Assembly (NCBI GenBank): GCA_038061935.1
Contig: JBBTYF010000040.1
Span: 1-37,975 of the forward strand
Source: Patescibacteria group bacterium
GTDB taxonomy: Bacteria > Patescibacteriota > Minisyncoccia > Minisyncoccales > MHMH01
DNA: 37,975 bases
Direction: 5' to 3'
Position numbers and translations under genes: made by a program. How positions within the stretch are numbered: position 1 is the first letter of the stretch; every line of letters begins with the position of its first letter. This document shows positions 1-37,975 of this stretch, piece after piece. The notes below the pieces were generated by a model, which did no database searches, was not told the DNA's origin, and worked only from the letters and a program-made list of their open reading frames with translations.

Positions 1-19
1 TACCTTTTAGGATACTATC

Positions 20-1285
20 CTAACGCCTGCTTTTCTTCAATACCCTTTCGAATTTTGCATAAAAAGTAGTATTGTCTTCAAGGTTTTCAAAAACCAAGGT
101 TCCCGGACCAATATTGCACCCGGACCCGATAATGACTCCCGGCATTGTGCCTGTATGAATCCCAAAACGGGTATCCGAACCGATTACCGCCCCAAGACGC
201 GTTAATCCCGTGTCTATTTTTTCTTTCTTAACTATAGACTTAATATTGTTCCTATCTGTTCTTCGATTGGCGGTAATGAAACCGGCGCCAAAACGGCAAT
301 TTTCTCCGATAACCGAATCTCCGACATAGCCTGAGTGGAGGTGAGTGCCCCTACCCACGATAGAATTTTTAATTTCGCAGAACGCCCCCGTCATAACATC
401 ATCCTCTAAGATTACAGGGGCCCTAAAAACGTTATTTGCGGCGATTTTAGAATTATTGCCGACATAGCATGGTCCATTAATCACGGTATTCTCTAAAATG
501 GTTACATTTTTGCCGATAAAAACATCTCCGTTGATAATCACATTTTTAGAAATTTTAGCCGAAGGACTAATTGATTTTTTAAAATACTGAAAACTAAAGA
601 ATATTTTAGAGAGATTTAACAAATGCCAAGGATATTTGAGGGAGACGCTGTCTTTCTTTAATAAAACCAACTCTGCCCCCCGTTGCTCAATAATTGAATT
701 AATCGCCCCTATTAAATTATCTTCTTTTTGGGTCAGTTTTTCGTAAAAATCAAAGAAATCCGGCGGTAAAATATAGGTTTCGGTCGCTTTAATATTAGAG
801 GGCTCTTTTCCTTTAGGAGGATTTTCAACTATCCCTAAAACTTTATTTCCTTTTATTTTTAAAACACCGTAATCCCAGGGGCTGATAGTTTTAACGCCGG
901 CTAAAACAACTCCTTCGGGATTTTTTTTACTTTTTTGTAAAAGCGGCGGCAGATAATTATCAAGATCCAATTTGTGTGGCCCGACGACTAAAAAACTTCC
1001 TTTAATAAGCCCCCTTGCCTGGTAAATGGCATCTCCTGTACCCAACGGCCTTTTTTGAACAACAAATCGCGCCTTAACTCCATAATCTTTGAGCGTTTTC
1101 TCTACCTCCCTCTCCGGCCCCTGAATAATGACGATGTCGCTGATGCCGGCTTTCTTGAGATTTTGAATGGTATACCAAATTAAAGGCCGTCCCATTAATT
1201 TAAAAAGGGACTTATGTTTTGAGTTAAATGGCCAAAAGCGAGAAGATTCTCCAGCCGACAAAATAACAGCTTGTTTAACGCTCAT
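20..1285 (-). CDS. Sugar-1-phosphate nucleotidylyltransferase fused to a left-handed beta-helix acyltransferase (archaeal-type GlmU-like)
   Basis: The N-terminus AVILSAGESSRFWP...GRPLI is an NTP-transferase G-loop. The C-terminal half is hexapeptide-repeat rich (IGKNVTI, VGNNSKI, IGENCRFG, IGSGCNIG). glmS is nearby. Confidence 0.7.
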   Translation of the reverse strand: MSVKQAVILSAGESSRFWPFNSKHKSLFKLMGRPLIWYTIQNLKKAGISDIVIIQGPEREVEKTLKDYGVKARFVVQKRPLGTGDAIYQARGLIKGSFLVVGPHKLDLDNYLPPLLQKSKKNPEGVVLAGVKTISPWDYGVLKIKGNKVLGIVENPPKGKEPSNIKATETYILPPDFFDFYEKLTQKEDNLIGAINSIIEQRGAELVLLKKDSVSLKYPWHLLNLSKIFFSFQYFKKSISPSAKISKNVIINGDVFIGKNVTILENTVINGPCYVGNNSKIAANNVFRAPVILEDDVMTGAFCEIKNSIVGRGTHLHSGYVGDSVIGENCRFGAGFITANRRTDRNNIKSIVKKEKIDTGLTRLGAVIGSDTRFGIHTGTMPGVIIGSGCNIGPGTLVFENLEDNTTFYAKFERVLKKSRR

Positions 1286-2414
1286 AAGTTGATTTTAACA
1301 TCGGCCTAATGATAATCAAGGAGAAAAGGACTATTAAAAAAAGTATCAGGTAAGAAAAAATAATCGGTAAAGAAAGATTGATTAAAAAAATTACCACGTA
1401 TCCGAGATTGTTAGCGATAATAGAGACGGCCGCCAAAGACTCCAAATTTTCATTAGTGGAAGCATCGCCCATTAAAGCGAACCTAAGCGGAGCATAAATG
1501 GCATAACCCAGAGAGATAAAAAGAAAACTCAAAACAAACAACACTTTATTGGCCTCAAAAGTAAATTGCAATAACAATAAAGCAAGACCAATAACAATTA
1601 AGAGGTAAGAAGCGACCAGGAAAAATTTGCGGCCTCTGAAATCGGAAGCCTTGCCCATATAATACGAAAAAATAATCGGCAAAGAATAAAAAATCGGCAT
1701 TAAAAACCCGATCGCCTTAATCCCGAATATTTTTTTAACTTCTAATGGAAACTGTCCACTGGTTGAAGCAATTACTGCTGAAAAAGAAAACCATATCAAA
1801 AAAAGCCGAAAAAATTTAGGATTAACAATAACCTTTTTAAAAATTAAAAGATTATTTTTAAAATTAATCAACTGGGATTCGGTTCTTTTGAGAAATGATA
1901 AAAATATGACGCCGATAATTGAGAAAACGCCGAATATTAGGAATGACAACTCAAAAGATACAGCAGTAACCATAAAACCGAAGAGAATAATACCCAAAGC
2001 TGAACCAAGCCAAAAAATAACACTGAAAAAACCCGAATTCTTCCCATAATTATTCTTATCGCTTGATCTTACTAAAAGAACTCCTTGAGCCGTCCAAAGA
2101 ATTGAAGCGCCAATACCTAAAAAAGCCGAAGCTAAATAAATAGCAACGATGTTTTGTGTAGTTAAAATAAAAATATAGAAAGAATAAAATAAAGAGCCTA
2201 GAATTAAACTATTTTTAGCTCCGAGCCTTGCGACGATAAATCCTGAGAAAAAATTAGCGGCCAAAATAAAACTGTAAATCAAAATCAGCGACCAAAAACC
2301 AACTTCAACTATGCCTAAATCGGAAAAATAGGTTGTTAGAAATTGCTGAACTCCGCTATAAGCCAAAAAGATTATAAAAAAACAAAGGCTAAGAATTTTT
2401 ATTTCTTTCGACAT
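1275..2414 (-). CDS. Polytopic membrane transporter, MFS-like
   Basis: 379 aa, very hydrophobic, with about 10-12 predicted TM segments. No specific family motif was recognised. Confidence 0.5.
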   Translation of the reverse strand: MSKEIKILSLCFFIIFLAYSGVQQFLTTYFSDLGIVEVGFWSLILIYSFILAANFFSGFIVARLGAKNSLILGSLFYSFYIFILTTQNIVAIYLASAFLGIGASILWTAQGVLLVRSSDKNNYGKNSGFFSVIFWLGSALGIILFGFMVTAVSFELSFLIFGVFSIIGVIFLSFLKRTESQLINFKNNLLIFKKVIVNPKFFRLFLIWFSFSAVIASTSGQFPLEVKKIFGIKAIGFLMPIFYSLPIIFSYYMGKASDFRGRKFFLVASYLLIVIGLALLLLQFTFEANKVLFVLSFLFISLGYAIYAPLRFALMGDASTNENLESLAAVSIIANNLGYVVIFLINLSLPIIFSYLILFLIVLFSLIIIRPMLKSTYER

Positions 2415-2416
2415 TT

Positions 2417-3364
2417 TTAAATTAGAGATAATATAATTTTAGCTAATTTATCGGGATCGTGCGCTATGGGGCCATAAGGAGTAACGAGATCCGCTTCGAT
2501 GAATCTTTGATCCAAAGTCCTGTTTTCCACCATATCTAAAAGCTCCGGGTGCTTTTTCTTATATAAAGCCGTTCTTTGAGCATCTGGTTTGGTTTTGTTA
2601 TAAATCACAAAATCGAGCGATCCGCCTAAAATCTTTTCGACTTGGGCTGTAAAGTCCTGAACCATAAAATGATCGGTTTCGCCGTGCTTCTGCATCAAAT
2701 TGCAGATATAGATTTTCTTGGCTTTGCTTTCTCTGATGGCTTGGGCGATGCCTTGAACTAATAAAATTTGGGCTAATGAAGAATACAAATCGCCGGGGCC
2801 GATGGTAATAGCATCAGCCTCCTCAATCGCCTTAAGCGCTTTGGGATATGCCTCAGCCTTAGGCTCTAAATAAACCTCTTTGATTCTAAGATTGCCATTG
2901 TGCTTCGGAACATCGATATTCGCCTCGCCAACAATAGTTTGGCCATTTTCCAAAACCGCAAAGATATTGGCGTCATCAAGAGTAACCGGTAGAATTTCAT
3001 GCTGACTAGGAACCTTCAGTTTAGTTTTAAGCCCTTGAACAGCCGTTTCCTGACTGCCGGTAGCCGCCATTATGGCCGTGCAAAAAACATTAGCCGCCAC
3101 ATGGCCGTCCCAATCACGATAAGCAAAATAATTCTTGGTTTTTACATCTGCCTCCGATAAAGCCAAAGCCGCCCTTCTGATGTCGCCGAAAGAAATACCT
3201 GTTTTAAATCCTTGCCTCAATCTGCCGGCCGAGCCGCCGGTATCTAGGGTAGCAGAAACCACCGATATTTTTACCGGATATTTTTTAAGGCCGGGGAGCA
3301 CTGCCCGGGGCATACCGTTGCCGCCGCCGAGACAAACTATTTTGCGAGATTTTGTTTTTGACAT
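2417..3364 (-). CDS. YvcK/CofD-family protein (UPF0052, gluconeogenesis-factor-like)
   Basis: VCLGGGNG near the N-terminus and TLDTGGSAGRLR are the signature motifs of the CofD/YvcK family. Confidence 0.75.
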   Translation of the reverse strand: MSKTKSRKIVCLGGGNGMPRAVLPGLKKYPVKISVVSATLDTGGSAGRLRQGFKTGISFGDIRRAALALSEADVKTKNYFAYRDWDGHVAANVFCTAIMAATGSQETAVQGLKTKLKVPSQHEILPVTLDDANIFAVLENGQTIVGEANIDVPKHNGNLRIKEVYLEPKAEAYPKALKAIEEADAITIGPGDLYSSLAQILLVQGIAQAIRESKAKKIYICNLMQKHGETDHFMVQDFTAQVEKILGGSLDFVIYNKTKPDAQRTALYKKKHPELLDMVENRTLDQRFIEADLVTPYGPIAHDPDKLAKIILSLI

Positions 3365-3409
3365 TTAATTTAATTACGAATTAATCAAGGTTCTGCTGAA
3401 GGCAGGTTC

Positions 3410-4282
3410 TTACTTAAACTCTTTAATCACCCTGCTCCAATTTATATTTCTTTTAAGAGCATACCAGGGCTTTTTTAATTGCGGCCATTGAGATTCAAAA
3501 GTAGGACGCTTAGTCTCATAAAAAACACCGGTGGGCACTTTCATGTCTTTTTCGTAAGAATAATCCCACTCCCTCGCTCGTTCCAGCGCCTGGTTTAAAT
3601 TACCGGTATCGCGCGTTTCTTCAATTTTATAAACATTCTTATTAAAATAAGGCATTGAATGCTTATGATAAACAATGCAGGGCTGAAGAATATCAATGAA
3701 AGCAAAACCTTCATGTATTATGGCTTTTTTGATTAATTCTTTCAGATAAGGACCCTGCAAAGCATAGCCCCTGGCCACGAAAGTGGCGCCCATCTCCAAA
3801 GCCAAAACAAGAGAGTTAATTGGTTTTTCTCCTTGGCCCAAAGGAGTGGAGCCGTCAACAAAGCCCTTTTCGGTGATGGCGTTCGCCTGGCCCGTGGTTA
3901 AGGCAAAAACCTGATTGGTATGGACCATCATGGTAATATCCGCATTATACCGGCAAGCGTGAACGAAATGAGCAACTCCCTCGTCAAAAGTATCGCCGTC
4001 TCCTCCGAAGCCGAGAACGGTCAAATCGGGATTGCCTAATTTCATACCCAAACAAACTGGCAGAACTCTGCCGTGCAAACCGTTAAAACCGTTCAAATTA
4101 AGATAATCGTAAATCTTGCCGTGGCAACCGATGCCCGTTACTAGAGTAGCGTCTTTAACGCTTAATTTACCTTCATTGGCTAATTCGGCCAGCGCTTCTT
4201 TAGCCGAAAGTAGGATACCGGAGTTGGGACAGCCCGGGCACCAAGTATTTTCTTCCTTTGTATTGAAATCTTGGCGAATCAT
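3410..4282 (-). CDS. 2-oxoacid:ferredoxin oxidoreductase, beta (TPP-binding) subunit
   Basis: WCPGCPNSGIL, GIGCHGK and the GGDGDTFDEG TPP-binding motif. Overlaps the upstream alpha subunit by 4 nt. Confidence 0.85.
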   Translation of the reverse strand: MIRQDFNTKEENTWCPGCPNSGILLSAKEALAELANEGKLSVKDATLVTGIGCHGKIYDYLNLNGFNGLHGRVLPVCLGMKLGNPDLTVLGFGGDGDTFDEGVAHFVHACRYNADITMMVHTNQVFALTTGQANAITEKGFVDGSTPLGQGEKPINSLVLALEMGATFVARGYALQGPYLKELIKKAIIHEGFAFIDILQPCIVYHKHSMPYFNKNVYKIEETRDTGNLNQALERAREWDYSYEKDMKVPTGVFYETKRPTFESQWPQLKKPWYALKRNINWSRVIKEFK

Positions 4283-5892
4283 ATTTTTTTAAATTTATCT
4301 ACTAAGAACTCCGGAGTAAAAGGCCGGCCGTCATATTTTAATATCTTATGCTTAATCGTGATGCCGGTTTCTTCCTTAATGACATCGGCTAGAGAGCCCT
4401 TAACTCCGTTTTCTATTAGAATAACTTTCTTGGATTTTTTGATTTCTTTTGAAACTATTTCCGCCGGAAAGGGTTTCAAATAAGAAATTTGCAAAAATCT
4501 GAAATTCTTCATCTGCGGCAAAGCGTCTAAAATGGCTCCCTTGGTCGAACCATAACTGATTAATAAATTATTTCCCTTGCCATATAAAGAAACGGGATTT
4601 AATTTATTAATCTCTCTTTTGATAAAATCTAATTTTTTAAATCTTTTATCCTGCATTTTTATTGTCCAAGCCGAATCTTCAATGGTGTGGCCGGCTTCGT
4701 TATGCTCATAGCTGTTGGCTCTGACAACGGGCCCTTGGCCGGGCACGGCTCTGGGGGAAACGCCATTTGCAGTTATCTTATAGGACTTATAGTCTTGAGG
4801 CGGATTTTCCAAAATAAAGCGACTGTCGGGCAAAGCAGATTTCTTAATTTCATTAAAAGAGTAATCGCTTTCAGCCAAATGCTTATCCGACAAAATAATG
4901 GCAGGTACCCTGTATTTACTAGACAAATAAAAAGCTTCTTGGGTTCTGGTAATCGCTTCCTGAGCATCGCCGGGAGATGAAACCACTCTTAAAAATTCCC
5001 CGTGGCCGGCGTTTAAAGCGAACTTCAGGTCTCCTTGACCGGTATGAGTGGCGAGTCCTGTGGCTGGCGCCGGCCTCTGCCCTAAATAAATTACCAAGGG
5101 AAGTTCGGTCATAGCGGCTAAGCTTAAGCCCTCTGACATTAAAGCAAATCCGCCGCCGGAAGTGCCCACCATGGTTTTGGCGCCGGCAAAAGAAGCGCCC
5201 AAAGCCGCGTTGACGACCGCAATCTCGTTTTCCGGCTGAAAGACCAGAATATTATTTGCCAGCTGTCTCTTAGCTAAAAAATGCAAAACCGGGCTGGCTG
5301 GCGTCATGGGGTAAGCTAAATAAACATCCAGGCCCGCAGCGATAGCGCCGATGCTAATGGCCTCGCTTCCGGAAATAAAATATTTAGCTTCTTGCCCTGA
5401 GCTGCGTCGAAGGGTTTCTTTTTGAACGCCCAGCTTGTAGCCTTCCTCAATGGCTTTTTTTATCAAGCCGGCTTTTTTACCGAATATTTCATCGGCCTCG
5501 GTCAAAATAATTTCCAAATCCGCTCCAAAATACTTAAAAAGCAATCCGATTAAAACATCGTTAGCTAAAATACCGGGACCCTGCAATTTTTGAACTACGG
5601 GTTCGGTTTCTTTGGCTCCGAAGATCAAGCCGCCTTTTTTTAAATCTTTTCTATGGATGTCAATTGTTTTCTGGTCTAAGGCCAGAATAAAATCATAATG
5701 ATATTCGTGGGAATAAACCGGTTTGTCAGAAATCTTAAGAACATTAAAATTATGCCCGCCCCTGATTAAAGAAGGATAGTCCCTATAGTTAAAAACATAG
5801 CAACCCAGATTGCAAAATATCCTGCCGATAAGGTGAGCGGTTACGGCCGACCCCAAGCCGGCCGCCCCGCCGATTAAAATTGTTTTCTCCAT
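4279..5892 (-). CDS. 2-oxoacid:ferredoxin oxidoreductase, fused gamma-alpha subunit
   Basis: The N-terminus GGAAGLGSAV...RGGHN is gamma-domain-like. It is followed by an alpha-domain core (GSEAISIGAIAAG...AYPMTPASP). No delta/ferredoxin subunit is adjacent. Confidence 0.85.
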   Translation of the reverse strand: MEKTILIGGAAGLGSAVTAHLIGRIFCNLGCYVFNYRDYPSLIRGGHNFNVLKISDKPVYSHEYHYDFILALDQKTIDIHRKDLKKGGLIFGAKETEPVVQKLQGPGILANDVLIGLLFKYFGADLEIILTEADEIFGKKAGLIKKAIEEGYKLGVQKETLRRSSGQEAKYFISGSEAISIGAIAAGLDVYLAYPMTPASPVLHFLAKRQLANNILVFQPENEIAVVNAALGASFAGAKTMVGTSGGGFALMSEGLSLAAMTELPLVIYLGQRPAPATGLATHTGQGDLKFALNAGHGEFLRVVSSPGDAQEAITRTQEAFYLSSKYRVPAIILSDKHLAESDYSFNEIKKSALPDSRFILENPPQDYKSYKITANGVSPRAVPGQGPVVRANSYEHNEAGHTIEDSAWTIKMQDKRFKKLDFIKREINKLNPVSLYGKGNNLLISYGSTKGAILDALPQMKNFRFLQISYLKPFPAEIVSKEIKKSKKVILIENGVKGSLADVIKEETGITIKHKILKYDGRPFTPEFLVDKFKKI

Positions 5893-5896
5893 AGTA

Positions 5897-7735
5897 TCAC
5901 TCTACTGTTACGGACTTCGCTAAATTTCTCGGTTTATCAACGTCATTCCCCTTCAAAACGCCCATATAATAAGCGAAGAGATGGAGAGGAATGGCGGCTA
6001 AAATAGGCGTCAGCATTTCCGAGGTTTTGGGGATATAAATGACGTCGTCAACTAATTCCTTTATCCTTTCATCTCCTTCGGTGGCAATAGCGATAACGGG
6101 AGCTTTTCTGGCTTTTACCTCCTGAATATTGGAAATAACTTTTTCATAAACGCTGTCTTGCGGAGCGATAAAAACAAAGGGGAAGTTTTCATCGGCCAAA
6201 GCAATGGGGCCGTGCTTCATTTCGCCGGAAGCATAACCTTCGGCATGAATATATGCTATTTCTTTTAACTTTAAAGCTCCTTCCAAAGCTACAGGATAAT
6301 TATACTTTCTGCCCAGAAAAATAAAATTATTATACTTATAATATTTTTCTGCGATTTCTTTTATTTTCTTAGCTTCTTGCGCCAGAATAATTCGAGCCTT
6401 TTCTGGCAAGGCCTTAAGATCTTGAGCGATTCTTTGGCCCTTAATCAAACTTAAATTTCGCTGACGGCCCAATAACAGCGTTAAAAGAGCCATTACGGTT
6501 AATTGAGAAATAAAAGCTTTAGTGCTGGCTACGCCGATTTCCGGCCCAATGTGATTGTAAATTCCGGCATCGGTTTCCCGGGCAATGGTGCTACCCACAA
6601 CATTAATTATGCCTATCGTTAAAACGCCCTTCATTTTCATTTCTTTCAAAGCGGCTAAGGTATCGGCTGTTTCTCCTGATTGGGAAACGCAAAGTAAAAC
6701 CGTATTTTCATCAATGATCGGTTTTCGATAGCGAAATTCTGAAGCGATATCCGCCTCTACCGGAATGCCCGCATACTCTTCAAGCATATATCGGCCGACT
6801 AAAGATGCGTAAAAAGCAGTGCCGCAAGCCGTAAAAAGCATTCTTTTCACTTTTCTTAAGCGAATCATGATCTCTTCTAAGCCGCCCAATTTAGCTGTAC
6901 CCTCTTCCGCCAATAATCTGCCTTTGATGGAATTCTCAATGGCCTCGGGTTCTTCCATTATTTCTTTCAACATAAAATGAGGATAACCGCCTTTTTGGGC
7001 ATCCTCGAATTTCCATTCAATTTCCTCGGGCTTTTTTTCTTTAAGAATAGAAAAATTATCGGGAGTGATGGTCACAATCTCGCCGTCATCAAGATAAATA
7101 ACTTTATTGGTGTGAGCAATAACGGCTGACGGATCGGAGGCGATAAAATATTCGTTTTCTCCCAAACCGAGCAATAAAGGACTGGAAAGCCGAGCGGCCA
7201 CAAGTTTGTTCGGATCATTTTTAGCAATTACCGCAATGCCGTAACTGCCCTTAATAAGAGGCAGGGCTTTGCGCACCGCCTCTTCAAGATTCCCCTGAAA
7301 AAACTTTTCCACCAAATGAGAGATAACCTCGGTATCGGTTTCAGAATTAAACTTGTGGCCTTCCTTTTGAAGCATCTCCTTTAATTCTTTGTAGTTTTCA
7401 ACGATGCCGTTGTGAACCAAATAAATATTTTTTTGACAATCAAAATGAGGATGAGCGTTAGGTTCGGTCACTCCGCCGTGCGTCGCCCATCTGGTATGTA
7501 AAATTATGGGGTTAGCCGACAATATCGCAGCGTTAATTGCGCCATTGGCCTTTTCTTCCAAAGCCGTAATATGACCTACTGCTTTTTCGCAAAAAATATC
7601 TTTTTTACTTTCATCCCAAAAAGCAAAACCGGCGGAGTCATATCCGCGGTATTCTAACCTTTTCAAGGCTTCTATGCCAAGCTTAAGAGAGTTTGGCGTT
7701 TGTTTTCGGGCGATATAGCCAACAATTCCACACAT
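5897..7735 (-). CDS. glmS: Glutamine--fructose-6-phosphate aminotransferase
   Basis: MCGIVGYI N-terminal nucleophile, two SIS-domain regions, and the canonical C-terminus ...NLAKSVTVE. Confidence 0.95.
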   Translation of the reverse strand: MCGIVGYIARKQTPNSLKLGIEALKRLEYRGYDSAGFAFWDESKKDIFCEKAVGHITALEEKANGAINAAILSANPIILHTRWATHGGVTEPNAHPHFDCQKNIYLVHNGIVENYKELKEMLQKEGHKFNSETDTEVISHLVEKFFQGNLEEAVRKALPLIKGSYGIAVIAKNDPNKLVAARLSSPLLLGLGENEYFIASDPSAVIAHTNKVIYLDDGEIVTITPDNFSILKEKKPEEIEWKFEDAQKGGYPHFMLKEIMEEPEAIENSIKGRLLAEEGTAKLGGLEEIMIRLRKVKRMLFTACGTAFYASLVGRYMLEEYAGIPVEADIASEFRYRKPIIDENTVLLCVSQSGETADTLAALKEMKMKGVLTIGIINVVGSTIARETDAGIYNHIGPEIGVASTKAFISQLTVMALLTLLLGRQRNLSLIKGQRIAQDLKALPEKARIILAQEAKKIKEIAEKYYKYNNFIFLGRKYNYPVALEGALKLKEIAYIHAEGYASGEMKHGPIALADENFPFVFIAPQDSVYEKVISNIQEVKARKAPVIAIATEGDERIKELVDDVIYIPKTSEMLTPILAAIPLHLFAYYMGVLKGNDVDKPRNLAKSVTVE

Positions 7736-7750
7736 ACGAACGTGGTGAGT

Positions 7751-7799
7751 ACCCCGCCCTCTATGCTTTATGTTTTTTCTTTGGCTTAGAGGGCGGGGT
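7751..7799 (-). promoter_or_regulatory. GC-rich stem-loop between the leuS stop and the glmS start
   Basis: ACCCCGCCCTCT (7751-7762) pairs perfectly with AGAGGGCGGGGT (7788-7799), with a 25-nt loop. It shares the core ACCCCGCCCT/AGGGCGGGGT with the hairpin at 33938-33964. No clear T-tract follows. Confidence 0.35.
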
Positions 7800-7805
7800 C
7801 TCCGT

Positions 7806-10238
7806 TTACACTACAATATTAATTAGTTTCCCGGGCACGAAAATCACCTTTTTTATCTCTTTATCCAATATGTAGGTTTTAACCTTTTTTTGGCTTAATG
7901 TCAACTCTCGGGCCTCCTTCTCGGAAATACCTGTTTTAACCTCAATTGTATCCCTCGTCTTCCCGTTGATTTGGATAACCAAGATGGTTGTGTCTTTCTT
8001 GATGATTTCTTCCGAATATTCGGGCCATTTCTCCTGAAAAATGCTGTTTTTGTGCCCCAACCTACTCCAAAGATCTTCGGCCATATGCGGAGCAAAAGGA
8101 GAAAGCAAAATTAACATTCTCTCAATCGCATCACTGCCAACCTCAGTCGGTTTCTCTTGCGCCAGATTAACAAATTCCATAAAACCGGCGATAATCGTGT
8201 TAAACTTCATCTGGCCTAATTCCTCGCTGATTTTTTTATTCAATTTGTGTATGGCTCTTAAGATATCTTCGTTGCTCTGCTTGTTTCCGGCGCAAGTTAA
8301 AGATATCTTCCACGCCTTTTCCAAGAAACGCGCTACTCCCTTCACCCCGTCTTCATTCCAAGAAATTGCCTGATCAAAAGGCCCCATAAACATTTCATAA
8401 ACTCTTAAGGTATCAGCTCCGTATTTTTGAACGATGTCGTCGGGATTCACCACGTTGCCGAAGGACTTGGACATTTTGCGGCCATCTCCCGCCAAAACCA
8501 CGCCATGAGAAGTTCTTTTCTGATACGGCTCTTTCTGTGGAGCTACCTTTATATCAAAAAGAAACTTATAGATAAAACGGGAATATAAGAGATGCAGGGT
8601 GGTATGTTCCATACCGCCGTTGTACCAATCCACGGGCAGCCAATATTTTAATTTCTTAGGATCAGCAAGCGCTTTATCATTATTCGAATCGCAATAACGC
8701 ATGAAATACCAATTGGAACCGGCCCAATTGGGCATGGTATCGGTTTCTCTTTTAGCTGGTCCTCCGCACGTCGGGCATTTAACATTAACCCAATCGGTAA
8801 TCGCTGATAAAGGAGATTCGCCCGTGTGGGAAGGCTGGTATTTTTCGATATAAGGCAATTCCACCGGCAAATCCTTTTCGGAAACGGGTACTGTCCCACA
8901 TTTTGGACAATGGACAACAGGAATGGGTTCGCCCCAATAATGCTGCCTGGAAAAAACCCAGTCGCGCAACTTATATTGAATTGTTTCTTTGCCTAATTTC
9001 TTTTTTTCCAATTCTTTAGTGATTTTTTTAATCGCCTCTGCCGATTTTAATCCATTGAATTTGCCAGAACTAACCAAATGACCCTCGCCTTCGTAAGCCT
9101 TATCTAAAATAGGACAAACTGGCTCAGGGTAATTTGGGCAAATTACAATTTTTAACGGCAGATTATATTTTTTTGAAAATCCGAAATCGCGCTGGTCGTG
9201 AGCCGGCACCATCATCACAGCTCCCCCGCCGTAAGCCGAAATAACGTAATCGCCAATCCAAATGGGTATTTTTTCATCGGTCAGCGGATGTCTGCAAAAA
9301 CTGCCGGTAAAAACACCGGTTTTTTCCTTCTCCAGTTTCTCTCTTTCAAAATCGCTTTTTCTTTTCGCGTCTTCAATGTATTTTTTAACGCTCTCTTTGT
9401 TTTCCGGCGCCACTATTTTCTCAACCAGCGGATGCTCCGGAGCCAAAACCATGGCTGTCACCCCGAAAAGCGTATCCGCCCTTGTCGTAAAAACGCTAAT
9501 TGATAAATTGTTAATTGGAAATTGTATTTCCGTACCAAAACTTTTGCCGATCCAGTTGATTTGTTGGGACTTGACCCGCTCGGGAAAATCTAATCCTTCT
9601 AAATCATCAATCAGTCTGTCGGCATAAGCCGTAATTTTTAACATCCATTGCTTCTGGACTTTTCTTTCCACCACAGCTCCACAGCGTTCGCAGGCTCCCC
9701 CTACTGCCTCTTCATTAGCCAAGCCGATTTTACATGCAGGGCACCAGTTAATAGGTATTTCAGCCTGATAAGCCAGATCTTTTTCTAAAAGCTTAAGAAA
9801 AATCCATTGAGTCCATTTATAGTATTTAGGATCAGTTGTGTTGATTTCGCGAGACCAATCGAAAGACAGGCCTAGGTTTTTGAGCTGGCGCTTGAAATTC
9901 GCAATGTTTTTTTGAGTAGCAATGCTGGGATGAATGCCATGCTTAATGGCATAATTTTCCGTAGGTAGACCGAAAGCATCCCAACCGATTGGAAAGAGAA
10001 CGTTGGCGCCCGCCATTCTTTTCTGACGAGCAATCGCATCTAGGGCGCAATAGGGCCGGCAATGTCCAACATGAAGACCGTCTCCCGAAGGGTAGGGAAA
10101 TTCCAGTAAAAGATATTGTTTCGGCTTCCTGCCCGCCTGCCGGCGAGGCAGGGAAAAATCCTCGGCTTTATAAAAGCCGTTTTCCTCCCAGTATTTCTGC
10201 CACTTAGGTTCTATTTCTTGAGGATTATATGTCTCCAT
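7806..10238 (-). CDS. leuS: Leucyl-tRNA synthetase
   Basis: HIGH (GLHVGH), KMSKS (KMSKSFGN) and a CP1 editing domain. I place the start at the ATG at 10238 (METYNPQEIEPKWQKYW, the conserved LeuS N-terminus). The track's 10379 start would overlap mtnP. Confidence 0.95.
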   Translation of the reverse strand: METYNPQEIEPKWQKYWEENGFYKAEDFSLPRRQAGRKPKQYLLLEFPYPSGDGLHVGHCRPYCALDAIARQKRMAGANVLFPIGWDAFGLPTENYAIKHGIHPSIATQKNIANFKRQLKNLGLSFDWSREINTTDPKYYKWTQWIFLKLLEKDLAYQAEIPINWCPACKIGLANEEAVGGACERCGAVVERKVQKQWMLKITAYADRLIDDLEGLDFPERVKSQQINWIGKSFGTEIQFPINNLSISVFTTRADTLFGVTAMVLAPEHPLVEKIVAPENKESVKKYIEDAKRKSDFEREKLEKEKTGVFTGSFCRHPLTDEKIPIWIGDYVISAYGGGAVMMVPAHDQRDFGFSKKYNLPLKIVICPNYPEPVCPILDKAYEGEGHLVSSGKFNGLKSAEAIKKITKELEKKKLGKETIQYKLRDWVFSRQHYWGEPIPVVHCPKCGTVPVSEKDLPVELPYIEKYQPSHTGESPLSAITDWVNVKCPTCGGPAKRETDTMPNWAGSNWYFMRYCDSNNDKALADPKKLKYWLPVDWYNGGMEHTTLHLLYSRFIYKFLFDIKVAPQKEPYQKRTSHGVVLAGDGRKMSKSFGNVVNPDDIVQKYGADTLRVYEMFMGPFDQAISWNEDGVKGVARFLEKAWKISLTCAGNKQSNEDILRAIHKLNKKISEELGQMKFNTIIAGFMEFVNLAQEKPTEVGSDAIERMLILLSPFAPHMAEDLWSRLGHKNSIFQEKWPEYSEEIIKKDTTILVIQINGKTRDTIEVKTGISEKEARELTLSQKKVKTYILDKEIKKVIFVPGKLINIVV

Positions 10239-10305
10239 ATTTTTCAATTTAACATAAAAAACCGGCGTTTTCAAGCCGATTTTTACTCGTTTAAAATCTC
10301 TGTTT
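10239..10305 (-). promoter_or_regulatory. mtnP-leuS spacer with a weak hairpin plus T-tract and a TAAATT box 7 nt from the leuS ATG
   Basis: The minus strand reads AATCGGCTTGAAAACGCCGGTTTTTTATGTTAAATTGAAAAAT-ATG. The string TAAATTGAAAA also sits directly before the smpB ATG. Confidence 0.3.
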
Positions 10306-11094
10306 TTAAAATTTAGCGCCCTGTAAAGATTCTCCGCACGAACATTTTCTTTGCGTTTTAATTTTCGGGATAGCGGCAAGCAGAAGATTTTTAATCTTCT
10401 CTGTATTCTTTTTCATTGTTTTTAAAACTTCTCCTAAATTAACCGGATGAAGCTGCCAGACATCGTAATCAGTCACCATAGACAGGTTTAAATAACAAAT
10501 TTCCAATTCCCTGGCCAGGGTTGCTTCGGGGCAAAGCGTCATGCCGATGATATCGGCAAAATTTCTGAAAAATCTTGATTCGGCTCTAGTGGAAAATCTC
10601 GGCCCTTCAATACACCAATAGGTTCCTGTTTGATGCGACGGGACCTTCAAGCGCTTCGCCTCTTTACCGAATAAACTTCTTAATTCCGGACAAAAAGGAT
10701 CAGCCAGAGAGACGTGGACTGCTTCGTTGTCATAAAACGTGTAATCTCTCTTTTTGGTAAAATCTATAAACTGATCGGAAATAACAATATCGCCTGGCCT
10801 GAATTCTTTTTTAAGAGAACCCACGGCCGAAATGCCAATAATTCTTTCCACACCCAACTGCTTTAAAGCCCAAATGTTCGCTCTTTGAGGAACCTTGTGC
10901 GGAGGAAATTGGTGCTTTTTTCCATGACGAGACAAAAAAGCGACTTTTTGCCCGTGGAAATCGGCAACGATAATCGGAGAGGACGGATAGCCGAAAGGAG
11001 TTTTAATATTAACTTCCTTAATCTTTTTGAAAAACTTAGGGCCCTCCAGTCCGCTCCCGCCGATAATGGCTATTTTTACCTTAGAATCCTTCAT
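10306..11094 (-). CDS. mtnP: S-methyl-5'-thioadenosine / purine nucleoside phosphorylase
   Basis: KIAIIGGSGL N-terminus, FLSRHG and AVGSL motifs typical of MTAP-type PNP. Confidence 0.85.
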   Translation of the reverse strand: MKDSKVKIAIIGGSGLEGPKFFKKIKEVNIKTPFGYPSSPIIVADFHGQKVAFLSRHGKKHQFPPHKVPQRANIWALKQLGVERIIGISAVGSLKKEFRPGDIVISDQFIDFTKKRDYTFYDNEAVHVSLADPFCPELRSLFGKEAKRLKVPSHQTGTYWCIEGPRFSTRAESRFFRNFADIIGMTLCPEATLARELEICYLNLSMVTDYDVWQLHPVNLGEVLKTMKKNTEKIKNLLLAAIPKIKTQRKCSCGESLQGAKF

Positions 11095-12119
11095 AGAATT
11101 ATTTTTTTATTTCGATAATTTACGATAATTTTATTTTCTTTAATCACCCTTCCGATGACGCCTGATCCCACTTTCAATTTTTTTAATAAATCTAGAATTT
11201 TATTCTTGTCTTCTTTTTGAACAACAACTGCAAACCCCCAACCCATATTAAAGGTCTTAAACATTTCACAACTTGAAATCTTTCCTGTTTCCTGAATTAA
11301 ACGAAAGATTGGTTGAGGTTTAAAATTGAAAAATTCAAAACCAAAATTCCCCATTAGCTTTTTAAATTTCAAATAGGCATCGCCGGTAATGTTCACCGCT
11401 CCTGAAATTTTAAATTTCTCCGCCACTTTTAAAAAGGGCTTAGTGTAGATTTTAGTCGGTTCAAGACACTCATAAATCAGAAATTGTTTTAGTCCTTTCG
11501 GTTTATCGAATATACCGTACTTGCCGCCCCATTTTGTAAAAAGAATTTTCCTCAAAAGAGTAATACCGTTAGAATGGACGCCTGAACTCCGAAAACCGAT
11601 TATAATCTCTCCTGGTTTTATTTCTTGCCCGGTAATGATATTTTTCTTTTCGACCGTACCAACGCAATCACAATTGATATAATAAGCGGTATTTAATAAT
11701 TCGGGTACGTCGGCTGTTTCTCCTCCTATAATCGGACAATTCGCCTCTTTCGCCCCCCTTATCAATCCTTTTTGAATCTTTTTTAATAATTTCTGCTCCG
11801 ATTTTTTGATATCAATTATATCGGTAATAGCTATGGGTTTGGCCCCAGATCTAATGCAATCGTTTACCACCATTGCCACGGCATCAATCCCGATAGTGTC
11901 GTGCTTGTTTGCTAATTCAGCTAAAAGAACCTTGGTTCCTACGCCATCAGCTGTTTTAACTTGATATTTATTTTTGGCAACGGGATAAAGAATATTAAAA
12001 GGGGTTTTTATTATTTTCCCGTATTGGCTAAATTTAAAAGTTGATCTAAAATCTTTCAAAGATTTCTTTGCTTTTTCTCTTAATTTTCGACTGACGCCAG
12101 CTTGAGCGTAGGTTCTCAT
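11091..12119 (-). CDS. purM: Phosphoribosylformylglycinamidine cyclo-ligase (AIR synthase, PurM family)
   Basis: YAQAGVS, TADGVGTK, HDTIGIDAVAMVVND and IGGETA motifs. Confidence 0.75.
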   Translation of the reverse strand: MRTYAQAGVSRKLREKAKKSLKDFRSTFKFSQYGKIIKTPFNILYPVAKNKYQVKTADGVGTKVLLAELANKHDTIGIDAVAMVVNDCIRSGAKPIAITDIIDIKKSEQKLLKKIQKGLIRGAKEANCPIIGGETADVPELLNTAYYINCDCVGTVEKKNIITGQEIKPGEIIIGFRSSGVHSNGITLLRKILFTKWGGKYGIFDKPKGLKQFLIYECLEPTKIYTKPFLKVAEKFKISGAVNITGDAYLKFKKLMGNFGFEFFNFKPQPIFRLIQETGKISSCEMFKTFNMGWGFAVVVQKEDKNKILDLLKKLKVGSGVIGRVIKENKIIVNYRNKKIIL

Positions 12120-12123
12120 AATT

Positions 12124-12918
12124 TTATATTCTAAATAATAATTTGGCGTTCTGGGTGGTGGTTTTAGCTATTTCTTTGTAACTTAAACCTTTTATTTTGG
12201 CAATTTTTTCTGCGACATATTTCACATAAGAAGGTTCGTTTCGTCCTTCCATCGGCTTTGGCGTTAAATAGGGGCAATCGGTTTCAAGTAAAATCTTATC
12301 TAGCGGCGCTTTCTTGATGACTTCTTCTAGATCCATTTTAAAGATAATGCCGTTGATCCCTAAGCAAAAACCCATCTCCATGTATTTTTGCGCTTGAGTC
12401 CAAGTGCCAGTAAAACAATGTATTACTCCCCTCAATCCATTGCCCCTGGCCTTCAATTCGCTTATCAAGTCTTCATGTGCCATACGACAGTGAATAATAA
12501 CGGGCAAGTCCAATTCTTCAGCTAGATCTAATTGCTTTAAAAATACTTGTTTTTGCTTTTCTCTGAATAAAACATACTCTAACTTATAATCTAAACCGAT
12601 CTCTCCGATAGCAACTACTTTATTTGACTTAGCTAGCTCTTTATATTTTGCACGATCAAACTCTTCCCCAGAATGAATGGGGTGGAGCCCGATTGCGGCG
12701 AAAACTCCTGTTTCGTATTTCCCAGCCATCTCCACCGCTCTTTGGCTTGTCGAATACTGCGAGCCGACGTTAATCATCCAAACGCCGTTATCCAAAGAAC
12801 GCTGAAGAACCTTTGAGCCGTCTTCTTTATAGATATTAAAATTAAGATGGGCGTGAGTATCAATCCATTCGATTTTCCTCAGGATTGATGCTGAACGCCT
12901 TGAAGCATCAATTAGCAT
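12124..12918 (-). CDS. tatD: TatD-family metal-dependent hydrolase/DNase
   Basis: IDTHAHL, IGEIGLDY, IIHCR and LETDCPYL motifs. Confidence 0.85.
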   Translation of the reverse strand: MLIDASRRSASILRKIEWIDTHAHLNFNIYKEDGSKVLQRSLDNGVWMINVGSQYSTSQRAVEMAGKYETGVFAAIGLHPIHSGEEFDRAKYKELAKSNKVVAIGEIGLDYKLEYVLFREKQKQVFLKQLDLAEELDLPVIIHCRMAHEDLISELKARGNGLRGVIHCFTGTWTQAQKYMEMGFCLGINGIIFKMDLEEVIKKAPLDKILLETDCPYLTPKPMEGRNEPSYVKYVAEKIAKIKGLSYKEIAKTTTQNAKLLFRI

Positions 12919-13837
12919 TGTTGTTTTTTCTTAATTTCTGCCAAGAAAGCAAAATTGAAATTACTAAAGTGGCTAAAATAAAAACTAAGGAAAAAACTAA
13001 TGGAATATGATAAATCTGGTTAAAAATCATCTTAAAACCGACGAACGCCAGCAGGGTTATAATAGCTTTTTCCAAATAAATAAACTTTGGCAAAAGAGTG
13101 ATCAAAAAGAAATAAAGAGCTCTTAACCCAAGAATAGCGAAAGCATTTGAAGTATAAGCCAAAAACGGGTCTTGAGTAATAGCTAAAACCGCGGGCACGG
13201 AATCCAGGGCGAAAACCAAATCGGAACTCTCTATTAAAATCAGCGCTATAAAAAGAGGGGTAAAATGGAGCTTTCTTTCTTTTCTTATGCAAAATTTATT
13301 TTCTTTGCAATCATCTGCTATAGGAATAAATCTTTTGACAATCTTTAAAAATAAACTCTTCTGAGGGTCTATCTTCTCGCCCTTTTGGACAAGCAGCTTG
13401 AAAGCGGTAAAAACTAAGAATGCTCCGAAAATGTAAAAAAGGAAATCAAATTTTTGCAAAACCCAGATGCCTCCGAAAATAAAAGCGGCCCGCATCAAAA
13501 AAGCGCCCAGAATCCCGAGTTTCAAAACTTTCTGCTGAGAAACAACCGGAAGATTGAAATAAGAGAAAATGACCAAAAAGACAAAGAGATTATCCAGACT
13601 TAATGATTTTTCTAATAAATAAGCGGTAAAAAACTCCGCAGCTTTTCCGTGCCCTAAGAAAAAATAAATCAGGAGGTTGAAAAAGAGGGCCAAGCCGACC
13701 CATCCTAACGTCCAAAAACCCGCCTCTTTCATAGAAAGCTCTCTTTTTCTTCTCCCCTGGAGATAAAGGTCAAAAAAAACGGCTCCGAGAATAAAAATTG
13801 AAAATAAAACCCAAAAGATTTGTGGAGTAAAAATCAT
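12908..13837 (-). CDS. TerC-family integral membrane protein
   Basis: Multi-TM protein with SLDNLFVF and SVPAVLAIT TerC-type motifs. Confidence 0.8.
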   Translation of the reverse strand: MIFTPQIFWVLFSIFILGAVFFDLYLQGRRKRELSMKEAGFWTLGWVGLALFFNLLIYFFLGHGKAAEFFTAYLLEKSLSLDNLFVFLVIFSYFNLPVVSQQKVLKLGILGAFLMRAAFIFGGIWVLQKFDFLFYIFGAFLVFTAFKLLVQKGEKIDPQKSLFLKIVKRFIPIADDCKENKFCIRKERKLHFTPLFIALILIESSDLVFALDSVPAVLAITQDPFLAYTSNAFAILGLRALYFFLITLLPKFIYLEKAIITLLAFVGFKMIFNQIYHIPLVFSLVFILATLVISILLSWQKLRKNNNAN

Positions 13838-13839
13838 AA

Positions 13840-15300
13840 TTATTTGAAACGAGGAAAAAGCGGTTCGCTCTTTTTATTCTTTAATTGCTTAAGTATCTTC
13901 TCCGAAGTTTCTGGCATAAACGGCTCCAAAAACTTGGCTATTTCTTCAATTAAAAACAACAAGCTGCTGATTATATCTTTCTGTTTGTCGCTTTTCTCCC
14001 ATAGCTTATTTTTTTCTACCTCCTGATCGCAAAATTTAATCAATAACCAGATCGCTGCCAGAGCCATAGAAAACTCAAACCTCTCCAGTGATTCTTTATA
14101 TTTTTCTTTCGAATCTTGTAAAGCAATTTTATATTCGGCGATCAGGCTTTTTTCGTTCCCGATCTTTTTTGTTTTCGTAACCTGGGCCAATTTTTCTACC
14201 CGGGCAACCAGATTGCCCAACCCACTTGCCAGATCACCATTGTATCTTTCTTTGAATTTCTCTTCAGAAAAATCACCATCTTCAGTGGCAGGAATCTCCC
14301 GCAGGAGAAAGTACCTCACAGCGTCAACGCCGTATTTCTTTACCAATTCAAAAGGATCAACCACATTGCCTAGGCTCTTGGACATCTTTTGTCCACCAGA
14401 ATTAATAAAACCGTGAACGAATATCTTTTTGGGCAAGGATAGTTTTAAAGATAAGAGTATTCCTAACCAAATTATCGCATGAAATTTTAAAATATCCTTA
14501 CCAACACAATGCACGCTAGCTGGCCAATATTTTTTGGGATAAAGATAATTTACTAAAGCGTCCGCCCAAACATAAATTGTCTGAGAATCATCGCCTGGCA
14601 CAGGTATCCCCCACCCCAGTTTTTCTTTAGGTCTAGAAAAACTTATATCTCGTAATTTACCGTCACGGCCTGTCCACTGCTCAATCATTTTCAAAATTTC
14701 GTTCTTCCTTTCTTTCGGAATAATTTCTACTTCGTTGTTTTCAATAGCGTTTTTAATGTTATTTGTATATTTAGAAAGTTTAAAAAAATAGTTTTTTTCT
14801 TTTACACACTCTCCGACTTGATTATGAGTTAAACATTTAGGAGTTCCGGCGAAATTCGCTGGAGACATCACCTTTACGTCATTTTTATCAAAAATAAAAG
14901 CTTCGCAACCAGAACAATACCAGCCTTCGTAGTCCCCAAACTCTATATCTTTTTGCCTTTCTAACCCCTGCCAAACCTCCCTTACGCCTGGCCAATGCCT
15001 TTTTTGGTCAGTAGTTCGGATAAAATCGTTATTAGACAAATGAAGAATTTTCGTTAAATTCTCGAACTTCCCAGAAATTTCGTCGGTAAAATCTTTGGGT
15101 GTTTTACCGGCGGCCTGAGCGGCTTTAACGATCTTTGCGCCGTGCTCGTCGGTGCCGGTCAGGAAAAAAACATCGTCACCCGATTGCCGGCGATAGCGCG
15201 CCACAACATCGGCCTGAACCAACTCTAAAGCATACCCGATATGAGGCGGGGCGTTGGTGTAAGCGATGCTAGTTGTGATATAAAATTTCGGCTTAGACAT
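13840..15300 (-). CDS. metG: Methionyl-tRNA synthetase (short form)
   Basis: The N-terminus YITTSIAYTNAPPHIGY carries a HIGH-position motif that here reads HIGY. KMSKSLGN is present, and there are Cys knuckles (CSGCE...). Confidence 0.93.
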   Translation of the reverse strand: MSKPKFYITTSIAYTNAPPHIGYALELVQADVVARYRRQSGDDVFFLTGTDEHGAKIVKAAQAAGKTPKDFTDEISGKFENLTKILHLSNNDFIRTTDQKRHWPGVREVWQGLERQKDIEFGDYEGWYCSGCEAFIFDKNDVKVMSPANFAGTPKCLTHNQVGECVKEKNYFFKLSKYTNNIKNAIENNEVEIIPKERKNEILKMIEQWTGRDGKLRDISFSRPKEKLGWGIPVPGDDSQTIYVWADALVNYLYPKKYWPASVHCVGKDILKFHAIIWLGILLSLKLSLPKKIFVHGFINSGGQKMSKSLGNVVDPFELVKKYGVDAVRYFLLREIPATEDGDFSEEKFKERYNGDLASGLGNLVARVEKLAQVTKTKKIGNEKSLIAEYKIALQDSKEKYKESLERFEFSMALAAIWLLIKFCDQEVEKNKLWEKSDKQKDIISSLLFLIEEIAKFLEPFMPETSEKILKQLKNKKSEPLFPRFK

Positions 15301-15344
15301 GCTATAGTGAGTCTATGCTCAATATATCGGGCACATTACCCGCT
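15301..15344 (-). promoter_or_regulatory. Conserved upstream element, copy B (in front of metG)
   Basis: The minus strand reads TTATAG-CGGGTAATGTGCCCG-ATATATTGAGCAT-AGAC-TCACTAT-AGC-ATG. It shares a 17/18-nt block and a small hairpin with 21724-21760. TTATAG-16-TATATT resembles a sigma70 promoter. Confidence 0.45.
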
Positions 15345-15388
15345 ATAATTATAATTAGTTTATCTTATCATATTTTTATTAAAATTAA

Positions 15389-15856
15389 ATGATTTTAACT
15401 CCTCACATCTTGGTGGGCGTAGCCATCGCAACCAAAGTCCAAAATCCGATTTTAGGACTTGTTTTTGTTTTATTAAGCCATTATTTCTTAGATCTTTTCC
15501 CGCACAATGAATATTCGATTAAGAACATCCGAGGCGGACGATGGTCAGTGTCCCTGCCGGATTTTTTAAAAGCGTTTTTAGATATTGCCTTAGCCCTGGT
15601 GATTATTTCTTTTACGGCGGGCTTCTCCCCGATGATCATAACTGCTGTTGCCGTGTCGATTCTTCCCGACGGCCTCACCTTGCTCCAGTGCATCTTCCCT
15701 GAAAATAAATTACTAATAAAACATTTAAAAATACATTGGGCGATCAACGACGTCAGCGAAAATAAAAAAATCCCCGATGTTATGGGGATTATCAGCCAAG
15801 TTCTTGTTGCGGCCATAGCTATTTATCTCCTACTACAACCACGAACTCTCCTCTAA
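15389..15856 (+). CDS. Small membrane protein, possibly YdjM/DUF457-like
   Basis: 155 aa with 4-5 TM segments. The N-terminus MILTPHILVG and SHYFLDLFPH resemble the His/Asp motifs of DUF457. It is the only plus-strand ORF in this stretch, and its 3' end overlaps rsmI convergently. Confidence 0.4.
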   Translation: MILTPHILVGVAIATKVQNPILGLVFVLLSHYFLDLFPHNEYSIKNIRGGRWSVSLPDFLKAFLDIALALVIISFTAGFSPMIITAVAVSILPDGLTLLQCIFPENKLLIKHLKIHWAINDVSENKKIPDVMGIISQVLVAAIAIYLLLQPRTLL

Positions 15857-16490
15857 TTTCGTCTTTCGCTAATCCAGCTAAAATATCTTTGGCTGAACCC
15901 CGATAAATCGTTTCGAATTTCTTGGTCAACTCGCGGCAAACTACAATTTTTCTCTCCGTCAATAAAGCAATCTCCTCGAGAGTTTTTATAATGCGGTAAG
16001 GCGATTCGTAGAGTATCGTCGGATACTTCGAACTAATCGCTTCTTCAAAAAACTTTTTTCTCTTTTTCTTGACGGGCGGAAAACCTAAAAACACAAATTT
16101 ATCCATCGGGAATCCGGAAATGGACGCAGCGGCGGTCAGGGCTGACGGACCGGGAATCGGTATGGTTGTTAATTGTCCAATTGTCCAATTGTTCAATTGT
16201 TCAATTAAGCGGTTCCCCGGATCGGATATCCCGGGCGTTCCTGCGTCAGAAACCAAAGCAAGGTTTTTTCCATTACTAAGAAGCTGGATAATCTCTTCAA
16301 TCTTTTTAATTTCGGTGTGCTGATGATAGCTCGTGGTTTTGGTTTTAATTTCGTAACGAGTAAGGAGTTTTTGAGTTATCCTCGTATCTTCACACAAAAT
16401 TAAATCAACCTCCGATAATATTCGGAGGGCGCGCTTAGAAAGATCTTCTAAATTCCCGATAGGGGTAGCGACGATATAAAGAATACCCAT
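15819..16490 (-). CDS. rsmI: 16S rRNA (cytidine1402-2'-O)-methyltransferase
   Basis: GILYIVATPIGNLEDLS...LCEDTR, DAGTPGISDPG and IPGPSA motifs. Confidence 0.9.
   Translation of the reverse strand: MGILYIVATPIGNLEDLSKRALRILSEVDLILCEDTRITQKLLTRYEIKTKTTSYHQHTEIKKIEEIIQLLSNGKNLALVSDAGTPGISDPGNRLIEQLNNWTIGQLTTIPIPGPSALTAAASISGFPMDKFVFLGFPPVKKKRKKFFEEAISSKYPTILYESPYRIIKTLEEIALLTERKIVVCRELTKKFETIYRGSAKDILAGLAKDEIRGEFVVVVGDK
16170..16209 (-). repeat. Five tandem 8-nt units inside rsmI
   Basis: The plus strand reads TAATTGTC CAATTGTC CAATTGTT CAATTGTT CAATTAAG, with each unit built around the palindrome CAATTG. It encodes LIEQLNNWTIGQL. Confidence 0.85.
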
Positions 16491-16495
16491 TTATA

Positions 16496-17533
16496 TTACA
16501 AAACAACGGCTTGTTCTTTCTCTTCTTTCCGCTTTTTCAAAAAATCGCGGAGGAATTCAAAAAGAATTCCAGCGAGAGGAATAGCCAAGAGCGCTCCCAT
16601 CAAGCCCCATAATTTTGCTCCTATCATCAACGAAACCAGCACCAAAACGGGCGGCAATCCGACGAATTTCTTCGTTAAAACCGGGCTCAAAATATTGCCT
16701 TCAATTTGCTGAATAATAATAAAGGTGATAACAAAAAACACGGCCTTAGTCCAAGAAGTCGCCGCCACCAAGATGGCGACAGCCACTGCGACAATAACCG
16801 GACCAATAATAGGAATCGCATTTAGAAAGCCGGACAAAAGCCCGAAAGAAACAGCGTATTTGATATTTAAGGCGTAGCATGTCACATAGGTCGTAACGCC
16901 GACAAATAGACAGCATAAAATCCTTGAACCAAACCAGCCGCTTACTTTTTTCTGAGACCTTGCCCAGTGACTCAAGGCGAATGCCTCATATTTTTTAGGA
17001 ACCAGGCTGCCGATTACCCTATCTAAACCCTTTTCTTCTAGAGAAAGAAAAAGAGCAATGGTAAAAATGGTCACGGCTGACATAATTCCTCCAAAAATTG
17101 CACCCACAGCGCTAAAAATATTAGACGAAGCCTTGATTAGTTCCTGTTCGAAAATTTTAGTGAAAGCGTCGATATTTTTAAAAGCTTCGATGCCTAATCC
17201 CCGAAGCGGTGTTGATAGTTTATCAAAATATTCCGGGAAGAATTGAGAAAACTGCTGAATTTCCGCCACAAAGATAGGAGCAATGGAATAAACAAGAAAA
17301 CCGATGGTGATAAAAAGAGACACATAAATCAAAACAGTGGCCAATACCCTGGGGAAGCGCTTCTTCTGTAAAAAATCGACGGCCGGATTGAATAAAACCG
17401 AAATAATCAGGCCGAAAATCACCCAAATTAAAATATCTCTTATTAAGTAAATAAGATAAAAGGTCAAAAAGGCTACAGCCATTTTTAAGATCGTTTCCCA
17501 GGAAATATCGAGTACCCTCGATTGATTCGTCAT
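16496..17533 (-). CDS. AI-2E/PerM-family transporter (UPF0118)
   Basis: 345 aa with about 8 TM segments. The C-terminal region IEGNILSPVL...GLPPVLVL is typical of the family. Confidence 0.8.
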   Translation of the reverse strand: MTNQSRVLDISWETILKMAVAFLTFYLIYLIRDILIWVIFGLIISVLFNPAVDFLQKKRFPRVLATVLIYVSLFITIGFLVYSIAPIFVAEIQQFSQFFPEYFDKLSTPLRGLGIEAFKNIDAFTKIFEQELIKASSNIFSAVGAIFGGIMSAVTIFTIALFLSLEEKGLDRVIGSLVPKKYEAFALSHWARSQKKVSGWFGSRILCCLFVGVTTYVTCYALNIKYAVSFGLLSGFLNAIPIIGPVIVAVAVAILVAATSWTKAVFFVITFIIIQQIEGNILSPVLTKKFVGLPPVLVLVSLMIGAKLWGLMGALLAIPLAGILFEFLRDFLKKRKEEKEQAVVL

Positions 17534-17535
17534 AA

Positions 17536-18801
17536 TTATAACTTTAATATTTTCTCGAAAAGACTTTTGTCTTTGAACGGTCCCACCAGGGCTAAGTTGA
17601 GGTTTTTGGGCTGAAAAACGTCCCGAGCGACCTTCAAAATGTCTTGAAGGGAGACTTGATCAATTTTAGCATATATTTCCTTTGGTGTTAAAATCTTTTT
17701 TTCTGAAAGCTCCTGCATCCCGTAAAAAAGAGACAAATCATCCGAACCTTCCAAAACAAGGGCCGTCTTCCCCTTGATGTAATCTTTGGCCTTTTTCAAT
17801 TCTCCGGCGGTTATTTTCTCTTGTGAAATTTTCCGATATTCCTTCAGAATAGTGGCAACGGCTTTCTCCACGTTCTTGTTATCCACGCCGGCTCGGGTCG
17901 CTAAAAATCCCGTGTCAGAGTCGGCCTCAGAGTCAGTTTTTATATAATACGCCAGCCCTAATTTCTCCCTGACTTCAATGAAAAGCCGGGAGCTCATCAT
18001 GCCGCCTAAAATTACGCTTAAAACCTCCTGCGCATATTTCTGGGGATGAAAAATATTATACCCCCTCACGCCCAAGCAAAGGTGAGTCTGATCGGTTTCT
18101 TTAAAATGGACTAGCAATTCCGGCCGCGTTTGTCTTTCGACAACCTTTTCTTTCCCTCCGGGTTTCATGTTTTTTATTCCGGCAAAACTCTTTTTTACTT
18201 CATTAATAGCCCGCGCTTCCTTTATATTACCCGCGACGCAAACAACAGTATTTTGAGCAACATACTGACTCGCCATGTATTTCGCCAATTTCTCGCGGTC
18301 CATTCGGCTCACGGTCTCTTTGGTGCCGGCAATGTCCCAACCGGCCGGCTGATCGCCATAAAGCAGTTTTGACCATAAGGTGGAGACATAAGCCATCGGG
18401 TTGTCATAGATCATATTAATTTCCTCGGTGATCACGCCTTTTTCCTTGGCGATTTCCTGCGCAGGCAGAAGACTATTAAGGTAAATGTCCGAAACCCAGT
18501 CTAAAGCCAAATCGAAGTTAGTGGCCGCCACTTTGGCGAAATATCCCGTGCACTCTTCTCCGGTAAAGGCGTTATAAATACCTCCAACCTTATCCAAAGT
18601 TTCGGCAATCGTTATTTTATCCGGCTTTTTCTTGGTACCCTTAAAAAACATGTGCTCCAGAAAATGCGAGATGCCACTGACTTCTTTTGTTTCGTATTTG
18701 GAACCCGTGCCCACTAATGCCAAAACCGTCACGGCCTGCGTGCTTTTCTGCGGGACGGTAATAATCCTTAGTCCGTTTTTTAGAGTGGTTTTTTTAAACA
18801 T
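17536..18801 (-). CDS. M16-family (pitrilysin/insulinase-like) zinc peptidase
   Basis: Inverted zinc motif HFLEH followed by ...FKGT. The two-domain length of 421 aa fits the family. Confidence 0.85.
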   Translation of the reverse strand: MFKKTTLKNGLRIITVPQKSTQAVTVLALVGTGSKYETKEVSGISHFLEHMFFKGTKKKPDKITIAETLDKVGGIYNAFTGEECTGYFAKVAATNFDLALDWVSDIYLNSLLPAQEIAKEKGVITEEINMIYDNPMAYVSTLWSKLLYGDQPAGWDIAGTKETVSRMDREKLAKYMASQYVAQNTVVCVAGNIKEARAINEVKKSFAGIKNMKPGGKEKVVERQTRPELLVHFKETDQTHLCLGVRGYNIFHPQKYAQEVLSVILGGMMSSRLFIEVREKLGLAYYIKTDSEADSDTGFLATRAGVDNKNVEKAVATILKEYRKISQEKITAGELKKAKDYIKGKTALVLEGSDDLSLFYGMQELSEKKILTPKEIYAKIDQVSLQDILKVARDVFQPKNLNLALVGPFKDKSLFEKILKL

Positions 18802-20083
18802 TTAAACATTCAGTTAATTTGTCTATTTTTACTCTTTCTTGTTTTGCAGTGTCGCGATTGCGGATAGTGACATCTCCCTTCTCCAAACTATCGAAATCTA
18901 CCGTAATGCAGGCCGGCGTGCCAATTTCGTCTTGCGCGAAATAGCGCTTGCCGATATTCCCCCTGTCATCCCAGGCCACCATCATATCTTTGCGCAAATC
19001 ATCGTAAATTTTCCTGGCTAACTTCACGAGTTCGGGCTTGTTCTTCAAAAGTGGAAACACAGCGGCTTTATATGGAGCCAACTTCGACGGAAGTTTCAAG
19101 ACCACTCTTTCGCCGTCTTCATAATAGGCGTCCAAAAGCGTAGCCAAAACCGAACGGTCCAAGCCGAAAGTCGGTTCAATGACGTGCGGTAAAAATTCCT
19201 CGCCCGTTTCCGGATCGCGGTATTTGAGATTTTGCCCTGAATTCTTTTCGTGATTCTTTAAATCAAAATTGGCGCGATAAGCCAAACCGTAAAGTTCTTT
19301 CTGCCCAAAAGGATAATCGTATTCAAAATCAACGGTTCTCTTTGAATAATGCGCGCGATCTTCTTTTGGAATTTCTATTTCGTGCACTTTTTTCGGGTCG
19401 ATACCCAAGTCTTTCGTTATCCATTCCTTCATTTCCTTCTGCCAATACTCGAACCATTTTTCCCACTCTTTTTCTTCCACGAAATATTCTAATTCCATTA
19501 GGTCGAATTCACGGGTGCGGAAAGTAAAATTGCCCGGCGTAATTTCGTTACGGAAAACCCTGCCTTGCGAAGCAATACCGAAAGGCAGGCGTCTTCTCGT
19601 CGTATCCAGCACCTGTTTGAAATTAACGAACATCGCCTGAGCAATTTCAGGACGAAGATAAACGGTGTTCGCCTGTTCCTCAGCCGGGCCAAGGAAAGTT
19701 TTTAACATCAAGTTAAATTGCTTGGCTTCCGTGAATTGTTTTTTAGCTCCGCATTTCGCACACTGCGCATTAATATCAATACTGTCGGCACGGAAGCGAG
19801 TATGGCATTTTTTACATTCCACTAAAGGGTCGGAAAAGGTAGCCAAATGCCCGCTTGCCTCCCAAACTTTAGGATTCATAATCAAAGAAGCATCTAGACC
19901 GACCATGTCGTCGCGGCTTTGAACGAATCTTTTCCACCAGAGCTGTTTAATGTTATTTTTAAGCTCTATACCTAAGGGACCGTAGTCCCAAGAATTCGCC
20001 AAGCCGCCGTAAATTTCCGAGCCGGGGAAAACAAAACCCCTTCTTTTGGCTAGCGATGTGATTTTTTGCATTAAGTCTTCCAT
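18794..20083 (-). CDS. glyQS: Glycyl-tRNA synthetase (single-chain GlyQS type)
   Basis: The N-terminus LAKRRGFVFPGSEIYGG, class II motifs (FRNEITP, GLDR) and a Cys cluster insertion. Confidence 0.93.
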   Translation of the reverse strand: MEDLMQKITSLAKRRGFVFPGSEIYGGLANSWDYGPLGIELKNNIKQLWWKRFVQSRDDMVGLDASLIMNPKVWEASGHLATFSDPLVECKKCHTRFRADSIDINAQCAKCGAKKQFTEAKQFNLMLKTFLGPAEEQANTVYLRPEIAQAMFVNFKQVLDTTRRRLPFGIASQGRVFRNEITPGNFTFRTREFDLMELEYFVEEKEWEKWFEYWQKEMKEWITKDLGIDPKKVHEIEIPKEDRAHYSKRTVDFEYDYPFGQKELYGLAYRANFDLKNHEKNSGQNLKYRDPETGEEFLPHVIEPTFGLDRSVLATLLDAYYEDGERVVLKLPSKLAPYKAAVFPLLKNKPELVKLARKIYDDLRKDMMVAWDDRGNIGKRYFAQDEIGTPACITVDFDSLEKGDVTIRNRDTAKQERVKIDKLTECLNV

Positions 20084-20088
20084 GGTTT

Positions 20089-21723
20089 TTATTGAGTAAT
20101 ATCGCCCGTATTAATCGCTGGAGTTTCCCCGTTTGCCACTAAACCCGTGAATTCATCTTCGCCTGTAATCTTGGCCGTTCCGACAAGATTGGAATTACCT
20201 CCATATTGAGGATTTAGAGTAATTTGGAACGCAACCGAAGGGGCCTGATCTAAAACGCCTCGGCCGGCCGCCATATCATCCAGCTCCCAAACAACCTCGC
20301 GAGAATTAGAATCAAACGTTAATCTTGAGTCTGTTGGGAAAATACGTCCGGTCAATCTTACACTATTATCAAGAGTTGCCTTAACTCTGACCCCCTTAAC
20401 ATTGTTATAATAATTTTTTGCCTGCCAAATAATCGTGTAAGTAGTCTGCTGACTGGCTTGCGGAGGATTGGGGCCAGAATTACCGAATACTTCATCCGCA
20501 TAGTAGCCTTTCTGAATTATCGCGAGCTTGGAATTAACGTTAGTGGTAAACTCTTTCTGAGCCTGGCCGAGGAATACATTGTCTTTCAAGGTCGGATTTT
20601 TCTGATCGGCATTAGCGATAGCCCAATCATCTTTCAAATCAATCCAGAATTCAACTCTGCCCTCTTCTTGAGCATCCAAAAATTGAAGCTTGGGACTCTT
20701 ACGCCAATCGAAAATAATAGAATTATCACCCGACTGAAAATCACCCAAAGGCGCTTTAATGGTTTGAAAGTCAAATAAGTTACCTTCCAGTTTAACTACT
20801 AGGAACTGATTGCTGAAAGCGTCGTTGCCGATATTTTTGAAAAAAATCTCGTAATGCAGGGTGTCGCCTGCTCTCCCCACATATTGTGAGCTATTATTAA
20901 TCTGCTGGGATATATATAAAGAAGGCGTCACGATCTGCACCGCCCTGATCGTTTCTTTTAAGACGACGAACTCGCCGTCAATCCAGGTGCCCAGTTGCGC
21001 CTTGAATTGTTTTTGTTCGCCAACCTGGCCGCTTAAATTACCGGCGATCTTAATCCTGCCGCCCTCTGCTTTATTTAAAAGGCCGACGTCCCAATCTGTT
21101 TTTTCCAAGGATTTGGGTTTCGAACTTTGGAATTCGAAATCGGACGGATACTCAACTTTAATGCCTAAATTAGCCAACGGATAATCGACGTTGGAAAAAT
21201 AGTTTAATTGAAAATCGATTTCTTTGCCCGCATCAATTTTTGAGGGGAGGTCAAACTCCAACGTCAAAGGAACCGAATTAACTCTGGCGTTATGGGAAGT
21301 TTGCGATTCGTAGCGAGCCTTAAGGTTTTTAGGCTGATAATTCAGCCAAGCTTGGGCCTTTTTTATATCCCCCTCCTTCCCAAGAAGCCTCGTCTTGAAA
21401 CTAAAGGTCTGCTCTTGGCCCGGATAGATGCTTTCCAGAGTAATTTCTTTTCTTAACGACTCTTCTTCGCCAACAAGCGAATAAGCCGGGTACTCAAAAG
21501 TCAGTCTCGGGTCTTCCAGCCTGATATTGCCGTTATTTTTATACCTAACGGTATATTCAATTTCTTGCCCCAGGGCCACCTCCCCTGGAGCTAAAATTTC
21601 CAATTTTAAAATTTCCTTAGAATAGCTATTCTTTTGCCAAGACCAAAAACCAATAAGTCCCGCGACCACGACTAAACCGATGGCAACAAGAATAAACTTA
21701 TTTTTGGAGTATTCTAATTTCAT
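20089..21723 (-). CDS. N-terminally anchored surface protein with four CARDB/DUF11-like beta-sandwich repeats
   Basis: I prefer the ATG at 21723 (MKLEYSKNKFILVAIGLVVV, one TM). A pattern recurs four times: G-x-E/T-I/L-x-Y-x-I/V-x-Y/F-x-N-x-G-N (GQEIEYTVRYKNNGN, GKEIDFQLNYFSN, GDTLHYEIFFKNIGN, TTYTIIWQAKNYYN). Confidence 0.6.
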   Translation of the reverse strand: MKLEYSKNKFILVAIGLVVVAGLIGFWSWQKNSYSKEILKLEILAPGEVALGQEIEYTVRYKNNGNIRLEDPRLTFEYPAYSLVGEEESLRKEITLESIYPGQEQTFSFKTRLLGKEGDIKKAQAWLNYQPKNLKARYESQTSHNARVNSVPLTLEFDLPSKIDAGKEIDFQLNYFSNVDYPLANLGIKVEYPSDFEFQSSKPKSLEKTDWDVGLLNKAEGGRIKIAGNLSGQVGEQKQFKAQLGTWIDGEFVVLKETIRAVQIVTPSLYISQQINNSSQYVGRAGDTLHYEIFFKNIGNDAFSNQFLVVKLEGNLFDFQTIKAPLGDFQSGDNSIIFDWRKSPKLQFLDAQEEGRVEFWIDLKDDWAIANADQKNPTLKDNVFLGQAQKEFTTNVNSKLAIIQKGYYADEVFGNSGPNPPQASQQTTYTIIWQAKNYYNNVKGVRVKATLDNSVRLTGRIFPTDSRLTFDSNSREVVWELDDMAAGRGVLDQAPSVAFQITLNPQYGGNSNLVGTAKITGEDEFTGLVANGETPAINTGDITQ

Positions 21724-21760
21724 AGTGAACAGAATGTTCAATATATCGGGCTAATGCCCG
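21724..21760 (-). promoter_or_regulatory. Conserved upstream element, copy A (between the recO stop and the surface-protein start)
   Basis: The minus strand reads TAA-CGGGCATTAGCCCG-ATATATTGAACAT-TCTGT-TCACT-ATG. Plus strand 21734-21751 matches 15315-15332 at 17/18 positions. Confidence 0.45.
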
Positions 21761-22393
21761 TTATACGATTATTTTTTCAGTATACCACTCGCTGACGATT
21801 TTTAATAATTTCTGGTGGGAGGGAGTAATTTTCAACCTCGAAAGCATTGACCAGTCTTTTCTCAAAATTACTTTGATGATTTTGACGACGTCGCAGTCTA
21901 TTCTGGTTTTATTAATATTACAATCGTGGAATTCCGGCTTATAACCAAGAATAGAAACGAAATTCCAAAAAAAATAATAATACACCAGTGGCGGGTAGTT
22001 AATTTTAAATTGAGGGTTGTTTAATTTATTAAAGATTTCGCTCAGCAACCGCCAAATCTCATCATCTTTCTCTTCTTTTGAAACAAAATTATCTAAAGCT
22101 TCTATGACTTGATGAATAATTTTAAACCTTCTGAGGTTTTTTTTAATAACGGAGAAATTTTCGATCGGGATAGCGTCGGTTAGAGTTTTGTGAGTCTTGC
22201 CCTGAATAAACTCGATTTCGCTTAGGCAAAAGATTTCGGCTCCACCTTTTAATTTTGACCCGATTTTCCTGATAGCCCTGCCTAAAACCTTAAGTTTACC
22301 GAAATTCTTGGTGTAAATCGTAAATAACCGGCTATCTTCTCCCCGATCGATTTTCTTAATAAAAAAGCCTTGAGTTCTATAATGAACAGCCAT
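21761..22393 (-). CDS. recO: DNA repair protein RecO
   Basis: N-terminal OB-fold pattern (TQGFFIKKIDRGEDSRLFTIYTKNFGKLKVLGRA...) and a length of 210 aa. Confidence 0.75.
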   Translation of the reverse strand: MAVHYRTQGFFIKKIDRGEDSRLFTIYTKNFGKLKVLGRAIRKIGSKLKGGAEIFCLSEIEFIQGKTHKTLTDAIPIENFSVIKKNLRRFKIIHQVIEALDNFVSKEEKDDEIWRLLSEIFNKLNNPQFKINYPPLVYYYFFWNFVSILGYKPEFHDCNINKTRIDCDVVKIIKVILRKDWSMLSRLKITPSHQKLLKIVSEWYTEKIIV

Positions 22394-22408
22394 TATCGTT
22401 TAATATTT

Positions 22409-25400
22409 TTACCTTTCCAAATATAGACATAATTTTTGCTGATCAATTGTTATTTCGCTTGAGGCAATAAACTTTTGAGGAACGACCGCTGTCGATTCAA
22501 AAACCTCTGCTTTGGTTTCTAATAAAATCGCTTTTTTATTTTTAGCTAAAACATCGGCCAGTTCTGAAAAACAGGAATACCAAACCGAAATTTTATCCTG
22601 AGGCTTGAGTCCGGATTTTTTCCTCATATCTTGAATCTGGCGGATAATGTCTCTAACCATACCTTCTTCTTTAAGCTCGGCGGTAATTTCCGTATTTAAC
22701 TTCAGGTCTTTACCAAAACTGATTTTTTTAACATTGATTTCTTCTTTAATCAATTCCAACAACTCTTCGCTGATTTTATCCGTAATCTGCAAGTCTTGAA
22801 GCGGCTGGCGAACTTTAATGCCTGCTTTCGCCCTCTCAGACAAGGCTAGGGTTACAATTTCCCTAACTTTTTCCATTTCCTGTTCCAGCTTCTTATTAAT
22901 TAATTTATTATTCTCCTTCGGCCAATCCGCCAAGTGCACAGATGAAAGAGGTTCGGCCTCTTTCATTTTTCCGTAAATCTCTTCACTTAAAAACGGCACA
23001 AAGGGAGCAGTTAATTTGCTTAAAGTTAATAAGACGTGGGATAAGGTCGGCGCGGCCCCTTCAAAGCGTTTCCTTGACCTTCTGATATACCATAAAGACA
23101 AGTCGTTGACCGTAAAATCTTCAATAGCTCTGGCCGCCGCGGTTATGTCGTACTTATCTAGTTTCTGAGTGGTTTCCCGTATCAATCCGTTCAGTCTGGA
23201 GATAATCCACTTATCTAAGATATTTTTTCCCGCCCGAGGCGGGTCCGCTTTGGGCGGAGAGTTTTGGTAGGTCTGGTAGAAAGTGAAACAATTCCAATAA
23301 ATCATAAGAAACTTTCTCAAGGACTCTCCTAATTCTTTTTCGGAGAACATTTTTACTTCGCCCGGCTGATTGACCGTGTAAAAATACCAGCGGGCGGCGT
23401 CGGCGCCGTATTTCTCGAAAATATCCCAAGGGTTGACCACATTGCCCTTGGATTTGGACATCTTTTCTCCCTTTTCGTCTAAAACATGGCCCAAAGAGAC
23501 AACGTTTTTGTAGGGAATGCCTAAATCCAGAAGAGTGGCTATGGCCAAAAGCGTGTAAAACCAACCTCGCGTCTGATCAATAGCTTCGGAAATATAATCA
23601 GCCGGAAATTGAATCTTTTTACTATCGAAAGGATAGTGGGATTGGGCAAAAGGCATAGAACCCGAATCAAACCAAACATCGATTAAATCGGGCACTCTTT
23701 GCATCACACCTTCGCATTGTGGACACTTAAACTTGGCCCCGTCGATATACGGCCGATGAAAATCCAGCTCCATTTTTTCATTTTTAGGCAATGCATTAAA
23801 TTTAATCTCTCGCCATTCTCCGGTTTTAATTCTAGCTTCTTTGTTTTCTTTTCTACCAGCTAAAATATTTTCCAAGGCGATCCCCTTAAGACTTCCTTCA
23901 AGAATAGAAATGGGCAACTCGTGGGAAACAATCAAAATATTTTTATTCTGGTACTCTTTATCTGTCGCCTCTAAAAAGCCCGCCATTCTTTTCTGAACGT
24001 CCAGTAAGCTTTCTCCTTCCGGTATCTGAGCTTCGATGGGATTTTTCTCTTGATCCAGATGTTCCCAAATCAACTTGGGATTTCCACCGTTAAAAATACC
24101 GACATTTAATTCCCTGATTCTTTCTTCAAAAATTATTTTAGCTCCGGTTTCTTGAACGACGATCTCGGCCGTTTGTTTTGTCCTTAATACATCGGAAGAT
24201 ATAATAAAATCGATATTTTTATTTTTAAGCAGGCGGGCTGTTTTTAAAACCTCTGCTTCGCCTTTTTTAGTTAAGGGATTGTGGACTTTCTCCGGCCAGC
24301 AGCTAGCTAAGTTCTTAGTGTTCATCGGGGCTTCGCCGTGTCTCATGATAAAATATTTATTGTTTGTGAACTTTTGATTCAATAAATCTTCCTTGCTGCC
24401 AATGACTTCTTGATGACGGCATTTTTTACATTGCCAAACCGGCAAGGGCGTGCCCCAATAACGTTCTCGAGAAAAAGCCCAGTCTTTGACTTCCTTCAGC
24501 CATTCGCCGAATCTGCCTTCTTTCAAATGAGCCGGCACCCAATTGATTTTCTCGTTATTCTTAATTAAAGAGTTTTTGACCTTCTGCATATTGATAAACC
24601 AACTCTCTTTGGCGTAATAAAGAAGCGCCGAACCGCACCTCCAGCAGAACGGGTAGTCGTGTTCGTATAATTCTTCTTTAAAAAGTAAACCTCTCTCCTG
24701 TAAATTTTTGATAATCAACGGATCAGCGTCTTTAACAAACATTCCTGCCCAATCGGCTACTTCTTTTTTGAATTTTCCCTCTTCGTCAACGTTTAAAATT
24801 ACGGGCAAGTTGTTTTCTTTACCAACTTGCATATCGTCCTCCCCAAAAGCCGGAGCAATATGGACTAAACCCGTCCCGTCTTCAAGAGAAACGAAATCGG
24901 CCGCGATTACGCGAGGTTCGACCTCCTTGGGAGGTCGAACCTCCCCAAATAGCGATCTGTATTTTATACCCACCAGCTTCTCTCCTTTAAATTCTCTTTC
25001 AGCCACTCCTTGTAAACCAAGGCTATCTAGCCTATCTTTTGATAAAACCAGAAACTCGTCATTAAATTTTACTTTAACATAAGTAATTTTTGGATTTACT
25101 GCGATCGCCACATTAGCTGGAAGTGTCCACGGAGTAGTCGTCCATACTAAGAAATAACTATTTGCCCAAAGTGAATCTGGGCGAGCTGAATCTACGTGTT
25201 TTATTTTAAATTTCACATACACCGAATTGTCCTTAACACTCTTATATCCTTGGGCTACTTCGTGAGAAGACAAACCGGTTCCGCATCTTGGGCAATAAGG
25301 CACAACCTTGTAATCTTCATATAAAAGTCCTTTCTGATAAATCTGCTTTATCGCCCACCAAACGCTTTCAATATAATTATTCTCATAAGTAATGTAAGGA

Positions 25401-25819
25401 TGTTCCATGTCTAGCCAGAAACCGATCCGCTCCGTCAACTTTTCCCACTCATCCTTATATTGCCAGACAGATTCTTTGCATTTCTTATTAAACTCGGCGA
25501 TGCCGAATTTTTCGATGTCTTTTTTATTTTTCAGGCCCAGCTTTTTTTCTACTTCAAGTTCAACCGGCAATCCATGAGTATCCCAGCCCGCTTTTCGCAA
25601 AACGCGAAAACCCCGCATAGTTTTATAGCGGCAAATAATATCCTTATAGGTTCTGGCCAAAACATGGTGAATGCCCGGCTTGCCGTTGGCTGTCGGCGGC
25701 CCTTCGTAAAAAACAAAATCTTTCGCTTTTTTACGATTTAAAATACTTTTCTCGAAAGTCTTATTTTTCTTCCAATCTTCGAGGATTTTTTTCTCTAAGT
25801 TCGGGAAAATTGTCTCCAT
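22409..25819 (-). CDS. ileS: Isoleucyl-tRNA synthetase (type 2) carrying an internal histidine-phosphatase domain
   Basis: PPTANGKPGIHHVLAR (HIGH region), KMSKSKGN and a CP1 editing domain (TTTPWTLPAN). About 200 extra residues (aa ~485-683) lie between the CKKC and CPQC halves of the zinc knuckle. This insert contains RHG...R...E...H phosphatase motifs. Confidence 0.95.
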   Translation of the reverse strand: METIFPNLEKKILEDWKKNKTFEKSILNRKKAKDFVFYEGPPTANGKPGIHHVLARTYKDIICRYKTMRGFRVLRKAGWDTHGLPVELEVEKKLGLKNKKDIEKFGIAEFNKKCKESVWQYKDEWEKLTERIGFWLDMEHPYITYENNYIESVWWAIKQIYQKGLLYEDYKVVPYCPRCGTGLSSHEVAQGYKSVKDNSVYVKFKIKHVDSARPDSLWANSYFLVWTTTPWTLPANVAIAVNPKITYVKVKFNDEFLVLSKDRLDSLGLQGVAEREFKGEKLVGIKYRSLFGEVRPPKEVEPRVIAADFVSLEDGTGLVHIAPAFGEDDMQVGKENNLPVILNVDEEGKFKKEVADWAGMFVKDADPLIIKNLQERGLLFKEELYEHDYPFCWRCGSALLYYAKESWFINMQKVKNSLIKNNEKINWVPAHLKEGRFGEWLKEVKDWAFSRERYWGTPLPVWQCKKCRHQEVIGSKEDLLNQKFTNNKYFIMRHGEAPMNTKNLASCWPEKVHNPLTKKGEAEVLKTARLLKNKNIDFIISSDVLRTKQTAEIVVQETGAKIIFEERIRELNVGIFNGGNPKLIWEHLDQEKNPIEAQIPEGESLLDVQKRMAGFLEATDKEYQNKNILIVSHELPISILEGSLKGIALENILAGRKENKEARIKTGEWREIKFNALPKNEKMELDFHRPYIDGAKFKCPQCEGVMQRVPDLIDVWFDSGSMPFAQSHYPFDSKKIQFPADYISEAIDQTRGWFYTLLAIATLLDLGIPYKNVVSLGHVLDEKGEKMSKSKGNVVNPWDIFEKYGADAARWYFYTVNQPGEVKMFSEKELGESLRKFLMIYWNCFTFYQTYQNSPPKADPPRAGKNILDKWIISRLNGLIRETTQKLDKYDITAAARAIEDFTVNDLSLWYIRRSRKRFEGAAPTLSHVLLTLSKLTAPFVPFLSEEIYGKMKEAEPLSSVHLADWPKENNKLINKKLEQEMEKVREIVTLALSERAKAGIKVRQPLQDLQITDKISEELLELIKEEINVKKISFGKDLKLNTEITAELKEEGMVRDIIRQIQDMRKKSGLKPQDKISVWYSCFSELADVLAKNKKAILLETKAEVFESTAVVPQKFIASSEITIDQQKLCLYLER
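22943..22969 (-). repeat. 27-nt hairpin module, copy 1 (in frame in ileS)
   Basis: TGAAAGAGGTTCGGCCTCTTTCATTTT is identical to 26100-26126. Here it forms a 10-bp stem (22942-22951 / 22957-22966). It encodes KMKEAEPLS. Confidence 0.9.
24913..24943 (-). repeat. 31-nt perfect palindrome in frame in ileS
   Basis: GAGGTTCGACCTCC-TTG-GGAGGTCGAACCTC is a 14-bp perfect stem with a 3-nt loop. Each arm is itself a small palindrome, GAGGT-TCG-ACCTC. It encodes EVRPPKEVEP. Confidence 0.9.
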
Positions 25820-25823
25820 AATT

Positions 25824-27347
25824 CTACATTTTCTCCGGAGCAGAGATGCCCATTAAAGATAATGTATTCTTTAAAACTATTTTCGTAGCCAAAACCAAGC
25901 TTAAACGGGCTTGAGTCAAATTTTTGTCTTCAGAAATCACCCGGCAATCTCTATAGAATTGGTGGAAAACCGTGGCCAGATCAACCGCATATTGTGGTAG
26001 CCGCTGAATTTGAAAATCTTGAGCGGTATCTTCGACGATCTCCGGCAATCTCATTAATCGCCTGATAAGCTTTAACTCCATCGGATGCTCCAGTAAATTT
26101 GAAAGAGGTTCGGCCTCTTTCATTTTGGCTTTGCGTAAAATACTGCAAATGCGAGCATGAGCGTATTGAATATAATAAACGGGGTTGTTTTCCGACTGTT
26201 CCTTAGCTAAAGCTAAATCGAAGTTTAAATGGGTATCAGGGCTTTTTGTCAAAAAGAAGAAGCGAACGACATCCAAGCCAACCTCGTCAATTAATTCATC
26301 CAACGTAACGTAGGTGCCCGTTCTTTTAGACATCCTGATCTCTTTTCCCTCACGGATTAATCTGACCAACTGCATGACGATAATATCGATCTGTTTTTTA
26401 TCATAACCCAGGGCCTCCGCCGCAGCTAAAATTCTCGCTACATAGCCGTAATGATCAGCGCCCCAAAAGAAAATCAGTTTTTTAAAACCTCGAGTAAACT
26501 TATTTTTGAGATAAGCGACATCGGAAGCCAAGTACGTCTCCTCTCCTCCGGCTTTAACCAGAACCCTGTCCTTATCATCGCCGAACTGGGTGGATTTGAA
26601 CCATAAGGCTCCTTCTGATTCGTAAGACAGGTTTTCCTTTTTTAAAATATCTAAGACCGCGGCTACTTCTTTTTTTTGATACAGTATTTTTTCGGAAAAC
26701 CAGATATCAAACTTAATTTTCATTTTCAAAACCTGAGGCTTAATCATTTCCTGAAGAACGATTTTCGCGGCGGATTCGCCGACTTTTTCCGGATCACTGC
26801 CTTTTATTGTTTTCTTTAATTCTTCGATATATTGACCCCGGTAAACAGCCTCTGAGTCGCCGATGACCGAGTGTCCTAATTTTTTAACTTGCTCGCCCGT
26901 ATCATTAATATAATACTCGCGCTTTGCCTCAAAGCCGGCTTTATTTAAAACATTGGCCAGAACATCGCCGCAAAACCCGCCACGGCCGTTGCCCAGAGTT
27001 AAAGGGCCGGTGGGATTAGCAGAAATAAATTCCACATTTACTTTTTGGCCGCGGCCAATCCTGAGTTTACCGAAGGATTCTTTTTGCTTTAAAATCACGT
27101 CGACTTGTTTTTGCAGATATTCCTTGGATAAAAAAAAGTTAATGAAACCCGGGCCGGCCGCCTCGATTTTTTCAAATAAGTCTGCCCGTAAACGCCCGAC
27201 TATTTCATTAGCCGGTTTTTTGAGCCGTAAGGCGATATTCGTTGTGTAATCGCCGAAGCCCTCCCCTTCGGGGTAAGTTACCTTAATTTCGTCTTCGGAA
27301 GCGGAGGTCGCCTTTTGGATTAGTTTAATTATTTCTTGCCTTATCAT
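25824..27347 (-). CDS. argS: Arginyl-tRNA synthetase
   Basis: SANPTGPL, MSKRTG, YIQYAHARICSILRKA and the C-terminal anticodon-binding domain ending ...EKM. The HIGH position reads TLGN. Confidence 0.93.
   Translation of the reverse strand: MIRQEIIKLIQKATSASEDEIKVTYPEGEGFGDYTTNIALRLKKPANEIVGRLRADLFEKIEAAGPGFINFFLSKEYLQKQVDVILKQKESFGKLRIGRGQKVNVEFISANPTGPLTLGNGRGGFCGDVLANVLNKAGFEAKREYYINDTGEQVKKLGHSVIGDSEAVYRGQYIEELKKTIKGSDPEKVGESAAKIVLQEMIKPQVLKMKIKFDIWFSEKILYQKKEVAAVLDILKKENLSYESEGALWFKSTQFGDDKDRVLVKAGGEETYLASDVAYLKNKFTRGFKKLIFFWGADHYGYVARILAAAEALGYDKKQIDIIVMQLVRLIREGKEIRMSKRTGTYVTLDELIDEVGLDVVRFFFLTKSPDTHLNFDLALAKEQSENNPVYYIQYAHARICSILRKAKMKEAEPLSNLLEHPMELKLIRRLMRLPEIVEDTAQDFQIQRLPQYAVDLATVFHQFYRDCRVISEDKNLTQARLSLVLATKIVLKNTLSLMGISAPEKM
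26100..26126 (-). repeat. 27-nt hairpin module, copy 2 (in frame in argS)
   Basis: Identical to 22943-22969, with a 9-bp stem (26100-26108 / 26114-26122). It also encodes KMKEAEPLS. Confidence 0.9.
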
Positions 27348-27688
27348 TATAAAAACTTAACGAATTTATTGTTTTCATCTACGAGAACATTTTTGCATTC
27401 AACCGGCTTATCGGCTAATTCAAAACCCATAATGACGATTTTTTCACCGCGTTTGATTAAAAGAGCCGCTGCTCCGTTGGTGCAAACTTCTCCAGAATCA
27501 TTTTGACCGGCGATGACATAGGTTTCAAGCCTGACGCCCGAAGATAGGCTCGCCACTAATACTTTTTCTCCGTTTAAAAAACCCGCTTTTCCTAAAAGAG
27601 AGTGATCAACGGTAATGCTGCCAGCATAATCTGGTTTAGCTTCGGTCACGGTTGCTCTGTGGATTTTTGATCTTAAAAACCATCTCAT
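27347..27688 (-). CDS. panD: Aspartate 1-decarboxylase proenzyme
   Basis: LRSKIHRATVTEAKPDYAGSITVD contains the Gly-Ser self-cleavage site. The length is 113 aa. Confidence 0.88.
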   Translation of the reverse strand: MRWFLRSKIHRATVTEAKPDYAGSITVDHSLLGKAGFLNGEKVLVASLSSGVRLETYVIAGQNDSGEVCTNGAAALLIKRGEKIVIMGFELADKPVECKNVLVDENNKFVKFL

Positions 27689-27697
27689 AATTACTTT

Positions 27698-27726
27698 AGT
27701 TTATCTCATATTTATGATTTTGCCAA
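27698..27726 (-). promoter_or_regulatory. Sigma70-like promoter for the panD-argS-ileS array
   Basis: The minus strand reads TTGGCA (27721-27726), a 17-nt spacer, then TAAACT (27698-27703). The -10 box ends 9 nt before the panD ATG, so the leader would be very short. Confidence 0.45.
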
Positions 27727-27740
27727 TTTCGTGATAAATT
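27712..27740 (+). promoter_or_regulatory. Sigma70-like extended -10 promoter for smpB, divergent from and overlapping the panD promoter
   Basis: TTATGA, a 17-nt spacer, then TGaTAAATT. The -10 box ends 6 nt before the smpB ATG (27747), which suggests a leaderless transcript. Confidence 0.4.
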
Positions 27741-27746
27741 GAAAAC

Positions 27747-28193
27747 ATGGAGGAAATAAAAAACAAAAGGGCCTCTTTCGACTACGAATTCTTGGAGAAC
27801 TTCGAGGCAGGCATGGTGCTTTCAGGAAATGAGGTAAAATCAATAAACTCAGGACACATGTCACTCGTCGGCTCTTATGTTGTTTTAAAGGGCGGCGAGG
27901 TTTGGCTGATTAACGCCAATGTCGCGCCCTACCAGCCTAAAAACACGCCCAAAGACTATGCCCCTACCCGATCAAGGAAACTCCTTTTAAAAAAGAAAGA
28001 AATCCAATATCTCTTTGGCAAATCCCAGGAAAGAGGCTTGACTTTAATACCATTGAGGGTATATAGTAATAAGGGTAAAATAAAGATAGAGTTCGCCGTA
28101 GCCCGAGGAAAGAAAAAAGCTGATAAGAAAGAATTGATCAAAAAAAGGGAAACCAGGAAGGAAGTTGAGAGAGAGTTAAAAATGCGGGGGTGA
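27747..28193 (+). CDS. smpB: SsrA-binding protein
   Basis: NKRASFDYEF, SGNEVKS, YQPKNT...R.RKLLL and a basic C-terminal tail. tmRNA is immediately adjacent. Confidence 0.93.
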   Translation: MEEIKNKRASFDYEFLENFEAGMVLSGNEVKSINSGHMSLVGSYVVLKGGEVWLINANVAPYQPKNTPKDYAPTRSRKLLLKKKEIQYLFGKSQERGLTLIPLRVYSNKGKIKIEFAVARGKKKADKKELIKKRETRKEVERELKMRG

Positions 28194-28541
28194 CAGGCTT
28201 CGACAGAGATCTTTTTTCAAAATCGGCAAATCCAGTATTCTGGAATCTGGCTAAACTTCCGGAAACCGAGATATGGCAACATATTTCAAAAACCTGTCCT
28301 CGCCTACGCTTAGTAAGCGGGACCATCCAACCTTAACTATTCTCGATAATAAGGATTGGGTGTCATAATCTCGAGATAGGCAGAATCGCTTCCGCTTCGA
28401 GCGGTTCTCCGAAAAGTTAGAAGCTAGAAATATCGGAATTTTGCCTGTTTTACATCCGATGTTTCGAAAATTAAAACAGACTAAATTTGTAGAGAGATTT
28501 TGATAATATTTCTGGACGGGACTTCAATGTCCCCACCTCCA
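28186..28541 (+). ncRNA. ssrA: tmRNA (transfer-messenger RNA)
   Basis: The 5' end GGGGGUGACAGGCUUCGACAG is canonical. The 3' end is GGACGGGACUUCAAUGUCCC-CACCUCC-A. Acceptor strand GGGGGUG pairs with CACCUCC and includes a G3:U alanine-identity pair. The likely tag ORF is GGC AAC ATA TTT CAA AAA CCT GTC CTC GCC TAC GCT TAG TAA (28275-28316), giving GNIFQKPVLAYA with a double stop in a small hairpin. CCA is not encoded: ACAC follows the stem. Confidence 0.88.
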
Positions 28542-28545
28542 CACC

Positions 28546-29058
28546 TTGAACACAAGAATAATCGCCAATACGCAAATAAGGGCTAAAGAAGTCAGAGTTA
28601 TCGATGAAACTGGAAAACAGCTGGGTGTTATGGGTTTGGAACAGGCTCTGCGCTTAGCTTATGAACACAACCTGGATTTAATCCAGGTGACCGAAAAGGT
28701 TGACCCGCCGGTTTGTAAGATCATGGATTACGGCAAGTACTCTTACCAGGCAAAAAAGAAAGAACAATCGGCCTCAAAGAAACAAAAAATCAGCGAGCTT
28801 AAAGGAATCAGACTGACCTTCAATATCGGTCAGCACGACATGGAAACCAGGGCCCATCAGGCGGAAAAATTCCTGAAAGAGGGCGATAAGGTGAGAATCG
28901 ATATTGTTTTAAGGGGCAGAGAAAAGGCCATGAGTGACTTTGCTAGAGAAAAAATCGGTAAGTTTCTGGAAGTATTACAAGGATTCATCCCCTATAAAAT
29001 TGAAAGGGAGTTAAAAAAAGAGATGAGGGGTTTTTCAATGATTATATCCAAACAATGA
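28546..29058 (+). CDS. infC: Translation initiation factor IF-3
   Basis: IRAKEVRVIDETGKQLGVM, LDLIQV...PPVCKIMDYGKY and a C-terminal domain. There is no ATG. The track start is the TTG at 28546, and ATA/ATC codons at 28558-28563 are alternatives. No SD is visible. Confidence 0.88.
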   Translation: MNTRIIANTQIRAKEVRVIDETGKQLGVMGLEQALRLAYEHNLDLIQVTEKVDPPVCKIMDYGKYSYQAKKKEQSASKKQKISELKGIRLTFNIGQHDMETRAHQAEKFLKEGDKVRIDIVLRGREKAMSDFAREKIGKFLEVLQGFIPYKIERELKKEMRGFSMIISKQ

Positions 29059-29249
29059 TTATGAAAATGAAAACGAGAAAATCTATCACGAAACGCTTTA
29101 AAATAACCAAGAACGGCAAGATTATGAGAAGACTTACCGGTCTTGACCATTACCTGGCGAAAAAATCAGGCGAAAGGGGAAGGCGCGGCAGAAAATGGAT
29201 CACGGTTTCAGTGCCCGAAACAAAAAAACTCAAAAAACTATTAAGATAA
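29055..29249 (+). CDS. rpmI: Ribosomal protein L35
   Basis: MKMKTRKSITKRFKITKNGKIMRR. ATGA overlap with the infC stop. The true start may be the ATG at 29061. Confidence 0.9.
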   Translation: MIMKMKTRKSITKRFKITKNGKIMRRLTGLDHYLAKKSGERGRRGRKWITVSVPETKKLKKLLR

Positions 29250-29252
29250 ACC

Positions 29253-29272
29253 TTAGCCTTCGGCTAATTTTT
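29253..29272 (+). promoter_or_regulatory. Small hairpin plus T-tract between rpmI and rplT
   Basis: TTAGCC-TTC-GGCTAA followed by TTTTT. It could be a weak attenuator inside the infC-rpmI-rplT operon. Confidence 0.3.
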
Positions 29273-29283
29273 GATTATTTACT

Positions 29284-29634
29284 ATGGTTAGAATAAAAGG
29301 AGGCGTCACAGCTCATAAGCACCACAAGCATTTATTAAAACATGCTAAGGGTTTTCGTTGGGGAAGAAAAAATAAATTCCGAGCGGCAAAAGACGCCTTG
29401 CGTCATGCCTGGGAATACGCTTACCGCGACAGAAAGGCGAATAAAAGAGAAAAGAGGGCCCTCTGGCAACTCCAGATCAACGCCGCCTGCCATGAAGCAG
29501 GTTTAAACTACAGTAAATTCGCTTTCAGCTTAAGAAAAAACAAAATTGAGCTTGATCGGAAGATTCTCTCTCGGCTTTGCCAAGACAATCCTGAAATCTT
29601 CAAGAAAATATTGGAAAAAGTAAAAAGCCAATAA
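29284..29634 (+). CDS. rplT: Ribosomal protein L20
   Basis: MVRIKGGVTAHKHHKHLLKHAKGFRWGRKN...YAYRDRK...R.LW..RINAA. Confidence 0.95.
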   Translation: MVRIKGGVTAHKHHKHLLKHAKGFRWGRKNKFRAAKDALRHAWEYAYRDRKANKREKRALWQLQINAACHEAGLNYSKFAFSLRKNKIELDRKILSRLCQDNPEIFKKILEKVKSQ

Positions 29635-29643
29635 AAAACAAAG

Positions 29644-29672
29644 AACCTACTAAATCCTTAGTAGGTTTTTTG
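29644..29672. terminator. Bidirectional intrinsic terminator between the convergent rplT and GNAT genes
   Basis: AACCTACTAA-ATCC-TTAGTAGGTT is a 10-bp stem. It is followed by TTTTTT and preceded by an A-rich tract. Confidence 0.8.
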
Positions 29673-29686
29673 TTAAAGCGATATAA

Positions 29687-30187
29687 TTAGATATCCCTGA
29701 TTAATGAAACTTCGTTGCAATCATCAGGGAACCTTGAGCAGTTGATGCATTCCTGCCAAATTTTTTGGGGCAGATTAGACTTGCCGATTTTTTTAAAACC
29801 GCTGTTCTGAAAAAATTTTACGTTTTTCGGAGTAGTTAACATAAACAACTTATCTATTTCCATTTCCTTAGCTTCCCTAATACACTCTTTAACCAGCTGC
29901 GTACCGATACCTTTACCGCGTTCTTCTTTTAAGATAGCTAATGACCTTACTTCAGCTAAAACAGCCCCCTTGTGACCAGGTCGGTATTCCTTTCCTAAAA
30001 CATGAAGAGCGCAGCAGCCGATAACTTTATTTTCTTTTTCGGCAATAAAAAAATCCCTGATATTAGTATAAATCTCGTAAATAGGCCTAAGCAGCATAAC
30101 GCTCTCTTCGGCGTAAGTATCAATGGTTTTTTTTATTTTGGCTGCGTCGCTGATTTTAGCTTTTCGAAAAATAATCTTTGGCTTCAT
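29687..30187 (-). CDS. GNAT-family N-acetyltransferase (ArgA/COG1246-like)
   Basis: The acetyl-CoA motif RGKGIGTQLV is present. The C-terminus has a Cys-rich tail (QECINCSRFPDDC). I place the start at the ATG at 30187 (MKPKIIFRKA), which overlaps the polX TGA as ATGA. Confidence 0.8.
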   Translation of the reverse strand: MKPKIIFRKAKISDAAKIKKTIDTYAEESVMLLRPIYEIYTNIRDFFIAEKENKVIGCCALHVLGKEYRPGHKGAVLAEVRSLAILKEERGKGIGTQLVKECIREAKEMEIDKLFMLTTPKNVKFFQNSGFKKIGKSNLPQKIWQECINCSRFPDDCNEVSLIRDI

Positions 30188-31914
30188 TTTAAAAACTTTA
30201 ACATTTTCTGCAAAGAGTGGCAATTAATTACGTCGTTTTTCCCTGCCCAGCCCCGGCGCGCTTGGGCAATGCCGGGCCCTATCATTTTTAACTGACCCTT
30301 ATGATGGGCATCGGTATTAATCACTATTTTGACTTGAGCCTCTTTTGCCTTTCGGATATTTTGATCGTTAAGATCTAATCTCTCGGGCCAGGCGTTAACC
30401 TCTAAAACAGTGCCTGTTTCTTTAGCGGCTTTTAAAACTTTATCGAAGTCTATTTGATATTCGTCCCGCTTCTTTAAAATCCTGCCTGTGGGATGGGAAA
30501 TAATATCGACATTCGGATTTTTCATCGCCTGAATTAGGCGAGTAGTCATTCTGTCGCGCGGCATCTTAAAATTAGAGTGGATGCCTGCGATGACATAGTC
30601 TAATTTTTGGAGGACTTTGTCCTCGATATCAATTGATCCATCATTTAAAATATTCGCCTCGCAGCCTTTTAAAACGCGGAATTTTGATTTCTGTTTTTGG
30701 AATTTTAGATTAATCTTGTCGATTTCTTTATTCCGTCGTTCTAATTGCTTTTCGTTCAAACCGCGCTCAATTCTCAAAAACTTAGTGTGGTCGGCAATGC
30801 CTATATATTCATAACCCATATTCATGGCGGCTTGGGTCATCTCGGCGATAGAGTTAGTCCCGCCGTCCCAATCGGAATGAGCGTGCAGATCTCCCCGAAT
30901 ATCGCTGTAGCCGATGATTTGCGGCAATTTATGAGCTAAAGCAACTTCAACCTCGCCACGGTCTTCTCTCATCTCCGGCGGCACCCACGACATCCCTAAG
31001 GCCTTGTACACGTCTTCTTCGGTTTCACTCGCAATCATTTTTGGACCGCGGAATAAGCCGTATTCAGAAAGCTTCAGCCCCTTCCCCATGGCTATGCGCC
31101 TCGTTGCGATATTGTGCTCTTTCGAACCGGTAAAATACTGCAAGGCCGCGCCATAAACTTTTTTAGGCACCACTCGGATATCCATATCAAACCCCTCTCT
31201 GGTCCTCACCGAGGCCTTAGTGGTACCCTTGCCCCAGATTTTGACAACACCCGGCATAGAAACAAAAGAATCCATCACCAGCGATGGATTTTTAGCAATC
31301 ACCAAAAAATCAACATCGCCAATCGTTTCTTTCATCCTTCTTAAAGAACCGCAATAATCCACCCTTTCCACGCCCTTGATGGTTTTCAGTTTTTCGTAAA
31401 CTTCTGTGGCTTTGGGCAGAATCTCGTTCAATAAAAACCTTCCCTTGCTTCTTTTAACGAATTTAATGCCCTCGAGAATGTTTTTTTCCGTCTTTTCTCC
31501 GAACCCGAACAAAAGCGAGATTTTATGAGTTCTCGCCGCTTTTTCTAGAGTTTTCAAGTCTTTGACTCCCAGCCTTTGATAAAGAATTTTGGCGCGCTTT
31601 GGCCCTACGCCCTCAACCGCGCTGAGTTCTTGAAAATTAATCGGCGTTTTCTTTTTAAGGGCATCGTAATATTGCAGCTTCCCTGTTTTAAGATATTCCT
31701 CAATATGTTCAGCAATATTCTTGCCCACGCCTGATAATTCTTCTAGGGCTTTTTTACCGCCATTCTTGTAAACCTCTTCGATATCCTCCTCAAGCGTCTC
31801 TATGGTCAAGGCCGCTTTTTCATAAGCGTAGGGCTTGAAAGGAACCTCGTCCATCGCCAGGAAATTCGCTATCTCATAAAGAATTTTGGCGATCTCTTGG
31901 TTTTTCACCCCCAC
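30184..31914 (-). CDS. polX: Family X DNA polymerase with a C-terminal PHP domain
   Basis: N-terminal HhH/8-kDa domain (NQEIAKILYEIANFL), Pol-beta palm (GSLRRMKETIGDVDFLV) and PHP motifs (GDLHAHSDWDGG, ADH, NTDAHH). Only GTG starts are available (31914 or 31908). The ancestral ATG appears to be displaced; see the finding at 31904-32052. Confidence 0.9.
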   Translation of the reverse strand: MGVKNQEIAKILYEIANFLAMDEVPFKPYAYEKAALTIETLEEDIEEVYKNGGKKALEELSGVGKNIAEHIEEYLKTGKLQYYDALKKKTPINFQELSAVEGVGPKRAKILYQRLGVKDLKTLEKAARTHKISLLFGFGEKTEKNILEGIKFVKRSKGRFLLNEILPKATEVYEKLKTIKGVERVDYCGSLRRMKETIGDVDFLVIAKNPSLVMDSFVSMPGVVKIWGKGTTKASVRTREGFDMDIRVVPKKVYGAALQYFTGSKEHNIATRRIAMGKGLKLSEYGLFRGPKMIASETEEDVYKALGMSWVPPEMREDRGEVEVALAHKLPQIIGYSDIRGDLHAHSDWDGGTNSIAEMTQAAMNMGYEYIGIADHTKFLRIERGLNEKQLERRNKEIDKINLKFQKQKSKFRVLKGCEANILNDGSIDIEDKVLQKLDYVIAGIHSNFKMPRDRMTTRLIQAMKNPNVDIISHPTGRILKKRDEYQIDFDKVLKAAKETGTVLEVNAWPERLDLNDQNIRKAKEAQVKIVINTDAHHKGQLKMIGPGIAQARRGWAGKNDVINCHSLQKMLKFLK

Positions 31915-32048
31915 ACCAAACGAGTTTATATCTTAAAACTAAAATTAGTTTTTAGAATTTCGCTCGCTGTAATTAATTATTAATCTTTATCCCCGCAACT
32001 AATATTGTCTTTAAGATAATTTTAGTAAAACTCGCTATGGTGTGGGGG
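31908..32048. mobile_element. 141-nt MITE-like non-autonomous element
   Basis: Terminal inverted repeats are CCCCCACACCAAACGAG (31908-31924) and CTCGCTATGGTGTGGGGG (32031-32048). Both sides are flanked by TTCA (31904-31907 and 32049-32052). The interior is AT-rich and has no ORF of its own. Confidence 0.6.
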
Positions 32049-32057
32049 TTCATGTTT

Positions 32058-32681
32058 TTAGAAAGGTTTTTCCGAAGGTGGCAGGCGGGGCGCAAAATGG
32101 TCTTTGAGAAAAATGGCAGGGCGCATTAATAATAAGGCAGAGGAAGAAAGTAATCCAAAGAAACTGACTAGGATAAAGACAATGGGAAACCCGAAAATGC
32201 TAGCCAATAAAGCGCCGAAAGCTCCGGCAATGCCGGCGGCAAACCCGATGCCGGTGCTTTCCAAACTCCAAGAAAAGGCCTCTCGGCCCTTATCAATATG
32301 CCTGGTAAAAATGCCTGACCAGGTCGGGATGACGCAAGCCATACTCAAGCCCCTGATAAATTCCAGGGCAAAAATATGCCAAGGCAGGGTGGCAAAAACA
32401 TAGCCCAAAGGAATTAAATTGGCTATATACATCCCGACCACTAAAAATTTAAAATCGTCTATCTCGCCGTGATTTTTGTCTAACTGATGAGCAATGAAGG
32501 GCTGCGCGACTGATTTGGTAATCCAGTAGCTGGCCGCCACCAGGCCCACCATTTTTAAATTGCCGCCTTGGATTTGTTGGGTTAAAAAAATGGCGAAAAT
32601 CGGCGCCATTAAGCCCCAGCCCGATTGAAGCAAAAAATCTGAAGCGATTAAAACCTTGATAACCCGGTTGACATTAACCAT
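32058..32681 (-). CDS. Six-TM MFS-half-like membrane protein
   Basis: 207 aa with about 6 TM segments and a loop HQLDKNHGEIDD resembling MFS motif A. It is half the usual MFS size. Confidence 0.5.
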   Translation of the reverse strand: MVNVNRVIKVLIASDFLLQSGWGLMAPIFAIFLTQQIQGGNLKMVGLVAASYWITKSVAQPFIAHQLDKNHGEIDDFKFLVVGMYIANLIPLGYVFATLPWHIFALEFIRGLSMACVIPTWSGIFTRHIDKGREAFSWSLESTGIGFAAGIAGAFGALLASIFGFPIVFILVSFFGLLSSSALLLMRPAIFLKDHFAPRLPPSEKPF

Positions 32682-32699
32682 ATTAATTTATTTTAACAC

Positions 32700-33716
32700 T
32701 TATTTGCCGATTAATCTTGCTATTCTTTTCAAGACGGCTGATTGCAGTATTTGAACGCCGAACTTAAAGAAAAAAACCGCGCCCAATAAAGCCAACGCCA
32801 ACTCAACCCCCCTGATGATAAAGACGAAAGCCATGGCAATATCCGTGCCCAAGCCCAAAGAATTGAAAATAAAAGATTGCACCGCCTCGTGGGAGCCTAG
32901 AGCGGCCGGGATGGGAATCAAGACCGCCAAGGAAGAAAAAGCGACGATGGAAACGATGGAAAAAACGCTTATTTCTTGGCCTAAAAATAAAAGCAGCAAG
33001 GAGGCTCTGCCCAGCAATATCAATTCGTGCAAAATACTTAAAGCAATGCCTTTCCACAGCGTCTTTCTATTTTTTAATGTAAAATATCTGAAGATTTCTT
33101 TCTCGACTTCAATCGCCGTATCTGCGCCGTTAAAATTTTTGGCGTTGAGTTTTTTAAGAAAAAAACGGATAATGCTTTCTTTCTTAATAATTTTAAAATA
33201 GAGGACGCCCAGTAAAACAACGATTAAAAGAGTGCCTAAAAAAACAATGAAATAAAATTTGGCCGGGATGAAAGCTACTTTTAGAATAAAAAACGCTATG
33301 CCGAAGGCGGCGGCCGCGATATAAACGGTGATTTCCAGGATTTTATCGATGATGACCGAGGCAATGGATTTAAACCAGGGAATGGCATATTTTTCTTTCA
33401 AATCGTAGCCTCTGAAGATTTCTCCTCCAAAAATCACCATAGGAAAGAAAAAAGCAATGGAAACGCCGGAAAGATAATATTCAAAAATCCTTAAAAGAGG
33501 AACATGATATTGCTGGCTTTTTAAAATGGTCCCCCACCGATAAGACCTGACCAGGGCCGACAAAACAGTTAAAAGTAAAATCAGCAAGCCGGCTTGAAAA
33601 GAAAAACGCCCGAGCGCCAATTTGATGTTCTCCCACCCCACGTGGTTGAGAATCCACCCGAAAAGCGCCAGGCCCACCAAAAGAGAAAACAAAAAAAACA
33701 GAACTCTTTTTATCAT
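32700..33716 (-). CDS. UPF0104 / lysyl-phosphatidylglycerol-synthase-TM-like (flippase-like) membrane protein
   Basis: 338 aa with about 8 TM segments. It has a family-typical N-terminus (W..I...L......L...LL....S.L.RS.RW..IL). Confidence 0.65.
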   Translation of the reverse strand: MIKRVLFFLFSLLVGLALFGWILNHVGWENIKLALGRFSFQAGLLILLLTVLSALVRSYRWGTILKSQQYHVPLLRIFEYYLSGVSIAFFFPMVIFGGEIFRGYDLKEKYAIPWFKSIASVIIDKILEITVYIAAAAFGIAFFILKVAFIPAKFYFIVFLGTLLIVVLLGVLYFKIIKKESIIRFFLKKLNAKNFNGADTAIEVEKEIFRYFTLKNRKTLWKGIALSILHELILLGRASLLLLFLGQEISVFSIVSIVAFSSLAVLIPIPAALGSHEAVQSFIFNSLGLGTDIAMAFVFIIRGVELALALLGAVFFFKFGVQILQSAVLKRIARLIGK

Positions 33717-33919
33717 TTCGCCGCCCTGTTTAAGTCCTCTAATAGTTTCTTTAAATCAAGTTGATGGACCGCGACGGCCTCCTCAATGCTTTCACCAGGC
33801 GCCATGGGACAGCCGATGCAATGAAGCCCGTGGTTCATGAGAACCGAAACAGTCTTGGGATATTTCATAGCCACTTCGCTGATGGTCATTTCCTTGGTTA
33901 TTTTTTGCGTCTTTTCCAT
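33713..33919 (-). CDS. DUF1858-type small redox-disulfide protein
   Basis: 68 aa. TISEVAMKYPKTVSVLMNHGLHCIGCPMAPGESIEEA matches the hybrid-cluster-associated CxxC domain pattern. ATGA overlap with the downstream gene. Confidence 0.7.
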   Translation of the reverse strand: MEKTQKITKEMTISEVAMKYPKTVSVLMNHGLHCIGCPMAPGESIEEAVAVHQLDLKKLLEDLNRAAK

Positions 33920-33926
33920 GTATTTT

Positions 33927-33955
33927 ATTATATCAAAACCCCGCCCTTTTTTAAA
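33927..33955 (-). promoter_or_regulatory. Promoter-like TTTAAA-17-TATAAT, 7 nt upstream of the DUF1858 ATG
   Basis: The minus strand reads TTTAAA (33950-33955), a 17-nt spacer, TATAAT (33927-33932), AAAATAC, then ATG. The geometry implies a leaderless mRNA. It overlaps the terminator hairpin. Confidence 0.4.
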
Positions 33956-33964
33956 GGGCGGGGT
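33938..33964 (-). terminator. Intrinsic terminator after the S8 protease gene
   Basis: ACCCCGCCCTTT-TTT-AAAGGGCGGGGT is a 12-bp stem. The minus strand continues with TTTTGAT. Confidence 0.75.
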
Positions 33965-34013
33965 AAAATCACTAAGGTTGAGGGATTTTGCTGAATATCT
34001 TTCGAGAGTCTAA

Positions 34014-35213
34014 TTACCGAACGTAGGGTAATCCAAATCCGGTTGCCGGATCGTCGCCAATAGGCAAAATGTCCTCAGCCAAATTATGGAGATAATTCCG
34101 AGTAGCTGCAGCTGTGCCCTGCCAGAGCTTAGCAGCCAGCCCTGAAACATGAGGAGTGGCCATAGAAGTACCGTCAGCAACATAATACCCACCGCTATTC
34201 CAAGTTGACTCAACGCTAACTCCGGGAGCGGCAAACTCAACCTCTTTTTCTTCCACAATATAATCTCCATCATTTATTCCTCTGGAAGACCAGTCAGGAA
34301 CCTGCTTTGCAACATCAATAGCTCCCACAGCAACCACTTTGGCGTTAGCTCCGGGGTAATCAATTGATCCTAAATCCGGACCGTCGTTACCGGCTGCGGC
34401 CACCACCAAAGCTCCCAATCCTACAGCATAATCAATCGCGTCCCGAATCAAAGAGCTTTGAGTATCACCCCCAAGGCTCATAGAAACAATCTCTGCTCCC
34501 TGATCTCCAGCATATCTTATGGCTATGGCGATATCGTCTGCCCAACACATCCCGCTGTTCCCACAGACCTTATAGGCCCAGAGGTCGGCTGCCGGAGCCA
34601 CTCCGTAAATTCCAAGTCCGTCCGCTCCCCCGTCTGCTAAAATGGTTCCTGCCACATGGGTGCCGTGACCATATCCGTCTTGACAGCCATTTTGAACTCC
34701 GCGCTTGGTAAAGTCTTTGCACTGTTTAACTCTTCGAAACAAGTCCAAATGATCTTTATAAACTCCGGTGTCAAGCACTGCCACGTCTATTCCAAGTCCG
34801 CCGGAAGTAGGGCCAATGGCGGGATTGTTATAAACCATCTCAATTCCCCAAGGAGTCTGATCTGTTGGATAATATGTTCTTGTACCGCCGTCGCCTCCGC
34901 CGTTCTTGCATTCCGGCCAAGGAGAACAAGCGCTGGGAGGAGCAGTAACTTGATATAGTTGAACCGGCTCAACAGAAAGTCCCAATATTGCTCCCAAAAC
35001 TTCCACAGCTTTAACTTGCCCCGGAGAAAGATCAGCAGTAAAACCATTGTCAAACTCATGATGAGAAGTTCCCACCATGGTTTGGACTAAATCCAAGCCA
35101 AAATCAGAACCAGAAATATAATATCTCTCGCTATTTCCTCCAGCCATCACTGAAACGCTTAAAATCAGTCCAGTAATGGCAATAATCGCAACAGAAATTT
35201 TCGATTTTTTCAT
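34014..35213 (-). CDS. Secreted subtilisin-like serine protease (peptidase S8)
   Basis: The catalytic triad motifs are VAVLDTGV (Asp), HGTHVAGT (His) and GTSMATPHVSG (Ser). The signal peptide is MKKSKISVAIIAITGLILSVSVMA. I prefer the ATG at 35213 over the track's TTG at 35225. Confidence 0.9.
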   Translation of the reverse strand: MKKSKISVAIIAITGLILSVSVMAGGNSERYYISGSDFGLDLVQTMVGTSHHEFDNGFTADLSPGQVKAVEVLGAILGLSVEPVQLYQVTAPPSACSPWPECKNGGGDGGTRTYYPTDQTPWGIEMVYNNPAIGPTSGGLGIDVAVLDTGVYKDHLDLFRRVKQCKDFTKRGVQNGCQDGYGHGTHVAGTILADGGADGLGIYGVAPAADLWAYKVCGNSGMCWADDIAIAIRYAGDQGAEIVSMSLGGDTQSSLIRDAIDYAVGLGALVVAAAGNDGPDLGSIDYPGANAKVVAVGAIDVAKQVPDWSSRGINDGDYIVEEKEVEFAAPGVSVESTWNSGGYYVADGTSMATPHVSGLAAKLWQGTAAATRNYLHNLAEDILPIGDDPATGFGLPYVR

Positions 35214-35261
35214 ATTTTTATCCAATTATTTAAACTCTACGACCTTTAATCTTCTTATTTT

Positions 35262-35289
35262 ATTATATCTTATAAAACACCTCTGTCAA
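35262..35289 (-). promoter_or_regulatory. Consensus sigma70 promoter for the S8 protease gene
   Basis: The minus strand reads TTGACA (35284-35289), a 16-nt spacer, then TATAAT (35262-35267). Confidence 0.6.
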
Positions 35290-35293
35290 ATCT

Positions 35294-35334
35294 TAAAAAC
35301 GAGAAAGGGGTTGCTGATGTTCATCAACAACCCC
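35294..35334 (-). terminator. Intrinsic terminator after the orphan secreted protein gene
   Basis: GGGGTTGCTGATG / CATCAACAACCCC is a 13-bp stem with one G:U on the transcript. The minus strand follows with TTTCTCGTTTTT. Confidence 0.75.
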
Positions 35335-35370
35335 TTTATAGTTAAGAAACTTAGAGAGCATAGGTGCTAC

Positions 35371-36240
35371 TTAGCCCTTGGTAACCGTAAAGGTATCGCT
35401 GATGAGCATGGTGCCACCGGCTTCGTTGATCCAGACCGAAAGTTGGTAGATAGTTCCCGCCGGGTCTCCTGCCGGCAAATCGGCATCTTTTAGATTGACG
35501 TGCCAGCTTCCGGCACCATAGGCATCGGTCGTGAAGGTGAAGGTCTGCTGGGTATTGAACAGTCCAGGCCAATACTGGTAAGTCTTTACAGCGGCACCGC
35601 TTGTGCTTGCCCATGTGCCAGTCCTCGTCCCTGGTGCTAAGTCAGCCCAAGTGCCACTCATTAATCCATCGGGATCAATAGTACCCGAAAGGCGCACCAC
35701 TAAAGACGATGGAACGTGGTCAGCAAAAATTTCTACAGTGGTACCGATAACGGAACCACTTGTAATTGTAAATGCTGACCCGCCAGCTGGAGGAATTGTA
35801 TTTAGACTTGTACCAGTTATCCCGGTCCCAACTTGGGTCAGGATTAGAGTTTCGGGGTAATCTATGCTCGCATAATTTACATTAATAACCCAAGTTCCCG
35901 CAACGTTCCAGCCCGTGAACACGGGGTATCCGGCATATCCCTTTGATATATTTACCGTGTATACGGTGTTCGGATTCAGGCCGCTCATAGCGCCGGTGAT
36001 GGTAACTTCGGTGTTGCCGTTCGGCTGGTTGACGATAAGCTTTGAGGCCGTGTCTGAGCCGGAAATATCTCTTGAACCGTAAGGCGGAACCGGCATAACT
36101 GCCGATGAGAGATTCCAGGGAACTTTTTGAGCTGTAGCTAGATTCCCCGCTGGTTTGGCCGCCATAGCTGGCACAGCCATAGGGATAAACAGACTAACCG
36201 CTAGCACAATAGCTAGCACCCAAGATGGTTTTCTTTTCAT
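35371..36240 (-). CDS. Secreted protein of unknown function, Gly/Thr-rich and beta-strand-rich
   Basis: I prefer the ATG at 36240. It has a classic signal peptide (MKRKPSWVLAIVLAVSLFIPMAVPAMA/AKP) and an AAGGAG SD. The mature region has repeated GTW motifs. No catalytic motif was recognised. Confidence 0.7.
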   Translation of the reverse strand: MKRKPSWVLAIVLAVSLFIPMAVPAMAAKPAGNLATAQKVPWNLSSAVMPVPPYGSRDISGSDTASKLIVNQPNGNTEVTITGAMSGLNPNTVYTVNISKGYAGYPVFTGWNVAGTWVINVNYASIDYPETLILTQVGTGITGTSLNTIPPAGGSAFTITSGSVIGTTVEIFADHVPSSLVVRLSGTIDPDGLMSGTWADLAPGTRTGTWASTSGAAVKTYQYWPGLFNTQQTFTFTTDAYGAGSWHVNLKDADLPAGDPAGTIYQLSVWINEAGGTMLISDTFTVTKG

Positions 36241-36260
36241 ATTTCTCCTTATTTCTCCTT
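36241..36260 (-). repeat. Exact tandem duplication of a 10-nt SD-containing unit
   Basis: The plus strand reads ATTTCTCCTT twice. The minus strand reads AAGGAGAAAT-AAGGAGAAAT-ATG. Confidence 0.85.
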
Positions 36261-36373
36261 TTTGTTCATTTTTTGTTACCGGGCTACCGAATTTTACCAT
36301 TAATCAATCAGTTTCAAGTCACTAAAATACCTCCTTCTCGCTCTCTAAATTTTTCTTTTTTCAATTAGAAAAG

Positions 36374-36405
36374 AGCAATAAAAAATAGCAGTATAATTCT
36401 GCTAT
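36374..36405 (-). terminator. Intrinsic terminator downstream of the EndoQ-Mth938 pair
   Basis: ATAGCAG-loop(7)-CTGCTAT (36385-36391 / 36399-36405). The minus strand follows with TTTTTTATT. Confidence 0.6.
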
Positions 36406-36419
36406 TTCTCCTATTTGTC

Positions 36420-36448
36420 ATATTAACACTTTATTAAATGTTTGTCAA
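36420..36448 (-). promoter_or_regulatory. Consensus-like promoter between the Mth938 stop codon and the terminator
   Basis: The minus strand reads TTGACA (36443-36448), a 17-nt spacer, then TAATAT (36420-36425). It fires directly into the 36374-36405 hairpin. Confidence 0.4.
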
Positions 36449-36459
36449 TGGCGGCTTCT

Positions 36460-36822
36460 CTAACAAGTTAAATGAAAAAGGCCAATAACCCTTTCCTGGA
36501 CCCCTTCCTCCTCGAACGACTCATCTTTTCTGATATTAAAGGTTCTGGTCGCTTGTTCTGTTTTATCAACAACAAGCTCTATCCCTCTGCTTTCGATTTC
36601 TTTTTTGGCGCGAGTGGTCACTTGCGCCATGCCTTGTTCTCCCGTACCAATCACTATCGTTTCTGGTCTTTGCTCCAAAGCATCGATAATATCTTCGTCG
36701 TCAATAATATGGGATTCCTGTCTCGGCCAATCAAAAATCTCACCCTCCCAATTAATCCCGATGTCGTGTTTATAAATTTTGCCGTTAATAGTAATCGAAC
36801 CGAACTTATATTCTTCAATCAT
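36460..36822 (-). CDS. Mth938-domain (DUF498/AAMDC-like) protein
   Basis: The pattern F.GSITINGKIY.HDI.I...G.I..W...SH.I...D......PE.IVIGTGE.G...V.......E.RGIEL.V..T..A...FN fits, as does the C-terminal LFHLTC. Confidence 0.65.
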   Translation of the reverse strand: MIEEYKFGSITINGKIYKHDIGINWEGEIFDWPRQESHIIDDEDIIDALEQRPETIVIGTGEQGMAQVTTRAKKEIESRGIELVVDKTEQATRTFNIRKDESFEEEGVQERVIGLFHLTC

Positions 36823-37973
36823 ATTAATGTTCCTTGTTTAGCTAATTTCTTTCGTTCATTTTTAGAAAAGATGCTGACCTTGCCGTAAACTCCGTCGTAA
36901 CCCGGCGTAATGGAAACCTTCCCCTCCCTCACCCTAATAATCCCTTCGGCGATTTCCGGCAAAGTCGCGCCGATAAGATCTTGTTTTGATGCTTCCAGTA
37001 AAATATTAAGTTCGCTGCCTAATTTTTTAATCAGGTTGTTGTATTCTATGCCTACACGTTTACTTGCCGTGGTAACTCCCAAGCTTTCGGCGATTATCTC
37101 CTCTAAAGGAACTAAGCTTTTAAACGGGATTGCTCCATTCGGGTGAAAGCCCTGTTTTCGGTCAGCTAAGCTTTCCACCCGGTTCATGACACCGATAACC
37201 AAGGGCTTCCCGCAAGTCGGGCAAATATTGTTGTATTTTTTCGATTCAGATGGAGTAAGAGAGATTCCGCAAGTTCTGTGCCCGTCGTAATGATATTTCC
37301 CCTCTTCCGGAAAGAACTCAATAGTATATAAGAATTTTTTCGGATCTTTGCTTTTAATCGCGCCGACAATCGCATCATAACTTAAGTTCGTGTCAAAAAC
37401 ATTAGCCTCCCTACCTAATTTCCGAGGGCTATGGGCGTCTGAGTTGCTGATTAAAGCAACCTTATCTAAAGCCGACAACCGCCAGTTCATTAAAGGGTCC
37501 GAGGACAACCCGGTTTCTATGGCATAAATATATTTTGAATATTCCTCAAAACACTCCTCAATTGAGTCAAAGCCAGACTTTGACCCGAAGATAGAGAACC
37601 AGGGCGTCCAGGCGTGGGCCGGAACGATAAAACAATCTTGAGAAATCCCTAAAACAATTTTCGCCAATTCTTTGACGTCTAACCCCAGAATCGGTCGGCC
37701 ATCTGACTTTATATTGCCAATAGAATTGAGGCGCGCGTTGATTTTTTCAACTATCTCTAGAGAAGGAGCAAAAATCAGAACGTGGATCTTCCGCACTTTA
37801 TTGCCCTGGCTGCCGGCAGGCAGGTTTTTGGTATAAATACAGCTGATTTCGGAAGTTAAAACGAAACGGGTCTCACTACCTGATTTCAGCTTATAAAGTC
37901 CCGGCTCGGCTGGAGTTAGATTTTCTTTAAGGGATCGGAACCACTCGGGGTGCGTAAAGTCGCCCGTGCCCAA
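36819..37973 (-). CDS. Endonuclease Q (PHP-domain plus zinc-finger lesion-specific endonuclease), 5'-truncated by the window edge
   Basis: LGTGDFTHPEW, VPAHAWTPW, GLSSD, SNSDAHSPRKLGREANVF, EGKYHYDGHR, CPTCGKPL and PGYDGVYG match the EndoQ (TIGR00375) pattern known from Pyrococcus. The ORF is open at 37973, so the HxH N-terminus lies outside the window. Confidence 0.85.
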   Translation of the reverse strand: MGTGDFTHPEWFRSLKENLTPAEPGLYKLKSGSETRFVLTSEISCIYTKNLPAGSQGNKVRKIHVLIFAPSLEIVEKINARLNSIGNIKSDGRPILGLDVKELAKIVLGISQDCFIVPAHAWTPWFSIFGSKSGFDSIEECFEEYSKYIYAIETGLSSDPLMNWRLSALDKVALISNSDAHSPRKLGREANVFDTNLSYDAIVGAIKSKDPKKFLYTIEFFPEEGKYHYDGHRTCGISLTPSESKKYNNICPTCGKPLVIGVMNRVESLADRKQGFHPNGAIPFKSLVPLEEIIAESLGVTTASKRVGIEYNNLIKKLGSELNILLEASKQDLIGATLPEIAEGIIRVREGKVSITPGYDGVYGKVSIFSKNERKKLAKQGTLI

Positions 37974-37975
37974 AA

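Follow-up and report, generated by a model that had tools for sequence, protein, structure and literature searches.

A histidine phosphatase domain nested in the CP3 zinc knuckle of isoleucyl-tRNA synthetase of Patescibacteria

Results

Host gene and insertion site

The ileS gene of the window, the whole stretch of 37,975 nucleotides analyzed here, occupies 22409..25819 on the minus strand, as do all features given below. It is a single uninterrupted ORF without internal stops and encodes a type-2 isoleucyl-tRNA synthetase (IleRS) of 1136 aa with a nested phosphatase. The argS gene lies directly upstream (25824..27347; Pfam Arg_tRNA_synt_N, tRNA-synt_1d, and DALR_1), and a recO-like gene directly downstream (21761..22393; Pfam RecO_N and RecO_C). 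LeuRS and MetRS are encoded in the same window, and neither carries a phosphatase insert.

In the profile search, the ileS product matched TIGR00392 with 933.3 bits (cutoff 621.4) in two stretches flanking the insert. Its Pfam domains other than the phosphatase were tRNA-synt_1, Anticodon_1, and DUF5915, and the nearest solved structures were 1ILE and 8C8U-W. Apart from the insert, the protein aligned over its full length with the type-2 IleRS of Thermus thermophilus (Tt; 1ILE/1JZQ) and Priestia megaterium IleRS2 (8C8U-W) with an E-value of 1e-261, sharing with them the zinc knuckles of the CP core and CP3, the CP1 editing domain, KMSKS, the C-terminal DUF5915, and the GXHH signature. This class I signature, checked in the sequence, is the non-canonical G49-I-H-H52 (25664..25675) instead of HXGH; G49 and H51 were invariant and H52 was near-invariant among 50 homologues. 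The GXHH variant is known from mupirocin-hyper-resistant IleRS2 (PMC10485003). The protein is not MupA or MupB, since it scored 850 and 856 bits against NF000257 and NF000258 (cutoff 1900). The KMSKS loop (aa 786-790; 23450..23464) is intact, with K786-S790 invariant in homologues, and so are the editing-domain motif T227-TTPWT (TTTPWT) and both zinc knuckles, the CP core Cys pairs being 176/179 and 392/395. Motif conservation and purifying selection suggest that the host IleRS is otherwise intact and forms Ile-tRNA(Ile).

The difference from other type-2 enzymes is an autonomous enzyme domain of ~190 extra residues between the Cys pairs of CP3. The CP3 zinc-binding motif has been described for T. 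thermophilus IleRS (PMC7191050). In the window protein, the first pair, C464-K-K-C467 (24419..24430), aligned with Tt C461/C464, and the second, C699-P-Q-C702 (23714..23725), with Tt C502/C504; both pairs were invariant in 50 homologues. The spacing between the pairs is 37 residues in Tt IleRS (C464 to C502) and 231 here (C467 to C699). Against 1ILE, residues 3-479 aligned with Tt 8-476 and residues 684-1001 with Tt 487-821, which places ~204 residues of IleS where Tt has ~10. The initial annotation, made from the sequence of this 1136-aa protein, had described ~200 residues between the CP3 Cys pairs in place of a short linker, and the alignment bore this out. The range that it gave, 23771..24367, corresponds exactly to aa 485-683; the domain proper lies slightly inside, and our best estimate of its extent is aa 488-676 (23792..24358), from the PF00300 match, the AlphaFold2 (AF2) model, and Foldseek.

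Both linkers of the insert are conserved. The N-terminal linker LLNQKFTNN (aa 479-487; 24359..24385) leads from the knuckle to the phosphatase, and its L479, F484, and N487 were conserved at ≥90%. It is homologous to MKLNNKYY, the N-terminus of free-standing phosphatases described below. The C-terminal linker LPKNEKMELDF (aa 677-687; 23759..23791) leads back into CP3 and aligned with Tt LPEPFDPHRPY; P678 and D686 were conserved at ≥90%, as were Y489 and F674 at the domain edges. In the AF2 model of full-length IleS (pLDDT 80, pTM 0.68), used for per-residue confidence only, the N-terminal linker had pLDDT of 89-94, and the knuckle and insert were modelled as one confident unit with pLDDT of 81-96 over both junctions.

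Identity of the inserted domain

Residues 485-683 alone matched Pfam PF00300 (His_Phos_1) with an E-value of 1.1e-32 and 113.7 bits (cutoff 21.7) over profile positions 2-168 of 194, the search that had been suggested as a check. The full RHG motif set is present at the positions initially reported: R493, H494, the predicted phospho-acceptor nucleophile, and G495 (24335..24343); R546, the second arginine of the phosphate pocket (24182..24184); E570, the predicted proton donor (24110..24112); and H633, the second catalytic histidine (23921..23923). In 120 insert-bearing IleS, R493, H494, R546, and H633 were invariant, G495 was present in 119, and position 570 held E (91 sequences) or D (29). 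The RHG residues were likewise invariant in 34 domain sequences including free-standing ones. The insert family also has its own conserved C/S-W-P-E motif downstream of RHG.

The fold was examined by structure prediction, the second proposed check. The AF2 model of the insert segment had pLDDT of 93.8 and pTM of 0.89, and Foldseek with this model gave E-values of ~5e-14 with TM scores of 0.76-0.79 to PspA 4IJ6, CobC 6NRU, and PhoE 1H2E. There were 293 PDB matches at E ≤ 0.001 for the predicted model, and the top 50 were all histidine phosphatases or mutases. The invariant catalytic residues, the dN/dS given below, and the confident predicted fold strengthen the earlier view of an intact, probably active phosphatase: the insert is apparently an active branch-1 histidine phosphatase, complete and predicted to be catalytically competent, of the small PhoE/PspA/CobC-like type.

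Among characterized enzymes, the closest in structure were generic metabolite phosphatases: PhoE/YhfR (1H2E, 1EBB), the phosphoserine phosphatase PspA (4IJ5/4IJ6), the alpha-ribazole phosphatase CobC (6NRU, 6E4B), and the riboflavin-pathway HFP (9MMH). The insert superposed on them with TM scores of 0.70-0.79 and rmsd of 2.2-3.0 Å, and it shares their size (~190-210 aa) and the RHG...R...E...H set. The identity to them was, however, only 21-26%, and the insert family is encoded in or beside ileS, whereas the characterized enzymes of the PhoE/PspA/CobC type have no link to a synthetase. The insert scored below the equivalog cutoffs of CobC (TIGR03162, 84.8 vs 162.9), GpmB (NF002901, 83.4 vs 261), PspA (NF045917, 73 vs 350), and SixA (TIGR00249, 37.2 vs 74.5). 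By these profile scores, it resembles all four families and is a member of none. Phosphoglycerate mutase (dPGM, TIGR01258) was also disfavored: the score was 41.9 bits against a cutoff of 81.7 with only the N-terminal ~85 residues matching, the domain has ~189 aa in contrast to ~230-250 aa with a substrate cap and a C-terminal tail, and dPGM structures superposed at rmsd of 5-6 Å compared with 2.2-3.0 Å for the small phosphatases.

Two known architectures are comparable in part. The RNase H / acid phosphatase of the M. tuberculosis Rv2228c type (NF005567) is a precedent for a CobC-like phosphatase fused to a nucleic-acid enzyme. Its phosphatase half matched the insert with 73.7 bits, far under the family cutoff of 326, so that the insert is not a member; the Rv2228c-type fusion is terminal, end to end, with RNase HI as the partner, whereas the ileS phosphatase is nested and its partner is a synthetase. 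NF040702 (isoleucine--tRNA ligase, N-acetyltransferase domain-containing) shows that an additional enzyme domain on bacterial IleRS is already a recognized annotation category, but that domain is a GNAT instead of a phosphatase, and the window IleS scored 338 against a cutoff of 1999. No curated NCBIfam model corresponded to a phosphatase-bearing IleRS.

Integrity of the insertion

A whole ORF nested in an essential gene is unusual, and one distant IleRS (P0264) carries an in-frame IS200-like transposase domain. Both points speak for an artefact or a selfish element of no benefit to the host, such as a chimeric assembly, an intein, or some other mobile insertion. An assembly chimera was rejected because the identical protein was found on six contigs and both junctions recur in more than 100 divergent full-length orthologues that were assembled independently. 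It was ruled out as well by short independent fragments (P0001, P0002, P0003, P0008, and P0065) that are 40-59% identical and cover one junction or both.

Like inteins and other nested insertions, the insert is a whole folded domain placed in frame in a surface loop of an essential enzyme. Unlike inteins, it has no HINT fold, splice-junction Cys/Ser/Thr or His-Asn, or homing endonuclease, and it is inherited with the host gene and retained in the mature protein. The junctions read ...QKFTNN/KYFIM... and ...EIKFNA/LPKNE..., where the slash marks the boundary. An intein or mobile element was rejected by the lack of any HINT or endonuclease match in Pfam and of splice residues, by dN/dS of ~0.1, and by an architecture that follows the IleS tree. 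As initially annotated, the insert is in frame, free of intein features, and similar in composition to the host gene (GC 0.386, compared with 0.412 in the remainder of ileS), and its fold is that of a histidine phosphatase. We regard an artefact or selfish element as effectively refuted, with next to no probability left to it.

Conservation and spread of the fused form

The PF00300 domain was present in all of the 120 best IleS homologues (60-79% identity). Of the 150 top-ranking representatives from clusters at 50% identity, 110 matched flank, insert, and flank in one stretch, and the GTDB species-representative genomes contained at least 496 matching stretches coding for a relative of the domain. 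IleS with the phosphatase insert is the norm in a large clade of Patescibacteria and is common to hundreds of related species.

Compared with the closest relative, dN/dS was 0.098 in the insert, and in the N and C halves of IleS it was 0.063 and 0.078, respectively. Trees were built by neighbor joining only, and switches between the fused and split states were counted by bootstrapped Fitch counts: there were 3-5 on the IleS core tree, compared with ~23 for shuffled labels, and 6-10 on the tree of the short phosphatase domain. The insertion site was identical in the outlier loci. At the level of the gene sequences, these results showed that the insert is under purifying selection like the rest of the enzyme, with wide vertical inheritance.

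The same conservation bears on whether the fold was kept as a structural, dimerization, or tRNA-binding appendage whose chemistry is irrelevant. Dimers are common among histidine phosphatases, and PhoE and PspA form oligomers, which counts for such a module, as does a variant IleRS (P0385) that has two phosphatase copies, one of them with a degenerate RHA motif. However, the four pocket residues were invariant, with E or D as the acid, across the 120 IleS, the free-standing forms, and all four copies of the P0319 protein. Since this invariance is required by catalysis and is not needed by a scaffold, we consider a non-catalytic module highly improbable.

Split-gene counterpart and neighborhood

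The orthologue survey, one of the proposed checks, added two facts that the initial annotation lacked, a split gene upstream of ileS and a parallel insertion in ValRS. In sister lineages of Patescibacteria, the same phosphatase is a separate gene of ~190 aa, directly upstream of an ileS without the insert (31/31 loci). Of the 84 loci sampled, which represent the domain's closest relatives, 53 had it inside IleS and 31 as a separate same-strand ORF directly upstream; none had it elsewhere. In ~20 of the 31 split loci, the phosphatase gene overlaps the IleS start or ends within 60 nt of it. The free-standing homologues aligned with the nested domain at 39-51% identity, and the nested domain (~189 aa) has the same extent as the whole free-standing protein. 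The nested domain is best read as the fused form of a two-component pair, a Rosetta-stone type of evidence from gene arrangement.

In the split loci, the free-standing gene is located between argS and ileS. The order ArgS-IleS-RecO was common to the window and related loci (L002-L004; 68 loci compared), 50 of 61 related loci had RecO no more than 2.5 kb downstream, and ArgS was adjacent in 24 of the 26 loci of the upstream class. Because the whole ArgS-IleS-RecO neighborhood is conserved, adjacency becomes weaker evidence for coupling. A third conserved partner gene between the phosphatase and ileS was also considered and rejected, because the ORFs intervening in nine gapped loci were unrelated to each other.

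ValRS parallel and variant architectures

Among 120 ValRS matches, 71 carried one to four His_Phos domains, and most single copies were at the homologous CP3 site. The ValRS with these domains were of the Gracilibacteria/Peregrinibacteria type. No free-standing phosphatase was found beside an insert-less valS in two loci (L085 and L086), too few to generalize. Rarer IleRS variants have tandem phosphatase copies or other insertion sites. Copy numbers of one to four and alternative sites in some IleRS and ValRS (P0374, P0385, and P0319) suggest that the exact placement is not critical. The distant IleRS P0264 has a GNAT domain in addition to the CP3 phosphatase and the transposase domain; the occurrence of such unrelated domains in or on the IleRS of CPR bacteria indicates that the host protein is permissive.

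These observations can be explained in part if the insert is a passenger, namely an ordinary small-molecule phosphatase, PhoE-like and acting, for example, on phosphoglycerate, phosphoserine, or sugar phosphates, which the cell requires in its own right and which was captured from the conserved operon into a permissive surface loop. Loss of the free copy would then have locked in the arrangement, and the fusion would mean co-expression only, with no role in aminoacylation. Metabolite phosphatases as the closest structures, the JGI names of the free-standing homologues ('broad specificity phosphatase PhoE' or 'probable phosphoglycerate mutase'), the variable sites and copy numbers, the tolerance of CPR IleRS for other foreign domains, local synteny that is strong regardless, and the absence of the domain from most IleRS in nature are all consistent with it. 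On the other hand, ValRS of other CPR classes has a domain of this type at its homologous CP3 site, the IleS phosphatase was never away from IleS in the 84 loci, the linkers are conserved with junctions confidently predicted to be rigid, and the frames of the split form overlap or nearly abut, as is typical of fixed-ratio subunits. We hold a passenger to be possible but doubtful.

Discussion

The explanation that we favor, and to which we would give an even chance, is that an active phosphomonoesterase is permanently partnered with class Ia editing synthetases and mounted beside the pocket for the tRNA CCA end. The position rests on the CP2-CP3 linker KDWAFSRERYWG (aa 445-456; 24452..24487), whose D446, W447, R451, E452, R453, Y454, and W455 were invariant. 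Its yeast IleRS equivalent, ARDWNVSRNRYWG, lines the CCA-end pocket as part of the CCA-end / reveromycin pocket (PMC7955072). The homologous segment stops eight residues ahead of C464, and the CP3 tip with the phosphatase may be far from the CCA pocket.

In the proposed mechanism, R493, R546, and H633 would hold a terminal phosphomonoester, or else a terminal phosphoanhydride, for attack by H494; E570 would protonate the leaving group, and the phospho-histidine intermediate would then be hydrolyzed. As conserved linkers hold the domain on CP3, rooted at the CCA-lining CP2-CP3 linker, we propose that it may act in cis on phosphorylated species reaching or leaving the synthetic site. The likeliest substrate would be of nucleotide type, either a tRNA acceptor end phosphorylated at the 2' or 3' position or a phospho-nucleotide or pyrophosphate by-product. 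Catalytic activity, coupling to aminoacylation, and the substrate class are what we infer here. To our knowledge, canonical IleRS ligands include no phosphomonoester except 5'-phosphates, which counts against this explanation. Most bacterial IleRS function without a phosphatase domain, and LeuRS and MetRS of the window have no insert, which counts against it as well, as do the variable sites and copy numbers and the permissive host protein.

More specifically, and only tentatively, the domain could serve the class Ia editing synthetases of Patescibacteria as a new functional accessory, which dephosphorylates tRNA-linked or nucleotide substrates in cis, either tethered on CP3 of IleRS (of ValRS in other classes) or docked as a subunit. 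It might, for example, free tRNA acceptor ends of 2'/3'-phosphates or pyrophosphates that block them, or hydrolyze a phosphorylated by-product or inhibitor. If so, a repair, quality-control, or regulatory step not known in any studied organism would be added to aminoacylation.

Hip-type kinases switch off class I synthetases by phosphorylation in the ATP-binding region, and HipA and HipT phosphorylate GltX and TrpS. Branch-1 histidine phosphatases include protein phosphatases, so that a built-in enzyme acting like SixA, PGAM5, or Sts could strip an inhibitory phosphate from IleRS or a partner and counter such kinases. Along the sequence, CP3 is placed between the CCA pocket and the KMSKS-carrying second half of the Rossmann fold, and there was a weak partial match to SixA of 37 bits. 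That match was, however, under the cutoff of 74.5 bits and covered the N-terminal 70 residues only. No kinase gene was found in the window or the conserved neighborhood, and the PADLOC-DB models of defense and toxin systems gave no match at E ≤ 0.01 for the insert, a free-standing homologue (P0007), or full IleS. Permanent tethering would moreover render the kinase control futile. We therefore consider a protein phosphatase quite improbable.

Few enzymes have been studied as closely as the aminoacyl-tRNA synthetases, in which an extra domain is usually the sign of an extra function, for example editing, tRNA binding, or signaling. Our full-text literature searches, limited to papers that are not subscription-only, found no paper describing a synthetase with an embedded phosphatase, and no phosphatase is mentioned in a 2026 survey of 96,219 IleRS sequences. 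The initial annotation, too, was aware of no such synthetase, but the insert proved not to be restricted to this gene, being spread over a large Patescibacteria clade. Since databases already hold precomputed PF00300 matches under generic names, the architecture should be called undescribed instead of an unprecedented sequence. The split-gene counterpart, the His_Phos insertions in ValRS, and the IleRS variants with tandem copies or alternative sites are new here.

The generic names may have consequences of their own. Phosphatase-bearing IleS is mostly labelled 'class I tRNA ligase family protein' at NCBI, and such ligase labels, like the PhoE and phosphoglycerate mutase labels of the free-standing forms, may mislead metabolic reconstructions of candidate-phyla genomes. 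If the domain is a passenger only, it would be a clean natural insertion of a whole enzyme into the zinc knuckle of an essential protein, and its fused and split states would be useful for the study of domain insertion and for protein engineering.

Patescibacteria, among them the ultra-small bacterium of the window, are an uncultivated, host-dependent, and poorly understood bacterial radiation. In them, IleRS and, in other lineages, ValRS harbor a second and apparently active catalytic center that belongs to another class of enzyme. The nested and split forms together point to an unrecognized phosphate-removal activity associated with tRNA charging. If this activity is coupled to aminoacylation, it would be a new accessory activity of class I synthetases and may provide a handle on the physiology of Patescibacteria.

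Insertion of a phosphatase domain in CP3 of a type-2 IleRS

The ileS gene of the window is one uninterrupted ORF of 1136 aa (22409..25819, minus strand). It scored 933 bits against TIGR00392 of NCBIfam (cutoff 621), and Pfam detected tRNA-synt_1, Anticodon_1 and DUF5915; by its sequence, the product is a predicted isoleucyl-tRNA synthetase (IleRS). All of the motifs of the synthetase itself were intact: the GXHH signature, KMSKS, TTTPWT of the editing domain, and both zinc knuckles. At aa 49-52 (25664..25675, minus strand), the HIGH signature of class I enzymes reads G-I-H-H, a non-canonical GXHH form in which positions 1 and 3 are swapped, and G49 and H51 were invariant among 50 insert-bearing IleS homologues. 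Brkic et al. 2023 (PMC10485003) associated the GXHH motif with mupirocin hyper-resistance of IleRS2. The synthetase that hosts the insert is itself ordinary, a type-2 IleRS of the GXHH subtype (cf. PMC10485003).

The initial annotation had reported a complete phosphatase domain between two Cys pairs that are separated by only a short linker in type-2 IleRS, and this observation was confirmed. In an alignment with Thermus thermophilus IleRS (1ILE), residues 3-479 of the window protein matched residues 8-476 of the Thermus enzyme, and residues 684-1001 matched 487-821, thus about 204 residues stand in place of a connection of about 10 residues. C464/C467 and C699/C702 paired with Thermus C461/C464 and C502/C504; these pairs belong to CP3, a subdomain from which a zinc-binding motif is known in Thermus IleRS (PMC7191050). 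The range given previously, 23771..24367, corresponds exactly to aa 485-683, and R493-H494-G495, R546, E570 and H633 are all found where they had been assigned. The insert was also said to resemble its host gene in composition, and its GC content is indeed close to that of the remainder of ileS (0.386 vs 0.412). We placed the phosphatase domain proper at aa 488-676 (23792..24358, minus strand).

Fold and family of the insert

When aa 485-683 alone were searched against Pfam His_Phos_1 (PF00300), the HMM match proposed from motifs in the initial annotation was obtained with E 1.1e-32 and 113.7 bits (cutoff 21.7), covering profile positions 2-168 of 194. The phosphatase fold was likewise predicted: when the segment was modelled in AlphaFold2 with 34 homologues as input, pLDDT was 93.8 and pTM 0.89, and Foldseek of this model against PDB returned 293 matches with E ≤ 0.001, with small branch 1 phosphatases at the top. 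The best match was the Hydrogenobacter phosphoserine phosphatase PspA (4IJ6; E 4.9e-14, TM 0.76, rmsd 2.2 Å), and CobC (6NRU; TM 0.79), PhoE (1H2E) and a riboflavin-pathway phosphatase (9MMH) were among the best. In contrast, cofactor-dependent phosphoglycerate mutases superposed much more poorly, with rmsd of 5-6 Å.

Among NCBIfam equivalogs, the insert stayed below the cutoffs of CobC (84.8 vs 162.9), GpmB (83 vs 261), PspA (73 vs 350), dPGM (41.9 vs 81.7) and SixA (37 vs 74.5), indicating that it is a member of the superfamily but outside all of its characterised families. The guest domain is an ordinary-looking small histidine phosphatase.

Conservation of the nested phosphatase among IleS homologues

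An identical protein, P0121, exists in public data; it comes from a Patescibacteria MAG and bears the name "class I tRNA ligase family protein". A survey of IleS orthologues, suggested at the outset, found PF00133 together with PF00300 in all 120 best homologues (60-79% identity, 1103-1231 aa). The catalytic residues were intact, as had been claimed: R493, H494, R546 and H633 were invariant in 120/120, G495 was present in 119/120, and position 570 was E in 91 and D in 29. Both Cys pairs of CP3 were likewise invariant among homologues. When aa 455-730, comprising the insert and both flanks, were searched against 1.84 billion cluster representatives, each standing for one 50%-identity cluster, the full query was matched in one stretch by 110 of the 150 best. 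Relatives of the insert were encoded in at least 496 stretches of GTDB species representatives, with Nealsonbacteria, Paceibacterota, Parcubacteria, Wildermuthbacteria and Staskawiczbacteria as named hosts. The nested phosphatase is therefore the rule in a large clade and not a one-off.

Compared with the nearest relative (L005), the insert had a dN/dS of 0.098, and the N- and C-terminal halves of IleS had 0.063 and 0.078, respectively; these values are rough, with synonymous sites near saturation. The insert and both halves are clearly under strong purifying selection.

An artefact or a selfish element is effectively excluded as the explanation of the insert. An assembly chimera, which the initial annotation had named as a possible refutation, is excluded by the same architecture in the 120 best homologues and by the identical public protein. 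An intein, in agreement with the first reading, and a decaying insertion are excluded as well.

Two relatives were unusual. At locus L032 (contig DATKUR010000003.1), the encoded IleS is of Patescibacteria type, contains the insert and shares 68% identity in the N-terminal half; its genome is labelled Candidatus Humimicrobiaceae, which is Actinomycetota by NCBI taxonomy. The genome is likely mis-binned or mislabelled, and transfer is possible. In L082 (549-2996), the N-terminal half of an insert-bearing ileS lies in another frame than the rest; the gene is either frameshifted, affected by a sequencing error, or a pseudogene.

A split-gene counterpart upstream of insert-less ileS

Searching with the insert only also retrieved free-standing proteins of 187-210 aa with 45-52% identity. 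They aligned to the insert from the second residue (MKLNNKYY vs QKFTNNKYF) through the last strand, indicating that the insert corresponds to one whole ORF. The genes of two of these proteins were looked up; each lies between argS and an ileS without the insert (encoding 900-952 aa), immediately upstream of the latter.

Using the three parts of the window protein as tblastn queries, we then assigned 84 loci to classes. The phosphatase lay between the IleS halves in 53 loci (52 in one ORF, 1 with a frameshift); in the other 31 it was an ORF of its own, on the ileS strand and immediately upstream of that gene; it was found at any other place in none of the 84. In about 20 of the 31 upstream loci, the phosphatase gene overlapped the ileS frame or ended at most 60 nt before the IleS start, and the intervening genes in those with larger gaps were mutually unrelated. 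On a neighbor-joining tree of the IleS core with 78 taxa, the fused or split state required 3-5 changes, compared with about 23 with shuffled labels, and the insertion site was identical even in outlier fused loci. These results indicate that the architecture is mostly inherited vertically, with a few switches or transfers.

The gene order of the window (DUF11 protein, recO, ileS, argS, panD-like, smpB, tmRNA, infC) was the same in split loci. ArgS adjoined in 24/26 split and 25/42 fused loci; the neighbourhood is thus conserved in general, and adjacency alone indicates little beyond shared ancestry.

Synthetase genes are unusually dense on the minus strand of the window (7806..27347): leuS, metG, a class II synthetase with an HGTP anticodon domain (18794..20083), ileS and argS. 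The translation genes smpB (27747..28193), infC (28546..29058) and rplT lie just beyond this stretch. A full-length tmRNA gene was detected between smpB and infC (28186..28544, plus strand; Rfam RF00023, 124 bits). A scan of the window with ARAGORN yielded neither tRNA nor tmRNA genes. A panD-like aspartate 1-decarboxylase gene (PF02261; 27347..27688, minus strand) abuts argS, sharing base 27347, and is noteworthy given that the lineage is generally described as lacking most cofactor biosynthesis. Two minus-strand ORFs, 35371..36300 (309 aa) and 36819..37973 (384 aa), had no Pfam match at E ≤ 1e-5. The split relatives L002 and L003 carry a bAvd accessory protein and a reverse transcriptase (RVT_1), a pair typical of diversity-generating retroelements, a few kb upstream of argS (2055-3586); this pair was absent from the window.

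Variant architectures and ValRS

Non-standard representatives were judged by eye and with Pfam, and several rarer IleRS variants were recognised. P0362 and P0364 belong to the other type-2 subtype and carry the phosphatase domain twice in tandem within CP3. The domain of P0374 lies elsewhere, with the WFESGSMPYAQ motif before it and FPADFIAEG after it. P0385 carries two copies, one in the anticodon-binding domain and one in CP3, where the motif is a degenerate RHA. In P0264, an IS200-like Y1 transposase domain is present in frame, along with the phosphatase in CP3 and a GNAT at the C-terminus.

The query of a ValRS search was P0319, a fragment of ValRS that contains four His_Phos domains. Of the 120 best ValRS, 71 carried His_Phos (58 had one copy, 11 had two, one had three and one had four), with Gracilibacteria and Peregrinibacteria as named hosts. 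The domain was mostly found after WWGH(R/Q)IPVWYD..HLP and before LxQDEDTLDTWFSS, and this main site is homologous to the CP3 insertion of IleRS. No phosphatase gene was found beside insert-less valS in two loci inspected, and no insert was found in LeuS (7806..10379) or MetG (13840..15300) of the window. In L088, a ValRS gene with a nested phosphatase (4001-7303) lies beside a class II synthetase of Asp/Asn type (tRNA_anti-codon and tRNA-synt_2; 656-2608) with an appended DUF2000, another candidate-phylum synthetase with an extra domain.

Copy number and insertion sites vary, other foreign domains are tolerated, and synteny is conserved. These features favour the main rival explanation, that the gene next to ileS encoded a housekeeping phosphatase and was captured into a permissive loop of IleRS, which we regard as possible but rather doubtful.

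Known precedents

The claim of novelty stood in part. Full-text searches of the openly accessible literature found no paper on a phosphatase nested in a synthetase, and a 2026 survey of 96,219 IleRS sequences made no mention of a phosphatase. Insert-bearing sequences are, on the other hand, abundant in databases and already have precomputed Pfam hits, thus the architecture is undescribed but not unseen. The mycobacterial RNase H/acid phosphatase fusion (NF005567), which is joined end-to-end, and IleRS with a GNAT domain (NF040702) are partial precedents, neither with a phosphatase nested in a synthetase. What is new is the combination of a type-2 IleRS with a small histidine phosphatase, and its genomic pattern.

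Mounting on CP3 and proposed function

In the predicted full-length model, the knuckle and insert were the most confident part, and pLDDT of 81-96 across both junctions suggests that the insert is rigidly mounted rather than loosely tethered. F484, N487, Y489, F674, P678 and D686, in the linkers on either side, were conserved at 90% or more. CP3 is directly preceded by the CP2-CP3 linker, which in yeast IleRS helps to form the pocket of the 3'-terminal CCA of the tRNA (PMC7955072). The homologue of this linker in the window, KDWAFSRERYWG (aa 445-456), was invariant, and its last residue is eight positions ahead of C464.

CP3 of this IleRS thus bears a complete histidine phosphatase, fixed there under selection, whose catalytic set is invariant. 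We infer that it is an active phosphomonoesterase, in which H494 would be the phospho-acceptor, R493, R546 and H633 would form the phosphate pocket, and E570 would serve as the acid; a role as a non-catalytic scaffold is less likely. We propose that the phosphatase acts in cis, close to the synthetic site, on a nucleotide-type ligand that carries a phosphate. Candidate substrates would be a tRNA whose acceptor end is blocked, or a by-product, either a phospho-nucleotide or pyrophosphate, and our confidence in any single one is much lower than in functional coupling; action on proteins in a regulatory role is also less likely. That the phosphatase is functionally coupled to the synthetase has, in our judgement, about an even chance, and the domain would then act jointly with the enzyme, fused to it here and probably docked on it in the split lineages.

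Follow-up and report, generated by a model that had tools for sequence, protein, structure and literature searches.

The polX locus and the element at its start codon

The window, i.e., the whole stretch of DNA analyzed here (37,975 nt, about 38 kb), belongs to a tiny groundwater bacterium and is bacterial by its tmRNA. Three of its minus-strand genes, a half-MFS gene, polX and a GNAT acetyltransferase gene, follow one another closely except at the start of polX, where a short non-coding segment is found. The features of this region are as follows, with the coordinates of the window.

32058..32681, minus strand: half-MFS gene upstream of polX, 207 aa; 4 nt separate its TAA stop from the orphaned ATG
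31973..32053, minus strand: orphaned ancestral ATG (32053-32051) and its 26-codon ORF, MNPHTIASFTKIILKTILVAGIKINN
32049..32052: target-site duplication, upstream copy, within the orphaned ATGAA
31908..32048, minus strand: MITE-like element, non-coding, 141 nt, in sense orientation co-directional with polX
32028..32048: gene-distal terminal inverted repeat; minus strand, CCCCCACACCATAGCGAGTTT
31908..31928: gene-proximal terminal inverted repeat; minus strand, ...ATAAACTCGTTTGGTGTGGGGG
31912..31914, minus strand: alternative in-frame GTG inside the terminus (576-aa product, M-G-V-KNQEI)
31906..31908, minus strand: regenerated start GTG, made of the last G of the element and the TG of the duplicated TGAA
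31904..31907: copy of the target-site duplication next to polX; TTCA on the plus strand, TGAA on the gene strand
30184..31908, minus strand: polX, family-X DNA polymerase with PHP domain, intact
29687..30187, minus strand: GNAT acetyltransferase, with start ATG and polX stop overlapping as ATGA

An earlier note on this DNA had described a 141-nt element with terminal inverted repeats (TIRs) and a TTCA duplication, and its statements about the sequence all held. The element ends in CCCCCACACCA/TGGTGTGGGGG, and on the plus strand positions 31908-31924 read CCCCCACACCAAACGAG and positions 32031-32048 read CTCGCTATGGTGTGGGGG. The outer 11 nt of the TIRs are perfect and are followed by a bulge of 1 nt and then by a CGAG/CTCG block, adding up to about 21 nt. 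A repeat finder reported a match of 12 nt and not 11 (31907-31918 and 32038-32049), because the flanking 4-mers pair with each other at their inner base too. The element occurs once in the window; a search for a second copy that allowed two mismatches returned nothing beyond chance. On the minus strand the layout is TAA aaac ATGAA|CCCCC...GGGGG|TGAAAAACCAAGAG. Deleting the element and one TGAA in silico yields TAAaaacATGAAAAACCAAGAGATCGCC, which encodes MKNQEIA, and restores TAAaaacATGAAAAAC, the ancestral form of the MFS-stop/polX-start junction (in letters, TAAAAACATGAAAAACC). As had been proposed, the MFS stop, a 4-nt spacer and an in-frame ATG are thereby brought together. In the present sequence that ATG opens, as the note had also read it, a 26-codon ORF that crosses the distal terminus and ends inside the element (stop 31975-31973), and this is the only ORF of the element. 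A scan of the element with the sigma-70 consensus revealed no promoter. Rfam searches, at the gathering threshold and at E<=10, returned only weak, sub-threshold matches of a generic hairpin kind to plant miRNA precursors, with no match to a group I or group II intron.

The PolX ORF is full length, with every domain present and no frameshift. Both in-frame GTG codons named in the note are where it placed them. The one at 31906..31908 provides the native N-terminus MKNQEI and is used by the NCBI annotation (574 aa), while other gene callers choose the one at 31912..31914. PolX orthologs, most of them 574 aa long, begin M-(K/V/R)-N-Q-E and none starts further upstream, which would have spoken against an interrupted start. 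The PolX protein is unchanged, since G|TGAA puts a GTG precisely where the native first codon was. What differs is the context of this codon: of the 31 genes of the window that were examined, polX alone starts with GTG (three start with TTG and the others with ATG), and it is the only one preceded by a G-rich tract, the others having unstructured A/T-rich leaders. Shine-Dalgarno motifs are essentially absent from these 31 genes. The 176-nt minus-strand RNA of the region folds with -50.8 kcal/mol (z = -6.46), and none of 200 shuffled sequences was as stable. In the predicted fold the termini of the element form the basal stem and the in-frame GTGs are buried in it, in agreement with the stem suggested earlier.

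Empty sites and a family of elements in Patescibacteria

Empty orthologous sites, which the earlier note had expected in close relatives, are present in three of them (L099, L102 and L103), whose PolX proteins are 82-85% identical to that of the window. There the MFS/polX junction is 3-4 nt long and has no spacer; it reads CCGTTTTAAaatATGAAAAATCAAGAA in L099 and CCTTTTTAAgaatATGAAGAACCAAGAG in L102. The synteny around the site is shared by all three and is identical in L099 (DUF1858, LPG synthase, MFS, PolX, GNAT). Two independent assemblies (L126 and L127) carry the same sequence as the window over both junctions and two further ones (L001 and L128) support it partially; the insertion is real and is not an assembly artifact. 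In the sampled population it looks fixed. We considered the contig breaks observed at the element as a sign of polymorphism and rejected this, as the two Logan contigs share 30 nt there, which equals k-1, and the site is spanned by long contigs from ENA. The 30-nt overlap within the element (one such 30-mer is AATTTTAGTTTTAAGATATAAACTCGTTTG) hints at a repeat. A search of JGI metagenomes for the unoccupied allele of the exact polX site gave no match, a negative result that carries little weight because the closest PolX in JGI is merely about 82% identical. The claim of a recent insertion would stand only relative to lineages that are about 15% diverged in PolX; within the population no empty allele was met.

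Scanning species-representative genomes for paired termini, we retrieved 95 stretches where about one was expected by chance, and nearly all their hosts are Patescibacteria. Several genomes carry multiple copies, among them JBBTXB01 with at least eight and CAYNVZ01 with at least five; CAZDOL01 is copy-rich as well. Further copies with 4-bp duplications had been predicted, and exact 4-bp duplications indeed flank 56 of 96 copies, compared with 0-4 of 96 at shifted control offsets; longer flank repeats are rare (5 bp, 3/96; 6 bp, 0/96). The members are approximately 60-320 nt long. Their outer 11 nt are invariant by design of the search. Further inward the arms are complementary over about 20 nt within each copy and not between copies, so that the inner ~10 nt co-vary, and the interiors are heterogeneous over the wider family. 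A hairpin along the whole length was rejected as a family trait, as complementarity past ~26 nt barely exceeded the between-copy background. The family is strongly depleted in the interiors of ORFs: after in-silico excision a long open frame spans 14 of 76 copies (18%), versus 1084 of 1520 random sites (71%).

No autonomous element or transposase with the family termini was found in the 0.7 Mb flanking the loci or in viral contigs, where paired termini had no match at all; it is thus from the footprints alone that transposition in trans would be deduced. The long terminus pairs in the fetched loci were unrelated ends (L040, whose interior ORF may be an rRNA antisense), adjacent small copies, or a non-coding member of 316 nt (L052). 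All-vs-all clustering of 536 ORFs near the copies recovered housekeeping families and a XerC/D-like recombinase (three loci), with no recurrent transposase-like family. We found no paper with these termini and no description of CPR MITEs in the literature searched, and a prokaryote-wide survey of MITEs from 2024 makes no mention of Patescibacteria. The family is large and apparently undescribed so far, in keeping with the earlier note, to which the TIR sequence was not recognizable as that of any described family. The polX element is MITE-like: it is small and non-coding, it has TIRs and a target-site duplication of fixed length, and it belongs to a multi-copy family with empty orthologous sites.

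Some members of the family carry a tRNA-Gly(CCC) and interrupt the anticodon loop of the resident tRNA-Gly(CCC) gene. In-silico excision at other loci restores intact tRNA-Gly genes, and in several genomes with tRNA-carrying copies the halves of the resident gene decay. The junction at these sites consists of a continuous stem with a 7x2 internal loop and has no bulge-helix-bulge. At one locus (L111) a second TIR family was observed, with a nested tRNA-in-tRNA-in-tRNA arrangement.

Copies at start codons and the translation of polX

Unrelated genes have their starts split in the same way as polX by at least 13 further copies. Nine copies have the structure ATGAA|element|TGAA, and in five more G|TGAA is followed by a long ORF. 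For products initiated at these GTGs, the start of a Pfam domain falls within residues 1-4 (Epimerase, YceG, TIM, RNase H, FtsH, FtsW/RodA, Mur ligase, L35 and YidD); an additional case, 'L24' at L055, was dropped because the ORF from its GTG encodes only 33 aa. Five start-codon copies lack an upstream ATG, so that the downstream gene depends wholly on the G|TG of the element, and here plain deletion of the element joins A and TGAA into ATGAA. The interior has the same orientation relative to the gene in 13 of the 13 other start-codon copies as in the window copy (14/14 with the latter), which is the minus-strand sense orientation of the polX element. Comparing interior orientation over all pairs gave 85 versus 5, and the oriented duplications are asymmetric as well (TGAA 9:0, TAAA 7:2). 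Approximately 14 of the 18 TGAA-flanked copies are on start codons, while ATGAA starts make up about 6% of non-coding TGAA sites (112 versus 1880). Asymmetric interior motifs are conserved beside the gene, namely AACGAGTGAAA, a small hairpin and ATAAACTCG. A purely passive 'tolerated insertion' explains neither the single orientation nor the excess of TGAA-flanked copies on start codons.

We consider it very probable, taking the explanation as a whole, that a member of a CPR MITE family inserted into the polX start, that the target-site duplication rebuilt a GTG start and that expression was altered and not abolished. A member of this widespread Patescibacteria (CPR) family would have entered the start of polX at its TGAA (A|TGAA|AAAC), and the four target bases would have been duplicated as by a DNA transposase making 4-bp staggered cuts. 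The upstream ATGAA would be left as a decoy start whose 26-codon ORF runs into the element, while the downstream TGAA with the terminal G of the element would form G|TGAA, a new GTG, from which (31908) we infer PolX initiation to occur now. This GTG and the preceding G-rich tract are predicted to pair with the other terminus in a stem of about 21 bp. As they are base-paired and the leader is atypical for the genome, initiation is probably possible only once the stem opens. Most likely, ribosomes starting at the orphaned ATG, 4 nt past the MFS stop, would open it by translating the 5′ arm; cleavage of the stem would be an alternative. Expression of polX would then be changed and yet remain coupled to upstream translation. 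How PolX initiates is read here entirely from the sequence, and the arrangement can be argued to work since in other genomes genes that are usually essential begin with the same architecture.

A broader proposal, which we put forward tentatively and hold to be somewhat more doubtful than not, is that the CCCCCACACCA elements are CPR-wide 'damage-compensating' mini-transposons homing in one orientation, and that the polX copy is a selected functional 5′ module. Their ends together with the 4-bp duplication would rebuild the site they break, G|TGAA remaking a start and TAAA duplicating a stop. Members with cargo would replace the tRNA-Gly(CCC) they break, and the host could then no longer lose them. 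At least one further TIR family, that of L111, may behave likewise.

A little less likely still is that the element is an orientation-dependent expression module that targets start-codon contexts and has put polX under element-encoded control. What it supplies could be the G of the start codon, an RBS-like or standby tract, a stem for processing or a promoter directed outward. The single interior orientation, the asymmetry of the duplications, the excess of TGAA copies on start codons, the conserved motifs beside the gene and the copies without an upstream ATG are all consistent with such a module. However, the element has no sigma-70-type promoter and the interiors are heterogeneous in the wider family. 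In addition, the last 11 nt (nearly the last 21) before the GTG are identical in both orientations, so an RBS effect alone cannot give the orientation bias. The bias could also stem from strand-specific integration relative to replication, given the strong co-orientation of genes in these genomes.

That polX, and possibly the coupled GNAT gene too, is effectively silenced, its intact ORF reflecting a recent event in a future pseudogene, seems improbable to us. PolX is not universally essential, and the GTG, the G-rich structured leader and the loss of the native coupling distance would fit poor translation in a genome that prefers ATG after A/T-rich leaders. On the other hand, the ORF is complete, the insertion is identical and apparently fixed in several samples, and genes that share the architecture (FtsH, FtsW/RodA, Mur ligase, TIM, L35 and YidD) could not be silent.

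We give very little credence to an intron-like element, in which the stem would juxtapose the TGAA repeats and excision from the RNA would restore AUGAAAAAC, leaving the interruption of the DNA harmless. It would account for the occupied essential sites (start codons and tRNA anticodon loops), the strong terminal stem, the sense-orientation bias and the five copies in which plain deletion gives ATGAA. But a spliced element could sit anywhere, whereas copies are scarce inside ORFs, and its boundaries would be inconsistent, because copies with a duplication need the element and 4 nt removed and five others the element only. The window is bacterial, and Rfam offers no intron or other family match. 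The tRNA copies bring a replacement tRNA while the resident halves decay, which is unexpected if the resident gene were respliced. We rejected the intron, or bulge-helix-bulge, reading on these grounds and on the junction geometry. Least probable of all, to the point of being nearly dismissed, is that the 141 nt are a dedicated lineage-specific structured leader of polX (attenuator- or riboswitch-like) and not an insertion: its very stable fold (z = -6.5) lies exactly between polX and the coupled upstream gene, but the closest relatives show a 3-4 nt junction and not the conserved, covarying spacer that the earlier note associated with such a leader, the same termini bound about 100 elements with 4-bp duplications at unrelated loci, and Rfam holds no match.

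Significance and relation to known systems

The genomes of CPR/Patescibacteria are very small, densely packed with genes and generally considered to hold little mobile DNA; this mini-transposon family is spread over many CPR lineages. It persists where genes survive it, inside start and stop codons or in tRNA genes with a spare copy carried along. Genes split by an element will be mis-started or called truncated in annotation, as with the 574-aa and 576-aa versions of PolX given by different pipelines. The replacement of an ATG in an A/T-rich leader by a GTG buried in a 21-bp stem lets the family serve as a natural experiment on how organisms without Shine-Dalgarno signals initiate translation, and insertion at gene starts may be one way in which operons are rewired in uncultivated bacteria.

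Of the insertion sequences, the IS5 group, IS701 and IS1380 have 4-bp target-site duplications; IS5 and IS701 prefer YTAR-type targets and IS1380 ends begin with CC. The targets of the polX family (TTTA, CTTG, TTCA and TTGA) are not YTAR, unlike those of IS5 and IS701, and no transposase element with the family termini was found that would tie these groups to it as parents. We know of no parent IS. The Rickettsia palindromic elements (RPE), reportedly described by Ogata et al. in 2000 (a work cited in PMC3184786), are said to be small palindromic mobile elements tolerated in genes of reduced genomes. RPEs are translated in-frame inside ORFs, whereas the polX family is scarce in ORF interiors and placed at gene boundaries.

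The Correia duplication is TA; the polX family differs from Correia in its termini (CCCCCACACCA), its 4-bp Y-W-W-R duplication and its Patescibacteria hosts. With prokaryotic MITEs in general (Correia/CREE of Neisseria, RUP, ERIC and Nezha; reviewed in PMC3184786) it shares a size of about 100-150 bp, the absence of coding capacity, TIRs, fixed-length duplications, a large number of copies, orthologous sites both filled and empty, and stem-loops that are stable in the co-transcribed RNA. The expression of adjacent genes is influenced by some MITEs, and promoters as well as an IHF site are present in Correia (PMC3184786). What sets the polX family apart from known MITEs is its precise recurrence inside start and stop codons, with a terminal G that rebuilds the start. 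The Neisseria REP2 and Borrelia IR repeats, which carry a promoter, an RBS and an ATG (PMC3184786), are likewise small repeats that give start signals to a downstream ORF, but the polX family contributes a single base (G), the duplicated target does the rest and the native N-terminus is kept exactly.

The tRNA-carrying members, a comparison that excludes the window copy, may be set beside phage tRNA-dependent lysogeny, in which a genome of about 50 kb integrates with a tyrosine integrase and attP/attB sites (Guerrero-Bustamante and Hatfull, 2024, PMC10865867). The family members are 100-240 nt long, TIR-bounded and flanked by a 4-bp duplication, they are found in the anticodon loop or stem, and their sole cargo is the tRNA. 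They look like a minimal, transposon-sized analog of that phage strategy.

The insertion at the polX start

The 141-nt element lies at the start of polX (30184..31908, minus strand), in a bacterial window of about 41% GC whose genes are tightly packed and nearly all on the minus strand. The features around it are these (protein domains by Pfam):

28186-28544: tmRNA
29687-30223: GNAT
30184-31914: family-X polymerase with HHH_8, thumb and PHP domains
31908-32048, minus-strand sense: the MITE-like element
32058-32681: half MFS transporter
32700-33716: LPG-synthase-type membrane protein

An identical 574-aa protein is recorded at NCBI (P0001) as 'DNA polymerase/3'-5' exonuclease PolX [Patescibacteria group bacterium]'. 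On the minus strand, 31890-32065 reads ...CCTTTC TAA aaac ATGAA/CCCCCACACCATAGCGAG...(interior)...CTCGTTTGGTGTGGGGG/TGAAAAACCAAGAGATCGCC, slashes marking the element ends. The repeat finder reported a perfect 12-nt inverted repeat (31907-31918 / 32038-32049), which comprises the 11-nt termini and the inner base of each flanking 4-mer; both ends are flanked by TTCA on the plus strand, TGAA on the gene strand. Removal of the element and one TGAA in silico gives TAAaaacATGAAAAACCAAGAG, translated as MKNQEIAK. In the ORF table polX can be read from the GTG at 31914 onwards, and the orphaned ATG at 32053 falls within a frame of 40 codons (32095-31973). The RNA of the element region folds at -50.8 kcal/mol (z = -6.46; 0 of 200 shuffles equally stable), with the two termini as its basal stem. 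An earlier note had described this region as a small non-autonomous insertion that cuts the polX ATG off from its ORF, and its coordinates and every sequence statement are correct.

Exact-protein look-ups yielded contigs from several Hainich groundwater samples. Two of them, L126 (42.9 kb, 15x) and L127 (24 kb), run across both junctions with a sequence identical to that of the window, and the Logan contigs L001 and L128 cover one side each, with a 30-nt (k-1) overlap inside the element. As independent contigs cross the junctions, a chimeric assembly is excluded as the source of the insertion, which looks fixed in the Hainich population.

PolX orthologues, most of them 574 aa long, start with M-(K/V/R)-N-Q-E, in agreement with the N-terminus proposed in the note, and the empty orthologous site that it suggested looking for was found in three relatives. 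In L099 (82% identity), where the gene order is that of the window (DUF1858, LPG synthase, MFS, PolX, GNAT), the junction reads CCG TTT TAA aat ATG AAA AAT CAA GAA; in L102 (85%) it reads CCT TTT TAA gaat ATG AAG AAC CAA GAG; and the MFS/polX site of L103 (83%) is likewise empty. Because these relatives lack the spacer, we rejected the alternative that it is a dedicated structured leader of polX. A search of the JGI metagenomes, a collection apparently without the window species, did not find the exact empty allele of that species.

Two further orthologous loci differ at this junction. L101 (ENA ERZ28564339, 2431-2520; PolX 84% identical) has a different insertion of about 62 nt, in which a GC-rich hairpin (CCCGCC...GGCGGG) stands between two copies of the initial 19 nt of polX (ATGAAAAATCAAGAGTTGG / ATGAGGAATCAAGAACTGG). 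It is another, independent rearrangement of the polX start codon. In L100 (JGI 3300025308, 1136-2504; PolX 81% identical) a reverse transcriptase (RVT_1) adjoining a bAvd-like gene lies upstream of polX, the signature of a diversity-generating retroelement in place of the MFS gene.

A family of elements with 4-bp target duplications

A search of species-representative genomes, one for each species, for CCCCCACACCA-N(105-135)-TGGTGTGGGGG returned 95 stretches. Chance would give about one, by an estimate over 596 Gb that allows for 31 gap lengths and 22 specified bases. Almost every stretch comes from a Patescibacteria MAG; the labels include Saccharibacteria, Parcubacteria/Paceibacterota, Doudna-, Kaiser-, Nealson- and Staskawicz-bacteria, and some genomes hold at least 5-8 copies; viral contigs gave no match to the paired termini. 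Family statistics were computed on 98 copies, with flanks scored in 96. Exact 4-bp flank repeats occur in 56/96 copies and in 0-4/96 at eight shifted control offsets; 74 of the 96 agree with at most one mismatch, and 5-bp and 6-bp repeats are rare. Both the further copies and the 4-bp duplications for which the note had proposed a search thus exist and, with the empty sites in relatives, they support its MITE interpretation. The duplications (TAAA/TTTA 20, CAAG/CTTG 13, TGAA/TTCA 11, TCAA/TTGA 4) follow a Y-W-W-R preference.

Arm complementarity holds for about 20 nt across the family and is not found deeper. Arm positions 12-20 vary between copies and agree within them (mean score 4.6 within vs -1.6 between), which is what co-evolving, transposase-binding terminal inverted repeats (TIRs) would give. 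Sizes cluster at about 60-80 and 120-150 nt, with tandem short pairs and one 316-nt member. At six loci (L004, L012, L032, L053, L057, L095) two members of about 70 nt stand head-to-tail with only a 4-mer between them, e.g. ...GGTGTGGGGG TTGA CCCCCACACC... Conserved motifs in the interior of the subfamily alignment are asymmetric (TGTGRGGG; AACGAGTGAAA; a small hairpin; ATAAACTCG), and in the ~140-nt forms they look like inner ends, now decayed, of two ~70-nt elements in tandem.

No Rfam family matches the element, full-text literature searches found neither these termini nor any CPR MITE described, and the fetched loci and the surroundings of copies yielded no autonomous copy and no recurrent transposase. 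MITEs as a kind of element are already known. What appears to be undescribed is this particular family, with the geometry by which it rebuilds start and stop codons, its bias in orientation and the members that replace tRNAs.

Rebuilt start and stop codons

After excision in silico, a long open frame spans the site in only 14/76 copies, compared with 71% of 1,520 positions drawn at random from the loci of the copies. This scarcity argues against removal of the element at the RNA level. In many TTTA/TAAA copies the first three flank bases are the stop codon of the incoming gene (stop at -4, about 11 copies). ATGAA/element/TGAA occurs in at least nine copies, and G/TGAA followed by a long ORF in five more. 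The first Pfam domain of the GTG-initiated products begins at residues 1-4 (Epimerase, YceG, TIM, RNase H, FtsH, FtsW/RodA, NIF3, Mur ligase, L35, YidD). Given this shared geometry, the polX event is one case of a recurrent outcome: the last G of the element and the duplicated TG restore a start codon where the native one stood and, if the gene before it finishes in an overlapping ATGA, the left duplicate preserves the stop of that gene.

Five copies (L091 2931-3067, L094 6347-6484, L089 3884-4026, L066 4296-4424, L023 7656-7793) have unequal flanking 4-mers (e.g. TTCA/element/TGAA), with G/TGAA on the right at a native N-terminus (FtsW/RodA, Mur ligase, NIF3). Their genes have no ATG at all and rely on the element's G, and the chimeric flanks suggest recombination between copies.

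If, as we infer, the GTG at 31908-31906 is used, PolX is unchanged at 574 aa, as in the NCBI call; other gene callers start at the GTG at 31914 (576 aa). Among 31 window genes examined, 27 start with ATG, three with TTG and only polX with GTG. SD-like motifs at a plausible distance are nearly absent. The starts come after A/T-rich leaders and often overlap the preceding stop or lie 2-5 nt past it, contexts that fit initiation by coupling, independent of SD motifs, in this lineage. In the predicted fold, the tract before the polX GTG (...CGTTTGGTGTGGGG) and the first two GTG bases are paired in the basal stem. The orphaned ATG is still 4 nt past the MFS stop, and its 26-codon ORF crosses the 5′ arm; ribosomes starting there would melt the stem and so expose the GTG together with the 3′ arm. 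We consider such unmasking by upstream ribosomes the most likely mechanism of polX initiation, since hairpin melting is known from classical translational coupling; alternatively, RNase III might cut the ~21-bp stem. That essential genes elsewhere have kept this arrangement argues for adequate initiation.

All 13 other start-codon copies match the window interior better in the same gene-relative orientation than flipped (probability about 1e-4 under random orientation), and all pairwise comparisons give 85 vs 5. When a cluster of 41 members was oriented by signed similarity, TGAA duplications divided 9:0 and TAAA 7:2. By crude gene calls, restored loci contain 112 TGAA sites at ATGAA gene starts, 1,880 at other non-coding and 5,162 at coding positions, yet gene starts account for about 14 of the 18 copies with TGAA flanks. 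Simple tolerance does not explain the orientation bias and start-site excess; start-context targeting, strand-specific integration or a benefit from element-borne signals are possible causes. No sigma-70-type promoter was detected in the element.

Members that carry tRNA genes

The unbiased genome scan found a whole tRNA in six copies, five with tRNA-Gly(CCC) and one with tRNA-Val(CAC), all six located in tRNA sequence. The Gly-carrying copies are:

L009, 5166-5298
L027, 2261-2392
L071, 7168-7299
L080, 2021-2148
L068, 4630-4760

Each interrupts a resident tRNA-Gly(CCC) gene just past C36-A37-A38-G39, in the anticodon loop/stem, with the duplication CAAG; cargo and resident gene point the same way. 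Excision in silico restores an intact resident tRNA in L009, L027 and L071; that of L080 reads CTC, and in L068 the 5′ half is degenerate. Searching metagenomes for the junction TTCCCAAG/CCCCCACACCA turned up 22 loci, of which seven are chance matches and 15 have the tRNA-in-tRNA architecture (L104, L105, L108-L113, L115-L120, L124). All 15 carry tRNA-Gly(CCC), co-oriented with the resident gene except in the nested L111, and they include a decay series, from intact resident halves (L109, L115, L116, L119) through degenerate ones (L108, L118, L124) to loss of the right terminus (L104, L105, L110). The net effect at these loci is replacement of a tRNA gene by a transposon-borne copy.

In L111 (element at 80-321 of the oriented segment) the reversed tRNA inside the CCCCCACACCA element is in turn interrupted, within the anticodon loop, by another kind of hairpin element (TIR TCCCGTTAGATAA...TTATCTAACGGGA) carrying tRNA-Gly(CCC), so a second TIR family behaves likewise. 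The Val-carrying member (L056, 1438-1568) has the 3′ half of a tRNA on its right; its flanking 4-mers differ (TTCA / CAAG), so that the resident gene is not reconstructable. Another copy (L037, 5289-5427; duplication TGGG/CCCA) adjoins the 3′ end of a tRNA-Val(GAC), an insertion at the discriminator/CCA end of the gene. At L046 5917-6051, L048 3380-3514, L092 5211-5342 and the tRNA sites, CAAG/CTTG insertions lie on the 3′ side of a small hairpin loop (...CAA/G-stem); at the three former the geometry is that of the tRNA anticodon arm, which hints at a structural component in target choice. The tRNA-carrying members are a conceptual parallel to phage tRNA-dependent lysogeny (PMC10865867), but at the scale of a transposon.
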